Shown: in pieces, positions 1 to 64,000 of the stretch
How the letters are laid out: the number at the start of each line of letters is the position of its first letter
How positions within the stretch are numbered: position 1 is the stretch's first letter
Origin: Bugula neritina
Taxonomy: Eukaryota; Animalia; Bryozoa
DNA: 64,000 bases
Direction: 5' to 3'
Assembly: GCA_964035545.1 (NCBI GenBank)
Contig: OZ037773.1
Coordinates: 5,981,751-6,045,750, forward strand
The notes under the pieces: generated by a model
The model's input: the letters and a program-made list of their open reading frames with translations, nothing else
The model's database searches: none
Told to the model about the DNA's origin: nothing
Position numbers and translations under genes: made by a program

Positions 1-813
1 AATGGGTTAAAGACCATCCCGGAAGCTAGCCTAGCTATTAGGTGTAGAAAGAAATAAACTGAGATGAAAGGTTAAATTGAGGTTAAAGGTTAAACTGAGG
101 TGGCATATTATACTGAGAATGGCTTTTTATTTAACAAATATTGACCTAAATTAGAGCATAATGAAAAGACAACTGCTTTATTGCAATGCAAAATTCCACA
201 GAATTATTTCAATAGCAGATACACCATGCATCAATTAAAAACATGAAGTTTTTATCATTTTAAATTTGAACAGTTTACAAAAGCGATGGCATGATATTTC
301 AGTATAATAAATTTCATAATAATATTACTATTCTGATGACTAATAACTTATTAACAACCTCATTTTCAATAATGTTTGATTCACAGTACTTTTGTATATA
401 TTATTAGTAAGCTTAAAATTTAGTCGACTAAATAGTAAACAGCAAAAATGTGTATTATAGATAAAGCTTGAAGGATACAATAAACCATGACCTTAATAAT
501 ACAGTAGTTGAACATTACAAAGACAACTAAAAGTATCATAATTCATGAGACATGCTTATCATTAAATACAAAAACCTTAAAAATATCTAATCTTTGAATG
601 AAAATTTACAAGCTAATTTTTCAGGAATTGATAACTAGTTGCGAAAATACATAAAAAAATAAATTACACAGCTCACATGTATGTATATGTAAATCATGTT
701 CAGATAAACAGGTAAGCATTACCAATTTTATCCTTTGATTATAATTATATATTAAGCATTTCATAGCACTAGATTATTGATAATAATAACTATAAACAAA
801 GTTATATTCCTAC

Positions 814-1757
814 CTTGTCTATGAGCATTGAGCCACATAGACCTCTACGACCAGCGCTGCGGTCTGCAGAAGTCAATGCGCAATCCTCAGCAGCCACAAC
901 CATTTCACACTTCAGCCCCAAGGCTTTGGCTCTCTCTATGGCCAGGCCAAAGTTTACTCGATCTCCAGTGTAGTTTTTCACAACAACCAGAGTTCCAGCT
1001 GTTGCAGGAGATGGCAGAGATTGATACAAAAATTTAAGCAGATCTAATTCTAAGTAAAAAAATCTGAAAACTTGCCACGTTTCATTCAAAAAACGATTCA
1101 ATAAATGAAACCAAGTACAGCAAATAAATGAAAACACTTCAGATGTATACAATAGTATAAAATATATAAAATAGATAAAATTGGGCACAGCATAAATAAC
1201 GAACCAGGATTGCCAGATGCACAGCGCAAGATAGTCTCATATATGATTTGTGAAGGTGGAGAAGCAAATACATTCCCACAAACTGCTGCTGTCAATAATC
1301 CAGGTCCTACGTAGCCTACAAGTACACACAAAATAAACTATAAATAGTCAAATATCGGATTTAAAAATGCAACAATTACAAATTTTAACTTGAGTATAAC
1401 TTTCGCAGAAAAAAATGAGAACTTGCAGGTTCCCATAAGTTTTCTTTTTTTAATGTATCAACGATCAATATTTGATATGCAAAATCGACACAACAAGCAT
1501 TTGTTTAGTAAATTCGCTATAGCCAGTAGTCATTATGATTTTTCCTAGTTATTCTTACCAGCCCAAGCTGGTTCATGACCACTTCCACCACCACTTATGA
1601 TAGTGACTTGACTTTTCTGTTTGATCGCATCTACATCTTTGCGTATCACTACGCGCCCTCCACACATTGTGGTCAAACCACTGTTTACCATAACCAAACC
1701 CTCAATAGCATCATTCACTGCTGTTTCTGCCGAATTGATAATTTTCTTACTTGTCAT
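814..1757 (-). CDS. TKFC: Triokinase/FMN cyclase (dihydroxyacetone kinase), N-terminal DhaK part. Coding exons 1757-1559, 1315-1205, 998-814; the gene continues beyond the window start.
   Basis: Spliced translation MTSKKIINS...[32 protein letters not shown]...VKNYTGDRVNFGLAIE...AGRRGLCG contains the DAK1 signature motifs (GGGSGHEP, GxVFASP, KNYTGD, GRRG). GT-AG junctions are phase-consistent. Confidence 0.95.
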
Positions 1758-2354
1758 TTTCACTAAATACCTGAGAAAAGTCACAACTAACCTAGTAAAG
1801 CAAAAGAGACGCAATTTAGTTTGATTTTATTAAAATCAGAACATATATTTAAGAGTAAGTCACCATCACCACGGTTATGGTGATTAATTATAACAAACTG
1901 CACCAGAAAAAAATCATAATCCAAATTTCGACGATTTGAAATTGATGATTATCATATTAATATTAATTACAAAATACTTAATTAAATTTAAGATCATAAT
2001 CAATATTATGACATAAAATTTATTACAAGTTACATAACAATAACTATAAGTAAACAAATTAAAATATAAGCATAATCATAATGAATAAAATATTTATTAA
2101 CATAAAATTTAAATTTTATAATTATTGTCAAACTCAATCACAATGTCAAAGAGTTCGAGATGATAATCATAATGATAATCATAATTATAAATTATAAAAT
2201 GTTAAGCTTAAACCCACTACAATTTCAAACTTAAATCATTATTATATGACTGCTGTAAACCAAATTTAAAGGAATATTATACTAAACAGCATAACTATTT
2301 AATTTTATCATACCACCCTACTGTGAGCTACCAAAAGCAAATCTAGTAGTAGTT

Positions 2355-3081
2355 ACTAGTTACGCACAGCTTCGTGCAAAAGCATCCAATTTATGATGTT
2401 TCGGAAGTGTTAGATAAGTCTTAAAATAGCAGTAGTTAGAATTTGTATATAACGTAGACCAATGAACTTCCTAGTTCAGTGATGTAGACTACGCACCATT
2501 GAACTAGAAATAACCAGAAATAGTCTTTAGCTTACTGCGAATATTTTTATCTGGTTGGGGGTGGCTAAGTGCAGTAGTTTGCAGTTCTCACGTTTGGGGC
2601 TGGTTTTTCTTTTAACATTTAACCCAAACTACTGCACGCAATCACCCCCAACTTATATATAATCATTTTTTTTCATTCTTTTCACACTATTTGCCTATGA
2701 TCAATAATATATTCTTATAGGCATATAAAACCATCGAATTAAAAAAGAGTTATATTTAAATTAAAATCACCTAACAAACTCTTTTATCATAATAAAAAAC
2801 AATAAGCTATACAATGCAACAGTAGCACCTACTATTTTGCTTTTTCACTGATCTAGATAGCTTATTAATTTTCAAAATGTAGAGGTTCATGCATAGCAAC
2901 ACAGCTGTGATATGTTATGATAAGAAGTTGATAATTTCAGTTATATAAATACACTATTTTTGTTGGTTTTTTATTATAGTACAATAAATTTGATTAAACA
3001 AATGCTGTTCTGTGTTTACAATAATTGATTTGATAAAACACACACGCGCACACACTTGCATGCGTGTGTGCAAAAACTAGT
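2355..3081. mobile_element. Possible non-autonomous Helitron-like element(s), with hairpin-plus-CTAG termini at both ends
   Basis: 3048-3071 hairpin (gcacacac...gtgtgtgc) is followed 5 nt later by CTAG|T (3077-3081), the classic Helitron 3' end. A mirror-image ACTAGT plus short hairpin (gcac...gtgc) lies at 2355-2377. Confidence 0.35.
2554..2652. repeat. Short foldback (hairpin) element, copy 1 of a dispersed family
   Basis: Arms gttgggggtggctaagtgcagtagtttg / caaactactgcacgcaatcacccccaac. Related arms occur at 19610-19726 and 21242-21317. Confidence 0.7.
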
Positions 3082-3656
3082 ATAAAAGTTCTACAGGGTA
3101 TATATAACTTTTAAAAACGTATTTAAATATCGCAGCATACAGAAATGGTTTAAATACTCATAACACATAACATCCTACTTTTAGGAATTTTAGAGCTTTT
3201 TTATCTGGCGGCCTGGATATTTTATTATGTAATAAATAGTTTCATCATTTATTGTATAGGCCTATTACAATATATTATTTTATTTATGCTATCAATAATA
3301 TATTATAATATATTGCAATCTTTATATAATTAAACAAAAGTAGTCCAGCAAACATTACATATTTATTCAAGTTTCACTTGAATCATCTTTTAAATTACCA
3401 TATCTCAAACATGTCATTAATTCGTCTTTAAAACATGTCTGTGAAATAAGTTTTGTAACAGCAAAAAATTCATAGCACATAGAGATATATTATATTGCTG
3501 TTATATTGTATATATGAATAGTTTAATTATTAATAAATGTAATGATTTTAATCTTGAGCATTATCTGTCCTGGCCACATTTCTATAAGAGTAATATTCTA
3601 CTTGTTCTTTTTGACAAAGAACTAGCTAAATAATTATAGCATATTGACCACAAGTA

Positions 3657-6600
3657 TTACATAAGCCAATCCAATAATCCTCCTGCAGACTTAGAAGATC
3701 TGATTGAAGATCTGGAGCTCTCAGCTATCCTATGTCTGTCTCTTGGGCCTGAGCTTCGCCTTCGGCTCTTTCTGGAGCCCTCATGTGTATAATGGCTTCT
3801 ATTATCTCTGTTTAAACTTCTTTTCCTGGGAGAAGTTTCGTTCTGGTTATTGTATTTGCCATCTTTTGCACTAGAGCTTTGCTTTCTGCTTTTTCTTGAG
3901 CTCCCGTACGTATGATGGCTCTTATTATCTCTGTTTGAGCTTCTTTTCCTGGGAGAAGTTTCGTTCTGGTTATTGTATTTGCCATTTTTTGCGCTAAAGC
4001 TTTGCCTTCTGCTTTTTCTTGAGCTCTCGTACGTATGATGGCTCCTATTATCTCTGTTTGAGCTTCTTCTCCTGGGAGAGGTTTCGTTCTGGTGATTGTA
4101 TTTGCCATCTTTTGCACTAGAGCTTTGTCTTCTGCTCTTTCTTGAGCTTTCGTACGTATGATGGCTTCTATTATCTCTGTTTGAGCTTCTTCTCCTGGGA
4201 GAAGTTTCGTTCTGGTTATTGTATTTGCCATCTTTTGCACTAGAGCTTCGCCTTCTGCTCTTTCTTGAGCTCTCGTACGTATGATGGCTTCTATTATCTC
4301 TGTTTGAGCTTCCTCTCCTATGAGAAGTTTTAGGCTGGTTATTATATTTAGCTGGAGATCTCCCAGGTTCGTTTGCATGTGTTGAATGTTGGGTTGAAAC
4401 TCTTTGAGGTTCGATTGCATTTGTTGAGTGTTTGGTTAAAACTTGCCAAGGTTCTGTTACATTCGTTAAGTGCTTGGATGAAGATTTTCGAGGCTCCGTT
4501 GCCTTCATGGAGTGCTGGGCTGAATGCCTTTGAGATTCGATTGTATTTGTTAAGTGTTGGGCGGAAGACCTGTGAGGTGAGGTTAAATTTCTTGAGTGTT
4601 TGGTTGAACCTGATTGTCGACCTCTAGATGTCTCAACATTACCTGCAGACCTTGACAGCTCTCTGGCTTCCAGTATTAGCTGGTCAATGCTTTTTGAGGC
4701 TATCGGTGCCTGATTGGTATGAGCTGAGCTTTTCCCTGCGTTCAATTTCAGCCCAGATAGTCTAATTGAAGATGATCTCTTTAAATCATATGATGCTGCA
4801 GACTGTGCTTTCCTATCGGCTAATGATTTTCGGATAATTTCCTGTGCCATTGAAACCTTACTGTGGTCTCGTGCCATTTGATTATGATTGGCAAGCTTTG
4901 CTGCAGAACTTCTCAAGAGGTTGGCAGCAGAACCTAAACTTTTATTTTCATTTCCTGATTTCCCATAACTAAGTAAACCAGACATCTGAAGCCTTCCACC
5001 AGCTGTTTGATTTCTAAAATCAGGTGCATGCTTAGAGTCCTTTTCAAAATTTACTGTAGATTTTGCTGTTTGGAAACTTGAAAGATTTGCAGCAGAAGCT
5101 AAATGTTTATTTTGACCTGATTGAGAATTGAAGCCATTTGCTAATAACTGCTTTTCACTTAAATATGACTTTTTATTATCCACTGTATGTGGTGACAAAT
5201 TTTTCTTTGGCTGCGTGGGTTGCCGAGCTTTTGTTGAGTCTTTTGCTGGTGACAAATTTGACGATTTAGCAACACCAGAAGTTTGTGATTGCGCTTTTTC
5301 ATTACTTGCAGAAGATTTACGTTTACGGATTCTCTTCTTAGATCTAGAGGATGCAGAACTTTTGGTTTGACCAAATTCAGATGGCTCTGTAAAACTTCCA
5401 TCTTCTGTGCTATTGCGTTTTTCCTGTGTTACACGTGCACCTTCTTCCATTGCATTCAAGTCATCTACAAAATATAAAAGTCATCTACTTAATAAACAAA
5501 TTTTTCTCATAATGTGAAAGTCTTCAAGAGATTATATAACACGTATACAGAATACACTTTTTTATCTGTTTTTATGCTGATATATTTTTTATGATACAAC
5601 TAGTACATTCTTAGTGTGATCTTAATATGCTTAACTAATTTGACAATACTGTATATGACATAAGAACACACACACAAACACACATACACACCAATTCATG
5701 CACGTCAGCATACATGCCAACATAGATGTATATATGAATTCACTACCATTGAATGGATACCTACATCATCCTATACTTCACCATTGTTTTATGCCACCAT
5801 AGCTTATATACTTACTTGGAAGCATTAATTGTTTCCGGAGCATATACGTATTTTCCTGGTATTCATCTAGGGTAGAAAGTACGTCAGGAAACGGGCTACA
5901 AAATAGTTTACAGGAGACATTACTCTATTATTCCAAATGCAATTATTTTGTTTGTAAGTTGTTTGACTAATCTTCAATCACTGAACCTAAATTGCTGGCA
6001 AGCAGCTGCCATAACTCATAAGACTAACGAGGCCTGAGTTCATAAGCCTTTTATAGAGATTGTGCAGGACTTTTTCCTCTAATTAGAACTGTACTCTATA
6101 GACTTGTTTAATTTTTGAAGTCCTGCTTAGTGATAGAAAAACAGTGGCCATGGGCTAATAAAGTTTGTTGGTAACCTGAGCTGGCGTACTGAAAAGCAAC
6201 TCTGTGACTCATAAACACATGGTCAGATGACAAAGTGACTACATGCTTACTCTTTTGAAGATTTCTTAGATTCTTGCTTCGGCAGGCATGAGTCAAAATT
6301 ACAGTCTAATTTATGCTCGCCTTTACAGTCACATGATCTAAACGATAACAGAATGACAAAGATTTTAATTTTATTTACTCTAACCACACAGAAAATGTTT
6401 TTGGCACAATAACAGCTTGAGTTGATGCTGAGCTTTGTAATGTGTAGTTGTGAAATTTAATCTCTTAAACATATTATAGATAAGAGTTATATATATAAGC
6501 ATTTTCTCAGCCAGTGCTATTCAAGGAACTATACAAGATAAAAGAAAGTGTACGGAAGTAGATATGGCAACTTACAAGAAGCCACAGAGTAATGTACAGT

Positions 6601-7021
6601 ACTTTTTAGGGTTGCAGCACACTTCTATAGCTAAGTGCCGTAACTCCTTTCTGTAAAAAAACATCAAGTAATTACACTAATCGTACACTGTTTATGTCCT
6701 TCACTGTATTAACATTACCATGTTCTATATGCTACTATGTGGTCAAGCACAGAGCTTGTGAGTCCTCAAAACTTTTTCAAACGTTTTTAATATCAACAAA
6801 AATCTTTCTCATAGGAATTTCATTTCCAAAGTTGTAGCAGTTTTATTTTTAACTCTCAAATGTTATGATATCTGTAGCAGTCAACATTTACATTAACATG
6901 GCATATCCATGATGCTATAACTGGAATTATGTTCAGTGCATGATGATACGTAACATGAACAAAAACTTTTATATATTTCTTACGCAGTTGCTGAAAGAAG
7001 AAATTTGTCTGTCATCTTCAT
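3657..7021 (-). CDS. Orphan protein (~666 aa if started at the ATG at 7021) with a long basic Ser/Arg/His-rich repetitive tail. Exons 7021-6984, 6650-6576, 5895-5816, 5464-3657.
   Basis: A 1.8-kb open terminal exon plus three upstream exons with GTAAG donors and AG acceptors that join in frame (MKMTDKFLLSATAKELRHLAIEVCCNPKKYCTLLCGFFPFPDVLSTLDEYQENTYMLRKQLMLPNDLNAMEEG...). No family recognised, and the start codon is uncertain. Confidence 0.55.
3750..4350 (-). repeat. Coding tandem repeat, 123 bp / 41 aa, about 5 copies (KDGKYNNQNETSPRRRSSNRDNRSHHTYESSRKSRRQSSSA)
   Basis: tcgttctggt recurs at 3838, 3961, 4084 and 4207 (period 123). Confidence 0.95.
4350..4605 (-). repeat. Degenerate coding repeat, 42 bp / 14 aa, about 6 copies (Q/K-H-x-T-N-x-x-E-P-x-R-x-S-x)
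   Basis: Successive units in the ORF: QHLTNTIESQRHSA, QHSMKATEPRKSSS, KHLTNVTEPWQVLT, KHSTNAIEPQRVST, QHSTHANEPGRSPA. Confidence 0.8.
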
Positions 7022-8600
7022 ACCACAGAAATAAATCACATATAAAAGTAAAACCAATAAAATTAGGGTTTAATATTTTGAATAGCATAGCGTGGGAGTT
7101 TTATAGGGAATAAGACAATTGCTAAAGTCTGGATCACACTCTAAAGTGGTGCTCAGCAGTAACAACATATAGAAAACATTAAAGTGATTGTTGTTGAACA
7201 ATTCATTAATTACAGCAACTCTTTTAGCATCACCAGAGTCTACAAAGTTTCAGGGGCACAACTTCTCAGATAGAGAAATGTGAGTATTACTTACAGCTGT
7301 GTCATTACCCTGTTTGATCAAAGTGTATAAAGAAAGCCGCGGTGCATTTTAGCTCAAGATGTGTTGAAAACCCCTTTAAACAACTTCTTTCATGAGAAGT
7401 AAGGGATTATATTGAGTTGGCGTGTGTCCAAGTACGTAAAGGTAAGGTTTGGATGAGAAAAAAGGGGGGCAATTATGCACTTTGGCCCATATTGTATTAT
7501 TTCACTACACTTTCCTATGCTTCGAGTGTACTAGTATAATAGTGCCAGTGACACAGCCTGTACCAAAACTGGAAAATAGCTCATTCACAGCAGATTTTGC
7601 TACCCAATTTAAAAGTATTGTATAATATGCAGTACAAAAATGATGTTATGTACTAAATAACAACAAAAATTTAGTAATATTTAACAGTATGCTTACATTG
7701 TTGTCATGGTGATTATCAAGATGACAGCAATACATAGGAGGATGGTGACAATCACAAGCAGTGGTATTGGTATCATAATCATGATGGCAGCTACAAAATA
7801 ATACTAAAGGCATTCTAAAGGGAAAAATTTCTTATACTTAATAATGTTCTCTATGCCCAAACAAAAGTCGTGCTGTTTTATATCATCATTATTCAGTGTT
7901 CACTCATCATAGTGAAAAGAAAATACATGCTGAGTTATGTCTTTAGAAAAACACTATATCTTCAGGATTGCATTAATTAGGCAAGTATATACAACTTGTT
8001 ACACATAATGATAATAAGTTACTGGTATTTTACTTTTTTATCTGACATGTATAGTATGCTTTTGTCAGCCAGACTTTAATCCACCTCATAAATCACCCAT
8101 TATTTAAAGTCAGAGTTTAGAAAAATGCTGTTGCAGTTTTAAACTTTTAATGGAAGTTTTTTCCAAACAAATAGTTATGAAAAGTTAAAAAGCTTATATT
8201 TTATAACTGCGCACTTTCCAAAAGCCCTGACATAAGATTCCAAAATAACAACAAGCAAACTTAATGGCATGCAGAAATAATGCTCTCAAATTATTCTAGA
8301 AGCTTCCGAAAAAGCGCTTCTAGAATAATCGGTAAAAATATCAATATACCTAATTATTTAAAACACCATAAAGGAATAACAAATGTAAAACATACTTACA
8401 TTTGTATTGGCACTGCTTCCTCAAAATTTACAAATTTAGCTTCTAAACTCTACATCCTAATTCCTGTATATTTAGAAAAACATTAAAATGCATTTTTTAA
8501 CTACCTATGAGCAGTTTTTTCAAGTCTAGCTTTTGAATGCAGCAGAAGATATGCAGTTCTGATTCCAATCAAGTGAAAGAATAGCCATCATCGTGTCAAG
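7022..8600 (-). pseudogene. Decayed upstream exons of a membrane protein gene. Approximate exons 8600-8505, 8463-8400, 7790-7697, 7557-7295, 7239-6984.
   Basis: AG acceptors and GT donors (mostly GTAAG) bound segments encoding hydrophobic helices (AIMIMIPIPLLVIVTILLCIAVILIITM; TLILLVLLLYVIYFCG). The frames carry stops, e.g. in-frame TAA at 7072-7070 and several in 7557-7295. Confidence 0.45.
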
Positions 8601-10124
8601 ATAAAAACATAAGTTGAGAAATAAAATGATATTACAATAAATAATAATAATATATTTTAAATACTTATGACTTTTGCTGATCGAATAAAATTAAGCCAAC
8701 AATATCAAATTCCTCACATAAACTTTCTTAATCAAGTTTGATTGTTGGGGTATAAAAAATATTGATTAATTTTTTTGCAGAATAGTAAATGCATTTTAAT
8801 ATGCAGTTGCAAAGTTACATCGGCTCTACAAAAGTCATCATATTCTGGCGTGCATGATAGCAGAAATGGGAAACATGAATGCATGCAGATGTTTGATTAG
8901 TTGTGTGTTGTCCAGGTGCTAGATTGCAGGTAAATATTTGGTTTCAACGAAATGCTGCACACAAGCTGAATGTAAATAAAGTATGGATTTCAAATGGTGA
9001 TAAATTAATCAATGCTAATCAATAAAATTCATAAGTCAACTGATCTTTTGAACAAAGCAAAAGAACCTGTATTGACCTTTAAGAGCAAGTTGATACCAGG
9101 ACTTCATACAGCATTACTAGACACACTAGAATATTAGTTACACATTCATAGAGCACTGAAACTCTTATACATAGCAGTTGACTTATAAACAATTGAAATC
9201 GGGGATATAATTCTGCTCTTTTAAAGGTAACATGTTATTTATTGATGCTATATTTAGAACCCTGTTGAGTTAATTGTTGAGATTGAAAATATTCTCTGTA
9301 ATTTAAATTTTTTTTATAACATCATTATACCATTTATAATCAAATATAGTATTATTACTTGGATTATGCCACTATATCAGATATTCTTAGTACTATAGAG
9401 CTACTTGGAAATTAATGATATCTTGAAGCAGAATTGAGATGTTTGTATGCTCCCTGTGACACGAATTGTGATTTTTTACTCGAACTAAAATGCTGAAAGA
9501 CGCTGAAATTATGATCTTGCAATACAATTCCTGTGTAATATTTTTTACAACATTACAAGGAGTCATTATTAATTTTTTACACTGCAAGGCCCTCATCAAA
9601 AATCTTGCACATTCAAAATTTTATTATAATGTGGATATAACATAGGCTACGAAAAAAATCTCTGATCTATAAACTTTTGAGTCGTATAAACAATATAACT
9701 AAGAGCTGGCTATTGCTCCTACTTTAAGTTTATAGATTTCAATGTCAATGTGTCAGGATTTCAGTGTGTCAGAGCTATATGCAGCTGTGATTACATGATG
9801 CTTGGGGTTAAAACTCTAAAATTTCGGTAAACTCTTCCAGGTTTAGTCACAAGCTTTACAGCAGACCTTAGGGGTTAGTGCTTAAGAGTTACCAATTCCA
9901 TTCTTATTAACCAGTAACTGGGTTATAGTAGATACGGTTGTAGGAATTCCCATTTAACATGTTTACGAAAGACCAAGGCAATTCAACTGGTTAGTCACAG
10001 GCAAACCCTATAATAAGGTAAAAGCCATATGACCCATGCATATTACGCCCAACTCTTGTATCAGTTGTCTACTAACAGGAAGCAAACATTTTTTTTAGAC
10101 ATCAGAAACACGACCTCTCTACTC

Positions 10125-10613
10125 ATGGATGCAGATTCGCAGCAGAAGGCTGTAGCGTTCGTTGAACTTCTTTTCGATGTAACAACAATAGGAGCTCTGA
10201 TCGGTAGTCTCACCATTTTCTGCGAAAAGCCGCTAAGCCATGCCCAGTCATGCTGCACAGTCACCTGGAGTATTGTGAAAATAATACTTGCCATGGAGGG
10301 ATTTTTGTGTGGTTGCTTTGTGATCCAAGATTGGGACCATAAACTAGCAACCTTTATATCAGGAATCATTGTGATTGCTATAATTACATTTTCTTCACCT
10401 AAATATTATTATGATTGGAGTCCGCCGGTTTTTGACTTAGTTGCATCTCTTTCCCAGTTTAGTATCTCTTTCATTTTTGAAATTAGTAAGTCTCATGATG
10501 AGGATGTTAATGGCATAGTATTTGTTAAAGCACTTTTCATCTCCTTGGGTGCAGTGTCATATTGGTTTAATTTCCGGGATTCTGAAAATGGCACAGTTTG
10601 CAATTGTTGTTGA
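10125..10613 (+). CDS. Orphan small multi-pass membrane protein (162 aa, about 4-5 TM segments) with a single coding exon
   Basis: ORF with alternating hydrophobic segments. An acceptor-like ctaacag at 10072-10078 precedes ATG 10125, and AATAAA occurs at about 10872. No family recognised. Confidence 0.6.
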   Translation: MDADSQQKAVAFVELLFDVTTIGALIGSLTIFCEKPLSHAQSCCTVTWSIVKIILAMEGFLCGCFVIQDWDHKLATFISGIIVIAIITFSSPKYYYDWSPPVFDLVASLSQFSISFIFEISKSHDEDVNGIVFVKALFISLGAVSYWFNFRDSENGTVCNCC

Positions 10614-11480
10614 ACATTTTTTTTTACATAAAGAATCAAACTCTACACGGGTTTACAAGTTATGTTTTACCGCATAAAACTATATTTGAATTTATATAAA
10701 ATATTATTATATAGTATAACTTATGTCATGTATTATTACACACCCAGTAGTTTCAAATAAGCAGCGCTTCCTGTGCTGTATAATGCATTTAAAGCTTAAT
10801 TATATTTTTAATCATTTTATTATATCAAAAAGGCCTACCCACGCAGATATTACTAATTTTTATTATTGTTGAATAAATAAACTGTAATAATAAAAACAGC
10901 AAATGGGATGAAGTACAGGATGGCCAGTTCGTTAGGCAGTTTTCTAAATACTACATTTATCAATAGTACAAATAGTCAGTGGAAAAATATATTCTGTGTA
11001 CGATTGAAATACTAATATAATATATATCAAAATAGTCAGTACAACAGTACAAAGCCTGCTATGGGGAAATTACTCCCATTCCCAGGCAAATTAATGATAA
11101 TAATCATCATATATTTGCAAACGAGTGAATTTAAAGTTTCATAATATTACACTTCATCTGTATTTGAAAGCTATAAGAATTAGGTTACAAGTTCACTTAA
11201 CGTTTGTACAATTACTCTATTACTGTACTTTGGGGATACAAATACTAGAAAAGACATTAAATGCACTATCTATTAGGTGAACAATAAATTGAAATATCAG
11301 GTATATCACAAAAAGCAATGCAAATACTGTATGATTGTAAATTAGTAGGACCTTCGTGTGATCGACGTTATATTAATACACCAACAGGCATAGCTGCGGG
11401 TCCGGTAAGTTTAAATATCACAATAAATGCATTAGAAGCTATCTCTCTTGGCAATGAGTCCTATTCGAAGTTGTCTTTTC

Positions 11481-14400
11481 TTACCCACAAGTACCACTTG
11501 TGAGTTTGTAGAACATGTCTTCATTTAGAGCTTGATTTTTATCCTGTGACCGCATGGATAAATATATGTAGCCACCTGAAAAATTCAAAAATGTTTTTGA
11601 GAAAATATGATGCATTATAATTATATTATAATGATTAGAATTTATATCGTAACTATATTACGATATTTACCTGAAACTATACCAATGAATAAACAAAACA
11701 ACTAAAACAACATAAGATAATATTATTTGGGCACTGGGCACATATAAAAAGCCAACGTCAAACTTTTTCCCGTGTAATATGCATGAAGATAGGATATTGT
11801 GTGATAACATCACAAAATAACAAAACTTCAAACACAAAGATGTGAGAAATATTGAAAATATTTACTGCCAAACAGCATAAATGGAACTATTAATTTGCAG
11901 AATTAACTATAAAAGCTAAGAACACAGGTTTAGGAAACAAAACTGAAGAAATTCAAAGCAAGCAGCTGATTAGGTTACAGGTAATCTGTAGAACTGAGGC
12001 AACAGTGAACACAACTCCTGTCTGCCCCGGAACCAATCAGCATCAAGATGAGCACGCCTAGACATGCAGGGAGATCGCACAGAGCAAGTCTTACCTAGGA
12101 ACTCGTGAAACACTTTGCAGTCGGCGGAAAGGGGTTTGATGGCCAGTTTCTCCTCTTCAAAATCAACAATGACCTCTCTGTTCTCCCAGTGGACAGACCA
12201 AGAGCTCATTGTAGAAAATCTGTAAGTTTTTGTCACCTCTGACGTCTTGGGATTGAGCCGAATGAGTCGGTTGTAGCCGATGCCAACTATTTCCTGTTAG
12301 GAGTAGAAATATGAGTTTGAAGGTGTTTGTGAGCTAGCAGCTGAGTAATGCATCGTGTATTCATAACGATTGTTTAGCCTTACGGATGTTCACCATTCAT
12401 AATTCTCAACAAGCAATCATATGAATGGTGAATAATAATACATTTCATATATAAACTGATTGAACCAAGAATGGACCAATTGTAAACTAGCAGGGCATGA
12501 AAAAGCTTTTCAAAATGTTGCTTGTTGAAATTAAAAAACAGTTTAACGAATTCCAAAGCACAAACTTATGAAAAACCATGAAATTTGCAGATGGTATGTA
12601 CACGTGGACGTGTGTACACGCAGTTGTATATACATGCAAACGTGTATACATGCAGACGCACCTCTTTTTTGCTGTTGCGGAACTTAACTAAGAAGTAGGT
12701 CAGCCCGTACTCCGGAAGGGCCTGCCATGCTTTGATGTAGTTGAGTTTAGCTTCAGATAAGGACATGGCGCAGACGTTGCTGTGTGCTTCTAGAATCTTC
12801 TGAGCCAACTGTTGAAAGACACAGATTATACATAATAGGTAATTATTATAGGTAGTATGGTATTGCAGGTGGTAGGATATTATAGACTCTGTAAACCTTA
12901 TATTATAGGTAATGTTATATTATAGGTGATGTTATACTATAGGTAATGTTATACTATAGGTAATGTTATATTGTAGATAATGTTATATTGTAGGTAATGT
13001 TATATTGTAGGTAATGTTATATTGTAGGTAATGTTATATTGTAGGTAATGTGGTATGATAAATTATGTAAATAACAAATCATAAGACTCCACTCATGCAA
13101 TACAAGAAATCACATCTATACATAACTTAAGATTAGCAGCAGTAATTAGCATTTTAAAATGAACAAATTGAGAATAAACACAATGACGTTAAAATGCTGA
13201 CCTTTGTTTTGTTTTTCTTGAGGAATCTGGGCGCCATGTAATTGCTAGGTTCGATACTGTCTTCTGACACCGCTATAGGGGTGCTGATGTGGGTGGGAGT
13301 GCTGCTCGGCTTCTGTAAACTGAGGAACTGTTCAATGTTCTTCACTTCCGCATTGTAAGACGAGTCGGCCATTGTGTGACCTTTGCTGCCAAGTCGGCAC
13401 GCTGCCATCCACCTGGCGTACTGATCCTCCTATTGGTCAACATTGTACACATCACAAACAGCAGCCTGTATTTACTGAGTATTTACTGGAATTCACTCTA
13501 AGGACCTGCTATACAGCAACACATGGAGGTCTATTCAAACAGCGTATCTCTCGGGAAACTTTTATCTATACACTTACATTTTCACAGCTATCCACGTATT
13601 GGGTTATATATAATACTTACATATTACTGTTCACACACTGAGTTATATAATACATACATATATAATATAATACATATACAATATTATATACTTACATCTT
13701 CACAGCGCAACCATTCCTCAGCTATGCCTTCTGCACCAGGTATAAAAAGTTTAATAATAAATTTTCGACCACTTAGATTTACGTCTGGCTGAATCTCACA
13801 GTCTATAAATAAAATATAATCACACGATTAGACAACTCCAGGTAAATCCAATTAGACCACAAAAAGTAACTGATGAATGAAATAAAGATATTCTCAAACT
13901 ATATACAATATTTGAGTTATAGCCAACATTTATCAACTCAATAATAATACGAGTGGATAACTTCAAAAAAGCTAACTTTTTTGTCTCGCAGTAAAAAAAC
14001 TTGAGATGAGTATTTTAGAAGGGAAAATCTGACTTTCAGAACAAATGGAAAATAGTATAGTAAATATAACAATAGCTGTATTCTATCAAATGATGGTGCA
14101 GTTTTATGCTTAGTGCATAATTAGCAAACTGATATTAATACACTTATATATACTCTCCTTTACTTTGGCTATGATACAACAGCTACTTCAGCACCACACA
14201 TGACTCACCTCTGAGGTTAATATGATGAATAGAATTTTGATTGGTTTCATCAGGACTTTTGTAGAAGTATATGAGTGTATCACGGAGCAGGGCATAGTAA
14301 CGCTTGGCCGACTTCATCGTGTACTTCTTGGGTCTACAGCATATCATATATGAATGAGTACTAACAGTATATTATATCTCAGTACTTTACTTACAGGTAA

Positions 14401-17400
14401 AGTTTCAGTGATTCAGTAGGAACTAATAGCATTAAAAACGAGTAGCCTATAAATAAAGATTTCGAAGCATCTTCTAATGACCTCTACATTATCCTGTTAC
14501 AGGTAATTTGAAAAAAATTCAAATAAAGCACACATAAACCTGTGGCCTCCTTTTCTCTAAACCCAACCAACAAATTTCCAAGTAAATTTTTAAAATTCAA
14601 CAAACGATTTAGAATACAATTCCAACATATAACTTTCATCAACTGCAAATGAACACTACATGCAAAGCACTTACCTGAAATGTTTGATGTACTCTTGGAG
14701 TTCAGGAACCTGGGTTATGTCTCCTGTATTGTGGTGGGAGGAGCCTTCCAGCGACACCTGGAGGTCATTCAGTGCAGCGTCAATATCATCGTGGTCGTTG
14801 TCTGCCGGTTTCGCTGCCGAGTCTATAGAGTCTAAGACAGCACTCTGCGCCTGCTGCTCCACTTGTAACTAGACAATGGATGTGAAGGTATAGTAGCACC
14901 ACTACTACCAGGTAACACCAAGGTATGGAAATATGTATAGTAACACATAAATGTGTTAGTATGTGTATTAAAATATATATTGTAGAAATAATTTGGAAAT
15001 TAAACAAAATTATTATTTGGAACTTGATCTATTTCATGACCACATTTGTGAGAAGATAACTTCAATTTGTCAACTAATATTAAATGGCAAAAACCGGTTG
15101 AAAGGAAGAAAATTGACATCAACAACAGTCATTAAAAAATAATCCAATAAAAAATAAAAAAATCAATAAGAAATAATATATATATGACAAGAGAAGATAA
15201 CTACGGCTCTTGACGGTGCTGTATTGGCGATGTACGAACAATTAAGTACCTGCAATGCTGCAAACATAATCATTTCTTCGTCTGTACAGTCCAGTTCTTC
15301 AGCTATTAGACTCCACTTTGCCTGCTCGTATATCTGGTTGATCCTGACTGGGTCGTACTTGGGGTTGAGGTCGTAAAAACTAGAGAGAAGACAATTACTA
15401 AATATTTTCATACAGACCAACAGTGATTGTGAAAATGTAACTTTGAAGTAGTAGTACTTGTGAGTGATAGATTTATTCACTCTATAATAGTGTTATTATA
15501 ACGTTATAACTATCATGCATGTAGTGCACTGAAAAATGCAAAAATTCAAGCCAAAAATCTAGCCTAAACTCTAGTAATTTTAGTTTTGCTAACAAAAATT
15601 CTATCTAAGTGTATCTCAGAATAAACAGTAAATTTAAAATAAAAACATTTTTAGAAAATAATATCTTTAAAATTGAACAACTTACACCAGTTTAAATATA
15701 TGACAAATTTTACCAGCTGTTACTGCAAGCATGTTGTCATACAAAACCGCATTGCATCGCATAAGATAATACATTGAGCCTAAGTTTAAATCTTACATAA
15801 ATTCCATGTACATGTAGCAATGAAATGCATGAGATGAAAAGAGGAATTACATTAACTGATCAGAAGTAGAGGACATCAAAACTCTAAGAATAAAATCGAT
15901 ATGCAATATACACCGATTGACAGCAGAAGGGGTTTCAGCGTAAACAGATACAGCGATACAGCGGTAATATGATAAGAAGATGATATCTGCGGCATGAAGC
16001 ATATCTCCAAGGTATATCTGCAGATAAACTAACTGAATATTCCGGTTGCACTTACAAGTAGTATTTAAACTTTAGATGGAGGAGGTCAGATTCTAGAACT
16101 CCCTGTTCCATCAGCGACTTGTTTGAATCCAACCAGCTGAAACACACAGGCAAAACTTTGGAATATAATAATTAATATTATGATGTTCTCAGTTCTTACT
16201 ACAGCAGCCAAACCACAAGCTCTCCATTCCTTTATATCAAATGCAATATCACTGAAATTTATATCTTTTAATTTAATAAAAAAATATATAAGCACAATCA
16301 AATTAGTTCTCATTGAATAGCACCATACTTTGGCACTATTTGTCATCATATTTACTTTCCCTATGAACAATGAATGAGAATACAACTCCCATCTTCACTA
16401 AAACACTGGCATATTCACACCTGTAACTGGACTCTAACTTAGACGTGTACATGTCAATACATTAAATTTAAAAAGAGTGAAGGAAATATGCAGAGCTAGA
16501 AGAACTTAGTGTCCACCACTTAACAGCTAACGTGTCACTATTGAATTACACTCTTCAGCTGCTAGAAAAGGGGCACTTGAAGGCCATAAATTTCTGAATT
16601 AAATATTTACTGACACTTGGTTTAAATTTATGACATTTTTGACGTTCAAATTCAACATAGTCATCATAAGACAGCGGCAACTGAGTTTCAGTATGTGATG
16701 CTAAAGTAAAGCAGTTGTGAAGCCATGAATAAATATAAACTTTGTAATTTCAACAAGAAATAGCCTGTGTTACACTCCGTTTTTCTGTATTGCAGCGAAT
16801 AGCATATTTAGTGAGCCAAGGCTATGCTCTGACTTTTAGTTCAACATTACCAATTTCTAATGAGAAACTTCTAAAATCACCAACTGATAGCCTAAGTGTA
16901 GATTTCATAGAAATTTACCCTCAGATTCCTAACTGGGCAACTCATTTGGAACTAAAAGAAAACAGGCTATCAAAATTCACACAAACTTTGCTACTAGCAA
17001 GCTGTTTGGCAGAATAAACAGAGATGAATTCCATTGCTATGCACGTACAGTCATCATGTTCGTTAATGAGTAGCCATGACTCATCAACAGCAAACAAGGA
17101 GTAAATGTTACGCATGACTAATCTAAATATCAAACGTGCTGACTCACCCGCCATTTACTGCTGCCTTTTCCTGTAAAGTCTTTAGTTTCCGGAGGTAGAG
17201 AAACGCCTCCTTGCTGGGTGTTCTCGGACTGTGGATGAGCTGGTTATACAGGTTCTCATCAAAAGACAAGGAGCGTGTGATAGAGAGTGGAGACATGCCA
17301 TTCACCCAGGATCCCGGTGTACCCGGAGTGATGGGTGTGGGGGGAGCTCTACCCACCGTACCCTACCACAAATATAGGAACTTGTAAACCATTAGTGAGG

Positions 17401-20400
17401 CTAGAAATACAATTTTGCTGGCCCCTAATACTTGAAAATATATACATTAAGGAAAAACATGTTATATGGCCCTAAACACCTTTAGCTGTACACTTATAGC
17501 AACATATTTACACTATACAGTATGATGTACACTTACAGTACCATATTTACACTATACAGTATGATGTACACTTACAGTAACATATTTACAGTATACAGTA
17601 TGATGTACACTTACAGTAACATATTTACACTATACAGTATGATGTACACTTACAGTAACATATTTACAGTATACAGTATGATGTACACTTACAGTAACAT
17701 ATTTACACTATACAGTATGATGTACACTTACAGTAACATATTTACAGTATACAGGATGATGTACACTTACAGTAGTATATTTACAGTATTCTGTTTGATG
17801 TAGCCATTTAGCTGTATATTTACAGATATTTGCAGTAACATATTTACAGTATACAGTACTAATGAAAACATATGCCACTATCTATCAACATGTGTGATAG
17901 CAGAAATATTCTAAATGCTTGGGGAATTACAAACACATTTATATTTAGTCTAATGTCACTAAAAACACTTACAGCTATAACTAAGTGAAATGTGTAGCAG
18001 AGTGAATGATGAGCAGATGGCATGAATCAAAACAATGTCAGATGATATACATCTCCACTGTCACAGCAAGTCTAGCAGAAAAAGGCGAGAAAGTGAATGC
18101 TTGGTGAAATCAATTAATGAAACAACTCACTGAATAAAATGGTGTGACAGAGTGGTGATGTGACAGAGTGGAGATGTGACAGAGTGGTGATGTGACAGAG
18201 TGGAGATGTGACAGAGTGGTGATGTGACAGAGTGGTAATGTGGGACATTAAAATACCCTTAGTCTAGTGCCACCAGTAGCATAGCAATACAATACAGTAA
18301 TACAGTAATACAATACAGTAATACAATACAGTAATACAATACAGTAATACAATACAGTAATACAATACAGTAATACAATACAGTAATACAATACAGTAAT
18401 ACAATACAGTAATACAATAATATAATACAACAATAAAATACAGTAACATAACACAATTATACAATAAAATAATACAACACAGTGATATTATAATAATACA
18501 GTAATAGAGTGCTGCAGGTTACAGTTACACAAATTTTCAAGACATGAAAAGTATTACATATATACAAGTTGTCTTCTCCTGGTCACATGAGCTGACCAGA
18601 ATACACCAATAGTACACTAAAGTCATAAATTGAATAAAATTAAAACATGGAGGAAGAAAGTGCAATACATACAGCGGGTTGAAGTTGAAATGACCTCCCG
18701 TGCACTGGTGTACCACTAGCTGGAGTTATATTCCCTTTATTGAGACTACCATTGCTAGACGATGAAGTTCTTGAGTTCCTGTTGATAGTGTTGAGGGTGG
18801 TGGTGGGCGTGGACCCCTTTTTATCTTTATCTTTAGTTGCTGGTATTGGTTTAAGTAAGGACAGTTCCTCCGGATGTCTTACGCCTACAATGTGGTGAAG
18901 ATATGATAGTAGAAGGTATAGTAGTGAGGATATGATAGTAGAAGGTATAGTAGTGAGGATGTGATAGTAGTACAGTATAGTAACACGCTGAGCTTTTCTT
19001 ATCTTATAGCACAACTACTACACCTTTTACCACACCCTTCACTACACCCTATACTATACCATATACTACACCATATACTACACCCTATACTATACCATAT
19101 ACTATACCATATACTATACCCTATACTACACCATATACTATACTATATACTACACCCTATACTATACCATATACTACACCCTATACTATACTATATACTA
19201 CACCATATACTACACCATATACTATACCATATACTACACCCTATACTATACCATATACTACACCCTATATTACACCATATACTATACTATACCATATACT
19301 ATACTATACCATATACTACACCATATACTATACCCTATACAGCCGCATACATCTACCATAGTACAACCTACAGTCGACTAAATTACTATTTCTAAATCAG
19401 CAAACTGACAGCAACACACAATGCTGCCAGCTCCTAAAAGACATCACTGACTGCTACATGCTGCCTATTAATACTCCCAAAGTATTTGGTAAAATTATGA
19501 TAAAAAAGTTGTCCATCCATCGAATATTCAGCTCCTACCACATCATGCACACAACCAGCCTTTAAAATCCTAAACCATGCCTTTAAATCATTTATTAATG
19601 TAACTTGAAGCAGCACAAATTTGGGGGTGACTGAGTGCAGTGGTTGGAAGGAGGTCTCCGGTTTTGGGGTGTAGACAATCATATGTATACAAATGCCGCA
19701 CTCAGCAACTCCAAACTTTGTGCTGCATCTAGTTATCCTCATAACATAAGGTCATATAGAGGTGATAGGAATATTGTAAAAGTTTCGAATATCACCATAA
19801 CATACACAGACACTGTCTTGTGTGATTGGACTTTGGTCACCCCAAAGGCTTATTAGAACACTCATAGGTATTGAATTTCTGTCAAATTAAAAAATCATGT
19901 CCGTTACATAAGAGTATACCTAAAAATACAGAAATATTCACCTGAGACTAATCAACTGCAGTGTTATCGTAATAACTGACATTTATATGAGCCCCTCAAG
20001 TATAAACCTTACGTAACACTAGCTATGTTGAAGTCTGTAGTGAGTGATACAGGGAGATGAATTCCAATTACAACCATTAATGGCAATGGTGATGTACTAC
20101 TTTTAATTTCAACCTAACTTTTCAAATACATACAGCTATAAAAAATTTATGTAAATATATAAATGGTGAGATTATAAACTGACAGATTTATGTCCTAACA
20201 GCTAATTACAGAACTTGCTATGTGTAACTCTAACTGTCGATGAAGTCAAAATAATGATAACAGGTAACACTAGTAGCCTCTCTGTTGACTATAAATAGTA
20301 TATTAGACTATAAATAGTAACACAAGGCTATAAATAGTAATACAAACTCTGATCGTAGCTGTACTCACCCATTTCTTTGCTCAACTGGATGACTGCATTG

Positions 20401-22284
20401 AACACGTTTACACTGAAGTCTATTTTTATATCGATAAGCTGCAAATCTGGTAGTTGGATCTTCATTGTCTTGTGCATGGGAGTAAACTGTAGCTTGGCGT
20501 CAGCGTGGACGCCATATTGGTTGAGAGTCAGCCTGGACTTGGTGAGCCACATGCTCTTCTCTGGCCACCAGAGGGCGTGGTCAGACCAATCTGCTGGAAC
20601 AGCTGCAGGAGTAAAACAGAAAAGAGTACTAAGGATATATACTATACAGTACACTGCTATATCATACATTACAGCCGTTACTATTTATCTGAATGAAGAC
20701 TGCATACAACACACAGAGTATAATTTAATAATTCCTAATGCAGGGCCATTACTCTGCCATTCCACACACCATTAACCAATAGTTACCATATTAAGGACAT
20801 GAGTCACAAGAGTGGAATGTAAAGTGACCACCAGATCCCTGAAGTGACCACGCGACCTAGGTACAAACTGACCACAACATTGCCCTCAACACCACAAGTG
20901 TTATAAGGTTATGTACACAAACTGTAGAGAACACGAATCCAAATGGCTTTCAAGTGCCCCACCCTTGTTTAGAAACTAGATTGGAGTTTCCGAATACATG
21001 GAGTGACACCCCAGAACATGGGAAAAGAGATTATTATGTGTATATGATGTCACCAGGAAGGATATGGCTGCAGTAAGAAACATGATGAGAATTAAGTAAC
21101 AGTAGCTCTAGCAAACAAAACAACTACTTTGCATCACAGCATAAATTACATAACATTTACAAATAACATGAATAATGACTGCCACAGACTGACTGCTACC
21201 TATCTCAGTCCCAATATCCTCACAATTTTCTCAAACAAATCTGAGTGCAGTAGTTTAGGGGACCTCGAGTTTGGAGTTGGGGAGATAACCCCAAACCACC
21301 CTAAACTACTGCACTCATTCACCACCAACTTAGAGCTGCTTATAGAACAATCGGTTGACATATGCACCTCTGTATTATACACAGCACACAGTTACTACTA
21401 GTATAACTTTATGTAGAATCAGTCACTTCTACAGAAATATTCATGTTATGCTGATTGAGTAATAAAAAAACACTAGAAACCAAAAATCATAATGATTGAC
21501 TCATCAAGAAATCAATTATGCTGTAGCACCTTGATTGCCAGAGAATAAAATAGCCTGAGGCCAATCTATAGTGTAGAACTCAGGCTGCCTTACTACTGAG
21601 TACTTAGCACTACCAACTACCAAGTACTCAATACTACCTAGTACTAAGTGCTACTTAGTACTATATAGTACCTACTAGTACTTCGTACTACCTAGTACTA
21701 TATAGTACTAGGTAGTACCCAGTACTACCTAGTACTAAGTACTACCTAGTACTTAGTACTGAGTACTACCTAGTACTATATAGTACCTAGTACGATATAG
21801 TACCTAGTACTATATAGTACCTAGTACTATATAGTACCTAATATTTAGTGCCATTTTCAACCCCCAATTTTATAATTTTCTTGTAAGTAATCGAGATCAA
21901 AAATCCTTTTACCAAGCTTACAAGTTTGGTGCCGAAAAATAGGTTGCTTGTTTGCTACATTTGAATGAAAATTACTAGCATTTAATTAAACGGAACAAAT
22001 CTAACTTGCTAGCCTTATTGGAATACAAAGACAATCCTCTAATTTATTGATTATTTGTTATTGACCAGTGCATTTCACCATTCAATAGACACACACAAAT
22101 TATCCACATGTAAACAACTGAAGTTATCCCCCCTAGTAATGTACAAAAGCTCACCTAGTGATTCTACAAGTTTGAACATAACTCCGCCAATGTGAAGGTC
22201 ACCACTGACTCTGAGTGTCTTATCAACCGAGAGATCAGTGATGTGTATAGACACCAGCCAAGTCCTTTCTTGATTAGAATCCAT
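11481..22284 (-). CDS. FERMT: Kindlin / fermitin (UNC-112/FERMT family), 698 aa. Coding exons 22284-22155, 20602-20369, 18884-18673, 17362-17148, 16136-16056, 15379-15250, 14868-14675, 14333-14209, 13802-13696, 13429-13202, 12808-12662, 12293-12095, 11575-11481.
   Basis: Family motifs [32 protein letters not shown], WLDSxKSLMEQG, [47 protein letters not shown] and MFYKLTSG. All 12 introns are GT-AG and phase-consistent; total 2097 nt. Confidence 0.97.
12836..13050. repeat. 17-bp minisatellite (taggtaatgttatattg) in a kindlin intron
   Basis: Direct inspection; about 10 degenerate units. Confidence 0.85.
17487..17835. repeat. 39-bp minisatellite, about 7-8 copies, in kindlin intron
   Basis: Unit tatgatgtacacttacagtaacatatttacactatacag. 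It explains the spurious [13 protein letters not shown]. Confidence 0.95.
18143..18470. repeat. Adjacent 16-bp (gtgacagagtggtgat, 6 copies) and 13-bp (aatacagtaatac, about 10 copies) minisatellites
   Basis: Direct inspection of 18143-18241 and 18286-18470. Confidence 0.9.
18898..19340. repeat. 29-bp duplication (18898-18975) and 13-bp minisatellite (ccatatactacac, 19020-19340) upstream of kindlin coding exon 3
   Basis: Direct inspection. It explains the [12 protein letters not shown]. Confidence 0.9.
19610..19726. repeat. Short foldback element, copy 2
   Basis: Arms gcagcacaaatttgggggtgactgagtgc / gcactcagcaactccaaactttgtgctgc, followed by atctagt. Confidence 0.7.
21242..21317. repeat. Short foldback element, copy 3
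   Basis: Perfect 19-bp arms tgagtgcagtagtttaggg / ccctaaactactgcactca, followed by ttcaccaccaac, similar to the end of copy 1. Confidence 0.75.
21590..21842. repeat. AGTACT/CTAG-rich low-complexity, self-complementary tandem repeat
   Basis: Repeated tagtacctagtactata and agtactacct units. Confidence 0.8.
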
Positions 22285-23010
22285 GATGAATAGTATGGAC
22301 AGGTGCTTCTCAGTAGAGCATGAACACCCAGTGGCAGACTATAGAGGGGAAAGTGACAAGTGACAGCAGTAATGAGTGTGTTTAGTAGTCAAGGTGCTTG
22401 CAAGTGTTCATCCAAGGAATGCAGTAGTCACATAGCTATGGGACGCTGTTGTCATACACTCTAGTGTTGCCAGGAAATACGGCCTTCCTTAATCTTACAG
22501 CTTCTAGTATCTCTTCTTTATGTAATAATCTACAAAATGATGTAAACTCGGAGTTTAAACAAAGAACAAAGTATAAAATTGATTACTAATCACATGGGAG
22601 ACGTTAATCATAATACTGTAAAGAAAGCAAATGGCACACTGCCGATCTAGATGAAAGATAGCTCTGTTTGCAAAACAAAACAAATATTACAGTATTACTA
22701 GTTTTTGTTCAAAAACAAAAAAGAAATTGACTCATAGTGATAGAAAAACTGACACTAGATAGCTGTTTAGTACTAGTCAATCTTCACTGACCTAAAATAA
22801 AATGTGCGATCATGCAGAAGCCAAGCATGCAATATAAAGTAACATCCCCCACATATTATACAACATTACTAATTATATACAGGTGTAGTTATGATGCAAT
22901 AGATATATACAGCTACTTGACTGCTAGCTATTCATTTGAGCAGCTGCTAGAAAATCTAGGAAGCTTCAAGTTGCTTTATTGCTTCCTTGTACAATACCGT
23001 AATTCTTAGC

Positions 23011-23092
23011 TAACTGCAGAAAATACCTAGTAAACTGCAGAAAGCACCTAGTAAACTGCAGAAAGCACCTAGCAAACTGCAGAAAGCCCCAG
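23011..23092. repeat. 21-bp minisatellite, 4 copies (taaactgcagaaagcacctag)
   Basis: Direct inspection. Confidence 0.85.
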
Positions 23093-25739
23093 TTATATAC
23101 GAAGGGTAATACTGTATAATTGGCAACTGCTAGAACTAATATGTTAATTTTTTACTTTCTGTCCCTCTTTTCTTGCCTCACTCCCTCCCCTTCCCACTTC
23201 ATTTAGTATTCTCTTCACCTCTAAAGTTGACTCCATGGCTTGAGTTTGATGCATATTTTCAAATTCCAACAAAACAACGGGAGAACAAAGCTCGTGGAAT
23301 CAGCATTGTAGTATTTGTTGAAAGTTGAGACCAAATATTTAATGACATGAACAAAAAGCCCTCTCATACTTTTAGTTCACTAAGTGTAGGAGAAGGTAGA
23401 TTGTGTAGTAAATCAATGCTGTAACACAATATTTGACGCAATTACAGATCATTGGTGGTATTTAACTGAAGTAACTTAAGATATTAGAAATAACAGCAGC
23501 ACCTGGCTATCTATTATTTTTGTATATTGGAATACTTAGCAGTATTCACAGTAACTATCTCCTTACTTGTACTATCTTACATTAAATTAAAGTAATATTA
23601 TTCAACTGTACAATGCCCAAGGGGTGCTGTTATATGTATCACAGTTAATCATCAAGTTAACTCAATGCATGCCTAACCAGTTGGAATTTTAAATTAAACA
23701 TTATAATAACAGTATAAATACAAGTAGTATGCAGTCAGCCCTCACTACTGGCCAAATCTAGAGTCAGCAAATCTGTGGCTAGAATTTATTAGACTCCACC
23801 ATGATATGAATTAGCTATGTTTGCCATTACACATTAGGACTGTAAGTTTAATATAATTACAAGTAACTTATTTTATACTGCTGCTAAGTCTGAACAAGAG
23901 GAAGGGACCAAATAGCTGAAGTTTGGGTTTTGAAAAACTAAGAGTGCAGAGTGAAGCAGTTCCTTTACAACACATACTCAACGCTGGTTAAAGCCTCAGC
24001 TCCACCTAAGTCAGCACTTTTGTCTCTAAGTGGAAAACGGGCAAAACCATCAAGTCAGTTTTTAAACTTGGCAAGTTTAAGTTTTATAGCCCTACCACTG
24101 TTTACAGTATGGCAGAACCATGCAATGAGTACTATCATCAAGTCCAGGAGCTAAACTAAATAGATGGAAGATTAAAAAGAAATATATACAAGGCTGCAAA
24201 CAAACAAAGGAAAGTTAATTAGTAATTTATCTGATAAGCCCACTTTGTCAATGATTGAATCTCTAATTTGAGCAGACAATAGGTTGCTGTAAATCTATAA
24301 TCAGATCAGGAACTTGAGAATTGCAGGTGACATTAGCTCTGGCTGTGTGAGTCAGCAGCAGGAAACCAGGAATATGATTTGCAGTGTTAACATGGAAAAG
24401 AGGGCACTTGCTACAATGTGTCAAGTTGTAGACAGCTCACTTGCCGTACTTGTCTATGCAAAATTAGCAATCTTAACACTTGTAACTACTGCCAAGTTAT
24501 ATATCATAGTAAAAGTAGAATTATGCAGGAAAGTAGTTGTTCTTCAAAGAATGCTGAGCAAATTTGTATCTATTAAATAGTAGGCTAACCCTCAGCTGTA
24601 CACTGGCTATTGCTATAATGAATTGCCTATTATGAGCTAGTTTATGACTACAACTTTAGCAGTAAATCTTAACCTAAACCTAAAGAGTTGGGGTGCTTTA
24701 GATAACGCACCAAGTGAATAAATTGCAGACAATCTGTTAGTTCACACAACAACTTGCCAGACTGAAGCTACACCCATCAACAGGGTATTAAAAGCACAAT
24801 TTGATATGCAGCATTCACAACTATATAATTTAAGATTCCAAACAGTTTAAGTAGGTCAACTTCTAAGGCAGTTAGTACCTCTACACAGTGTTTATAATAA
24901 TTAGTATGTAGTAGTAGATAAGTGGAATATTTGGCAGCCCCAGCACTTAATTCTGATCAATGTTGTATTTAACATGCACTCCAAGTTAGATTAAGCAAAT
25001 ACTAGCATGGCATTAAGTCTCACTGAGATCTGAAGTGTGGAGAGGAAACTCTGGTATCCAGTAGCGGAAGGTAGTCTAGTTAACTATATGCACGCAAAAC
25101 TGATAGGGTATGAATTAGGTGATGCAATTACCCACTTAGCATACTCTAGTATAGTGATAAGATTCAAGAGGTAGGCTCTTAGTAGGTACAACTTTTTAAA
25201 ACCTGACAAAATGGAAGTTGGCAATAAAATACTCTGTTCCAACAGGAGCTAAAGTTACAGCAAAGAAAATCCAAGGGAGATTTGACAATTCCAAAAGTCT
25301 TCACTTACCAGAAAAAGTGAGCATGAAAAATATCAAAAACAAAGTGGAACTTGATGTTACAAAATAGATAGGGCTTTGGTAACGTGCAAACGCTCTACCA
25401 GTAAAAATGCTGGAGTGATAGGCAACTGTTGAGAGAAGCTTTTAAGCCTCTCTAACTGTTATATCAATCACCCACACTAAAGTAAATAAAACTCCGGATT
25501 GCCATTGATTTTTTATATTTTATCTCATAATATTCCATTATCTGCAGCCTATAGAAGCTTTGCTAGCTTCACTCTGGCTAATAATTTGATAATAAATAGG
25601 CCAAGAAGCTACTACAAATATTTCCCTCACTACAAATACGTTAAAAACAAGTGACCTAAGTATTGCTAAAATTTAAATTCCCTTATAAACCTTTGAGATA
25701 ATGTATGCTAAAACAAATTCACAAAGTTTATAGTCACCA

Positions 25740-25885
25740 TCTCTGTGAGAACCCCTAATGGACTGGGTTCTTTTTTAAAGTGGGCTAAGGATTTTTTGAT
25801 GTGACACGGGAGCAATTATGACTGGATGCTCTTTGCAACATCACCAATGGTCTTTGCTGGGGATCAAACCATGACCTCAGAGAAT
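25740..25885 (-). mobile_element. Degenerate tRNA-derived SINE fragment
   Basis: The minus strand reads aggtcatggtttgatccccagc (B-box-like), then ggtgatgttgcaaagagcatccagtcataa, which resembles a central segment I recall from metazoan SINEs. Not database-verified. Confidence 0.4.
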
Positions 25886-28800
25886 GTTTGCTACTGACTT
25901 AGGAAATTATCACTGGTCAAGTACAATGGAATAATCCAACTCCCTTGTAAAAACATGGCTGAACAGATTACGATGGAGAAACTGTTGAACTATGATCAGC
26001 CAAGAAATGGAACACTAGAAGATGGCATTCTTCGTGTAACAGCGAATAAACAGTTTGGAATTCACGAGTGAATTTTTTTGTATCTAAGAATGCAAAAGAA
26101 GTCAAACATGTTTATTCTAATACTTGCAAAAAACAGACCAAAAGTTCACAAATATCATTTATAAACAATTTGATTATATTCCATAATCTAAACCACAAGC
26201 ACATTTCTAGATATGTAATTTTATGATAGCAAGATATTGGCACAAAATATTTTTATGAATGGGTCAATAATTTATTAGTTACAAGAATGAAATTCCTATA
26301 AGACTGAAATCTACAATAACAGTAAAACATTTGGCCGCAATTATTTAAGTTAAGCCAATTTTGGCAGCTTTGTAAAGTGCCCTGTATTGGCATTCATTCT
26401 ATTCTCAGTTTGACTATCCTGCATGCCAAACCGGCAAGAAAAACTTCCACAACCTGTTAATATACCACCTAGTGACTTGCTAATCTCCTTACGCCCTTCC
26501 AGCTTTACTAATAACAGGAGAGTTGAACTGCAAAAGTGCATTACGCGGGAGTGAGCATAGATGAGCTAATGAACTTACATTTATGGCGATAGTTCCATAT
26601 CAGTTTCAAATCAGCTTATTTTTTTAGCAAAGTTCTAATGCCGGTGTTAGAGATTTACGTAAACTTGGGAAAACAGAGTTATATCAACGTAATTATCTGC
26701 TTTTGCTTAAAAATAAAAGGGGGGGGGAATTACCAGCCAAACCAATTATATAGCAAATGTGGTTTACTGAAGCTTATAGTTTATGCTGATGCTCAGCGTT
26801 GCTAGATTTTTACTAAAGAGGCAAAAAACAGCAAGAAGACGGGATATAGCGTACTATATAGTTTTCGAAAGATTTAGATCATCTGGTAAAGAAGTACAGA
26901 GAGTTAGAAAATGAAAGTGGTAGCCATTCTGACTTGCACCTTGTTAATAACTGCCTGGCATTAGTCATTAGTTTAGCTTGGGGACTAAATGAAGCAGTGA
27001 AACAGAAAATAAGATCAAATTAACAACCAATTAGCATTCTTGGGAACCAGATTCTTACATTGTATAAAATTGTAAAATTAATTGAGCATTTAACAACAGA
27101 AAAATATGAAGATTATGGCAGGTCTTTACCATAAATGAGCATACTGCTATAGTCAAAGGTGAGGGTGAGGCAGTGTAGAGTGAGTTATACATTAAGGTTA
27201 TTAGGCTTACAATAACATTTTTGTTTCTTTTTGACTAAGCCACAGGAATTTACAATACTGCATCAATTACAAAAGAATTCATGCAGGTTGATTGTGTTGC
27301 TCTATATGCATTAAGCATGTGCATTCAATGCTTTGATCAAACACAAGTACTACTACTTGCTAATAGTTACAAAGAAAACATTAACAGCCTTAGTGGTGTT
27401 ATTGAATTGATCACAAGAAAGCATTGTATCCACTTTTCATAAAATCTAATTTTCTAAAAGCTGGACAAAGTCTTAAACGTGCCCAGTAACATATTATAAA
27501 ACTTTAACTATGTTCGAATATGTCGCACATTAGTCACTGCATTTTAAATTGAAGTCACTTTAGAATTCAGGCAATGACAATTGAGAATTTAATACTTAGG
27601 AATGTGAGAGGAGAAAAAGTAGGATGTGAATCACTGAGCAAGGAATGCTTTCCTAAGTTTCAAACCTGGTTTCTTATTACACACCCCCTAACTCCTAAGC
27701 AATTGTATTTGGCACCACAGTCTTTATTACGATACAGGTTGTAAAGATCTAGAATTTTGTAGCTGATAAACTTTTACAACTGCTATCTTACAATTTAATT
27801 ACCTAATAATTGTATGCAGCCAACTTATTTTCCAATCTCATATAATTGGCAGCGACTATTAAGGTGTTCTGGAGGCTACCTGGCAGTCAGCGGTTAGGAT
27901 TAACTTAGAACCTACTATCACCATAAAATCTTAGAATAGGATGTAAACTGGAGCCAAACTGACCAAGGGAGCAAATATGAAACAGAAACATAAGCTAGAG
28001 TTAAAAAAGGAAAACAAATAAAACAAAAGTAAAAATGACTGTAAAACAGCTTTTATTTGCTTCTTCTCAAGTACTTTTTAAACTTCATGATTAAGCCACT
28101 TAGCCAGTTTGAGATATTATGCAATTATAGATGAGTCAGCTATGAAGAAAACAGCGTGCGTGACTATTTCACACAATAGAATAAGAACAGTATACTATAA
28201 CTGAGTCGATGCATGTGCCTAGCCAAAACAAACTGAAGGAGAACCCTAGTCAAACAGCACACACTTTGATTTAGACTTGTCAATATTTCCCTGTTCAGCT
28301 TATGTACATAAGATTGTTATTCAACTCAAACAGTAAACAAATTAAGTCTATGATACATGCAAAATTATGATAATTATACAATCATATTATATATGTGCAT
28401 ATATTAGTAAGTCTAATACTGATAATATTATTGGAAAGAGCTGTTTGGGATTGCCAAGATATTGACAGATATAAATGCTTAAGATCACCTGCAATTACCT
28501 GCAACAATAGGTGGCTAGCAAACCCTATGTAATTAGGGAATACATAAATTGAAGTTTTAGCTAGCTAATTTTCTCTAAAGTGGTGATTCATGTATTTAAT
28601 TAGTTAAGAAATAATTTGACTAGTAATAATAATAATTACTAATAACATACATTATAAGGTTAAACATGATGAGACGTATACTTATATGGGCTGATTGCAG
28701 CAGAAGCAGCTTCAGCGTATTTTATTAAATCAGAATCACTAGTGAATCAGTTGAACTTTCGTAGTTTTAGTATCAAGTCCAAGAAGCCGAAGATTGGCAA

Positions 28801-30486
28801 ACCAGCATCTTCACAAACAGAAGGAGAGGATCAAAAATGTGCACTTGCTTTCACTGGTCAACTTGGTAGCAGCCAGTGTTTTTTCATCAAAAGTAATTAG
28901 TTAGCAAAACATGACTGGTTCAACAAGAAAAGCAGCCTTTACTTTTTGCATTTTTGGCATATTTGGCAAAAACGCACTCAGTAGATGTTTTCCAAAGGCA
29001 GGGGCACTATTTACTCTTATGTTGGCTTAAAACGATTATGAAATGACGTTTCAACCGCACAGTGCAAGTAATGGATGAGATACAGGAGTGGGATAAGAAT
29101 ATACACAATATCTCTTATGCAATAATCTACATGGGTATCATATTAACTTGTGTGTAAAGACACTTTTTACTTGCAATAACTCAGAGTAGACTGAAAAATT
29201 ATGCCAAAGTTACACTATTATATTACCAAACGAATAACTGAGTGACATCAACAATATTATGGCCTGCAACTTGAGAGGACTTTGCTTAGGAGTTTGAATT
29301 TCAGTAAATCAGTGAATGACAAAAGAAATCAACCGCTACTAAAAATTCTGAACTTAGGTTATCGGCAACTTTCTTAGATCACAAGACTTTGACTCTATCT
29401 TTCACTGAACTGTCAGAATAAACTTAAAAGCAAATGTAAGTTGAATACATAATCAGAAAAAATTTATAATTAACTGCACTGATCCAGTAAACGTAAGGGT
29501 TTGTAAGGTATTCTACTGAATAATCACTAGCATCAGCATGACAGTGAAATACAGATACTCATCACTCATGCTATACTAATAGTAATAGTAATACTACTAG
29601 TACTAGTAGTGAACTAGTACTAGTAGCTCTTTACTCTTTACATTTACAGTCATTTACTGCAGTGCTAATACTTGAGCTTTGCTCTACTACAACTAGGTCT
29701 AGTACTACTACTACTACTATTAATAGTATTCTGCTAGACAGTAGTTACTAGTACTAGTAGTACTAGTACTTCACTAACACTAACGTACACGTACAGTAAC
29801 ACTCCAATTTGCATACTGATACTGGTACACATTATGATTATGATAAATAATTATTAATAATAATATAAATTGAATTACAAATCATCATCATAAAATATCA
29901 TTATGATTATGATTATTAGCATTTTTATTTAAGTCGAGCAATTCTTTTTCCACGTTATCGTTTGACTTTCACTTTCACTTTGGTGCACCGAAAGTGACTT
30001 CCACTTCAGTGACTTCCAGTTCCACTGTGACTGTGATTGTCATTGTGATTGTGTGTGAATTACTATTAGAATGTCACTATGTTTCTTACCTTTACCACAG
30101 GTAATATTGATAATATTGTATTGTTACATTATGTTTATTACTGTTACTACTTACTAGAGTATTTCATCTACGATAGACCTCTGCGAATGCAGTACACAAG
30201 GCTAATCTTCTCATAAAAAAATTGAATGAAAACCGCAACGGCTCGTAGCTATTCAATAACTATATGTTTTAGTAGTCTACTGAACTGGAATGGATAATAT
30301 ATAATTTGAATGTCATAGCCAATGTTCTTACGGGTGTTTCTATTGCCCTAGAACTTAAATTCATGTGGCGACATCGTATTATTTGACCGAAAGTTGAACC
30401 AGTTGCAGCTAGTTTTGGAAAGAAGGCTAAGAATATAAACTATAAAATAAAGAGAGGATAACTTTAATTATTATGGCTTCAAGCTC

Positions 30487-30669
<183 letters not shown>

Positions 30670-30674
30670 AGTAT

Positions 30675-31127
30675 GGGTATGAGTTACTGTCGTTTCGTAT
30701 ACAAACTGCTGTCCATTTCGTACACAAAATGAATAAAGATGCTTGTTTACTTTTTTGTTGCATCACAGCATGTATCTTTAATTCACACCTCTCATGTCAC
30801 CTATTGATCAATGTTTTGTATTATCTATTATAACAAATACGTTGATACTTATTTTATATATATGATTATAGTGAACTGCAAACTACTATAATTTTTTGGT
30901 TTTTTTATCAATGTTTTGTATGAGTATTAGATTTAATCTATTATTAGTGTATGTTATATATACTAATGCAATTGTATGACTCATACATCAAATGATAAAT
31001 AAATATAAAAAACTATGTATTTTAGTTAATTTATTTTGGTGTATACGATTAGACGAATTATCATGTGTACGAAACGACCTAAAAAAGTGGGTATAAAAAA
31101 TGACTTGTATACAAATTGACCTGTACC
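30675..31127. mobile_element. Possible MITE-like element with inverted sub-terminal subrepeats
   Basis: gtcgtttcgtatac and catttcgtacac at the left, versus gtgtacgaaacgac and gtatacaaattgac at the right, around an AT-rich core. Confidence 0.3.
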
Positions 31128-31449
31128 ATACACAAAACATTTCACTATACTAACTAACTTTTAGATGCGTAATATGAGAAAAACAACTCTCTAAAGGTAA
31201 AATTTTCAACTTAATTACATCTGAATCTCTAGCAAATTCCAATTTGAAAGAAATGTGGGAACTTTATTGTCACTGAATAAAGAAGCAATAAAAGTTATGA
31301 CCAGCTACGGCCAATCATAGTTCAAACCAAATTGGCTGCAGATAGTCTAACGGTAGCGCGAGTCCTTTTTGTTGCATTTTTAACTTGAGTACGATATTTT
31401 ATTCATTCTGATAATTAAACCATAGGCATATGATTAATAAATTAAGAGC

Positions 31450-33563
31450 ATGTTTTTCACAGTTCCCGGCTCAGTTTTGTTAAAATGTGCAAGAAGAAGT
31501 ATCTGCTTTCTTCGTATGAGCAAAAAAATTCAGATAATCGACCAAAACATGTTGATGAAGTCAAGTACTGACATGATGATGGTAATGTTCTGTTGTTAGT
31601 TGTACTAGTAGTTGTTCAGGTTTTCAATTTGAATTTAACTTTAACCTTAGGATTCAGATTGACATTGTCACTGTTTCTCTATCAGTATCATTAAAAGTAA
31701 AACTAAAAATAACAAAAATAATAAATTAGAAACTTCAAAGCAGTAAAAATTAATACTAATAGATTTATTATTGAAATTATGATTAAGATTTTATCATTGT
31801 TTTGCTCAAAAGTAAAAGACTCATAGTCATAGCGAAAAAGAAAGTTAATAATAATTTAAATTTAAATTGTGCGTTGAAAGCAAATTGAAACTGTGTCATT
31901 TATTTGATCATGACCACATGCTTGTCCTAATAAAGTTTGAGGCTATGCTTCAACTTGTAGATATAAGTATAATCTTTATTTTGGCGATTGTACGACTAGC
32001 ATGATCATGATGACCTGGCAATGTGGCATTAACAGTCACATATCTAATTCTATTGTGATCATATGATAGTTAAAATTATATTGCAATTATTATTATATAT
32101 ATATCTGTGATTTAAAATAATTTATAGAAGTATATTCATAGTAATTTAGTTAATAACATTTAACAATGAATGATTTAATAGTAATTTAAGTGCATAAAAT
32201 AAAAGTAACAGTCGTAACAATAATATCACCTCATAAGTTTTATGCATTTTAATGGCATCATCAATAATTTTAAATTCAACAAGTCTTTTTTATAATTGGT
32301 GATATATTTTAGCCAACATCCATCTTGTCTTGTAAGCATTGTTCTACTAAACACCCAAACTATGCCTATGAAGTAAGTAAAGACCCAACTGAGTGGAAGT
32401 ATGTTGAACACTTGCTGCCAAAGACTTTTGTACCAGAAGTCCCCAAGTCAGCATTACATAACTATCCCACCCCCTCTGGCTGGGTGCCTCAACAAGGTTT
32501 GAAACTTCACTTGTCATCATTAGTTTTTACTTCAGTGTTTAGTTTATTAATTTCAAACATTAGAGCATCATTTTTGCTTGCATAAATTTTAGCTTTTCAA
32601 TTTATTATTAGTGACAAAAATATTTTTGATATTTTAAACATTTGATTTGCAAAGTAAAACTGTATAATCATTGCTGTAAGGATCAGTGTTTGCCTGCTTA
32701 TAGAAGAGAAGTATGCTAAACTACCTTACTATATTTCACGGACTAAGAACCATCAAATGCCTATATATATTAAAGAAAGGACGGATAGCCCTCTCAAGTT
32801 CACTCACATCGGCAACATTAGTGGCAATATCTGGGTGAGTTTAGACTGCTCTTCATCTTGTACTTGAGACAATGCTTACTGCGGGTTTAATATTCTCGGT
32901 CGTTTCATTCAGTACTAAGTTTTAAATCACTAAAGTAACTGATGTAATGTTTTCCTTTTCAATTATTTTTATTTAAATGTCTAGTATTGTAAGTTTATTG
33001 AGCAGCATGTACTCTGTGGAATTCTTATGCTCTTAGTATCTTAAGCGTGGGAACATTGTTATATACTGGAATTATTGAAACAATCATTTTATTAGGTTGT
33101 GAAGTTTTTTGCCTATTGTTTAGTAAGACAACTCCCAAAACAAACTGCTTTACCTACAATTTCAAAAGTTATTTTGCTATTTCTGAAGAGTTGACATTTT
33201 AGTTTATCATTTGTTAAATTACCACTAAGAATTTTCCGATGCTCATCTGGTTGAAGTTATTCACTAGAAGCTGCTACAGATTTGGCTAAGTGAAAATAAA
33301 TTCTCAACTTTACCACATTGATCATGGTATACTGTAAAATATATAAAGTATGAAGCAGCATTGCCGTATATACAGAATGTTACAAGGGCAGACAACTATT
33401 GTTGTAGGCGTTAGATGCTGATATCCGAGAACTGTTAGAGGCTAGTAAAACAGACCCAAACTATTTAGTTTTGACGCAGGTTCACGAGCCCGGAAGATTC
33501 ATCAGGGTCAAGGGCGTTCATTCAGACACCATAGCCCAGTTTCTTATAGACAAAGGCTTTTAA
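31450..33563 (+). CDS. MRPL49: Mitochondrial ribosomal protein L49 (mL49), 200 aa. Exons 31450-31581, 32313-32496, 32704-32834, 33408-33563.
   Basis: Translation contains EWKYVEHLLP, YPTPSGWVP, LPYYISRTKNHQMPIY, GNIWAL, TQVHE...IRVKG and C-terminal FLIDKGF*, all typical of mL49. The N-terminus is basic and presequence-like, and junctions are phase-consistent. Confidence 0.93.
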
Positions 33564-34335
33564 ATTGCGAACGGGTGAGGTTTGCCACCCATTTCATAGG
33601 TAATTGCAATTTTTTGTAAATAAGGATTTTTACATTTGTTGAGAAGGGGACTGTAAAATGAATATAATTGATTAGCAGCAATGGAACTAAAACTCCTAAG
33701 TATGATTGTGAAAAAGGAGACAGTTGAAGTAACATGATGGCTAAAGTTGCTAAAAGCAGGATGTATACTTTTTAAGTGCAGATTGAGCTCGGGATTTTAT
33801 GCTTTCTATGTAGTAGACTATCTATTTCATGTGAACCATTCAAAATAAAGGTTTTATACTACAACTGAATGAGTGTTGAATAGAAATTTATTTAGAATTG
33901 CATATTTCAATTAAGATATCTATCGCTGCATTGCAAAGTTATTTTGTTTTCAGTTCAAACGTCACCAACTACTTGCTTCTTTAATATTTCCTGTAATTTT
34001 AACAAAAATAAATCTCACCGTTTGCAGAGTCAATAAAGTTTAATATGCTTGAAAAATATTTACATTTAATTCGATTTCTCACTCGATGCAGATTTGTCAA
34101 ATTAAGTGGAAGCTATTAAAAGTATTTCGAGTTATAATAATAACCTGTATAGATACTGCCATCATTATGTAACATCAACTCAAAATAAACTAAGAGCATC
34201 ATTGGATTTACAAAAAAAAAACTCAAAATCAATAAGAATATAAACCACTCTAAATAGAGGTTGCACAATTTTCTTTATAAAAAGTTAGCATCTTAATGGG
34301 CGCATGGTTGTAATACTGCATATACTTGTTGATCA

Positions 34336-36179
34336 CTACATATATACATTGCCATAAATATTCATACTATTGCTGTCTAGCCTGCGGCTTGCCGATTTAT
34401 TTAACCTTACGTAGCGTTTAAATGACGACTCCTCATTATCCATGCGTAATGTTGGAATCATCAGTCGATTGGCATCTCGTTGAATGTATTCAGGCACTCT
34501 TGTGCTACGGTGGAGTTGATTTTGTGTAGAAATTGCTTTTCGATTGCGCATAGTAAAGGTTGTATTGCTGTAGGTGGGTATTGGAGGTTTTATGGCCTCT
34601 CGTAGGAGGTTGGCAAAGTGTGAGTTTGTTGATGAAGAGAGTAGGAGTTGTTGCCTCCTGTTGGCTTTAGCTTTATCACACTGTAGGGAGTTGTCTCTAC
34701 TCTGTAAAGTACTTGTGCTGCCTGTTCTGTATCTTGTAGGTGTTTCCGCTTCTGTTAAAAATTACAATACAGGTCGCAGGTAATGTTGTAAATTATTTTG
34801 TATAAATGAACTTTGGTTGTCAGACATAATTTTCACTATCTATATCAACTGCTTTAAAATATTATATCTTATCAAAAGGCTGTCCGTCTGTATAAGAGGC
34901 TGTATAAAATGCCATGTGGAGCAGATTGACTGCTGTCTGTCTCAAAAGCTTTCTAGAGCAGAAAGCTACTGCTATCAAAAAGTGAAGATAACTCTATTAT
35001 GAGCTTTTAGCTACAACATTGACTTGTACAGACTGTGTACTTCCCTTCTCCTAAACAGAAGGCATTCTGCTACAAAACAATCTACTCTCAATTAAAGAAT
35101 ATTTTACCTTTTAGATGACTGATATCTTCAAGTTGGTAGGTAGTAGAAATAGTAGGAGCACTTCTAGTCAACGAAGATCTCAATATCCCCTTCCTGTTTC
35201 TCTTTACATCATCTTGCTCCTCTATATCCAAAACTATAGTGCGCGGTTGCACTGGATTTCTTCGCAGATCTAGTTTATCTACCTTTTTGGCTCGTGTTTC
35301 ATCAAAGAACTTCACTGACTTTGAGGAAGATGTTCGATTCAAGTGTTTATCAAGTCTAGCCAATGCCTTTCTGCTCTTTGTAGAATCCATAGTGTTGTTT
35401 TTATCCCATTTGTTTGCAGACGCCTCACCTTTCATTAGGCTGATGATTGCTCTCCTAGCATCTACTCTACAGTTGCTCTACAGTATTCAACAGATTATCA
35501 ATGTTACATAACAATTGTTTATTAAAATATTGAAAACGAGCAGGTTTAATTGTCACAAAAATAACTAGCTGTGAAGTTAAACACTGCCTGTTACAATCCG
35601 CTGCTCCCTTTCACTGTAATGAAACAGATGGTAATTTTAACGGTACCAATTTCATTTCCAGTGCCAATTAGCTAGTTCCAAAACTTATACAAAAGATGTT
35701 TCATGTAGCTTGTTTTGCTATAACAACAGAATGAATAACAATTGTTGCTCTACATTATTGATTAGTAACTATGGATGAGTAGCTGAGTGTATGATAGATG
35801 CATTGTAGTAGAATAGAGTATTTTGGTTGTTGTCTTCTCTCTAAAAGTCACACGCTAGGTGGTTTTCTGGTTACAAACATGTCCAAGTCGAAAGAAAATA
35901 ATATTATTTTCTTTCGACTTGGACATATAATATTATTTTCTTTCGACTTGGACATGGACTTGAATTATATTTATGTTGATAAACTCTAGAGCTTGTAAGA
36001 AATTCATCTGAAGCATACTTTTTATATCTAAAAATATAAAAAACAACCTTGATACTGGGAGCCGAGGAACAGCCATTGGTTAGTCTCTCATGCACTATCA
36101 TCTGTGGCCGACCCGCTGACTTTACCGTCAGCTCCTTGTGCAGTGGAGACTCGATCTCACACATTCTTGGTAGACTCAT
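34336..36179 (-). CDS. Uncharacterised basic, largely disordered protein (~305 aa). Exons 36179-36048, 35477-35108, 34751-34336.
   Basis: Three ORF-bearing segments join in frame through GT-AG sites (918 nt). An acceptor at 36184-36185 implies a further upstream exon. No family recognised. Confidence 0.65.
35879..35956. repeat. Perfect 48-bp palindrome plus tandem duplication of its right half
   Basis: atgtccaagtcgaaagaaaataat|attattttctttcgacttggacat (35879-35926), then ataatattattttctttcgacttggacatg. Confidence 0.95.
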
Positions 36180-37720
36180 TCTTCTGTATGAGGAATTAGC
36201 AAATGTTACAATTCCTATCATATATTATATCACACATTGATATTATATATAATATCACACATTTATATTATATTTTATATTACACATTCCTATTATATAT
36301 TCTATCACACATATAATATCACTCATTCTCTTACACGAGAATTGTTATAATTCCTATAATATATTCAGGCGTGGTTATGATAAACATTTTGTCAACTACA
36401 GTGCTAGTACTTATTTTGAGTTTGGATCATAGTCACAAACTCCCACACAGCATTAAAGTATAACTTACTTAACAACATTTAAATAATTGTTACATCTATA
36501 TAATACACTGATAGCGTACTAAGGCTATGGGCTTAACTAAACTTTTGCTAGGCACTACATATCTTCAACTGCTACCTCTTTTTACACTTATGACCATTAA
36601 GTGGTCCTGTTTAACTCTGTAATTCTTAGTTTATATTTGACAACATACATTCTATGTCTATAACAAGATGTCATACTATCATACCAGGATGTTATCTATA
36701 AGATTTTAGTTGTTTCCTGTTTAGACAATACAAATACTCCCGTCTACCACTTCTATCACATCTTCACTGTTGGACAGCTGGTTCAAATGGTGGAGTATTT
36801 TATATAAAGTGGTTGTATGGCAATGATCACAATCATAGTGTACCTACATCATAGTTTGATTGATTGAATCCAATCTTTACATATATGTATTCGCCTTATT
36901 TGACTTCTTTATTGAAATTCAGTTCTATTAATGCGCACACAAAAGATTGTGTATATTTATAACAACCATGCACTTACATAATAAGACATTACTATGCAAC
37001 AATCAGTTACTAGTTTGAACATTTTTTTATTTTAGTTTGGCTTCACTGGTCTTTAATACAACAAAATTATTAATGTAGAAACCTTCTTGTCCCAAAAGCT
37101 GTTAGCAATGTTATATTCTAACTCTTAAAATGTCTTATTTTATAACTTCACAAGCTCTATCGTGAAAGTGTGTTCATATTCCAATACAACAATTACTATT
37201 ATTGAATAGCACCCTATTGTGAAAAATCTCATTTATACAGTGTTCAGTGCATTTAATTTGCCTTGTTGGCCTGGTGATCCAGGGTATCCGTCATCTCTCA
37301 CAGTTTATAGAGGCTAGGTGAACAATGTAATTTTTATGAATCAAAACTTTTAAAATCACTATTCAAGTTTGAAATAAGTATAATTCACAACATTATGTAT
37401 CTGAAATTACTATTTGAAATAGAAATAAGTTGGTATATTCACTATCGTATATGACTTGAAGAATAAGATAAGTTCATTGTGATGCTCTGGTATACAGTTG
37501 TTGCTTAAGTATACAGAATAAAATGTGCATTCCAAAGGGCATTAACAACATGCTTGAGTGAATGCATATCATATATTTATTGTTATAGCATATTACATAT
37601 CTTAGTGTCAATTTGCAGGTATAAAAGGAATTGTAAACATTAAGGTGGCTTATTCCTTTGACGGCTGTAATGTGTGAAGGGCAAAACTAATACTTAATTT
37701 TAAATTACTGTAAATTAACC

Positions 37721-40700
37721 ATGGATTCTGCAATTAATGGAACAATTTTTGCAAGTAATTTTATCAATATTACAGCCTATAATTTATCTTCCACTATTTC
37801 ACCGGAAGCATCTACTACAGTATATGAAAATCGGTCTGCAAAAGCCTTGCGTCGCACTATCTACTACTCGCTACACGGAGTAGTGGGGTTAGCTATAACT
37901 CTGTTCAATGGGGTAGTCATTGCAGCCTACATCAAGAGAGAGAAACTGCAAAGACAAATCAGCATGGTGATGTTGACTTTATTCGTGTTCTGCTTTATTC
38001 ATGGACTATTTGTTGGAATTATCTACCCCCTGCAACGCGTATACCGTTACAAGATGAGCTCAAGCTTGTGCATATTGACGACGTTGCTGATGGACTTTGC
38101 TGACAATTACATTCTTGTTTTGCTGCCGGTGTTCTCCACAGAGCGACTCTTGCATCTTAAGTACCCGAGTATGACTGCAAGGAGCTTAAGAACCTGGAGC
38201 ATAACTTCTATAAGCTTATCTGTGGTGGTTACCATGTGTTATACTTGGCTTCCTTTAATCCCAGATCTAAACATCCCCATGGCTAAACAGTGGTCCCATG
38301 ACAACAAAGGTAACCATACTACAAATTTGATTGTAATATGATTATATAATCAAACATTTTATGCAAAAAGCTGTTAATATTATAAACTGCATTATAAAAC
38401 TGATATGTGAAACATTTGTTCCCACATTAACTTTTGCTTTAATTCAATTTAAACTGCATGTCTTAAAGATGCACAAAATTTATTTTCAAATTTGATACAA
38501 TGAGACCTTACATGAATCTTAATAATGCACTGTGCACGTATATAATTACTTGGTATGGCTAGTTTTTAGTCCATAATATTGTCAGCAACCTCTACACTAT
38601 GTTTATAAAATAGTAAAAGTATTAATTGATGTTTTTTGTAACAAATACAGTTTCCTGCACTTATTGCTGAATACCAGTCAACTCATTAGTTGTGACCTGA
38701 TATTTTAAGTGGTTTTCCCAAAATGTGTTGCTGGATTCCCCTGATTGGAAATTTACGTTTAATTATATCCCGTATATAACCCATGAGCTGCCTGCATTCA
38801 CTGTGTTTCTATTATACTTCAAATTATGCAAATGGAGGCTCGTAAGGATGAATTTACGGTTTGTGTTTTGCATGAGCTTATGGTTGTGGTTTCTATAGGA
38901 AAAATCCATTCGCATAATGCTAAGCTCGGAAACGTAGTGATTATATAACAGCAAATGCTGTCAGCCACTTTGCTGTTGTCTACATCCTCTTACGTTACAG
39001 TTCGGCAGCAAGAGTTGAGTCGATTTTACCAACATTATACGTGTCAGTTCAGAATAAATAAGAAGAATGAGTTCGAACCAATATTCAACATACTTATTGG
39101 CTCTGTCTGTGTGTTTCTGGTGATTGGAATTCATGTTGCCATGTTCCTCATGCTAAGGTATGTGTATATCACATGAAATATAAGGTAAAGAGTGGTTTAA
39201 AGTAAAAATAAAGGATAAGAAAAAGTAGTGAATAAAATCAACTGCTTTCTTAGAGCTAAACTTATGCTCTGTCAACATTCTATTGATGCAGATAGTATCA
39301 GTATATTACTATTGTAATATGCAGATACTATGATGATGCATCACACATCTTTTAGTGCAAACAATACATATAACTGGTATTTTAATGCTGTAATACAATT
39401 AATATACTGATATGTGACATAATGTAATATAGATTTAATATGGATATGTGACAATGCTAATTACTTTTTAGCTTGAGAGATTTTGCACACAGAGGCTTGT
39501 TTTATTTAATTGTTGGTAGTAATATATAGTCATGGCTTTGTTTAAGTCCAAATCAACTATTTTTTCTTATATAGTTTGTTTTAAATTTACATGCCAAAGT
39601 TACCTGAAGCATATATAATGGCTCTCTATGATTCAGACTTCCGCTGTGCTATTCACATAAAATTTTATTTGGCAATATTTTTTATGGCAGTTTGATAGCA
39701 AACGCTGATCATGCAGCCATTTAAAAAGTTATAAATTTTGCTTCGACTGCTAATAACATAATATAAATTGTGTGGGAAGTTATTTGTATTGTCACTGTAT
39801 AAACTTGTTTACTTGTTTTCCTATTTAAGTTTTTGCGTTCAGCTGTTATGAATCACTCCTAAACGTAAAAAGTTTTAAATAATTTTAAAATAACTGATGA
39901 ACAAAAATACATATAGAATATGAAATATCTAATTAGAGTGCCTTCTACTCTATTAAAACCAAATTTATATTATCAAATTCAGTGAGCAGATCAAGTCTGA
40001 AAATATACTCCATTGATGTGTAACTCTCTGGTTTCACGTTTTAGATCCCGTCTCACTAAATATTCCAACATGGCAGAGAACAGGAAGAAGCAGTTACGTA
40101 AAGCTGCCCTTACAGTTTTGCTGGTTTCTGTCACATTCATATGCACTTTGCTTCCATTTGGTGTTACTATACAAATAGCAGCGTTCTGTGACACAAATGT
40201 ATGTATAATAGTATATATTACATCATATAGCACACTGTATAGTAGTATACATTCATACATTGTATAATAGTATACTTTGTATTATAGTATATACTGTATT
40301 ATAGTATACATTGTATAATAGTATATATTGTATCTTAGTATATATTGTATAATATAGTATACTTTATACATCATGTATATAACAACCACCTTGCTATGAT
40401 AAATTACTTCAAGTTGGTAAATTGCACATGAGAGCATTTCGAAGTGTTTAGAAATGCTTCTGGTTTTTAAAACTTTGTACCAAATTTCAGAGGACACAAA
40501 ACACTAACACTGATATTCTGTCAAAATTATCATAATTTTAGAAACAAAAATTTGTTTAAAGGCTAAGATTGCTCTCCTTATAAAGATATTTTTATTTTCT
40601 TGTTTATTTACTGCATTCCTTTTTATTTGTTTGAAGACGACAAAGAAGGAGAACATAGCGTGTAACGGGTTAACTCTAGAGCTGAGGTTTGTGTTCAGTA

Positions 40701-40921
40701 TCCTGGCCCACCTTGGCAACTTGCTGGCCCCCCTTCTCTTTACTTTACTCAACAAAAGCATACGCAGACAGCTGAGGGAGTTTGTTAGCCCGAGATGTTC
40801 AACTCTTTGTAAAAGAAACTCTCTTGAGAAAAAGGCAACATCGGCATACTTAGAGACTACCATGGTTACGTCGGTTAGTATAATCAATAAAAAGTCAAGC
40901 CCAGACAATAATAAATACTGA
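37721..40921 (+). CDS. Orphan rhodopsin-like (class A) GPCR, 394 aa. Exons 37721-38309, 39001-39157, 40045-40198, 40637-40921.
   Basis: Seven hydrophobic helices, an N-glycosylated N-terminus (NGT, NIT, NLS), N1.50, C3.25 plus an ECL2 Cys, ERL...YP at the end of TM3, P6.50, P7.50 and helix 8 (NKSIRRQLREF). Junctions are phase-consistent; the last acceptor is AAG. Confidence 0.88.
40199..40380. repeat. Degenerate AT-rich minisatellite (tgtataatagtatata) starting at the GPCR exon 3 donor
   Basis: Direct inspection. Confidence 0.7.
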
Positions 40922-41869
40922 AAGATGTTGGTAGGCTTAACCAGCTGGTGGCATGAATTTGTGTAATATCTCATTAACCTATTTTATTTTGATTTATTGA
41001 TTTTTCATCAAATCTTTGTTTTGGTGCCAGTATTAAATACTTTTTTGTATTCACATTTGATTCCTATGTTTGGAGACTCCATTCTTTATTTCATTTTTAT
41101 TTTTACTGCAATGCTTGCACACTGGTTATTTTGGTGCATAATGTTTTTGAGAGCATAGTTTTCTAGAATTTTCTTCCTATGTAACTAAAGTACTCTTTTG
41201 TCATCATGTCAGAATAAATGTGCCGTGCAATACAGGAGATTTAATTATAGAAATATTCTCATATACTGCTCCCTATGCATGTATATTGATGTTCAACATG
41301 CTGGTATAAACTAGACATATTTTTTACTAAGTTATTTATTTTGCTAAATGGCAGGGCAGCACATTTATTGCTAAGTTCTATATATTTCTTAACTTGTTCT
41401 TTCAAGAAAGTTTTTTAATAAGCTAATTATCGAATACAAGCACATTGAATAGTGATGGAGTATTTTGAGTTATATATGAAGTATACAGCACATAATGTTG
41501 GAAGTTGTTGAGTTTTTTGTCTCAATGATTTTGTTTCTTGAAGCAAATTATCTTGTTTTGACTTTTACATGGTCTCCTGTTTGCCTAAACCCCAATATTA
41601 TTACCAATTTATAATGGAGTATTGCCAAACAATTGTATAGCTTTTAATTTTAAGTGATTAATGTGATGTTATATATTATAATATAATGTAGTGTATAATA
41701 TAATGCAGTATAATATCATATCATACGGTATAGTATAATAAAATGTAAATAATGTAATATAATATAATATTCTAATATAATTCAACATATTTTACAATGC
41801 TATGTGTCATTCATTTTATGTCCAATAATTAATGCAAGTACTTCTCAAACAAAGGTCAATTAATAAAGT

Positions 41870-42435
41870 AATTATTTAATAGGTGTTGCAGGAGCTTTTT
41901 GTTCTAGCTTTAAGAAAAGTATTGTGTGATGAAAGCTTTTTGTGAAAGCTTTTGCAACTTAAATTCAAATACCTTTTACATTTCATTACAATGTTACCTT
42001 ATAGCAAAATTAAAAAACTATCAGTAAATCATAATTATGAGAAAAGATTGAAAGTCAGCAATGCCGTTAAAACTATTAAATTCAAAACGGACAAAGGGCA
42101 AAGGTCTATGTTATTTAAAGCTGCAAAGTTATTTAATAAATATTTATATGGTTTTGAGAGCACGATTTCTGGGTTGGTGAAGTCAAGGTTAGCAGACCGT
42201 CTATGGTGCTGCTAATACGGATGGGGCCTCCTTGCTGTATTGATTGGGCAGGGGTTTCTTTATCCTATAGAAAGTCGGGCTGTCTCCTTACTTGCTTCAA
42301 GCTATTGGACAGTAACCTTTTGCTTCTTCTTTTTGTACTCCTTCTTTTTCCTTAGCTCAAGATTTTTAATTTTTTTTCTCTTTCTTTTTACGTTTACTAT
42401 TAGAAGCAATAAATTGAAAACAACAACAACAAAAA
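41870..42435 (+). mobile_element. 5'-truncated LINE (CR1/L2-group-like): ORF2 C-terminus, 3' UTR and (CAA)n tail
   Basis: Peptide HNYEKR...KTDKGQRSMLFKAAKLFNK fits the HxYxTR...RT..G..S..(F/Y)....L(W/F)N end of CR1/L2 ORF2. AATAAA at about 42408 is followed by aacaacaacaacaa. Confidence 0.7.
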
Positions 42436-42708
42436 TCTTTTTACTAGTGGCTTTTGTTTAATGAGTCAGTACAGTTCAAGAACTAAAAGAGGAAAGTTTG
42501 CCTTTGTTAAAGTTGCAGGCAATTTATACTGTATTGCCCAAATAAATGAAAGTTTTGTGAGATCAATATAAACTGTTGGCACTAGGCACAAGGTTGAGTT
42601 GGGACCTGCTTCTGTGCCTTCCATCTATTCAGCCTTCATTAAGTGTATCACAATACATAGGCATCCGTGTCACACAGCACCCGTGCTGTCACAATAAGTA
42701 TTATCTTA

Positions 42709-42792
42709 AGAGGCATCCGTGCCACACAGCATTATTACTGTGACAGCACTGATGCTGTCACAGTAATAATGCTGTGTGGCACGGATGCCTCT
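42709..42792. repeat. Perfect hairpin with 40-bp arms and a 4-nt loop, embedded in related subrepeats (42658-42830)
   Basis: agaggcatccgtgccacacagcattattactgtgacagca-ctga-tgctgtcacagtaataatgctgtgtggcacggatgcctct. Confidence 0.95.
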
Positions 42793-44290
42793 CAACATTG
42801 CCATATAGCATCGTGCTGACACAATAGATACTAATAGAATTGATAATACTTTGTTCCAGGAGAGAAAGAAAAAGCAATATATAATATTATATTGCTTTAG
42901 ACTACATAATTAAGCTTCAAATTGCTATGGTATTAAAAAATATTTGGTAAATTTGTAGAACTATCGATTTAAAATTCTAAATTTATCAAAGTTCTAGTTA
43001 TGCATATGGAGAAAGTACAATATGAAATGTAGATATGGAATAATTAATGTCAATGATAAGTACTTAACGAACGAAACTTTTACCAAATAGTATACCTTTT
43101 CTCAATCAGAATTATTATACTAAAAGCTTGTAAGTTTTGTTCCAGCTGCATAGGCATTATAAAACATGGCTACATCACACAAAAAAATTAATAATATTTG
43201 GCAACTTTCCAAACTGCATCCTTCGATAAAACCCAGCCACTTTGGTACCAGTCTGTTCGCCTTAATGGCAGTATGCAGAACTTTCTGCATGCCTCATAAA
43301 ACCGGATAAAAGTATTTAAACAAGCATCTTGGCTGACAGCCAGTATTGTGTCTTACGTTAACTTGTTTTGAACTTGTTCTTGCTTTATAACCAATTTTAT
43401 GGTACTCTGCTTACATATTATTGTCTATAAAACACCAAATGCAATTATTTGAAAATAGCTAGAGTTTTAAAGACTAGAAAATAGAAATTTACAAATGTGT
43501 AAATTCTTGAAAGAAACACTTTAACGCCAGGAACTAAGATTTTTTTATACTTAGTATAAGGTCTAAGAAAGTTGGATATAATATATAATCTAAAAATGTC
43601 AGTTCAAATTTTGCCTTTTTTGCTGACCTTTACTATAATCGTAGGCAGTAAACTAATTACTCTGTAGAAAATGGGAGCTAAAATGGTTATCAATCAGAAT
43701 TGACAAAAATCAAATAGTCATATTGCATATGTTGCAAGATTAGCAACAATGAGAATGCATATTTCTATATTAATAAGAAAATGCAAATTTTAAAGCACTT
43801 CAAATTCTGCTTGAAAAACTCGAAATAATTTATTTTACAATTTCATGGGATCAATGATGGTGGTTTTAGAATTACTTTGCATCCCAATGTTGGGAAACTT
43901 TCCATCATTATGTTTATGTTAGTATGCTAATAATAGCTTTCAGTACGGAAACTGATACCAAAAATAAGTTTGAGTGTTAACATTGGTTAGCTAGTACAAT
44001 ATTTATCCTATGTTAGTGTGCTATGTGAATTACTATATGTCCTTGTGCTAGTATAGTACAGATATATCACACTGACAACTAAAATATTAGTTTTGGCCAA
44101 GTAAAAATATATTACCCTGGATAGACTTTAGACGAGAAAATTCTACGAAACAAATTTGAATTCGATTATTATATGAATATAATCCATAATTACTATAGTA
44201 TAAATATTTCCTTTTACAGTACTTATTGACTTGTTAAATAATATTTCTGACAATAAATATACTAATTGCAGTGTTGAGATTACTCAGTAG

Positions 44291-44354
44291 TGCCTTTGGT
44301 GTAATTGTTAGTGTGCATGCTAGGCGGAACTGAGTGCAATTTCCAGTGAGGGCA
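44291..44354 (+). mobile_element. Degenerate tRNA-like sequence (SINE head or pseudo-tRNA)
   Basis: A-box-like tggtgtaattgttag, B-box-like gagtgcaatttcc and a pairable acceptor stem tgccttt/gagggca. There is no proper anticodon arm. Confidence 0.35.
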
Positions 44355-46587
44355 AAATTATTTTATACTAATAACTAACAAACTCATTAATCAGTACTAT
44401 AATATAGCAAAGTGGATGATGCAATGTTATGAAGGTTACATAAAACGTGGACTAATTCACATTAACTTTATTATATTATGAAGCTCATTATGGGAAATAA
44501 TCTCTCCCCAGACTGTGATTGGATAATCTCGCTTTGTATATTTAATTAAGATGGAGAGTTTGTGATGATAAAGTCAAACAAAAATTTATATTGCGTAGAT
44601 AAACCGGAACTAGGAATTGTTATAATCTTCTTTTCTCAATACAAAAGTCAATAAATCAGTCTAATGGTACTGTTAGATTATCTAAAGGGTTATTTGAAAG
44701 GCAAGAAAAATGCCAATAAATTACAATTTAAAGCTCAAGTAGGACATTTTCCTATCAATTTAATTATAATAGTTTAAACACTTCAAAGTAGGTATTATTA
44801 CAAAAGTTAAACTTTTTACACAAAAGGTTAAAAACGAGTGTGTCTGGTGAATCAAATATGCATATCATTATGATAAAAACCCAAAAAAATACAATATTCT
44901 ACCAATTTTACACGATCTCAATATAATATTGAAAAGCTGCAAAAACATCAGTGTCCTACAGATGCGCATATGTTAAAAGTGCCTAATTGAAAATATTCTT
45001 ACAATTAAATTAAAAGAATTATTGTCAGAAACAAATAGTATATAAAGTGTTTGCTGCAGCCATACAACTGATTGGCAAATCGCCTGGAGGGAAATAGGTT
45101 AGTGAGGTGGCGTAAGATGACCGCAATCGGATTACAGGTAACAATATAATTTAATTCTACCTTCAATAACAATTTTGATGGCGTCATAGCTTATATGTTC
45201 ACCCTTATGTACCACCAGAAACAGCTTTTAGTAGAGCAGTAGACAGGCAAAGCATATCTGTAATAATTTTCTTGCAACTCTGATGCTTATACATACATGT
45301 AGCCATGCAGATAACATCAGTAGAGCATATATAGTTCAATCACAGCATCAGTTAAACAATTACTTACAGCAGCTACAGCCATTCACAGTAATAAAATTAC
45401 TTGATTAAATTAAGTTTATTTTGGTCAAATAAAGTTAATCTAAATATTTTTTTTTTGAGTTGCTACTTCCAGAAAACCTGAACCCAACCCTTATTAATTT
45501 TGGATTAATAGAGATTCCAATGAACTTAATAACTAAGCTACTGGTACATTCCCACACTCTGGTTGCTGACTGCACTATACTAAACTTGCAACATAATCTT
45601 GACTATGCCTGATGCAATGGCATTGCAGTGATGTCATTAGATGCAACTTTCATGTATTTATGTCACAAAACAATATTTTTTGTCGAGATCCACAAATTCC
45701 AGCACGTCTTGACGTCAGAACATCTCCTGTTTTCTCTCCGGTCTCAATATAAGTTTAGTCAAAGGAATTCCAGGCAGTGTCTCTCATCAACTTAAAGTGT
45801 CGAAAGTGCAAGAAACTGCTGGCAAAATACTGTTGACATGTTATTAACTAATATATTAAGCTTACAGTTATTAGTGTGGCAGAACACTTTCGATGAAAAG
45901 TAATAACTTTATATACAAACTTACAGAACTACAAATAGCAACGAGAAACCCTTCTCATAACTGCATGTAACAAATTCTATGAAGTTGAGTAGTTTATATT
46001 ATATAATTTATAAGCCTACATATTTTACAAGGTAATGTTATGGATAGCAAATATGTGCAAGTGTTGGCAGGTGTCAGGGGATATTGACATGTTACAGACA
46101 GGCATACTAATGGCAAACTACATACTGTTGTAAACTGTGTACCCTTCATAGTTTGTAGATAATAAGATATTCTAGAATCTAGATCAACACAATGTCTTGC
46201 TTTCTGATCTGCATTGCTTTACACTGATTATCATGAGAAGGTTTTATGGCATTCTATGAATTCTTGCATATTGAATTTTTGAACAATGACTATTTAATTG
46301 CATTGTCACTCTCATTGATATGTGGTCTCAAAAAGTTAAGACTGCTAAAAACTAACCGCTAAATACTGAGCAATGCTTTAGACAAGCTTTATGTATTTTC
46401 TTTTGCTTAATTTTTGTTTCATATTAAATAATTACTAACTTATTGTCATATAGTAGTAACCTTTCTTATTTTATTAGCAAAATATGTGTTTAATTTGAAA
46501 GTATGTACAAAAAGTATAGAACAACCATAGAAAATTAAGAATCAAATAGCAATAGTAAAAATACTTATAAGTAGTAATACGAGGCTG

Positions 46588-49500
46588 TCAACCACCCAGC
46601 CCTTGCTTTGGTCTCTGTAAGATGTTGAGAAATTTGCCACGGGTCATCTCATGAGCTACAAACACAAGCAAAACCCATACGGTAGTTGAGAGTATACGAC
46701 ACAATATAAACTATTGCTCTAGCTGAAAATATCTTCAAAATGCTGAAAAGGGAAACTGGAAATAAAGTCATAATATCTCTAAATATGAAACCTTAAAGTT
46801 TAACTACTTACTAGAATATGCAGCTTATAGTTAAGCATGAGCATTTTATATGATAAAGAGAGGTAGATTATAGTATCAGATGAGGTAGTTTATATTACAA
46901 GATGAGGTAGTTTATATTATAAGATGAGGTAGATTATATTATAAGACCAGTTTAATACACGGCTGCAAGATACAAGAGGGCAACAGAATTTCCAACAAAA
47001 GTATAAACAAGAACATTAATTAATATCCTTACCTTCATCCAGCCCAAGTTGATAGGCTAAGTTCTGCAACTGACGCACTTTATCAAGAAGCTGGGCAGGG
47101 GTCAGATTCCCCAACTCCTGCACCATACTGATATCCTCAGTCTCCAACTCATTCATCCACTTTGGTTTGTTAGAAGCGGAACTGCCAGGGTACGACTATA
47201 AAGAGGGAGGGGCTCTGAACTCATAGCTACTGCCTTCATTATGAAAAACTCAACAGTGTAGTTTAAAACTGTCAGTTATAGTCGACTGATGGTTTCATCA
47301 TACTTGACTATTAACTTTTAAGATTTGTTCGATTTCTTTAACAAACATTAGGATTGAGTTTTAGCAACTCTAATACAATACTTTTGAAAACTTGAATTTT
47401 ATTAAATAAAGTAGCATTTCTTTACAAAAGTAAAATCCATTATAATTTAGGCCAAACTATAAAACCTAATAGAAGCACCTGTTGAGTTTTGTCAGATAAG
47501 CTTTCTTAAAATCTCAATCAAATTTCACTAAAAACTATTCCAACATTTCTAATGAAAAGTTACGACACAGTTAAAATAATCAGCATATTGCTAATACTAC
47601 CTCTATCTAACACCCACGTATAACTGCATAAAAGATTTGAAATTACCTTCAAATTTAAAAACTAATGCAATACAAACGCACATTGCTTGCTGTTGATAAA
47701 AACCTGATTTGTCTGCCCATGTTTTTATGATCGAACAAATTTCATAAAAAACTATATTTTATGACCAGAAAATAATATTTATGATTTTCAAGCTTAACTT
47801 ACATTTGACAGTCCACCCATTGCTGCAAATTCATTCACTCCAGGCACTAAAATATGAAAATACTTTTACACAGTAGATAAGATAACTCTACAACTTGATG
47901 CACCTGAAATAATCTGTGATAATTTTTAATCTAACAGCAATAGGGTCATTCCGCGTCAAATCAACCAAATTTCAGAAAGTCCCACGCCTTTGCGTCTCAG
48001 ATTTTGTTCATATTTCCACCAAATGAACCTACACATGTATTGAGTGCTATTCTTGAATATTTCTGGCCTGACACAAAAACTTTTTGAGAAATGAATATTT
48101 CCACGAACAAAAGTTGGGAAAAATTTTGAGGAAAATTTGCGATTTTTACTTTTAGACCAATTTGTAAACGTCCATATCTCCATTATTTTTCTAGTCTGAA
48201 CCTTGAAATTTGGTGTGTGATTTGATAACACCTATCAATTTGCACTAGTAGTAACACATACTGCAGAATACTTTGTGTGCATATATACTAAGCCATTGAA
48301 AATTGGCAATTTTTTATGAATTTTGAAAAATTTTGAATATTTGCCACATCACAAAAGGCAGTAATTTTTATTTTACTTCCATAAATTTTTATCCATAAAT
48401 AGTTGATTATGGTTACTTTATACTCCTTAATTTGTGTAATTTTTAAAATAAATAAAAGTTGTAGATTTTTTCAGGATGATGAATATTATTCTTAGCCTGG
48501 GCGAATTACTAACCTGATTAGGGTGCGGACCAATCTGCTATATTTAGGCACATCTGTTTCAAAAGCCACAATTATTTCCGGCATGTATTAAACACCACTG
48601 TCATCGAATTAGTTAGGCCTATTGTGTTCAGGGCCATGGTGTTATATTTGGGTATGTTTTTTGAAGCTACTCTTGCCTCAGCTACTTAATGTACTTGATT
48701 CCAGCAAGATTTCAGCTGTTTCACACCATTCACTCACAGAAATAACAATTGCTATCTGAAACCTAATGGGAATATCATATAATGCCGATCGGCAGAATTT
48801 TTCTTACGATATTACACACAAATCAGATTTTATCGTAATCTTCAGTAGATTTGAAATATATAGGAAACATATATGTATCTACTTGATATTTTGAACAATA
48901 TGAATAATAAAAATGTATGATCCCAACATATTATATTGAAAAATTGCATTTTGCCGATTTTCGTACGCATACCATTTTTCCGTGCGATTTACTTCAAGTT
49001 TGGACAATATAAGGACGTCCAAATTTATGAGTCTACAAAATACACTAAATGACGTTACAGAAAATACTTGTTTGAAATATTTTACTGTATTCAAACATCG
49101 GGTTACATCCTTGTGAAGTTGGGCGAATTTTCACATTTTCTTCACTTTGGGTGTCTATATCTTGAAAAATGTTATTTTAAAAATTACACAAATTAAGGAG
49201 TATAAAGTAACTATAATCAACTATTTATGAATAAAAATTTATGGAAGTAAAATAAAAATTAATGCCTTTTGTGATGTGGCAAATATTCGAAATTTTTCAA
49301 AATTCATAAAAAATTGCCAATTTTCAATGGCTTAGCATATATGCACACAAAGTATTCTGCAGTATGTGTTACTACTAGTGCAAATTGATAGGTGTTATCA
49401 AATCACACACCAAATTTCAAGGTTCAGACTAGAAAAATAATGGAGATATGGACGTTTACAAATTGGTCTAAAAGTAAAAATCGCAAATTTTCCTCAAAAT

Positions 49501-52500
49501 TTTTCCCAACTTTTGTTCGTGGAAATATTCATTTCTCAAAAAGTTTTTGTGTCAGGCCAGAAATATTCAAGAATAGCACTCAATACATGTGTAGGTTCAT
49601 TTGGTGGAAATATGAACAAAATCTGAGACGCAAAGGCGTGGGCCATTGGTTGAGTTGACACGGGATGACCCAATAGTAAAACAGAAACAAATCAAAAATT
49701 TTCTAAACTCTGAATATTTTTAGATTTAGTAAACTTAACCTGCCTATCAAATTCTTCCTCTGAAAATTTCCTAGAAAAAGTATTTACAACTAGTACTTTT
49801 CTTGGAGACACTTTAAATACAAAATGTGTTCCATGCTTCAAAGTAACATCCAGTAATTAAAATTCAACAGGCTGACAGAAATATTCGGAGTTGCATGCTC
49901 TACATACTTTGTTCTGGCCATAACTCTGGTGACGCTCTATCCTCCAGGTTCTCTAAACTCATCAACTTGTATGAATCATTATCATATTCTACAACATATG
50001 TTAGAGTTATCTACTCTCGTCATATTCTACAACATATGTTAGAGTTATCTACTCTCGTCATATTCTACAACATATGTTAGAGTTATTTACTCTTGTCATA
50101 TTCTACAACATATGTTAGAGTTATTTACTCTCGTCATATTCTACAACATATGTTAGAGTTATTTACTCCTGTCATAGGCTACACACTAGTCTCCATTACT
50201 ATCTATATTCTGCACAGTTTTTCACACAAATGGACTTTTTTGAGAAAAATGAATAGAATTCTTCATACATGAAGACTCCAACTGCAGTCAGTAAATGGCC
50301 ATAAACAAAGTTGCATAACCGAGATTCAGGGAGACATCACTGTATGTATTGAGGTGCAACACTAGCTTCTACTTGTTCACCTTGCATTACAAAATGGGGC
50401 TATGCTGGTGCCCTGACAAAATCTTCAGTCTTTTCTAATAATAATTCAAAGGACTGTTTTTAGATAAGGTGAACTGTTTAGCCTGCACCGAATTATAACA
50501 CCAGCAGTTTTGTAAAATAATTACACAGACACAAAATCAATGAGCTGCAATATGGCAACCAATAATTTCTACAGCAATAATTGCAGATACCAAGCACAAG
50601 AAACAACGCTTAGAGTAAAATTTGGAGTTTAAGGCAGAAACACTACTTTCACATTTCTATACTTCATACTTGAAGCCAGAAAAAGTGAGTGTAAATTGCA
50701 TTTATGGCCAAGAGACGTTCAAAAAAGAAAAACACCAGTCGCTGTAAGAATAATTTCAAGTTTGAAAAGATTCGAAACATTACCACAGTTATGCTGCTCT
50801 ACACAATGTAGATTTACGAAACATTATTTTATATAATATTATTCTACATTAATGCTTATAGCAACTGAGCTAAGCATTAAAAAAACTGAGAAAATGCAAT
50901 TTGAATAATAGAAAGTGAAGCTACATTTCACAGCTGCTTGATAGAAAATGATAATAGCAATAACGGCATCAATCATAAAATACCATTCAGTTTTGGGTAG
51001 CAAAACAGTGTGCTTTTTCTACAAACATCTCATTAGATACAATACATCTACAGTTCTACAAGATATAAGGTTAAAAAAAATCTATAAGGGAAAATGTATA
51101 CTACTATTATTCTGCTTTATTCACATGGTATGTTTCACATATAAAATATATCCAATAATATAAACTGAAGTGTTCAACTATGAGATGAGATCTAGTTCAA
51201 TGTGAGTGATAGCAAGCTTCACGAAATAGTAAACTAGACACATGAAACATCAAAAAGTAGCAAAACGTGACTACTCCTAAGTTTGACTGTAACACTGGCT
51301 AAGTAAGGGACAGCGATGATAATAAGCTGACTTCATTAAACTCATGTTGAGCAGCAAGCTGTATTTGTTAGTGTAAGTGTGAGAGTAACACAGCAATTTA
51401 AAATCTGAATAACTATAGTATGAAAAGTAACAACTTCTCCCGTTGACTGAACTTGAACTACAAGAGTTTAATCAATAGCAACTATGAAATTAATAGAAAC
51501 AGTAAAGAGTAAAATTATAACTAAAAAATTTGTATCTGCTGTCACAGCAAACTGACTCAACATTTATCCAATTCAAGTCATGACTCAAGCAAGCAACATC
51601 AAGTCAAGTTGAGTTCACACAAGTAGATCGAGTCAATTTGCAATAACTTGCAAGTATTTGAAAATGTCAATAAATACAATACACTGAGGGTATTAAACCA
51701 TCAGACACACTGAGTAGTTCAAATAAAAAACATTGCAGCTTTAGATCTAATTATTTAATAGTTAATATTAAGCTTCATTGAATAAATAATAATAGTAATC
51801 TAATCAAATAAGTTGGGCCCTACAAAACTTCTATAAATAGCGTAAGAATAATTTGATGTTATTATGAGTAAGAGTTATCAAAACAGATAAACTCACAATA
51901 ACCAGGCACAACTACTTTTACTTGTAGTCTTACAGCTCTGTTTCAGTCCGAATTACAGTTACCAGTAATAGTGTGTTAATATATCATTATTACAATTGAT
52001 AACTATTAGTCTTGCCTGCTTTTTACCTTCAATTATAGTCTGCAAAAAAATTAATCAATACTTGAAATGACTTACAGGGAAAGTTCAAGAGCAACCCATC
52101 TGTAAGCTCAAACTAAAATCTATATTCATAATTAACTGATGGCAATTACCATCACAATCCATTATCATAATGATAATACGAAGAATCAAGATGGTGATCA
52201 TGGTGGTGTGTGACAAGGATCACTTTAGGTTTAATATCAACTTCAAGTTCATCATAAATCATGGTCAATTATTAGTATTACCTTCAACTCTAACAATCAT
52301 CATATCAACTTACTTTTGGAATTTGTTAATCTGACTCACATGAGCAACTGCAATGAAAATTGTCTACTTGGTCACACAAGGACAATCAATGAATCATGAT
52401 TATCATTGTGATGGTGCCAATCACTCAATCACAATGATAATCATGTTGGTATAGTCATATTAATATTTATATTAAATTTGATATAAAATTGATAAACGAA

Positions 52501-53167
52501 ATGATTAACTTAAAATTTAATTGACTATGATTGACATTCACATTGTTATTAATATTATCACCATCATTGCCTCATTATCTAATTCTAATTGCAATTCTAT
52601 TATATTAACATAAAATATATTATATTATACTGATAGTGATACTCATATCGATAATATTGATAATCATAATGATAATGTAAATGATATTCATAACCATATT
52701 GATATTGTAATTGATACTCATACTCATAGTATTATAATAAATAATTATAATTATATTTATTCATAATCATAAATTTATTACAATCATTATTTTAATGAGA
52801 ATGGTAATGAGAACTATTACTATTGTTATCAGTATCACCTAAGGCTCGAACAAAATACTCATACTGATACTGCAAGTGTAATACTAATACTAAGTCTAAT
52901 AGTAATACTAATACTAATAGTAATACTAATAGTAATACTAATAGTAATTGTCAAAATGAAAATTGAACTTTCACTTTTAATGATTTCTACCTCCTTTAAT
53001 ACGGATCAGTTTGAATAAGTAAAAAGTTTAATTCTATACTTAAACAATTAGAAATTACATTTTACAAAACATGATTACACAATCGATGAAATACACTACT
53101 ATTAGCAAATAAATGAAATGAAATAATTTAAATTACCCGCATTCGACGTATGTCCATTAGCGGCCAT
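46588..53167 (-). CDS. LIN52: LIN52 (MuvB/DREAM complex subunit), 128 aa. Exons 53167-53137, 49988-49908, 47846-47803, 47195-47033, 46655-46588.
   Basis: Translation MAANGHTSNAEYDNDSYKLMSLENLEDRASPELWPEQMPGVNEFAA...KPKWMNELETEDISMVQELGNLTPAQLLDKVRQLQNLAYQLGLDEAHEMTRGKFLNILQRPK matches LIN52 hallmarks (LxSxExL, RASPxLWPEQ, LQNLAYQLGLDE, EMTRGKFLNIL). It is missed by the ORF track because the exons are short. Confidence 0.96.
46857..46945. repeat. 22-bp minisatellite, 4 copies (gatgaggtagtttatattataa), in LIN52 intron 4
   Basis: Direct inspection. Confidence 0.8.
47943..49671. mobile_element. Non-autonomous DNA transposon with ~500-bp TIRs and a 4-bp TSD (AATA); Sola2-like by termini (inference)
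   Basis: 47943-48451 is a near-identical inverted copy of 49172-49671 (few substitutions, one ~9-bp indel). Ends are GGGTCA...TGACCC, flanked by aata (47939-47942) and aata (49672-49675). The 720-bp core has no intact transposase ORF. Confidence 0.9.
49982..50171. repeat. 38-bp tandem repeat, 5 copies, containing the LIN52 exon 2 branch point and acceptor
   Basis: Units start at 49982, 50020, 50058, 50096 and 50134. The minus-strand unit reads cgagagtagataactctaacatatgttgtag|aatatga. Confidence 0.95.
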
Positions 53168-53465
53168 ATTTGACACTTCCGGTTTGTTAGTACTCTCAAG
53201 CACAAATATAGTTAAAGTTTTTTTATTTTTAAAAACACAATTTTTTATTTATATAACTGTTGTTGTTATAATTTTTGTTGTGTTTGAAAAAAAATTGTTG
53301 TCAAGTTTAATTGATTATTTTCAAGGCTAACTACATAAAAAATTTGCAAGGCATTCAATTTCATTGCACACTACGTAAGCAGCTGCACGGCGTTTTGTGG
53401 TGGTTTCGGTTTGCTGCAACATCTGTCTTAGCTGTCCTATAAAATATTATTCCTTAGCTGCTTAC
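53168..53465. promoter_or_regulatory. Bidirectional promoter shared by LIN52 and ALDH6A1
   Basis: Only 298 bp separate the two ATGs. On the minus strand there is an ETS-type CCGGAAGT (53175-53182) and a YY1-like AAATATGGCCGC over the LIN52 start codon. Confidence 0.75.
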
Positions 53466-56400
53466 ATGGCTGGAATTATAAGAAATCGCCTTTGTTCTCA
53501 AGTAAGTGCAGTAACAGTACTTGCTCGTTTCTCTAAGCAGTCTTTAACATTAAGTATGAGTTAGAGTATCACTATCAGTATCAGTATGACTATGAGTATA
53601 ACTATAAGTATAACATTAACTATAAGTATAAGTATAAGTAATAGTATAACTATAAGTAATTTAGTATAACTCAAAAAACTTCTATTAGTAGTACTAGTTG
53701 TAGTACTAAGACTAGTAAGAGTAAGTACAACTCGAACTACAAACTCAAAGTTCTGCAAGTTCATAAGCATCAAATGTTTAACTTTATGATTAATACATTT
53801 TTCTTGTACATGCTGGTGCTCTTTGACCATTTAAAATTCCATCAGCTGTTGAAATATAGGTATTCAATTAAGTTGATCAGTTTAAAAAATTTAATTAACT
53901 TGTTGCTAGTCTTTGCTATTTAAGCTAGCCAAAATATTTAATCCTTTAATTATTTAATAAAATTAACAAACATGCAAAGCTATGCTTTAGACTTTTAAGC
54001 TGGCATGATTTGTGATTTGTTTTAATGAAAGCATTAGGCCTATATAATAGATTAGCAGATTCATTTATCTCGTTGTTATGAATATTTGTTTGCTGCTGCT
54101 GCTGTTTGGTGACTGTTTGTAGTATTTTATTATTTTTATTTATTTGTCACCGGACACATTAGTGTAGGCCTAATGCAACTATAGTTAGAGTATTAGCATG
54201 TTATTTGTTTATTTACAAATGTTGATTTGAGTATGTTGTAGAAGAAAAATTATAGGCTACTAGAGGAATTATATATACCTATATATTACTAATACTTCAA
54301 CATTTTCATAGCATTGTGTTACATTTTAACTCAGTTCACATCTATTTCATTTTAGTTTTAAATATCTGAAGCTGAGGGGATTTATAAATAGCGGAAGTTC
54401 TATATAATTTTACAGAGTGCAAGGAATGTAGTTTTCTTAGGGAGAGGGGGGGTGGGAGACATTGCATTGCATCCCATTTTGTGGGTTCCTTGTGAACTTT
54501 TATAACCCGCTTTCTTCCAATGTGGGGTGACATGTTGCCACATCTTGTAAATACTTTAAATGAGCTTCTATTTGAAATAATCCAACAGAGTTTTGACTTT
54601 TGATTTTTTCATTCACTTTTCATGCCTACTTATATTATAGCCAGTATTTATACTGAATTTAGCAGCGTGTTGTCATGTCTGTGATATGCTATAAATCAAT
54701 CAATGATTGTGTTTTGCTAAACTAACTCTGTGTATTCATAAATATTTTAGGCACTTCAACTTCAGAGGAGCCTCCGTAATGGGTACCACCTAAGAAGTGT
54801 GGTAAGTGATATCTCTACACTGATCATAAGTGAAATATTAGCGAGTATATGCATATCTCTATATTTAGCAACTAGATGTTGTCACAAGTAATTTATATTT
54901 GATACTTGCAAGGGCACAGTTGAAAGCTTGGTTAGCTTTGAACTCACGAATAGATTTTTATATATTTAATAATATGTATATTTTATATAAGAATGTATAG
55001 TTGTTATATTATATATATGGTATATGATAGTATGGATGTAATTTTATTACCAACTTTTAGAGCACCACCAAACTGTTCCTGGATGGCAAGTTTGTAGAAT
55101 CCAAGACAGATGAGTGGATCGATCTTCACAACCCTGTAAGTGTTACATTCTATTATATTCTAATAATTTCTTCTAACTCAGTAGTTCGAATAAATCGTTT
55201 TTATAACCTGTAAAACATATTATATATAATTTGTCTCATAAGTATGTTTTTTTATCTCCTTTGAGATGAATGAGAAACCCAGCACTTAGTTTCAGACACC
55301 TACTTGTTGCTAAGTTTATGGGGACGTGGCACACCCGCATTTATATTTATAGTTTTCTCGCTCAATAAAATCTAATGGTACATGCATATTCTTAGTCTTT
55401 ATACTGTAACCTATTCCCTCAGGTGTCTAACTACCTTTATTGGCCTGAGTCACCTTCCATCAAATGTGTTAGTTTATTAAAACAATTTGTACACTTTGTC
55501 TAAACTCTAAACCTTCTGTTTAATGTGTTAGTTTATTGAGTTTTTATGATTTTAACCTCACAAGGTCAAAATAGCATATTTCATATAAAAACGATACTGT
55601 CACCAATATCGCAGTTATGTTACTCTTGCTATGCTGGACATTTTGCTTTCTCCGGTATGATAAATAATGTGGACAGCCTTGTGATGGGATCAACTATTAC
55701 TAATAAGGCGCTTGTTAGCTAGATACCTTGAAGTTACCTTCTCTCTACTCTTCCCTCCAGGCCACCAATGAAGTGATCACCCGGGTGCCCGTGTCTACCA
55801 GGGCTGAGATGCAGGCAGCAGTCGACTCCAGTGCCGAGGCATTCAAGAGCTGGTCTCAGACCACGGTTCTGACTCGGCAGCAAATTATGTTCAGATTCGC
55901 TGACTTGGTTCGAAAAAATCTGGTAAATTTTTAGAACATTAAATTTTTTTGCATTTGCTGAAAAAAATTATTAAAGTATTATCTAGTACTTTATAGTATC
56001 TCGCTCTTGCTGCCTTTATAATTTAGTATCACACATGTAAGGTTTCTGTTTGTATGATGTTTCAGAAAGATATTGCTGCCAACATAACTCTGGAGCAAGG
56101 AAAGACCCTTGTGGACGCTGAAGGGGACGTCATGAGGGGACTTCGTAAGTTCTGATAGTGTTTAAACTTCAACTACATCTGTACATCTGTACTGGGTGTA
56201 TACTCCATATATACTGAATGTATACTATGTATATAGTATATACTGAATGTATACTCTGTGTATACTGAATGTATACTCCGTATATACTGAATGTATACTC
56301 TGTATATACTGTGTGTATACTCTGTATATACTGTGTGTATACTCTGTATATACTGTATGTATACTCTGTATATACTGTATGTATACTCCGTAAATAGATT

Positions 56401-59400
56401 TCACTAGTAGACAAATCTACTGGTACCGTGAGATCTATAGACCAGAAAGGTGAGCTAACCGCTCTACCTTCCCTTCCAAGGTTACCTTAGTGATAGAGTG
56501 GCTTAGGGGTCCTCTGCACTGCGCCCCCTACTATTCGGTGTATTAGGGAAAGCAATGGTAATGTTTTAAAGTAACTGAAGTCTCTTTTCATGAGATATAT
56601 ATTTGTAATGACACGCTTACCAACCACTATTTCCAGACAACAGAGCCTACGGGCTAGCATCTGCTTAGTATAAATAAATGTCTACACGTTTGTTGTCTAT
56701 TTACCAGAAGTGGTGATTGAGCATGCTTATTGTTTGGGCAAATCGTTGAGAATTTGTTCAGTGATATGGGCATTTATTCACACTGAGAGCTCTATAAAGT
56801 CTCTTTTTGTGGGGGGGGGTAACTTCTTTTAATTTGCCTGCCTGCATTCCATTCATGATTTTTATTAAACCACTGTCAATTATATTCATGCTTATGCTGA
56901 CTATTTTCACGACGCTGTAGAAGATTTTTAGAATAAATATATCAGAAATTAAATAACTGAAGAGCACCATGTGAAACTGTTACATTGATGGCAGGTCATA
57001 TAAAATAACAATAAGTTCTAGCTAGCACTTGCTAATCTTCCATCTACCTTTCTTTTCTCTAGAGGTCTGTGAACACGCCTGCAGCATCACCTCACTTTGC
57101 CTGGGGGAAACACTGCCCAATGTTGCTAAGGATATGGATATTCACTCTTATCGGGAACCCCTGGGGGTCACAGCCGGGATCACTCCTTTTAATTTCCCCG
57201 CTATGATTCCTTTGTGGGTAGGTGAAGATAAGTTACCGTGCTTTGCCTTGGACAGTAATCGTGCCCCCATGTTTGTTGGTTTCACACGGGTTGTTGGTGT
57301 TCATAAAAGCAGCACTTCTCTCTCTCTGTGTACTAGCAATCCAGGCTATTACTCTGTATTATATCTCAGTCCTGCTTTGGTCCCAAGTGTTTATTTAAAG
57401 CTCTGTCCACACTAAGCATAAACCTGATCATTCAGCTCTGCTATCAGCTTACTTTTAGCTGTAGTGTGAACTTGGCTTAAGGCTTGAGTCTTAAAGTGTC
57501 AAAATGTCTGCTATAATATGACCAAACAGATAATGGTAATTCTTGTAACAATGTGTAAACCTCTACTGTATTGTATTGCATTATTATAGATGTTTCCTTT
57601 GGCCACGGTTTGCGGAAACACAATGGTCATCAAACCGTCAGAACGAGATCCTGGTGCTACAATGATGCTCTGCGAACTGGCCAATGAGGCGGGATTTCCT
57701 GCCGGAGTTGTCAATGTGTTTCACGGTGCTACTGACGGTACGTAGAATTACTCCTTTTCTCTTGCTATTATCTAAGATCTAGATGCTTTTGGAAAAGATC
57801 TTTTCACAATGCTGTTTGCATTTGTCTCCCCTTCTCTCTTGCAGCTGTCAACTTTGTATGTGATGACCCGACTATCAAGGCCATCTCCTTTGTCGGCTCT
57901 GATACAGCCGGCCAGCACATTTACGAGCGAGGAGCCATGGCCGGGAAAAGGGTGCAGTCAAACATGGTTAGTTCCTTTTTTATATTTGGTTAAGACAGTT
58001 TTGGTTACTTTTTATTTCATGTGGAAAATTAACTTACTTGTTTAAAATACTTGACTTATTTTCTTTCAGTCAAAAGTCAAGTAAGTGTAGCTCAGACCAA
58101 AGGACTTTGTCCAGTTGAGATTACAGAATATATTACAGGATATATTATTATGACACACTTCCTTTATTGTTTTTAATTAGCAACTTGGGATTTGTCAACT
58201 CTAGTATAAAGAAAATAAAGTATAAAGAAATTGCCTTGGCCAGTCACCACTAACCAATAGTTTTAGAGTTTACTGTTGCATAAGTTGGTACTTTTTTTCT
58301 GTTGTTCTTCTATTGGCTGGACCGTAAATATATACAACTAGCTCCAAGTTGTCTGGCTAGACAAGCTGTTAAGACTTTTCACTCACCTTTTAGGGTGCGA
58401 AGAACCACGGAGTTATAATGCCTGACGCCAACAAGGAAGCCACTCTCAACTCATTGGTTGGTGCAGCCTTCGGCGCAGCCGGCCAGAGGTGCATGGCTCT
58501 GTCTACTGTGGTCTTCGTGGGGGAGTCCAAGAAATGGATCCCTGAAATCATTGAGAGAGCACAGAAACTAACAGTAACCGCAGGTACTCTTACAGTAGCA
58601 GGTGCTCTAACTCAAACTGACAGGTGCTCTAACTTACACTACCTCGACGCTATTATTTCATTACTCTAACACTGTGTAAGAATATAGGTTACCATGTGAG
58701 CTCTCCACATGAGAGATTTATTGTTATATAACTTTTATATTCTCCCATAGTGTTTGTCGTAGCTTCAACAACTGGTCATCATTTCTAAACTTCTTATTCT
58801 TTCACCGTGACTCTGTTAGCTCCACCTCCACTGAGTGCTCTACTTCTGTCTGTCCAGGTCACGAGCCCGGAGCCGACATCGGACCTCTGATTAGTCCTCA
58901 GGCTAAGCAGAGAGTCCTGGACCTGGTTGAGAGCGGTGTGAAGCAGGGCGCCGACTTGCTCTTGGATGGGAGAGATATAGTTGTGCCGGGGTATGAGAAA
59001 GGAAACTTTGTCGGGCCAACACTACTTAGCAATGTCAAGGTGAGGGTCACGCGCCAAAAGTTTAGTCAAAGAAATCGGCAGCTAGTGTTTGTTTGTCACT
59101 TTATGGTGTTGTTTTACCTCTTGACTTCATGAGCTCTTCAGTTAAACTGGCAAACTACTCTCTACTAATAATATCATATTACTTTAGATATCCTTCCAAT
59201 AGGCTGTAGGTTTGCCTCAATCTCGTGTGCATAGATCTTTCTTGTCTCTCCTTGTATTCATACGGTGTGTAGCGCACATAGGAATAGTTTGATTGGTTTG
59301 CTAGTTGAACTAGTTCGGGTATATTTGCCATTCGTGTATTGTGTGTGTGAGCTACTCAATTTATATCACAACATGTACAACTGTTGTTTTGTACACACAC

Positions 59401-60833
59401 AGCCAAACATGGACTGTTACACTGAAGAGATCTTTGGACCTGTTCTCGTAGCTATGGAGGTAGACACTCTCGATGAGGCCATCCAACTTATCAACAACAA
59501 TCGCTATGGCAACGGCACAGCAATATTCACCACCAACGGAGCCACCGCTAGAAAATTCACACAGCAGATTCATGTCGGACAGGTACGGCAATTTCTGTGA
59601 CTATTTTGGAGATAAAATTGTAGTTATTGGTTTCACTCATAGCTGTCTAAAGTGTATGTTAGTTGTTTACCGTGCGGAGCTAGTATTTGTGTCTGCTGTC
59701 ACAGCTAGAGGATGTTGGCACTGATTCTAACCAACACACTGTTAACATGTGTTCTACCAAAGAGAGGTGTTGTTTAACGTGATATTGTGTATTCAGGGAC
59801 ACGCTCACCCTTCTAGAATATTCTTAGTTTATACTGAGTCGATTCGAGAGGCATCAATATTTTTAGTAACATGCAAGTTTTAGGTGAAAGAAGGCGCTCA
59901 TGCTTCCTTAGAAATAATTATTTGAATACCTCATCACATAACCTATATAATAATTATAATATGTAATAACATATGTAATATATTCTGTAGTAACATATGC
60001 AATATATTCTGTAGTAACATATGTAATATATTCTGTAGTAACATATTATATCATAGATTATAAATAAAGTATTAGAATATCAAGCTATTTCTTTTTATTT
60101 GCTGAGCTGTGTATATCTTCATGAACTGTAAATCATGTGTAGTCTTTTCTGCACATATAAACTTAGTTCTAGTTTTGGAATTGATTCCATTATAGGTTGG
60201 CGTCAATGTGCCCATCCCTGTGCCTCTTCCAATGTTTTCCTTTACTGGGTCCAGAGGCTCATTCCGTGGAGATCTGAACTTCTATGGCAAAGCTGTGAGT
60301 ATCTGTTGATACAAAATGACAAAGTTATATCATTTTTTGTTTAATGGACTTTGCTCTATGCTCTATAATGCTCTCAAGCATGCAAGGTTGACTGTAGTGT
60401 GGCAACAGGCGAGACAGTATTGAACAGCTAGAGGCTGTAACCTGGTCAATTTGGCAACTTTATTACAAAAATCCTGGTAAAGAAAGTAATTTTATATATG
60501 TATATATCAATGGAATCCTTTCGGAGTTGCAATATCTTGGATTTTTGTAGATCGTGGATTATTGTGTTATTCTGTTTAAAGCACTTAGAAATTTAATCCA
60601 ATTATGTTCAAGTCTTAATACAAATATCTCTGGTAAACAACGTTGCTTTTTTCGTGATCTCAATCAATTACTTCCCAACTTTAAAATTTGCAAAGCACGA
60701 TATGACAAAGAGACACCCTTTATACTTGCAGGGGGTGCAGTTCTATACTCAACTTAAGACTGTTACTCAACTGTGGAGGGAAGAAGACACATCTTCTACT
60801 AAAGCTACAGTCGCTATGCCTGTGATGAAGTAA
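53466..60833 (+). CDS. ALDH6A1: Mitochondrial methylmalonate-semialdehyde dehydrogenase (acylating), 526 aa. Exons 53466-53501, 54751-54801, 55061-55135, 55761-55922, 56066-56144, 57063-57217, 57590-57737, 57845-57966, 58394-58583, 58858-59039, 59403-59582, 60196-60294, 60732-60833.
   Basis: Motifs [57 protein letters not shown] (catalytic Cys), EEIFGPVL and [22 protein letters not shown] are ALDH6-type. All junctions are GT-AG and in phase (1581 nt). Confidence 0.98.
56190..56392. repeat. 22-bp minisatellite (gtatactctgtatatactgtat) in ALDH6A1 intron 5
   Basis: Direct inspection; about 9 units. Confidence 0.9.
59967..60045. repeat. 24-bp minisatellite, 3 copies (taacatatgtaatatattctgtag), in ALDH6A1 intron 11
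   Basis: Direct inspection. Confidence 0.8.
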
Positions 60834-62123
60834 TGAACAAAATCAAACTAGGTCTGGTACTGCCACATCACATATCGCCATGGTGACATATCTAGCATCA
60901 TGATATATGAATTTTAGCTCATTATATAAGCTGCAACCATTTTGCTTTAATATATAACTCTGCTATCTACCCTGACTAGGTTATCACTGTAAGAGATTAC
61001 ATTGCTTTTTATTATTATATATGCATCTTTCACAGTTAATCAAAGTTATTTAAAAACCTGTCGTTAGATGCCAAAGTTTTGATCTGATTATCTAAATTTG
61101 CTTTTTAATATAATTAAAGCTGTGTCATAAACATTATATGTAATGTAGTATTTTGATTTTATCAAACGACAACATTTACGTTATATTTTACTTTATCCAG
61201 CTTCATTATATAAATAAGTCAATAATTATATATTTAAAATATTATATTGTATCAAGCTCAACTGTTTATAAAAAAAATCTTCAATAATATTTGTTATTGA
61301 TTTAGTAAATACCAATATTGACTATATAGCATCATAACACAACACCAAAACAATAATATTACAATATCACGTTGTAAAGTGCAAAGGAAACAATCAAATA
61401 TTATATTAACAACAGTAACAAAGGTGAGCAAATGGGTATAGACTTTTGCTGACTGAAATAATATAGCAACTAGCGAGGTAAACTATTGCATACTGAACTT
61501 ATAAATAATTATTCGTGTAAATGGAAATCACTCTGGTTCAAAAATTAAAAACAGGTGAACTTTCATAACATCAAAGCAATAAGCAAATGGGCTCAGAATT
61601 TTAGAAATACTAAATATTCTTTGAGAAGAATAGCTCATTTATGAATAAAGATGCATCAATTTTACAAACAAATAAAATCAATGCTATAAAACATAATGCA
61701 GCATCTATGTCATGGGTTACAATATTGCTGTTCGATTACATCAACTACACACGAGTAATCTTCAAGTTACTAATAAATGAGCATATTTAAACTACAAGCT
61801 GGTAAGGTACACCTAAATGATGGTCCTTATACAACTGTGTGGTGGTTATACCTGCATGCAGTGACTATCTGTACATGAAGATAATTTGAGAACATCTCCA
61901 TGACTGCCGATAATTACTTGGTAACTACCTATGGGCCATTTAGCTGTTATCCAAAAGCAAAAGCAAGTTGCAACCTTTTTTATGTCAAATATGGCCGGGG
62001 CCTGGGATGACAACTATTATAGTTATTTGTATGTTCAAGTAACATTCATCTTCATGTATAATGATTGTTTTTAACATAATTGTAGACTTTTAGTGCTCAC
62101 TCTAAAGTATATAATTTTCAGTT

Positions 62124-63632
62124 TCATATCTTGGTAACTGTTACTTTATAATCTTTCAAGTCGCATTCTTCATACTCTGAAACATCACTGAGCCTCTTTT
62201 CTGACAGCCTCATACCGTGACGTCTGAGACTCATCATATAGTCTGAGTGATACTTTCCGTCCGTGTAGTTCATGAACCTTTGATAGTCTGTTTGCAGCTC
62301 CTACAATAGAGAAAACAACTCTTAAAGTCGACGCACAAACTCCTACAGCTTCAGGCTAAGTATGAATTCAAATCTACAATCCCAAACTACAATCCATCAG
62401 AAATTAGAACTTACCAAATTGAAGTTATCGCTATTTTTTAAATCGGACAACTCCTAACCAGAGCACAATATTGTATATTATGATTCTTATGTTGCAGAAT
62501 TAAAACAGAAAAAAATATTATTCTTCAAATTAGCACTTTAAAAATTTGATATTGTAATTGTAGATTGTAAATAATGATATCTATGAAAATAAAAACAGTT
62601 ATAGAGTTCAGAAATGATTACTAAATGGTTATATTTTCGACACTCCAATATCTTTATCTTCCTGGTTCATAATCAATGACCTCGCTAAAGGTTTTACCTA
62701 ATAGTAATAGTCTAGATTCCCACGACCTTTAACATCAAGTGCATAATATGTCTATTGATTTCATTACCAATGTATACAATATTTAAAAGGTATCTTACTG
62801 AAAAGTCTGAGTCAACTCGCAGTCTGAGTGCATGTTCACGGTTATACTTGTTCTTCAGTTCTCTATATCTACAGAATATAAATAAATCTATACATGAGTA
62901 TGGACCTAGACTTATGAGTCATTCAACTTCTAGTTATGATATATATGTTGGGTAAACTCATATATATATGAGCAAAATTACCTGCTTTCATGTCTGTGAA
63001 TTTCGTCAGCGTGAAGTTTAGCTACACGAGCTGCTTCTTTGGCAGCAATTTCTTCACATTTTTTTGTTGTGGCTTTAATTGTCTCCTCTGTTTTTTTCTT
63101 AAAGCCTTCCTAAAAAGTATAAATTTAGAGCTCTAAGATCACAATCAGTACTTACCACTTACACTTTTGGTGGTTAGATTTTAAATCTATGCATATTGAC
63201 TTATTGAGTGAGCAGGTCGCTTCAATTTTAAAAACCATAAAAAGGTCTGGAAACAAAGAACTTTCTGGAAGCTGTTAAAATTGCACTTTAATTATATATT
63301 ATCTATCATACTTAACATTTCTGGCTGAGATAATATTAGTATAATAAATTGTGATAAATTTAAGCCATCATCACATCATATGATTTATACACTAAACATT
63401 TATCAATAACAAAAGTTACTTGATATTCACCCTGGCAACTTTAAGAGCATGCCCAATAGACAGTTCTTTATCAAGTCTATGTTCTTTGTTTAACTTTATA
63501 GTAAGAGCTCTACAGGCATCCTCTACAGCTTTCTCTTTCTGGCGTTCTGCTTCCTCCCACTGCAATCTCAATGCTTCTGACTTCTGATACTCCATTTTCC
63601 TGGTTAGTTCCGCAATACGCTTTGCCTCTAGT
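62124..63632 (-). CDS. Coiled-coil protein, C6orf163-like, 3' part. Exons 63632-63431, 63109-62982, 62868-62799, 62300-62124; the gene continues beyond the window end.
   Basis: In-phase spliced E/K/R/A-rich helical sequence (LEAKRIAELTRKMEYQKSEALRLQWEEAERQKEKAVEDAC...ELQTDYQRFMNYT...HSDYMM). The C6orf163 resemblance is from memory only. Confidence 0.75.
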
Positions 63633-64000
63633 CTAAAAGAAGTTGTAACAAATGACAATCATTTCATCAAAGAGGTTGCTCAATACTTCAAATTTCAACA
63701 ATTGGCCAATATCGGTGAATAAAAGGCATTCTATTCTTTAGCTTAAAGCTTTATTTTATCAGCGAATGTATTGCTTTTGTTGATTTTTTTACATATAGTA
63801 CAGCAAAAATACATTGAAAAATTTTAATTCCATCCACTTTCAAACAATATATTTGTAGATAGAAAACCACTTCAGCCATTAAGTTTTTTTTAAAAGGTAA
63901 TATTGCTAATGGTTTGCGAGTTTAAACAAAGAGCTTTTAAAACGATCAAGTAGTGTTCTATATATGCAAAAAATAAGTGAAGATTTCATTTTTAACTTTT

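Follow-up and report, generated by a model that had tools for sequence, protein, structure and literature searches.

Drifting six-base tandem duplications near gene starts in an AT-rich animal genome

We analysed 64 kb of an AT-rich animal genome (the window, whose coordinates are used throughout) and found five tracts of tandem six-base units that change from one unit to the next, each close to the start of a conserved gene that appears to be of housekeeping type: TKFC, MRPL49, LIN52, ALDH6A1 and, probably, kindlin. The tracts are most likely the footprint of a generating process and not a fixed sequence code. The best reading, which we hold tentatively, is a duplication process specific for unit size that acts just downstream of constitutive promoters.

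A motif-blind scan for identity at lag 6 over the whole 64 kb flagged five regions only (Table 1). These were the five loci that a previous sequence-only reading had picked out by eye, and every hexamer quoted there was found at its place. With a criterion of at least 6 of 8 units, period-6 runs of ANT gave 10 merged tracts, whereas 50 second-order Markov simulations yielded 1.6 on average and never more than 5; 10 of 10 lay within 29.56-30.07, 31.68-32.12, 52.51-52.99 and 53.54-53.73 kb. The pattern (ANTNNN)5ANT matched 22 times in the window versus 0.2 times in third-order Markov simulations. Genome-wide, six in-phase A[C/G]T cores (ASTx6) occurred 49,008 times, compared with 5,918 for the reversed control and a composition expectation of less than 1, while ANTx6 gave 86,427 matches per strand against ~700 expected by chance. 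Clusters occurred at ~1 per 13 kb in the first 200 kb of contig C1.

As explanations, ordinary decay of tri- or hexanucleotide microsatellites, chance in AT-rich sequence and an artefact of assembly are all highly improbable. Pure (AGT)n/(ACT)n trinucleotide arrays do exist, making up ~40% of the genome-wide ASTx6 matches, and the genome is generally rich in tandem repeats. However, Markov simulations yielded ~100 times fewer matches, ciliate contigs of similar GC in the same assembly contained 0 ANTx6 matches in 81 kb, and an independent short-read run from another individual contained identical tract sequences. The hexamer-type arrays are almost always G/C-mixed genome-wide.

Table 1. Position of the tracts and of neighbouring gene features in the window.
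Feature	Position	Strand	Basis and remarks
TKFC first coding exon, start of Dak1 domain	1548-1770	-	Pfam PF02733, E = 8e-9; ATG 1757-1755
TKFC hexamer tract, TNA/SAT-AAT type	1860-2210		Lag-6 flag 2062-2188; putative 5'UTR intron, 100-450 bp upstream of ATG 1757(-)
Hexamer tract of a minus-strand transcript (probably kindlin)	29540-30065		Lag-6 flag 29743-29933
Putative promoter and non-coding exon 1 of the minus-strand transcript	30092-30384	-	CpG cluster 30095-30384; no hexamer duplications
MRPL49 promoter and exon 1	31300-31581	+	ATG 31516, exon to 31581, donor GT 31582; sequence read
MRPL49 intron 1, drifting hexamer tract from the donor	31582-31900		Lag-6 flag 31571-31758; weaker extension to ~32121
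LIN52 intron 1 tract	52140-52990		Lag-6 flag 52599-53021; ten 6-bp duplications in kb 52
Divergent promoter core LIN52/ALDH6A1	53137-53501		Sequence read; single-copy depth
ALDH6A1 intron 1 tract (ASTATN)n	53545-53740		Lag-6 flag 53507-53737; onset 43 bp past donor

The tracts are specific for a unit of six bases. Exact 6-bp tandem duplications occurred at 15.2 per kb in the tracts and 0.63 per kb outside, a 24-fold difference, and at six other host loci the background (0.65 per kb) matched the non-tract level of the window. For duplications of k = 2, 3, 4, 5 and 7 the ratio of tract to outside in the window was only 0.4-2.5, the enrichment being restricted to k = 6 (and 12). This specificity also argues against microsatellites or chance. 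Tautz and co-workers are said to have used 'cryptic simplicity' for scrambled local repeats left by slippage-like events. Generic cryptic simplicity derived from slippage was rejected here, because it would need a range of unit sizes.

These duplications are concentrated near gene starts. Within 1 kb of four ATG anchors of conserved genes lay 23 of the 71 6-bp duplications (7.0 expected, p = 1.6e-7), with no such enrichment for other values of k. When counted per kb, bins 29 and 52 held 12 and 10 duplications, respectively (Poisson p < 2e-9 each), and none fell between 30054 and 31633, the 1.5 kb that separates two promoters (30.1-31.6 kb). As far as donors could be read or predicted from the sequence, tract onset lies 15-150 bp downstream of the first-exon donor. 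Placement in the first intron was established from a start codon followed by a GT donor for LIN52, ALDH6A1 and MRPL49, and from an acceptor just 5' of the ATG for TKFC and kindlin. Because the tracts sit in first introns, divergent promoters would carry them on both transcribed flanks and not in the DNA between. The promoter-proximal first-intron location proposed earlier therefore holds within the window, given the enrichment at the ATG anchors. The impression that internal introns lack comparable tracts was borne out as well, since the lag-6 scan flagged neither internal introns nor intergenic DNA in the window.

The loci differ in detail. At TKFC, 6-bp duplications start at 1860, 1954, 2071 and 2105, the top TNA period-3 window spans 1913-2253, and the acceptor TTTTCTCAG ends at 1771, 12 nt upstream of the ATG, and is kept in the relatives L040 and L042. 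The tract at 29540-30065 consists of chains of differing duplicated hexamers together with (AST)n and (ASTAAT)n, and holds 14 exact 6-bp duplications, 12 of these in kb 29. Candidate minus-strand GT donors lie upstream of it, near 30092 and 30153, which would place it just downstream of a putative non-coding first exon. The transcript is probably kindlin, whose first coding exon has its acceptor at 22338/22339, so that an upstream exon must exist. In the presumed kindlin first intron of 7.7 kb the tract is confined to the promoter-proximal 0.5 kb. A perfect local inverted duplication was seen within it at 29594-29626.

On the plus strand, the MRPL49 promoter carries paired CCAAT/ATTGG boxes at ~31305-31345, its downstream exons match Img2 (PF05046), and its tract, with 6-bp duplications at 31634, 31821, 31853 and 32000, drifts visibly unit by unit. 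LIN52 (matching PF10044) starts on the minus strand at ATG 53167 with its donor at 53136. The first part of its tract (52140-52600) is drifted and near-unique, and the second (52600-52990) consists of regular (ANTSAT)n and (TAATAS)n arrays, with k-mer depth of 9e3 to 9.6e5 versus ~100 in the flanks; a perfect 18-bp hairpin lies at 52395-52445. Only 298 bp of intergenic DNA separate LIN52 from ALDH6A1, whose exon 1 has its ATG at 53466 and its GT donor at 53502 and whose exons match Aldedh (PF00171). Sequence reading places ALDH6A1 intron 1 at 53502-54750 and exon 2 at 54751-54803. Tandem Repeats Finder (TRF) gave its tract period 6 and 18 copies, with a period-6 WW power of 13.1.

We found no fixed register in these arrays. 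The sequence-only reading had described hexamers with A at position 1 and T at position 3. This is correct in sub-runs of 6-18 units, but over whole tracts the ANT phases are scattered. Identity peaked at lags 6, 12 and 18 and dropped to background within 3-5 units in 4 of 6 segments analysed, and coherent period-6 Fourier power was present in the ALDH6A1 tract only. In the window tracts TNA and ANT were enriched almost equally (1.62x and 1.66x), with the TKFC tract belonging to the TNA type; genome-wide, the excess of ANT over TNA came entirely from A[C/G]T arrays. The triplets in which the tracts are rich are all self-complementary, with A[C/G]T foremost, followed by AAT/ATT, TCA/TGA and TAA/TTA. 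The 'A-N-T code' is only a local description, the underlying core being the self-complementary A[C/G]T triplet. Many different hexamers, each present as a doublet, make up the tracts, and motif, phase and length are not shared between loci.

The units differ from one another in a characteristic way. Single differences between adjacent units were G<>C swaps in 71 of 149 cases (48%), compared with 7.4 expected and with 13% outside the tracts, while transitions accounted for only 16 of 149 (11%). Most swaps (86%) were in A_T or T_A contexts, and they were tied to self-complementary cores of 3-5 nt (odds ratio 4.5, p = 1.4e-4). Between adjacent AST cores the central base agreed 103 times and differed 98 times; whether it is G or C amounts to a coin flip between one unit and the next. 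This agrees with the earlier statement that the tracts are not one slipped microsatellite, as the motif drifts unit by unit, mostly by G<>C swaps. It also sets them apart from ordinary microsatellite decay, because few of the differences are transitions; the swap spectrum is the opposite of that left by point-mutation decay.

Swaps confined to self-complementary 3-5 nt cores would be expected of dyad-symmetric cleavage. A cut-and-paste element or integrase-like enzyme preferring odd-palindromic A-S-T or T-S-A sites might repeatedly make staggered cuts in open promoter-proximal chromatin, with fill-in leaving short duplications and resolution of mismatches or hairpins flipping the central base. 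Exact 6-bp doublets of many different hexamers, each independent of the others, look like target-site duplications, the perfect local inverted duplications inside the kindlin and LIN52 tracts fit as well, and several DNA transposons favour 5' ends of genes. We nevertheless regard such footprints as improbable, since with a symmetry axis on a base the stagger should be odd (3 or 5) and not 6, and about a million events would be required genome-wide. Furthermore, no terminal inverted repeats bracketing the window tracts, and no element with terminal repeats inside or beside them, were found. k-mer depth was ~100 (single-copy) in the tract flanks and in drifted tract sequence, and only the regular arrays were high-copy. 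A transposable-element family or a satellite carried by one was rejected because the flanks are single-copy and terminal repeats are absent. Neither ordinary decay nor a transposon family, the two explanations that would have reduced the tracts to a known class, accounts for them.

We also compared the TKFC site across relatives. A tract is present at the same position in L040 and L042; a more distant relative and two vertebrate loci had none. Against the relative that is ~10% diverged, the tract showed 17% substitutions versus 12% in the flanks, and more gaps than the flanks. In this single cross-species alignment the substitution spectrum was ordinary, transitions included. The gaps measured 19, 7, 7, 7, 3, 2 and 1 nt and were not clean multiples of six, in a small sample and an ambiguous alignment. 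At this one orthologous site, turnover is rapid. Lost phase, motifs specific to each locus and an orthologous TKFC tract less conserved than its flanks speak against a fixed A-N-T-N-N-N register. The earlier reading had left the choice between a code and a mutational footprint; these three features make the evidence lean to a localised generating process.

Under the duplication reading, the tracts would be domains of low-complexity DNA with local periodicity, built by one tandem duplication after another, each of exactly six bases or, less often, of 3 or 12, and each new unit would quickly drift from its neighbour. They would fill the initial 50-900 bp of intron 1 in conserved genes that we take to be constitutively expressed. 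Their origin would be a lineage-specific process with a fixed unit size, presumably mutational in nature and dependent on germline promoter activity, in promoter-proximal transcribed germline chromatin. Slippage in a 6-nt register or repair of staggered breaks are candidate mechanisms. As we know of no slippage or repair process that is six-base-specific or yields G<>C swaps, the mechanism and its enzymology are postulates. Against this reading, the sharp onset after exon 1 and the consistent presence at all five genes are what selection might produce as well.

The main rival, which we consider rather unlikely, is a sequence-encoded chromatin element kept by selection. Here CpG-poor, AT-rich arrays with isolated G:C pairs in orientation-blind A-S-T contexts would give the initial ~1 kb of transcribed DNA a particular physical property. 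They might organise nucleosomes, ease melting, stop methylation or silencing from spreading, or offer arrayed sites to a protein that recognises the minor groove; duplication would merely be how the arrays arise and are renewed. The consistent placement right after exon 1, at five of five conserved genes and on both sides of divergent promoters, supports it. AGT and ACT have the same nearest-neighbour steps, so that an orientation-blind constraint would be indifferent to G<>C swaps in A_T contexts, and transitions, which would destroy S, are rare between units. The genome has a CpG observed/expected ratio of 0.44, as expected of heavy methylation, and the tracts have about half the CpG density of the window. 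Regular arrays also fold worse as single strands than their shuffled versions (z = +3.5 and +2.0). There is a precedent in the periodic promoter DNA and PATCs of C. elegans (PMC7706728; PMC4947018; bioRxiv 10.64898/2026.08.08.743475). However, motif, phase and length differ from locus to locus, and the orthologous TKFC tract changes more quickly than the flanking sequence, its spectrum being ordinary and inclusive of transitions. Moreover, six bases are off the helical repeat, and there was no 10-11 bp signal, normalised power for the WW, S and AA/TT indicators never exceeding 2.2 at periods of 10, 10.5 and 11 in any of the five tracts.

We think it unlikely, too, that the tracts reflect either an enzymatic writer of six-base duplications with complement flips at A-S-T cores or a selected, orientation-blind six-base physical code. 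The writer would act at odd-palindromic A-S-T cores in the first kilobase of germline-transcribed DNA and, if true, would amount to a mutational signature that is new and has a defined enzyme behind it. The code would be kept by selection and would organise chromatin or block the spread of methylation at about ten thousand promoters. Either would be a previously undescribed way of marking constitutive promoters in a lineage.

The PATCs of C. elegans serve as mechanical insulators, and a 2026 preprint derives them from tandem repeats that a transcription-coupled bias remodelled (PMC4947018; bioRxiv 10.64898/2026.08.08.743475). Like them, the tracts are abundant, non-coding, periodic, AT-rich intronic DNA without a fixed consensus (PMC4947018). 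PATCs are tied to germline-expressed or constitutive genes (PMC4947018), and the genes here look to be of housekeeping type. In contrast, PATCs have a 10-bp period of A/T runs, fill whole introns, lie on chromosome arms and derive from Helitron minisatellites (PMC4947018; bioRxiv 10.64898/2026.08.08.743475), whereas the tracts have period 6, A[C/G]T cores with G/C swaps and single-copy flanks, and are limited to the first ~1 kb downstream of the predicted start site. The analogy to PATCs drawn earlier is thus architectural only, because the tracts lack a 10-bp signal. In C. elegans, ubiquitous and germline promoters are also bordered by periodic DNA (Serizay et al. 2020, PMC7706728). That 10-bp WW signal likewise lies on the transcribed side of constitutive, often bidirectional promoters and is absent at tissue-specific ones (PMC7706728). 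It is a statistical dinucleotide bias over ~150 bp at the +1/-1 nucleosomes (PMC7706728), whereas the tracts are overt 6-bp tandem duplications across 200-850 bp. Promoter and 5' microsatellites resemble the tracts in being short tandem repeats concentrated by gene starts (Sawaya et al. 2013, PMC3566118). They are mostly upstream or in the 5'UTR, with a single motif and all unit sizes, unlike the strict six-base unit, drifting motifs, G<>C swaps and first-intron location found here. AT-rich promoter repeats also occur in yeast.

In plants, intron-mediated enhancement relies on a dispersed, redundant signal that acts from intron 1, no more than ~1 kb away from the start site, and promoter-proximal introns differ in composition from distal ones. 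The tracts would share this location, as their predicted position is within the transcribed first intron and less than 1 kb from the start site. They might thus be an RNA signal, serving intron-mediated enhancement, splicing or anti-termination through arrays resembling weak U1 (GTAAT/GTATG) or branch-point (CTAAT) sites. Across the LIN52/ALDH6A1 promoter we found an 18-nt perfect inverted match, such that both sense strands read (ASTATC)n. However, an RNA motif should follow the direction of transcription, and composition is strand-symmetric in the small sample of five tracts (G ~ C and ACT ~ AGT on each strand). Motifs also vary between genes, and the plant signals are strand-specific short motifs, not tandem arrays. 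We consider an RNA signal very doubtful.

A strict six-base unit, a coin-flip G/C in self-complementary cores and rapid turnover are not known to be combined in any described repeat class or mutational signature. Together they point either to a hitherto undescribed DNA transaction linked with the activity of germline promoters, or to a second PATC-like case, that is, independently evolved non-coding DNA encoded in sequence mechanics alongside the nematode PATCs. If the link to promoters holds genome-wide, the tracts would be a sequence-visible label on the transcribed flank of constitutive promoters, readable from raw DNA, that could aid the annotation of start sites and first exons. In three Ras-family genes neither the intron behind the first coding exon nor the 0.6-1.5 kb upstream carried a tract; either the rule has exceptions or transcription of these genes starts at other places. 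As a separate observation, an ACT/AGT-rich 17-mer minisatellite occupies 21508-21907, in the kindlin intron that follows the first coding exon.

The A-N-T-N-N-N hexamers on which a sequence-only reading of the window had based its proposal were all present at the stated positions, and period-6 ANT runs exceeded chance: after merging they gave 10 tracts, all at four places, compared with 1.6 on average in second-order Markov simulations. A motif-blind scan of the whole window, which compared identity at lag 6 with that at lags 1, 2, 4, 5, 7 and 8 in 120-nt windows, flagged only 2062-2188, 29743-29933, 31571-31758, 52599-53021 and 53507-53737, the same five loci that the reading had singled out (TKFC, kindlin, MRPL49, LIN52 and ALDH6A1). 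The cleanest measure of the tracts was the exact six-base tandem duplication, of which the window holds 71: 12 in kb 29, 10 in kb 52, four in kb 31 and another four in kb 53, with 0-3 per kb everywhere else. Their density was 15.2 per kb in the tracts and 0.63 per kb in the rest of the window, and the latter was the same as the background at six other host loci (0.65 per kb). Duplications of 2, 3, 4, 5 or 7 bases were not enriched in the window's tracts.

Pfam agreed with the gene names proposed earlier (Dak1 for TKFC, Img2 for MRPL49, LIN52, Aldedh for ALDH6A1, and Kindlin_2_N), and the head-to-head ALDH-LIN52 arrangement is present in a vertebrate record (L034) too. With the ATGs of TKFC, MRPL49, LIN52 and ALDH6A1, all conserved genes, as the only four anchors, we found that 23 of the 71 six-base duplications lie within 1 kb of an anchor, compared with 7.0 expected (p = 1.6e-7); other unit sizes showed no clustering within 1 kb of these four start codons. 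The position of the TKFC acceptor relative to the ATG places that tract in a 5'UTR intron, and the acceptor of the first kindlin coding exon indicates a non-coding exon upstream.

Gene starts and hexamer tracts in the window, as read from the sequence
Gene	Strand	Start codon	Exons and splice sites	Tract	Remark
ALDH6A1	+	53466	exon 1 end 53501, donor GTAAGT; exon 2 54751-54803	53545-53740	1,249-bp intron 1
LIN52	-	53167	exon 1 53137-53167	from 52990 down to 52140	
MRPL49	+	31516	exon 1 end 31581	drift starts ~15 bp past donor	
TKFC	-	1757	acceptor (polypyrimidine-CAG) ends 12 nt before ATG	1860-2210	structure conserved in a relative
kindlin	-		first coding exon 22155-22338, with acceptor		

The tract at 29540-30065 directly adjoins a CpG cluster that has candidate donors at ~30092 and ~30153. 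If this cluster is kindlin exon 1, the intron would be 7.7 kb long and the tract would be restricted to its first 0.5 kb. Between the inferred promoters at ~30.2 and ~31.4 kb (1.5 kb) there is a nearly perfect (GT)90 at 30490-30669 and not one six-base duplication, suggesting from sequence that the tracts lie on the transcribed side. We consider it very unlikely that they are a signal at the RNA level. CpG clusters were dropped as a promoter proxy, exons and promoters being equal in CpG richness. Judged by coordinates, CCGGAAGT as a promoter marker was not above control (2,039 versus 2,911); it is partly repeat-borne, with only 2 sites within the tract-listed region. Inverted CCGGAAGT pairs exactly 22 bp apart occur at many places on contig C1 of the same assembly (for example 317947/317969, 1346919/1346941 and 4177843/4177865) and are probably part of a dispersed repeat.

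The placement rule may not be universal, since no tract was found in the intron after the first coding exon of three host Ras-family genes. Nor was a hexamer tract found at the 5' ends of genes of unknown family in the window, namely a 597-aa ORF at 3660-5450 and ORFs at 34-36 kb and 37.7-40.9 kb. The 597-aa ORF, on the minus strand, is intronless; its coding sequence includes 4.9 tandem copies of a 123-nt unit (3751-4349), and it matched neither a Pfam family nor, by exact look-up, any record in the public collection.

The A-N-T-N-N-N description held locally but not across whole tracts, where phases are scattered and identity decays. Of six segments analysed for identity at lag 6 and its multiples (12, 18 and upward), four had fallen to background within 3-5 units; identity was kept longer only in the regular LIN52 array (52600-52990) and the ALDH6A1 array, and coherent period-6 Fourier power was confined to the latter. 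Tract enrichment was equal for ANT (1.66x) and TNA (1.62x). The enriched triplets are self-complementary (ACT/AGT, TCA/TGA, AAT/ATT and TAA/TTA), and ACA/TGT and AGA/TCT are depleted. ACT/AGT words are favoured by the genome's tandem repeats in general, and their top density in the window belongs to a 17-mer minisatellite, (TAGTACTAGGTACTATA)n at 21508-21907, an ACT/AGT-rich but not six-periodic array in the kindlin intron that follows the first coding exon. An 18-nt perfect inverted match (52627-52644 versus 53564-53581) spans the LIN52/ALDH6A1 promoter, so that both genes have (ASTATC)n on their sense strand, where S is C or G.

The closest known systems are the C. elegans PATCs and the 10-bp WW signal at ubiquitous promoters (PMC4947018, PMC7706728, bioRxiv 10.64898/2026.08.08.743475), whose architecture resembles that of the B. 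neritina tracts. The loose analogy to PATCs drawn in the sequence-only reading was apt for architecture, but the defining 10-bp period was absent: Fourier power gave no 10-11 bp signal in any tract, indicating that the tracts belong to neither family. In the literature searched, we came across no account of first-intron tracts with a six-base unit and strand symmetry.

Where adjacent hexamers differed at a single position, the difference was a G-C exchange in 71 of 149 cases, compared with 7.4 predicted by composition, and a transition in only 16; outside the tracts the G-C share was 13% (Fisher p = 1e-17). The swaps lay between A and T or T and A in 86% of cases (odds ratio 4.5 versus other W_W contexts, p = 1.4e-4), a context in which the swapped triplets are mutual reverse complements. 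AST cores six bases apart shared their central base 103 times and had the other base 98 times, and the non-central unit positions retain memory of the neighbouring unit. This spectrum is the opposite of that predicted for point-mutation decay of a microsatellite, and the tracts are thus not explained by ordinary trinucleotide decay, an alternative which had been named at the outset.

A transposon origin was rejected. The flanks and the drifted parts of the tracts were at single-copy depth (~100) in an independent short-read DNA run from another individual, and no terminal repeats bracket the tracts, which argues against a known TE family and makes nuclease or transposon footprints improbable. 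The simple units of the regular arrays are common to thousands of loci, so that in the same run only their k-mers reached depths of 1e4-1e6; these k-mers cross-map between loci. An effect of composition or assembly was likewise rejected: matches to (ANTNNN)5ANT were absent from 81 kb of ciliate contigs of the same GC in the same assembly. This absence and the coverage of flanks and drifted parts in another individual both speak against an artefact, and we regard ordinary decay or an artefact as extremely improbable. Hairpins or cruciforms were rejected as a unifying feature; shuffled versions of the regular arrays fold better than the arrays do (z = +3.5 and +2.0 for the arrays), and only two local hairpins stand out, both perfect, one of them 18 bp at 52395-52445 (z = -5.1).

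The assembly that includes the window (G000:C9:5981751-6045750) has 216 Mb in 321 contigs, with GC 33.5% and CpG observed/expected 0.44, and is that of a CpG-depleted metazoan genome. Its large contigs are animal. Many small ones are ciliate and have reading frames with internal TAA and TAG; among this DNA, assembled together with that of the animal, are contigs whose Ras genes are read through both codons (L001-L010, L012-L016, L018, L019, L021 and L025-L030), some of them ending in six-base telomere-like repeats. Genome-wide, (ANTNNN)5ANT occurred 86,427 times per strand and its reversed, T-first control 39,299 times. For (ASTNNN)5AST the counts were 49,008 and 5,918, with fewer than one expected from base composition, and the entire surplus of ANT relative to TNA comes from these arrays. 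Of the AST matches, ~40% were microsatellites of pure (AGT)n or (ACT)n, and hexamer-type arrays were almost always mixtures of AGT and ACT. Between 46 and 201 kb of C1 we counted ~12 ANT clusters, one per 13 kb, a spacing on the order of the gene density in the window.

A query with the TKFC first-exon ORF matched contigs from other sequencing runs. Three of these, from relatives (L040-L042; 96% protein identity, non-coding divergence ~10%), have a tract in the orthologous position, in which five six-base duplications occur; the stretch of the tract that is most regular in the window is missing from it, and a different expansion is present. The TKFC tract differed from that of the relative by 17% substitutions and 7 gaps in 318 aligned columns, and the flanks by 12% and ~24 gaps in 2,089 columns. 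These results indicate that a tract persists at this site although its sequence changes no more slowly than neutral DNA. L043, a relative at a greater distance (protein identity 70%), had neither a tract nor a 5'UTR acceptor in the 1.1 kb upstream of the TKFC ATG. No tract was found at two vertebrate LIN52 loci; the LIN52 search for close relatives returned, besides vertebrate loci without tracts, only short metagenome contigs that do not reach the promoter and lack tracts. Queries with MRPL49 exon 2 and with an ORF inside the LIN52 tract gave no matches.

The tracts are specific for six bases, contain doublets of many different hexamers, keep only a short memory and turn over fast, and together these properties point to a generating process and away from a fixed code. 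Of the two options offered initially, a promoter-proximal code or a mutational footprint, the evidence thus leans to the latter kind. Our tentative preference is for a promoter-proximal, unit-size-specific duplication process. Substitutions in the TKFC tract relative to the relative had an ordinary spectrum (22 transitions, 18 A-T, 11 other transversions and 3 G-C), so the excess of swaps between units has no counterpart between species. This suggests that swaps are made during duplication, or are filtered by a constraint blind to AGT versus ACT; the base-pair steps of these two triplets are identical. A selected physical or chromatin element, renewed by unit-size-specific duplications, is possible although rather doubtful.

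The window contains other repeats as well. A LIN52 intron holds near-identical ORFs of 91 and 88 aa at 47959-48231 (-) and 49392-49655 (+), ~1.2 kb apart; they make up a long inverted repeat that may be a foldback-type element, and are followed by a 38-nt tandem array at 49982-50183. The 3' part of ALDH6A1 intron 1 (54400-54800) contains a high-copy element, distinct from the hexamer tract, with a k-mer depth of 13,000-21,000 compared with ~100.

Follow-up and report, generated by a model that had tools for sequence, protein, structure and literature searches.

A minisatellite that reiterates the exon 2 splice acceptor of LIN52 in the bryozoan Bugula neritina

Minisatellites that copy an exon/intron junction are known from several human genes. 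In intron 7 of human F7, a 37-bp VNTR of polymorphic copy number, whose terminal unit lies across the exon boundary, presents 5-9 splice sites that match the authentic site exactly (Borensztajn et al. 2006, PMC1557585). The F7 pseudo-sites were silent experimentally, only the exon-adjacent site being used, and 5'-to-3' scanning was proposed (PMC1557585). As summarised in the same paper, the 31-bp VNTR at the exon 13/intron 13 border of CBS and the array of the interferon-inducible gene 6-16 allow use of the authentic site plus the two nearest pseudo-sites, and the CBS VNTR was associated with enzyme activity in human cohorts (PMC1557585). The intronic minisatellites of LMNB2 (100 bp) and PDGF (81 bp) are described there as reiterating an exon/intron junction with use of the authentic site alone (PMC1557585). 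On the acceptor side, two laboratories that placed globin acceptors in engineered tandem duplicates arrived at conflicting outcomes (Lang & Spritz 1983; Kuhne et al. 1983; as cited in PMC1557585).

A related structure is present in the LIN52 gene of B. neritina, in a stretch of 64,000 nts (the window) belonging to the 216.00-Mb Darwin Tree of Life assembly of this species from Plymouth, which relies on HiFi and Hi-C data and no RNA (PMC11480708). The last 31 nts of intron 1 and the first 7 nts of exon 2 are repeated in tandem, each unit carrying a complete copy of the acceptor. This array shares with the junction-reiterating minisatellites a unit size within 10-100 bp, a terminal unit lying across the exon boundary and near-identical pseudo-sites; in contrast to the F7/CBS/LMNB2/PDGF/6-16 class, which reiterates the donor, it is the acceptor that is reiterated. 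The likeness to F7 extends to a near-equal period (37 versus 38 bp) and the fact that use of the pseudo-sites would corrupt the mRNA; the copy number is polymorphic in F7 and may be so in LIN52. However, the repeated element of F7 is the donor (5' splice site) and its authentic copy is the most upstream one, whereas in LIN52 an acceptor and its branch motif are repeated and the authentic copy is the most downstream one; furthermore, the silence of the F7 pseudo-sites was shown by experiment whilst that of the LIN52 decoys is predicted. Alternative AGs at one intron end are also found in NAGNAG tandem acceptors, in which the AGs are 3 nts apart, share a branch point and a tract and keep the frame; the LIN52 sites are 38 nts apart and each has its own CTAAC, which places them outside the NAGNAG type.

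The other junction arrays resemble the LIN52 array in different respects. CBS and 6-16, as far as PMC1557585 recounts them, are human arrays that provide a precedent for a copy-number- or sequence-dependent effect on splicing, on the donor side and not on the acceptor side as in LIN52. LMNB2 and PDGF, in the same account, display the authentic-site-only use that is predicted below for LIN52, again on the donor side and with longer units. In the engineered globin constructs, as reported there, identical tandem acceptors compete for one donor as they do in LIN52, but these constructs are artificial and contain two copies only; because they gave conflicting results between laboratories, a natural array has some value as a model. 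No natural acceptor-side junction minisatellite was found in the literature searched, which does not prove that none exists. We classify the LIN52 array among the junction-reiterating minisatellites, a known kind, as a variant on the acceptor side, and the idea of a repeat at a splice site is less unprecedented than the preliminary description of this DNA implied, given the donor-side cases in several human genes (PMC1557585).

The LIN52 gene was recognized by the sole match to the Pfam LIN52 domain (PF10044) in the genome, at positions 47004-47180 of the window on the minus strand (57.2 bits for a cut-off of 22), a match that comes from exon 4 alone. Five exons were read by hand and their ends were fixed by script (Table 1). 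When exon 1 is joined to position 49988, an open reading frame encoding a LIN52 protein of 128 aa is obtained. When it is joined to 50026, 50064, 50102 or 50140, the frame reads EYD(E/K)S(R/K) and then meets a TAA, the spacing of 38 nts between acceptors not being a multiple of 3. The claim of the preliminary description that only the most downstream acceptor yields LIN52 is thus borne out by in silico joining. It had also assigned the LxSxExL/RASP segment to exon 2, and both LMSLENL and RASP were indeed found in the translation: by sequence, L19-M-S-L-E-N-L25 corresponds to LxSxExL and R28-A-S-P31 to a DYRK1A-type RxSP motif. Human LIN52 binds p107/p130 through LxSxExL and RxSP after phosphorylation by DYRK1A (PMC4421984).

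Table 1. Position of the LIN52 exons and of the acceptor-bearing repeat units in the window.
Feature	Position	Strand	Description	Basis
LIN52 exon 1, coding part	53137..53167	-	ATG at 53167; MAANGHTSNA + G; donor G|gtaatt, phase 1; 5' UTR reaches further upstream	
LIN52 exon 2	49908..49988	-	EYDNDSYK-LMSLENL-ED-RASP-ELWPEQ; starts AATATGAT	
LIN52 exon 3	47803..47846	-	MPGVNEFAAMGGLSN	
LIN52 exon 4	47033..47195	-	Core of the Pfam LIN52 domain	
LIN52 exon 5, coding part	46588..46655	-	TGA stop included	
38-bp minisatellite	49982..50183	-	Last 31 nt of intron 1 and first 7 nt of exon 2, reiterated	TRF, sequence
Unit U4	49989..50026	-	Terminal AG 49990-49989 is the exon 2 productive acceptor; CTAAC 50004-50000, putative branch A 13 nt before the exon	
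Unit U3	50027..50064	-	Decoy acceptor; exon start would be 50026, giving EYDESR*	
Unit U2	50065..50102	-	Decoy acceptor; exon start would be 50064, giving EYDESR*	
Unit U1	50103..50140	-	Decoy acceptor; exon start would be 50102, giving EYDKSK*	
Unit U0	50141..50178	-	Most upstream and most diverged unit, starts CCTATGACAGG; decoy, exon start would be 50140, giving EYDESK*	

The gene model differs from the protein deposited for the species. The entry 'lin52 [Bugula neritina]' (P0245, 109 aa) matches residues 20-127 of our model at 108/108 positions; it was predicted on another B. neritina assembly, a 2020 draft built from PacBio/Illumina data of a colony from Virginia with genotype 'S' (PMC7576161), and it starts at Met20, exon 1 being missing. 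Exon 1 is nevertheless kept in the DNA of this second assembly. The deposited model appears truncated and devoid of its first exon, and its Met20 start is most simply explained as an AUGUSTUS truncation. Representative, profile and P0245-query searches of the protein collection yielded P0245, from the profile search, as the sole LIN52 of B. neritina, and no transcript-derived one; the representative search gave only LIN52 relatives of at most 85% identity, no protein closer than that of Watersipora was retrieved with P0245 as a query, and its N-terminal part used as a query matched no protein. Exact-pattern scans of metagenome contigs matched neither the spliced exon 1/exon 2 junction nor exon 2 itself. 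A processed LIN52 pseudogene, considered as a possible fossil of the mRNA, was ruled out as the genome contains one PF10044 match only.

TRF detected a single array at the end of intron 1, with a period of 38, 5.3 copies, 95% of matches, no indels and a score of 355. On the minus strand, each unit starts with AATATGA, i.e. the first 7 nts of exon 2, and ends with CTAAC-ATATGTTGTAG; the consensus is AATATGAC(G/A)AGAGTA(A/G)ATAACTCTAACATATGTTGTAG. Every unit therefore contains two branch-like TAAC motifs (ATAAC, its putative branch A being at -19, and CTAAC, its own being at -13), a poor pyrimidine tract, a TAG (TTGTAG) and 7 exon bases. The G of the acceptor AG is found at 50141 (U0), 50103 (U1), 50065 (U2), 50027 (U3) and 49989 (U4), precisely where the preliminary description had located five near-identical acceptors, and the composition that it gave for the unit (CTAAC, a TGTAG acceptor and the beginning of exon 2) was recovered in each of them. 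The five acceptors are identical from -22 to +7. Among units U1 to U4 just two positions vary, and U0 diverges at its 5' end. A sixth acceptor-like TAG, more diverged, precedes U0 at 50179-50181 (gtgtag|CCTATGAC) and would also lead into a stop. The unit, searched with up to 3 mismatches, is confined to the LIN52 array in the whole 216-Mb assembly. A dispersed repeat or a transposon as the source of the unit was ruled out, every match in the genome lying inside the array; as the unit is unique, it results from a local duplication and not from a dispersed element.

To what extent the array varies can be appreciated from the second assembly. In its contig L006, a 38-bp array (4.4 copies, 91%) occupies the corresponding position and, when aligned to the window, shows exactly one unit fewer (4 versus 5 units), the missing unit being U0. 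All units of L006 contain CTAAT and all units of the window CTAAC. The third unit of L006 ends with TAT instead of TAG, so that the AG of this decoy has become AT and is dead, and exon 2 starts with AATATGACAAT, which extends the repeat by 10 nts into the exon (7 nts in the window). Non-coding DNA around LIN52 is 82-87% identical between the two assemblies (about 15% divergence). As the array is present on diverged haplotypes and has its own variants on each, it is therefore real, old and variable in copy number. Given this divergence, it predates a deep split between haplotypes or lineages; its copy number has changed, and its units show concerted evolution. The array thus behaves as a VNTR, as the preliminary description had held, the independent assembly differing by one unit and by its unit variants. 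The values of 5 and 4 copies come from two assemblies labelled B. neritina, the divergence of which leaves room for cryptic species or mixed samples.

It is extremely improbable that the array was mis-assembled or is a collapsed or expanded repeat. Tandem repeats are error-prone in assemblies and no single short-read contig spans this one: the contig of run X1 breaks off at 50011, those of runs X5 and X8 at 50008. These breaks, however, correspond to the first unique 31-mers expected for a window-type repeat with 7 shared exon bases (50011) and for an L006-type repeat with 10 (50008), and thus match the k=31 prediction for the repeats of both haplotypes. In addition, the window assembly is HiFi-based, and the array recurs, with other unit variants, in the PacBio/Illumina assembly made independently from another colony. 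In run X5, which belongs to the same UK study as the assembly, a window allele and an L006-type allele were both present at 49972 (27.8 of a depth of 74.3). These markers are suggestive only, and the two forms of the array may be alleles in one population.

The origin of the array was approached by comparison with Watersipora subatra. Its LIN52 protein (P0257, 127 aa) is 74% identical to P0245 and starts with MAAQHNKNAADE... (MAAQHNKNA...). Exon 1 ends with AAT GCG G|gt as in Bugula, intron 1 has the same position and phase, and the acceptor of exon 2 is single, with no array. Two consequences follow: exon 1 is thus a real coding exon, since the position and phase of the intron are shared, and the array is a novelty of the Bugula lineage, since the matching intron of Watersipora lacks it. 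Judging from this outgroup, a single acceptor would be the ancestral state. The beginning of U0 (CCTATGAC) and that of the exon (AATATGAT) leave a TATGA microhomology 38 nts apart. The array could have been founded by slippage or unequal exchange involving a pair of short TATGA repeats, one located 31 nts upstream of the boundary and the other at the start of exon 2, and this microhomology is likely to have been the substrate of the first slippage.

Which of the five acceptors is used can be addressed through selection. Between the Bugula haplotypes, 17 codons of LIN52 have changed, 16 by synonymous changes and one, the last residue, by a non-synonymous change, with a dS of about 0.2. Among the 19 codons that precede Met20, four synonymous and no non-synonymous differences were observed. 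At a neutral divergence of about 15%, an untranslated N-terminus with about 44 replacement sites would be expected to have accumulated several replacement changes. As these 19 codons are in frame only through the acceptor at 49988, their constraint bears on that junction. The comparison of haplotypes can thereby show purifying selection on the reading frame that passes through the most downstream acceptor, and the ratio of four to zero across the junction codons argues, indirectly, that the last copy is the one spliced productively at a functionally relevant level.

This constraint bears on a first alternative, in which the array would produce an isoform switch. Stable mRNAs spliced at upstream acceptors would carry the exon 1 ORF as a short uORF, translation would restart at Met20, and the resulting LIN52 devoid of Leu19 would join MuvB and bind the pocket protein poorly. 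Met20 sits one residue inside LxSxExL, the sole deposited B. neritina LIN52 model starts at this residue, and the human L18A mutant peptide has a Kd of 14.9 uM for p107, an affinity described by the authors as reduced (PMC4421984). We nevertheless hold such a switch to be very unlikely: purifying selection acts on the 19 codons before Met20, the start of the deposited model at this residue is most simply read as an annotation truncation, and every added unit brings an AUG and a short out-of-frame ORF that would hinder reinitiation.

A second alternative, the rheostat proposed in the preliminary description, is that the array limits the production of LIN52. The upstream copies would be used at an appreciable rate that rises with the number of units, the mRNAs would stop after 16 codons and undergo NMD, and the length of the array would set the dose of LIN52 and hence the assembly of DREAM. 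Each decoy reproduces the real site in full, the number of units varies between haplotypes, and, by in silico joining, the TAA reached from each decoy is in frame, 6 codons in and more than 50 nts upstream of three further exon junctions. CBS and 6-16, as presented in PMC1557585, use the donor-side pseudo-sites nearest to the exon. A weak hint also comes from run X8, in which repeat sequence would precede exon 2 in RNA. In this run, from a library labelled RNA-Seq, exon 2 contigs had a depth of 67.7 and extended 20 nts past the productive acceptor into the repeat; the first 200 nts of intron 2 had none and deeper parts of intron 1 had 0-8. This would fit RNA that is spliced at intron 2 and yet carries the repeat ahead of exon 2, although little weight can be given to it; such RNA could be a pre-mRNA with the long intron 1 still unspliced or an isoform using an upstream acceptor. 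The exon 1-exon 2 joint was absent among the matches listed for four runs, DNA-like or seen as contigs only, with a 6.9-kb query stretch whose length would keep an mRNA of roughly 0.5 kb below the word threshold. Intron 2 contains a high-copy element and intron 1 contains simple repeats.

Several results make a control of LIN52 dose by the decoys unlikely. In LIN52, a conserved cell-cycle gene present in single copy, two haplotypes separated by a dS of about 0.2 have both tolerated the array; Watersipora has none; and one decoy AG was lost on the second haplotype, the only decoy to have decayed. Furthermore, minisatellites are very common in this genome, so that an array at a splice site requires no adaptive explanation: the window contains 33 minisatellite loci with a period of at least 12, covering 6.1% of its length, and a second array, in intron 4 of LIN52, also varies between the assemblies (4.6 versus 7.8 copies). 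A broader version, in which the array is a heritable dial, the share of decoy use depending on the number of units and the transcripts being degraded by NMD or else yielding, from Met20, a LIN52 without pocket-protein docking, appears to us quite improbable. Selection on the frame and persistence of the array are accounted for at least as well by tolerated, mostly silent decoys as by a regulator, and it is more likely, if unproven, that any regulatory role of the array is small.

The reading that we prefer, with a probability of about 0.6, is that of a lineage-specific minisatellite whose last copy is made productive by exon definition, the decoys being silent or of minor use and the copy number drifting with little consequence. 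The productive LIN52 mRNA would arise when exon 1 is spliced to the acceptor that lies furthest downstream, next to the exon body. From general knowledge of splicing, the last copy would win as the sole one that adjoins a real exon body. The real acceptor is followed by a purine-rich GGAGGA/GAGAAC stretch and, 81 nts away, by a strong donor (AAA|GTATGT). The repeated acceptor has a pyrimidine fraction of 0.53 at -20..-4, the lowest of the gene, compared to 0.59-0.76 for its other three acceptors; exon definition and the proximity of an enhancer may thus act on a weak, enhancer-dependent acceptor. The upstream copies would behave as 3' pseudo-sites, presumably silent or giving rise to minor transcripts with a premature stop, and a drift between 5 and 4 units would matter little.

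RNA structure was considered as a selector of the site. The array folds somewhat better than shuffled sequences (z = -2.2) and the units carry a 10-nt palindrome (AACATATGTT). This candidate was rejected as pairing probabilities over -22..-1, the CTAAC and the AG are equal at the five sites. Since local sequence and predicted pairing are alike in all five sites and only the downstream sequence differs, exon definition or enhancer proximity is therefore favoured. Several points go against the exon-proximal reading, and use of the decoys could be substantial: predicted RNA accessibility is equal, so that nothing local favours the real site; duplicated-acceptor experiments disagreed with one another; the contigs of run X8 give a weak and indirect sign of repeat sequence ahead of exon 2; scanning views, either from the branch point to the first AG or 5'-to-3', would if anything favour the upstream copies; and the deposited model of the other assembly starts at Met20, without exon 1.

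Naturally occurring donor-copying minisatellites have been exploited to study how 5' splice sites are chosen (F7), and one of them, in CBS, was linked to enzyme activity. With five identical acceptors that each have a branch motif, the LIN52 array sets models of exon proximity, in which the downstream site wins, against 5'-to-3' or first-come models, in which an upstream site wins. If the array did act as a dial, its length would tune the DREAM/MMB balance between colonies, and it would be, on the acceptor side, the first natural system comparable to F7 in which to ask how one of several identical 3' splice sites is selected. For the annotation of bryozoan genomes, the deposited LIN52 model apparently short of exon 1 is a practical point. 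More generally, other splice sites have probably been caught in arrays in this minisatellite-rich genome, and splice sites inside arrays matter for genome annotation. If the decoys are silent, as we expect, the LIN52 array would be a tolerated by-product of repeat instability.

In the window, intron 2 of LIN52 contains a foldback-like element of about 1.7 kb that is missing from the contig L006, which comes from an independent B. neritina draft assembly (Virginia, US colony, genotyped 'S'). The inverted arms of the element are 99% complementary and are separated by a spacer of 720 nt; once transcribed into pre-mRNA, the element would fold into a perfect hairpin of very great length, located 230 nt 3' of exon 2. 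The distance from Met20 to the stop codon is 3344 nt in the window compared to 1698 nt in L006. A read depth in the thousands over the element shows that it is a high-copy family. The coordinates of the features are listed in the table below.

Features of LIN52 and its surroundings in the two B. neritina assemblies and in Watersipora subatra (L007)
Feature	Location	Window	L006	L007
Upstream flank of LIN52 with the aldehyde dehydrogenase gene (PF00171)		about 53170-53260 and upstream	691-6741	
Gene model of P0245			10001-11698	
Foldback-like element, ~1.7 kb	LIN52 intron 2	47943-49678		
Inverted arms of the element, 476 nt each	LIN52 intron 2	47976-48451 and 49172-49647		
22-bp minisatellite	LIN52 intron 4	46846-46946	11311-11481	
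41/42-bp minisatellite, 7.9 copies	LIN52 intron 1			13622-13949
15-bp repeat, 2.1 copies	LIN52 intron 1			14151-14182

Other repeats are present in and around the gene. The intron 4 minisatellite (4.6 copies in the window and 7.8 in L006) constitutes a second copy-number difference within LIN52 between both assemblies. Intron 1 carries AT-rich simple repeats (TAATAC and related, window 52600-53100) that draw in contigs with depths as high as 900,000 and dominate the read output over these positions. Positions 3751-4477 of the window are occupied by two successive arrays, the first with a 123-bp unit (4.9 copies, 90%) and the second with a 42-bp unit. In the outgroup Watersipora, the 41/42-bp minisatellite and the 15-bp repeat of intron 1 precede the acceptor of exon 2 by about 250 nt and by 15 nt, respectively, and neither of them includes this acceptor.

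The deposited protein P0245 ('lin52 [Bugula neritina]'), derived from the L006 assembly, begins at Met20, within exon 2, and lacks exon 1. Conservation of this first exon (MAANGHTSNA) extends across the two Bugula assemblies and to Watersipora, and the deposited model looks truncated.

Although both assemblies are labelled B. neritina, their non-coding identity over positions 42800-59700 of the window is only 82-87%. LIN52 and the aldehyde dehydrogenase gene are arranged head-to-head, and the approximately 60 nts 5' of the LIN52 ATG show about 90% identity between haplotypes, which is no clearer than this background. Within LIN52 itself, 16 synonymous differences were found in 128 codons. Furthermore, markers of both haplotype classes are present in sequencing run X5, which originates from the same UK study as the window assembly. 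Combined, the divergence between the assemblies and the presence of both marker classes in X5 indicate that polymorphism is extreme, that cryptic species are involved or that samples were mixed.
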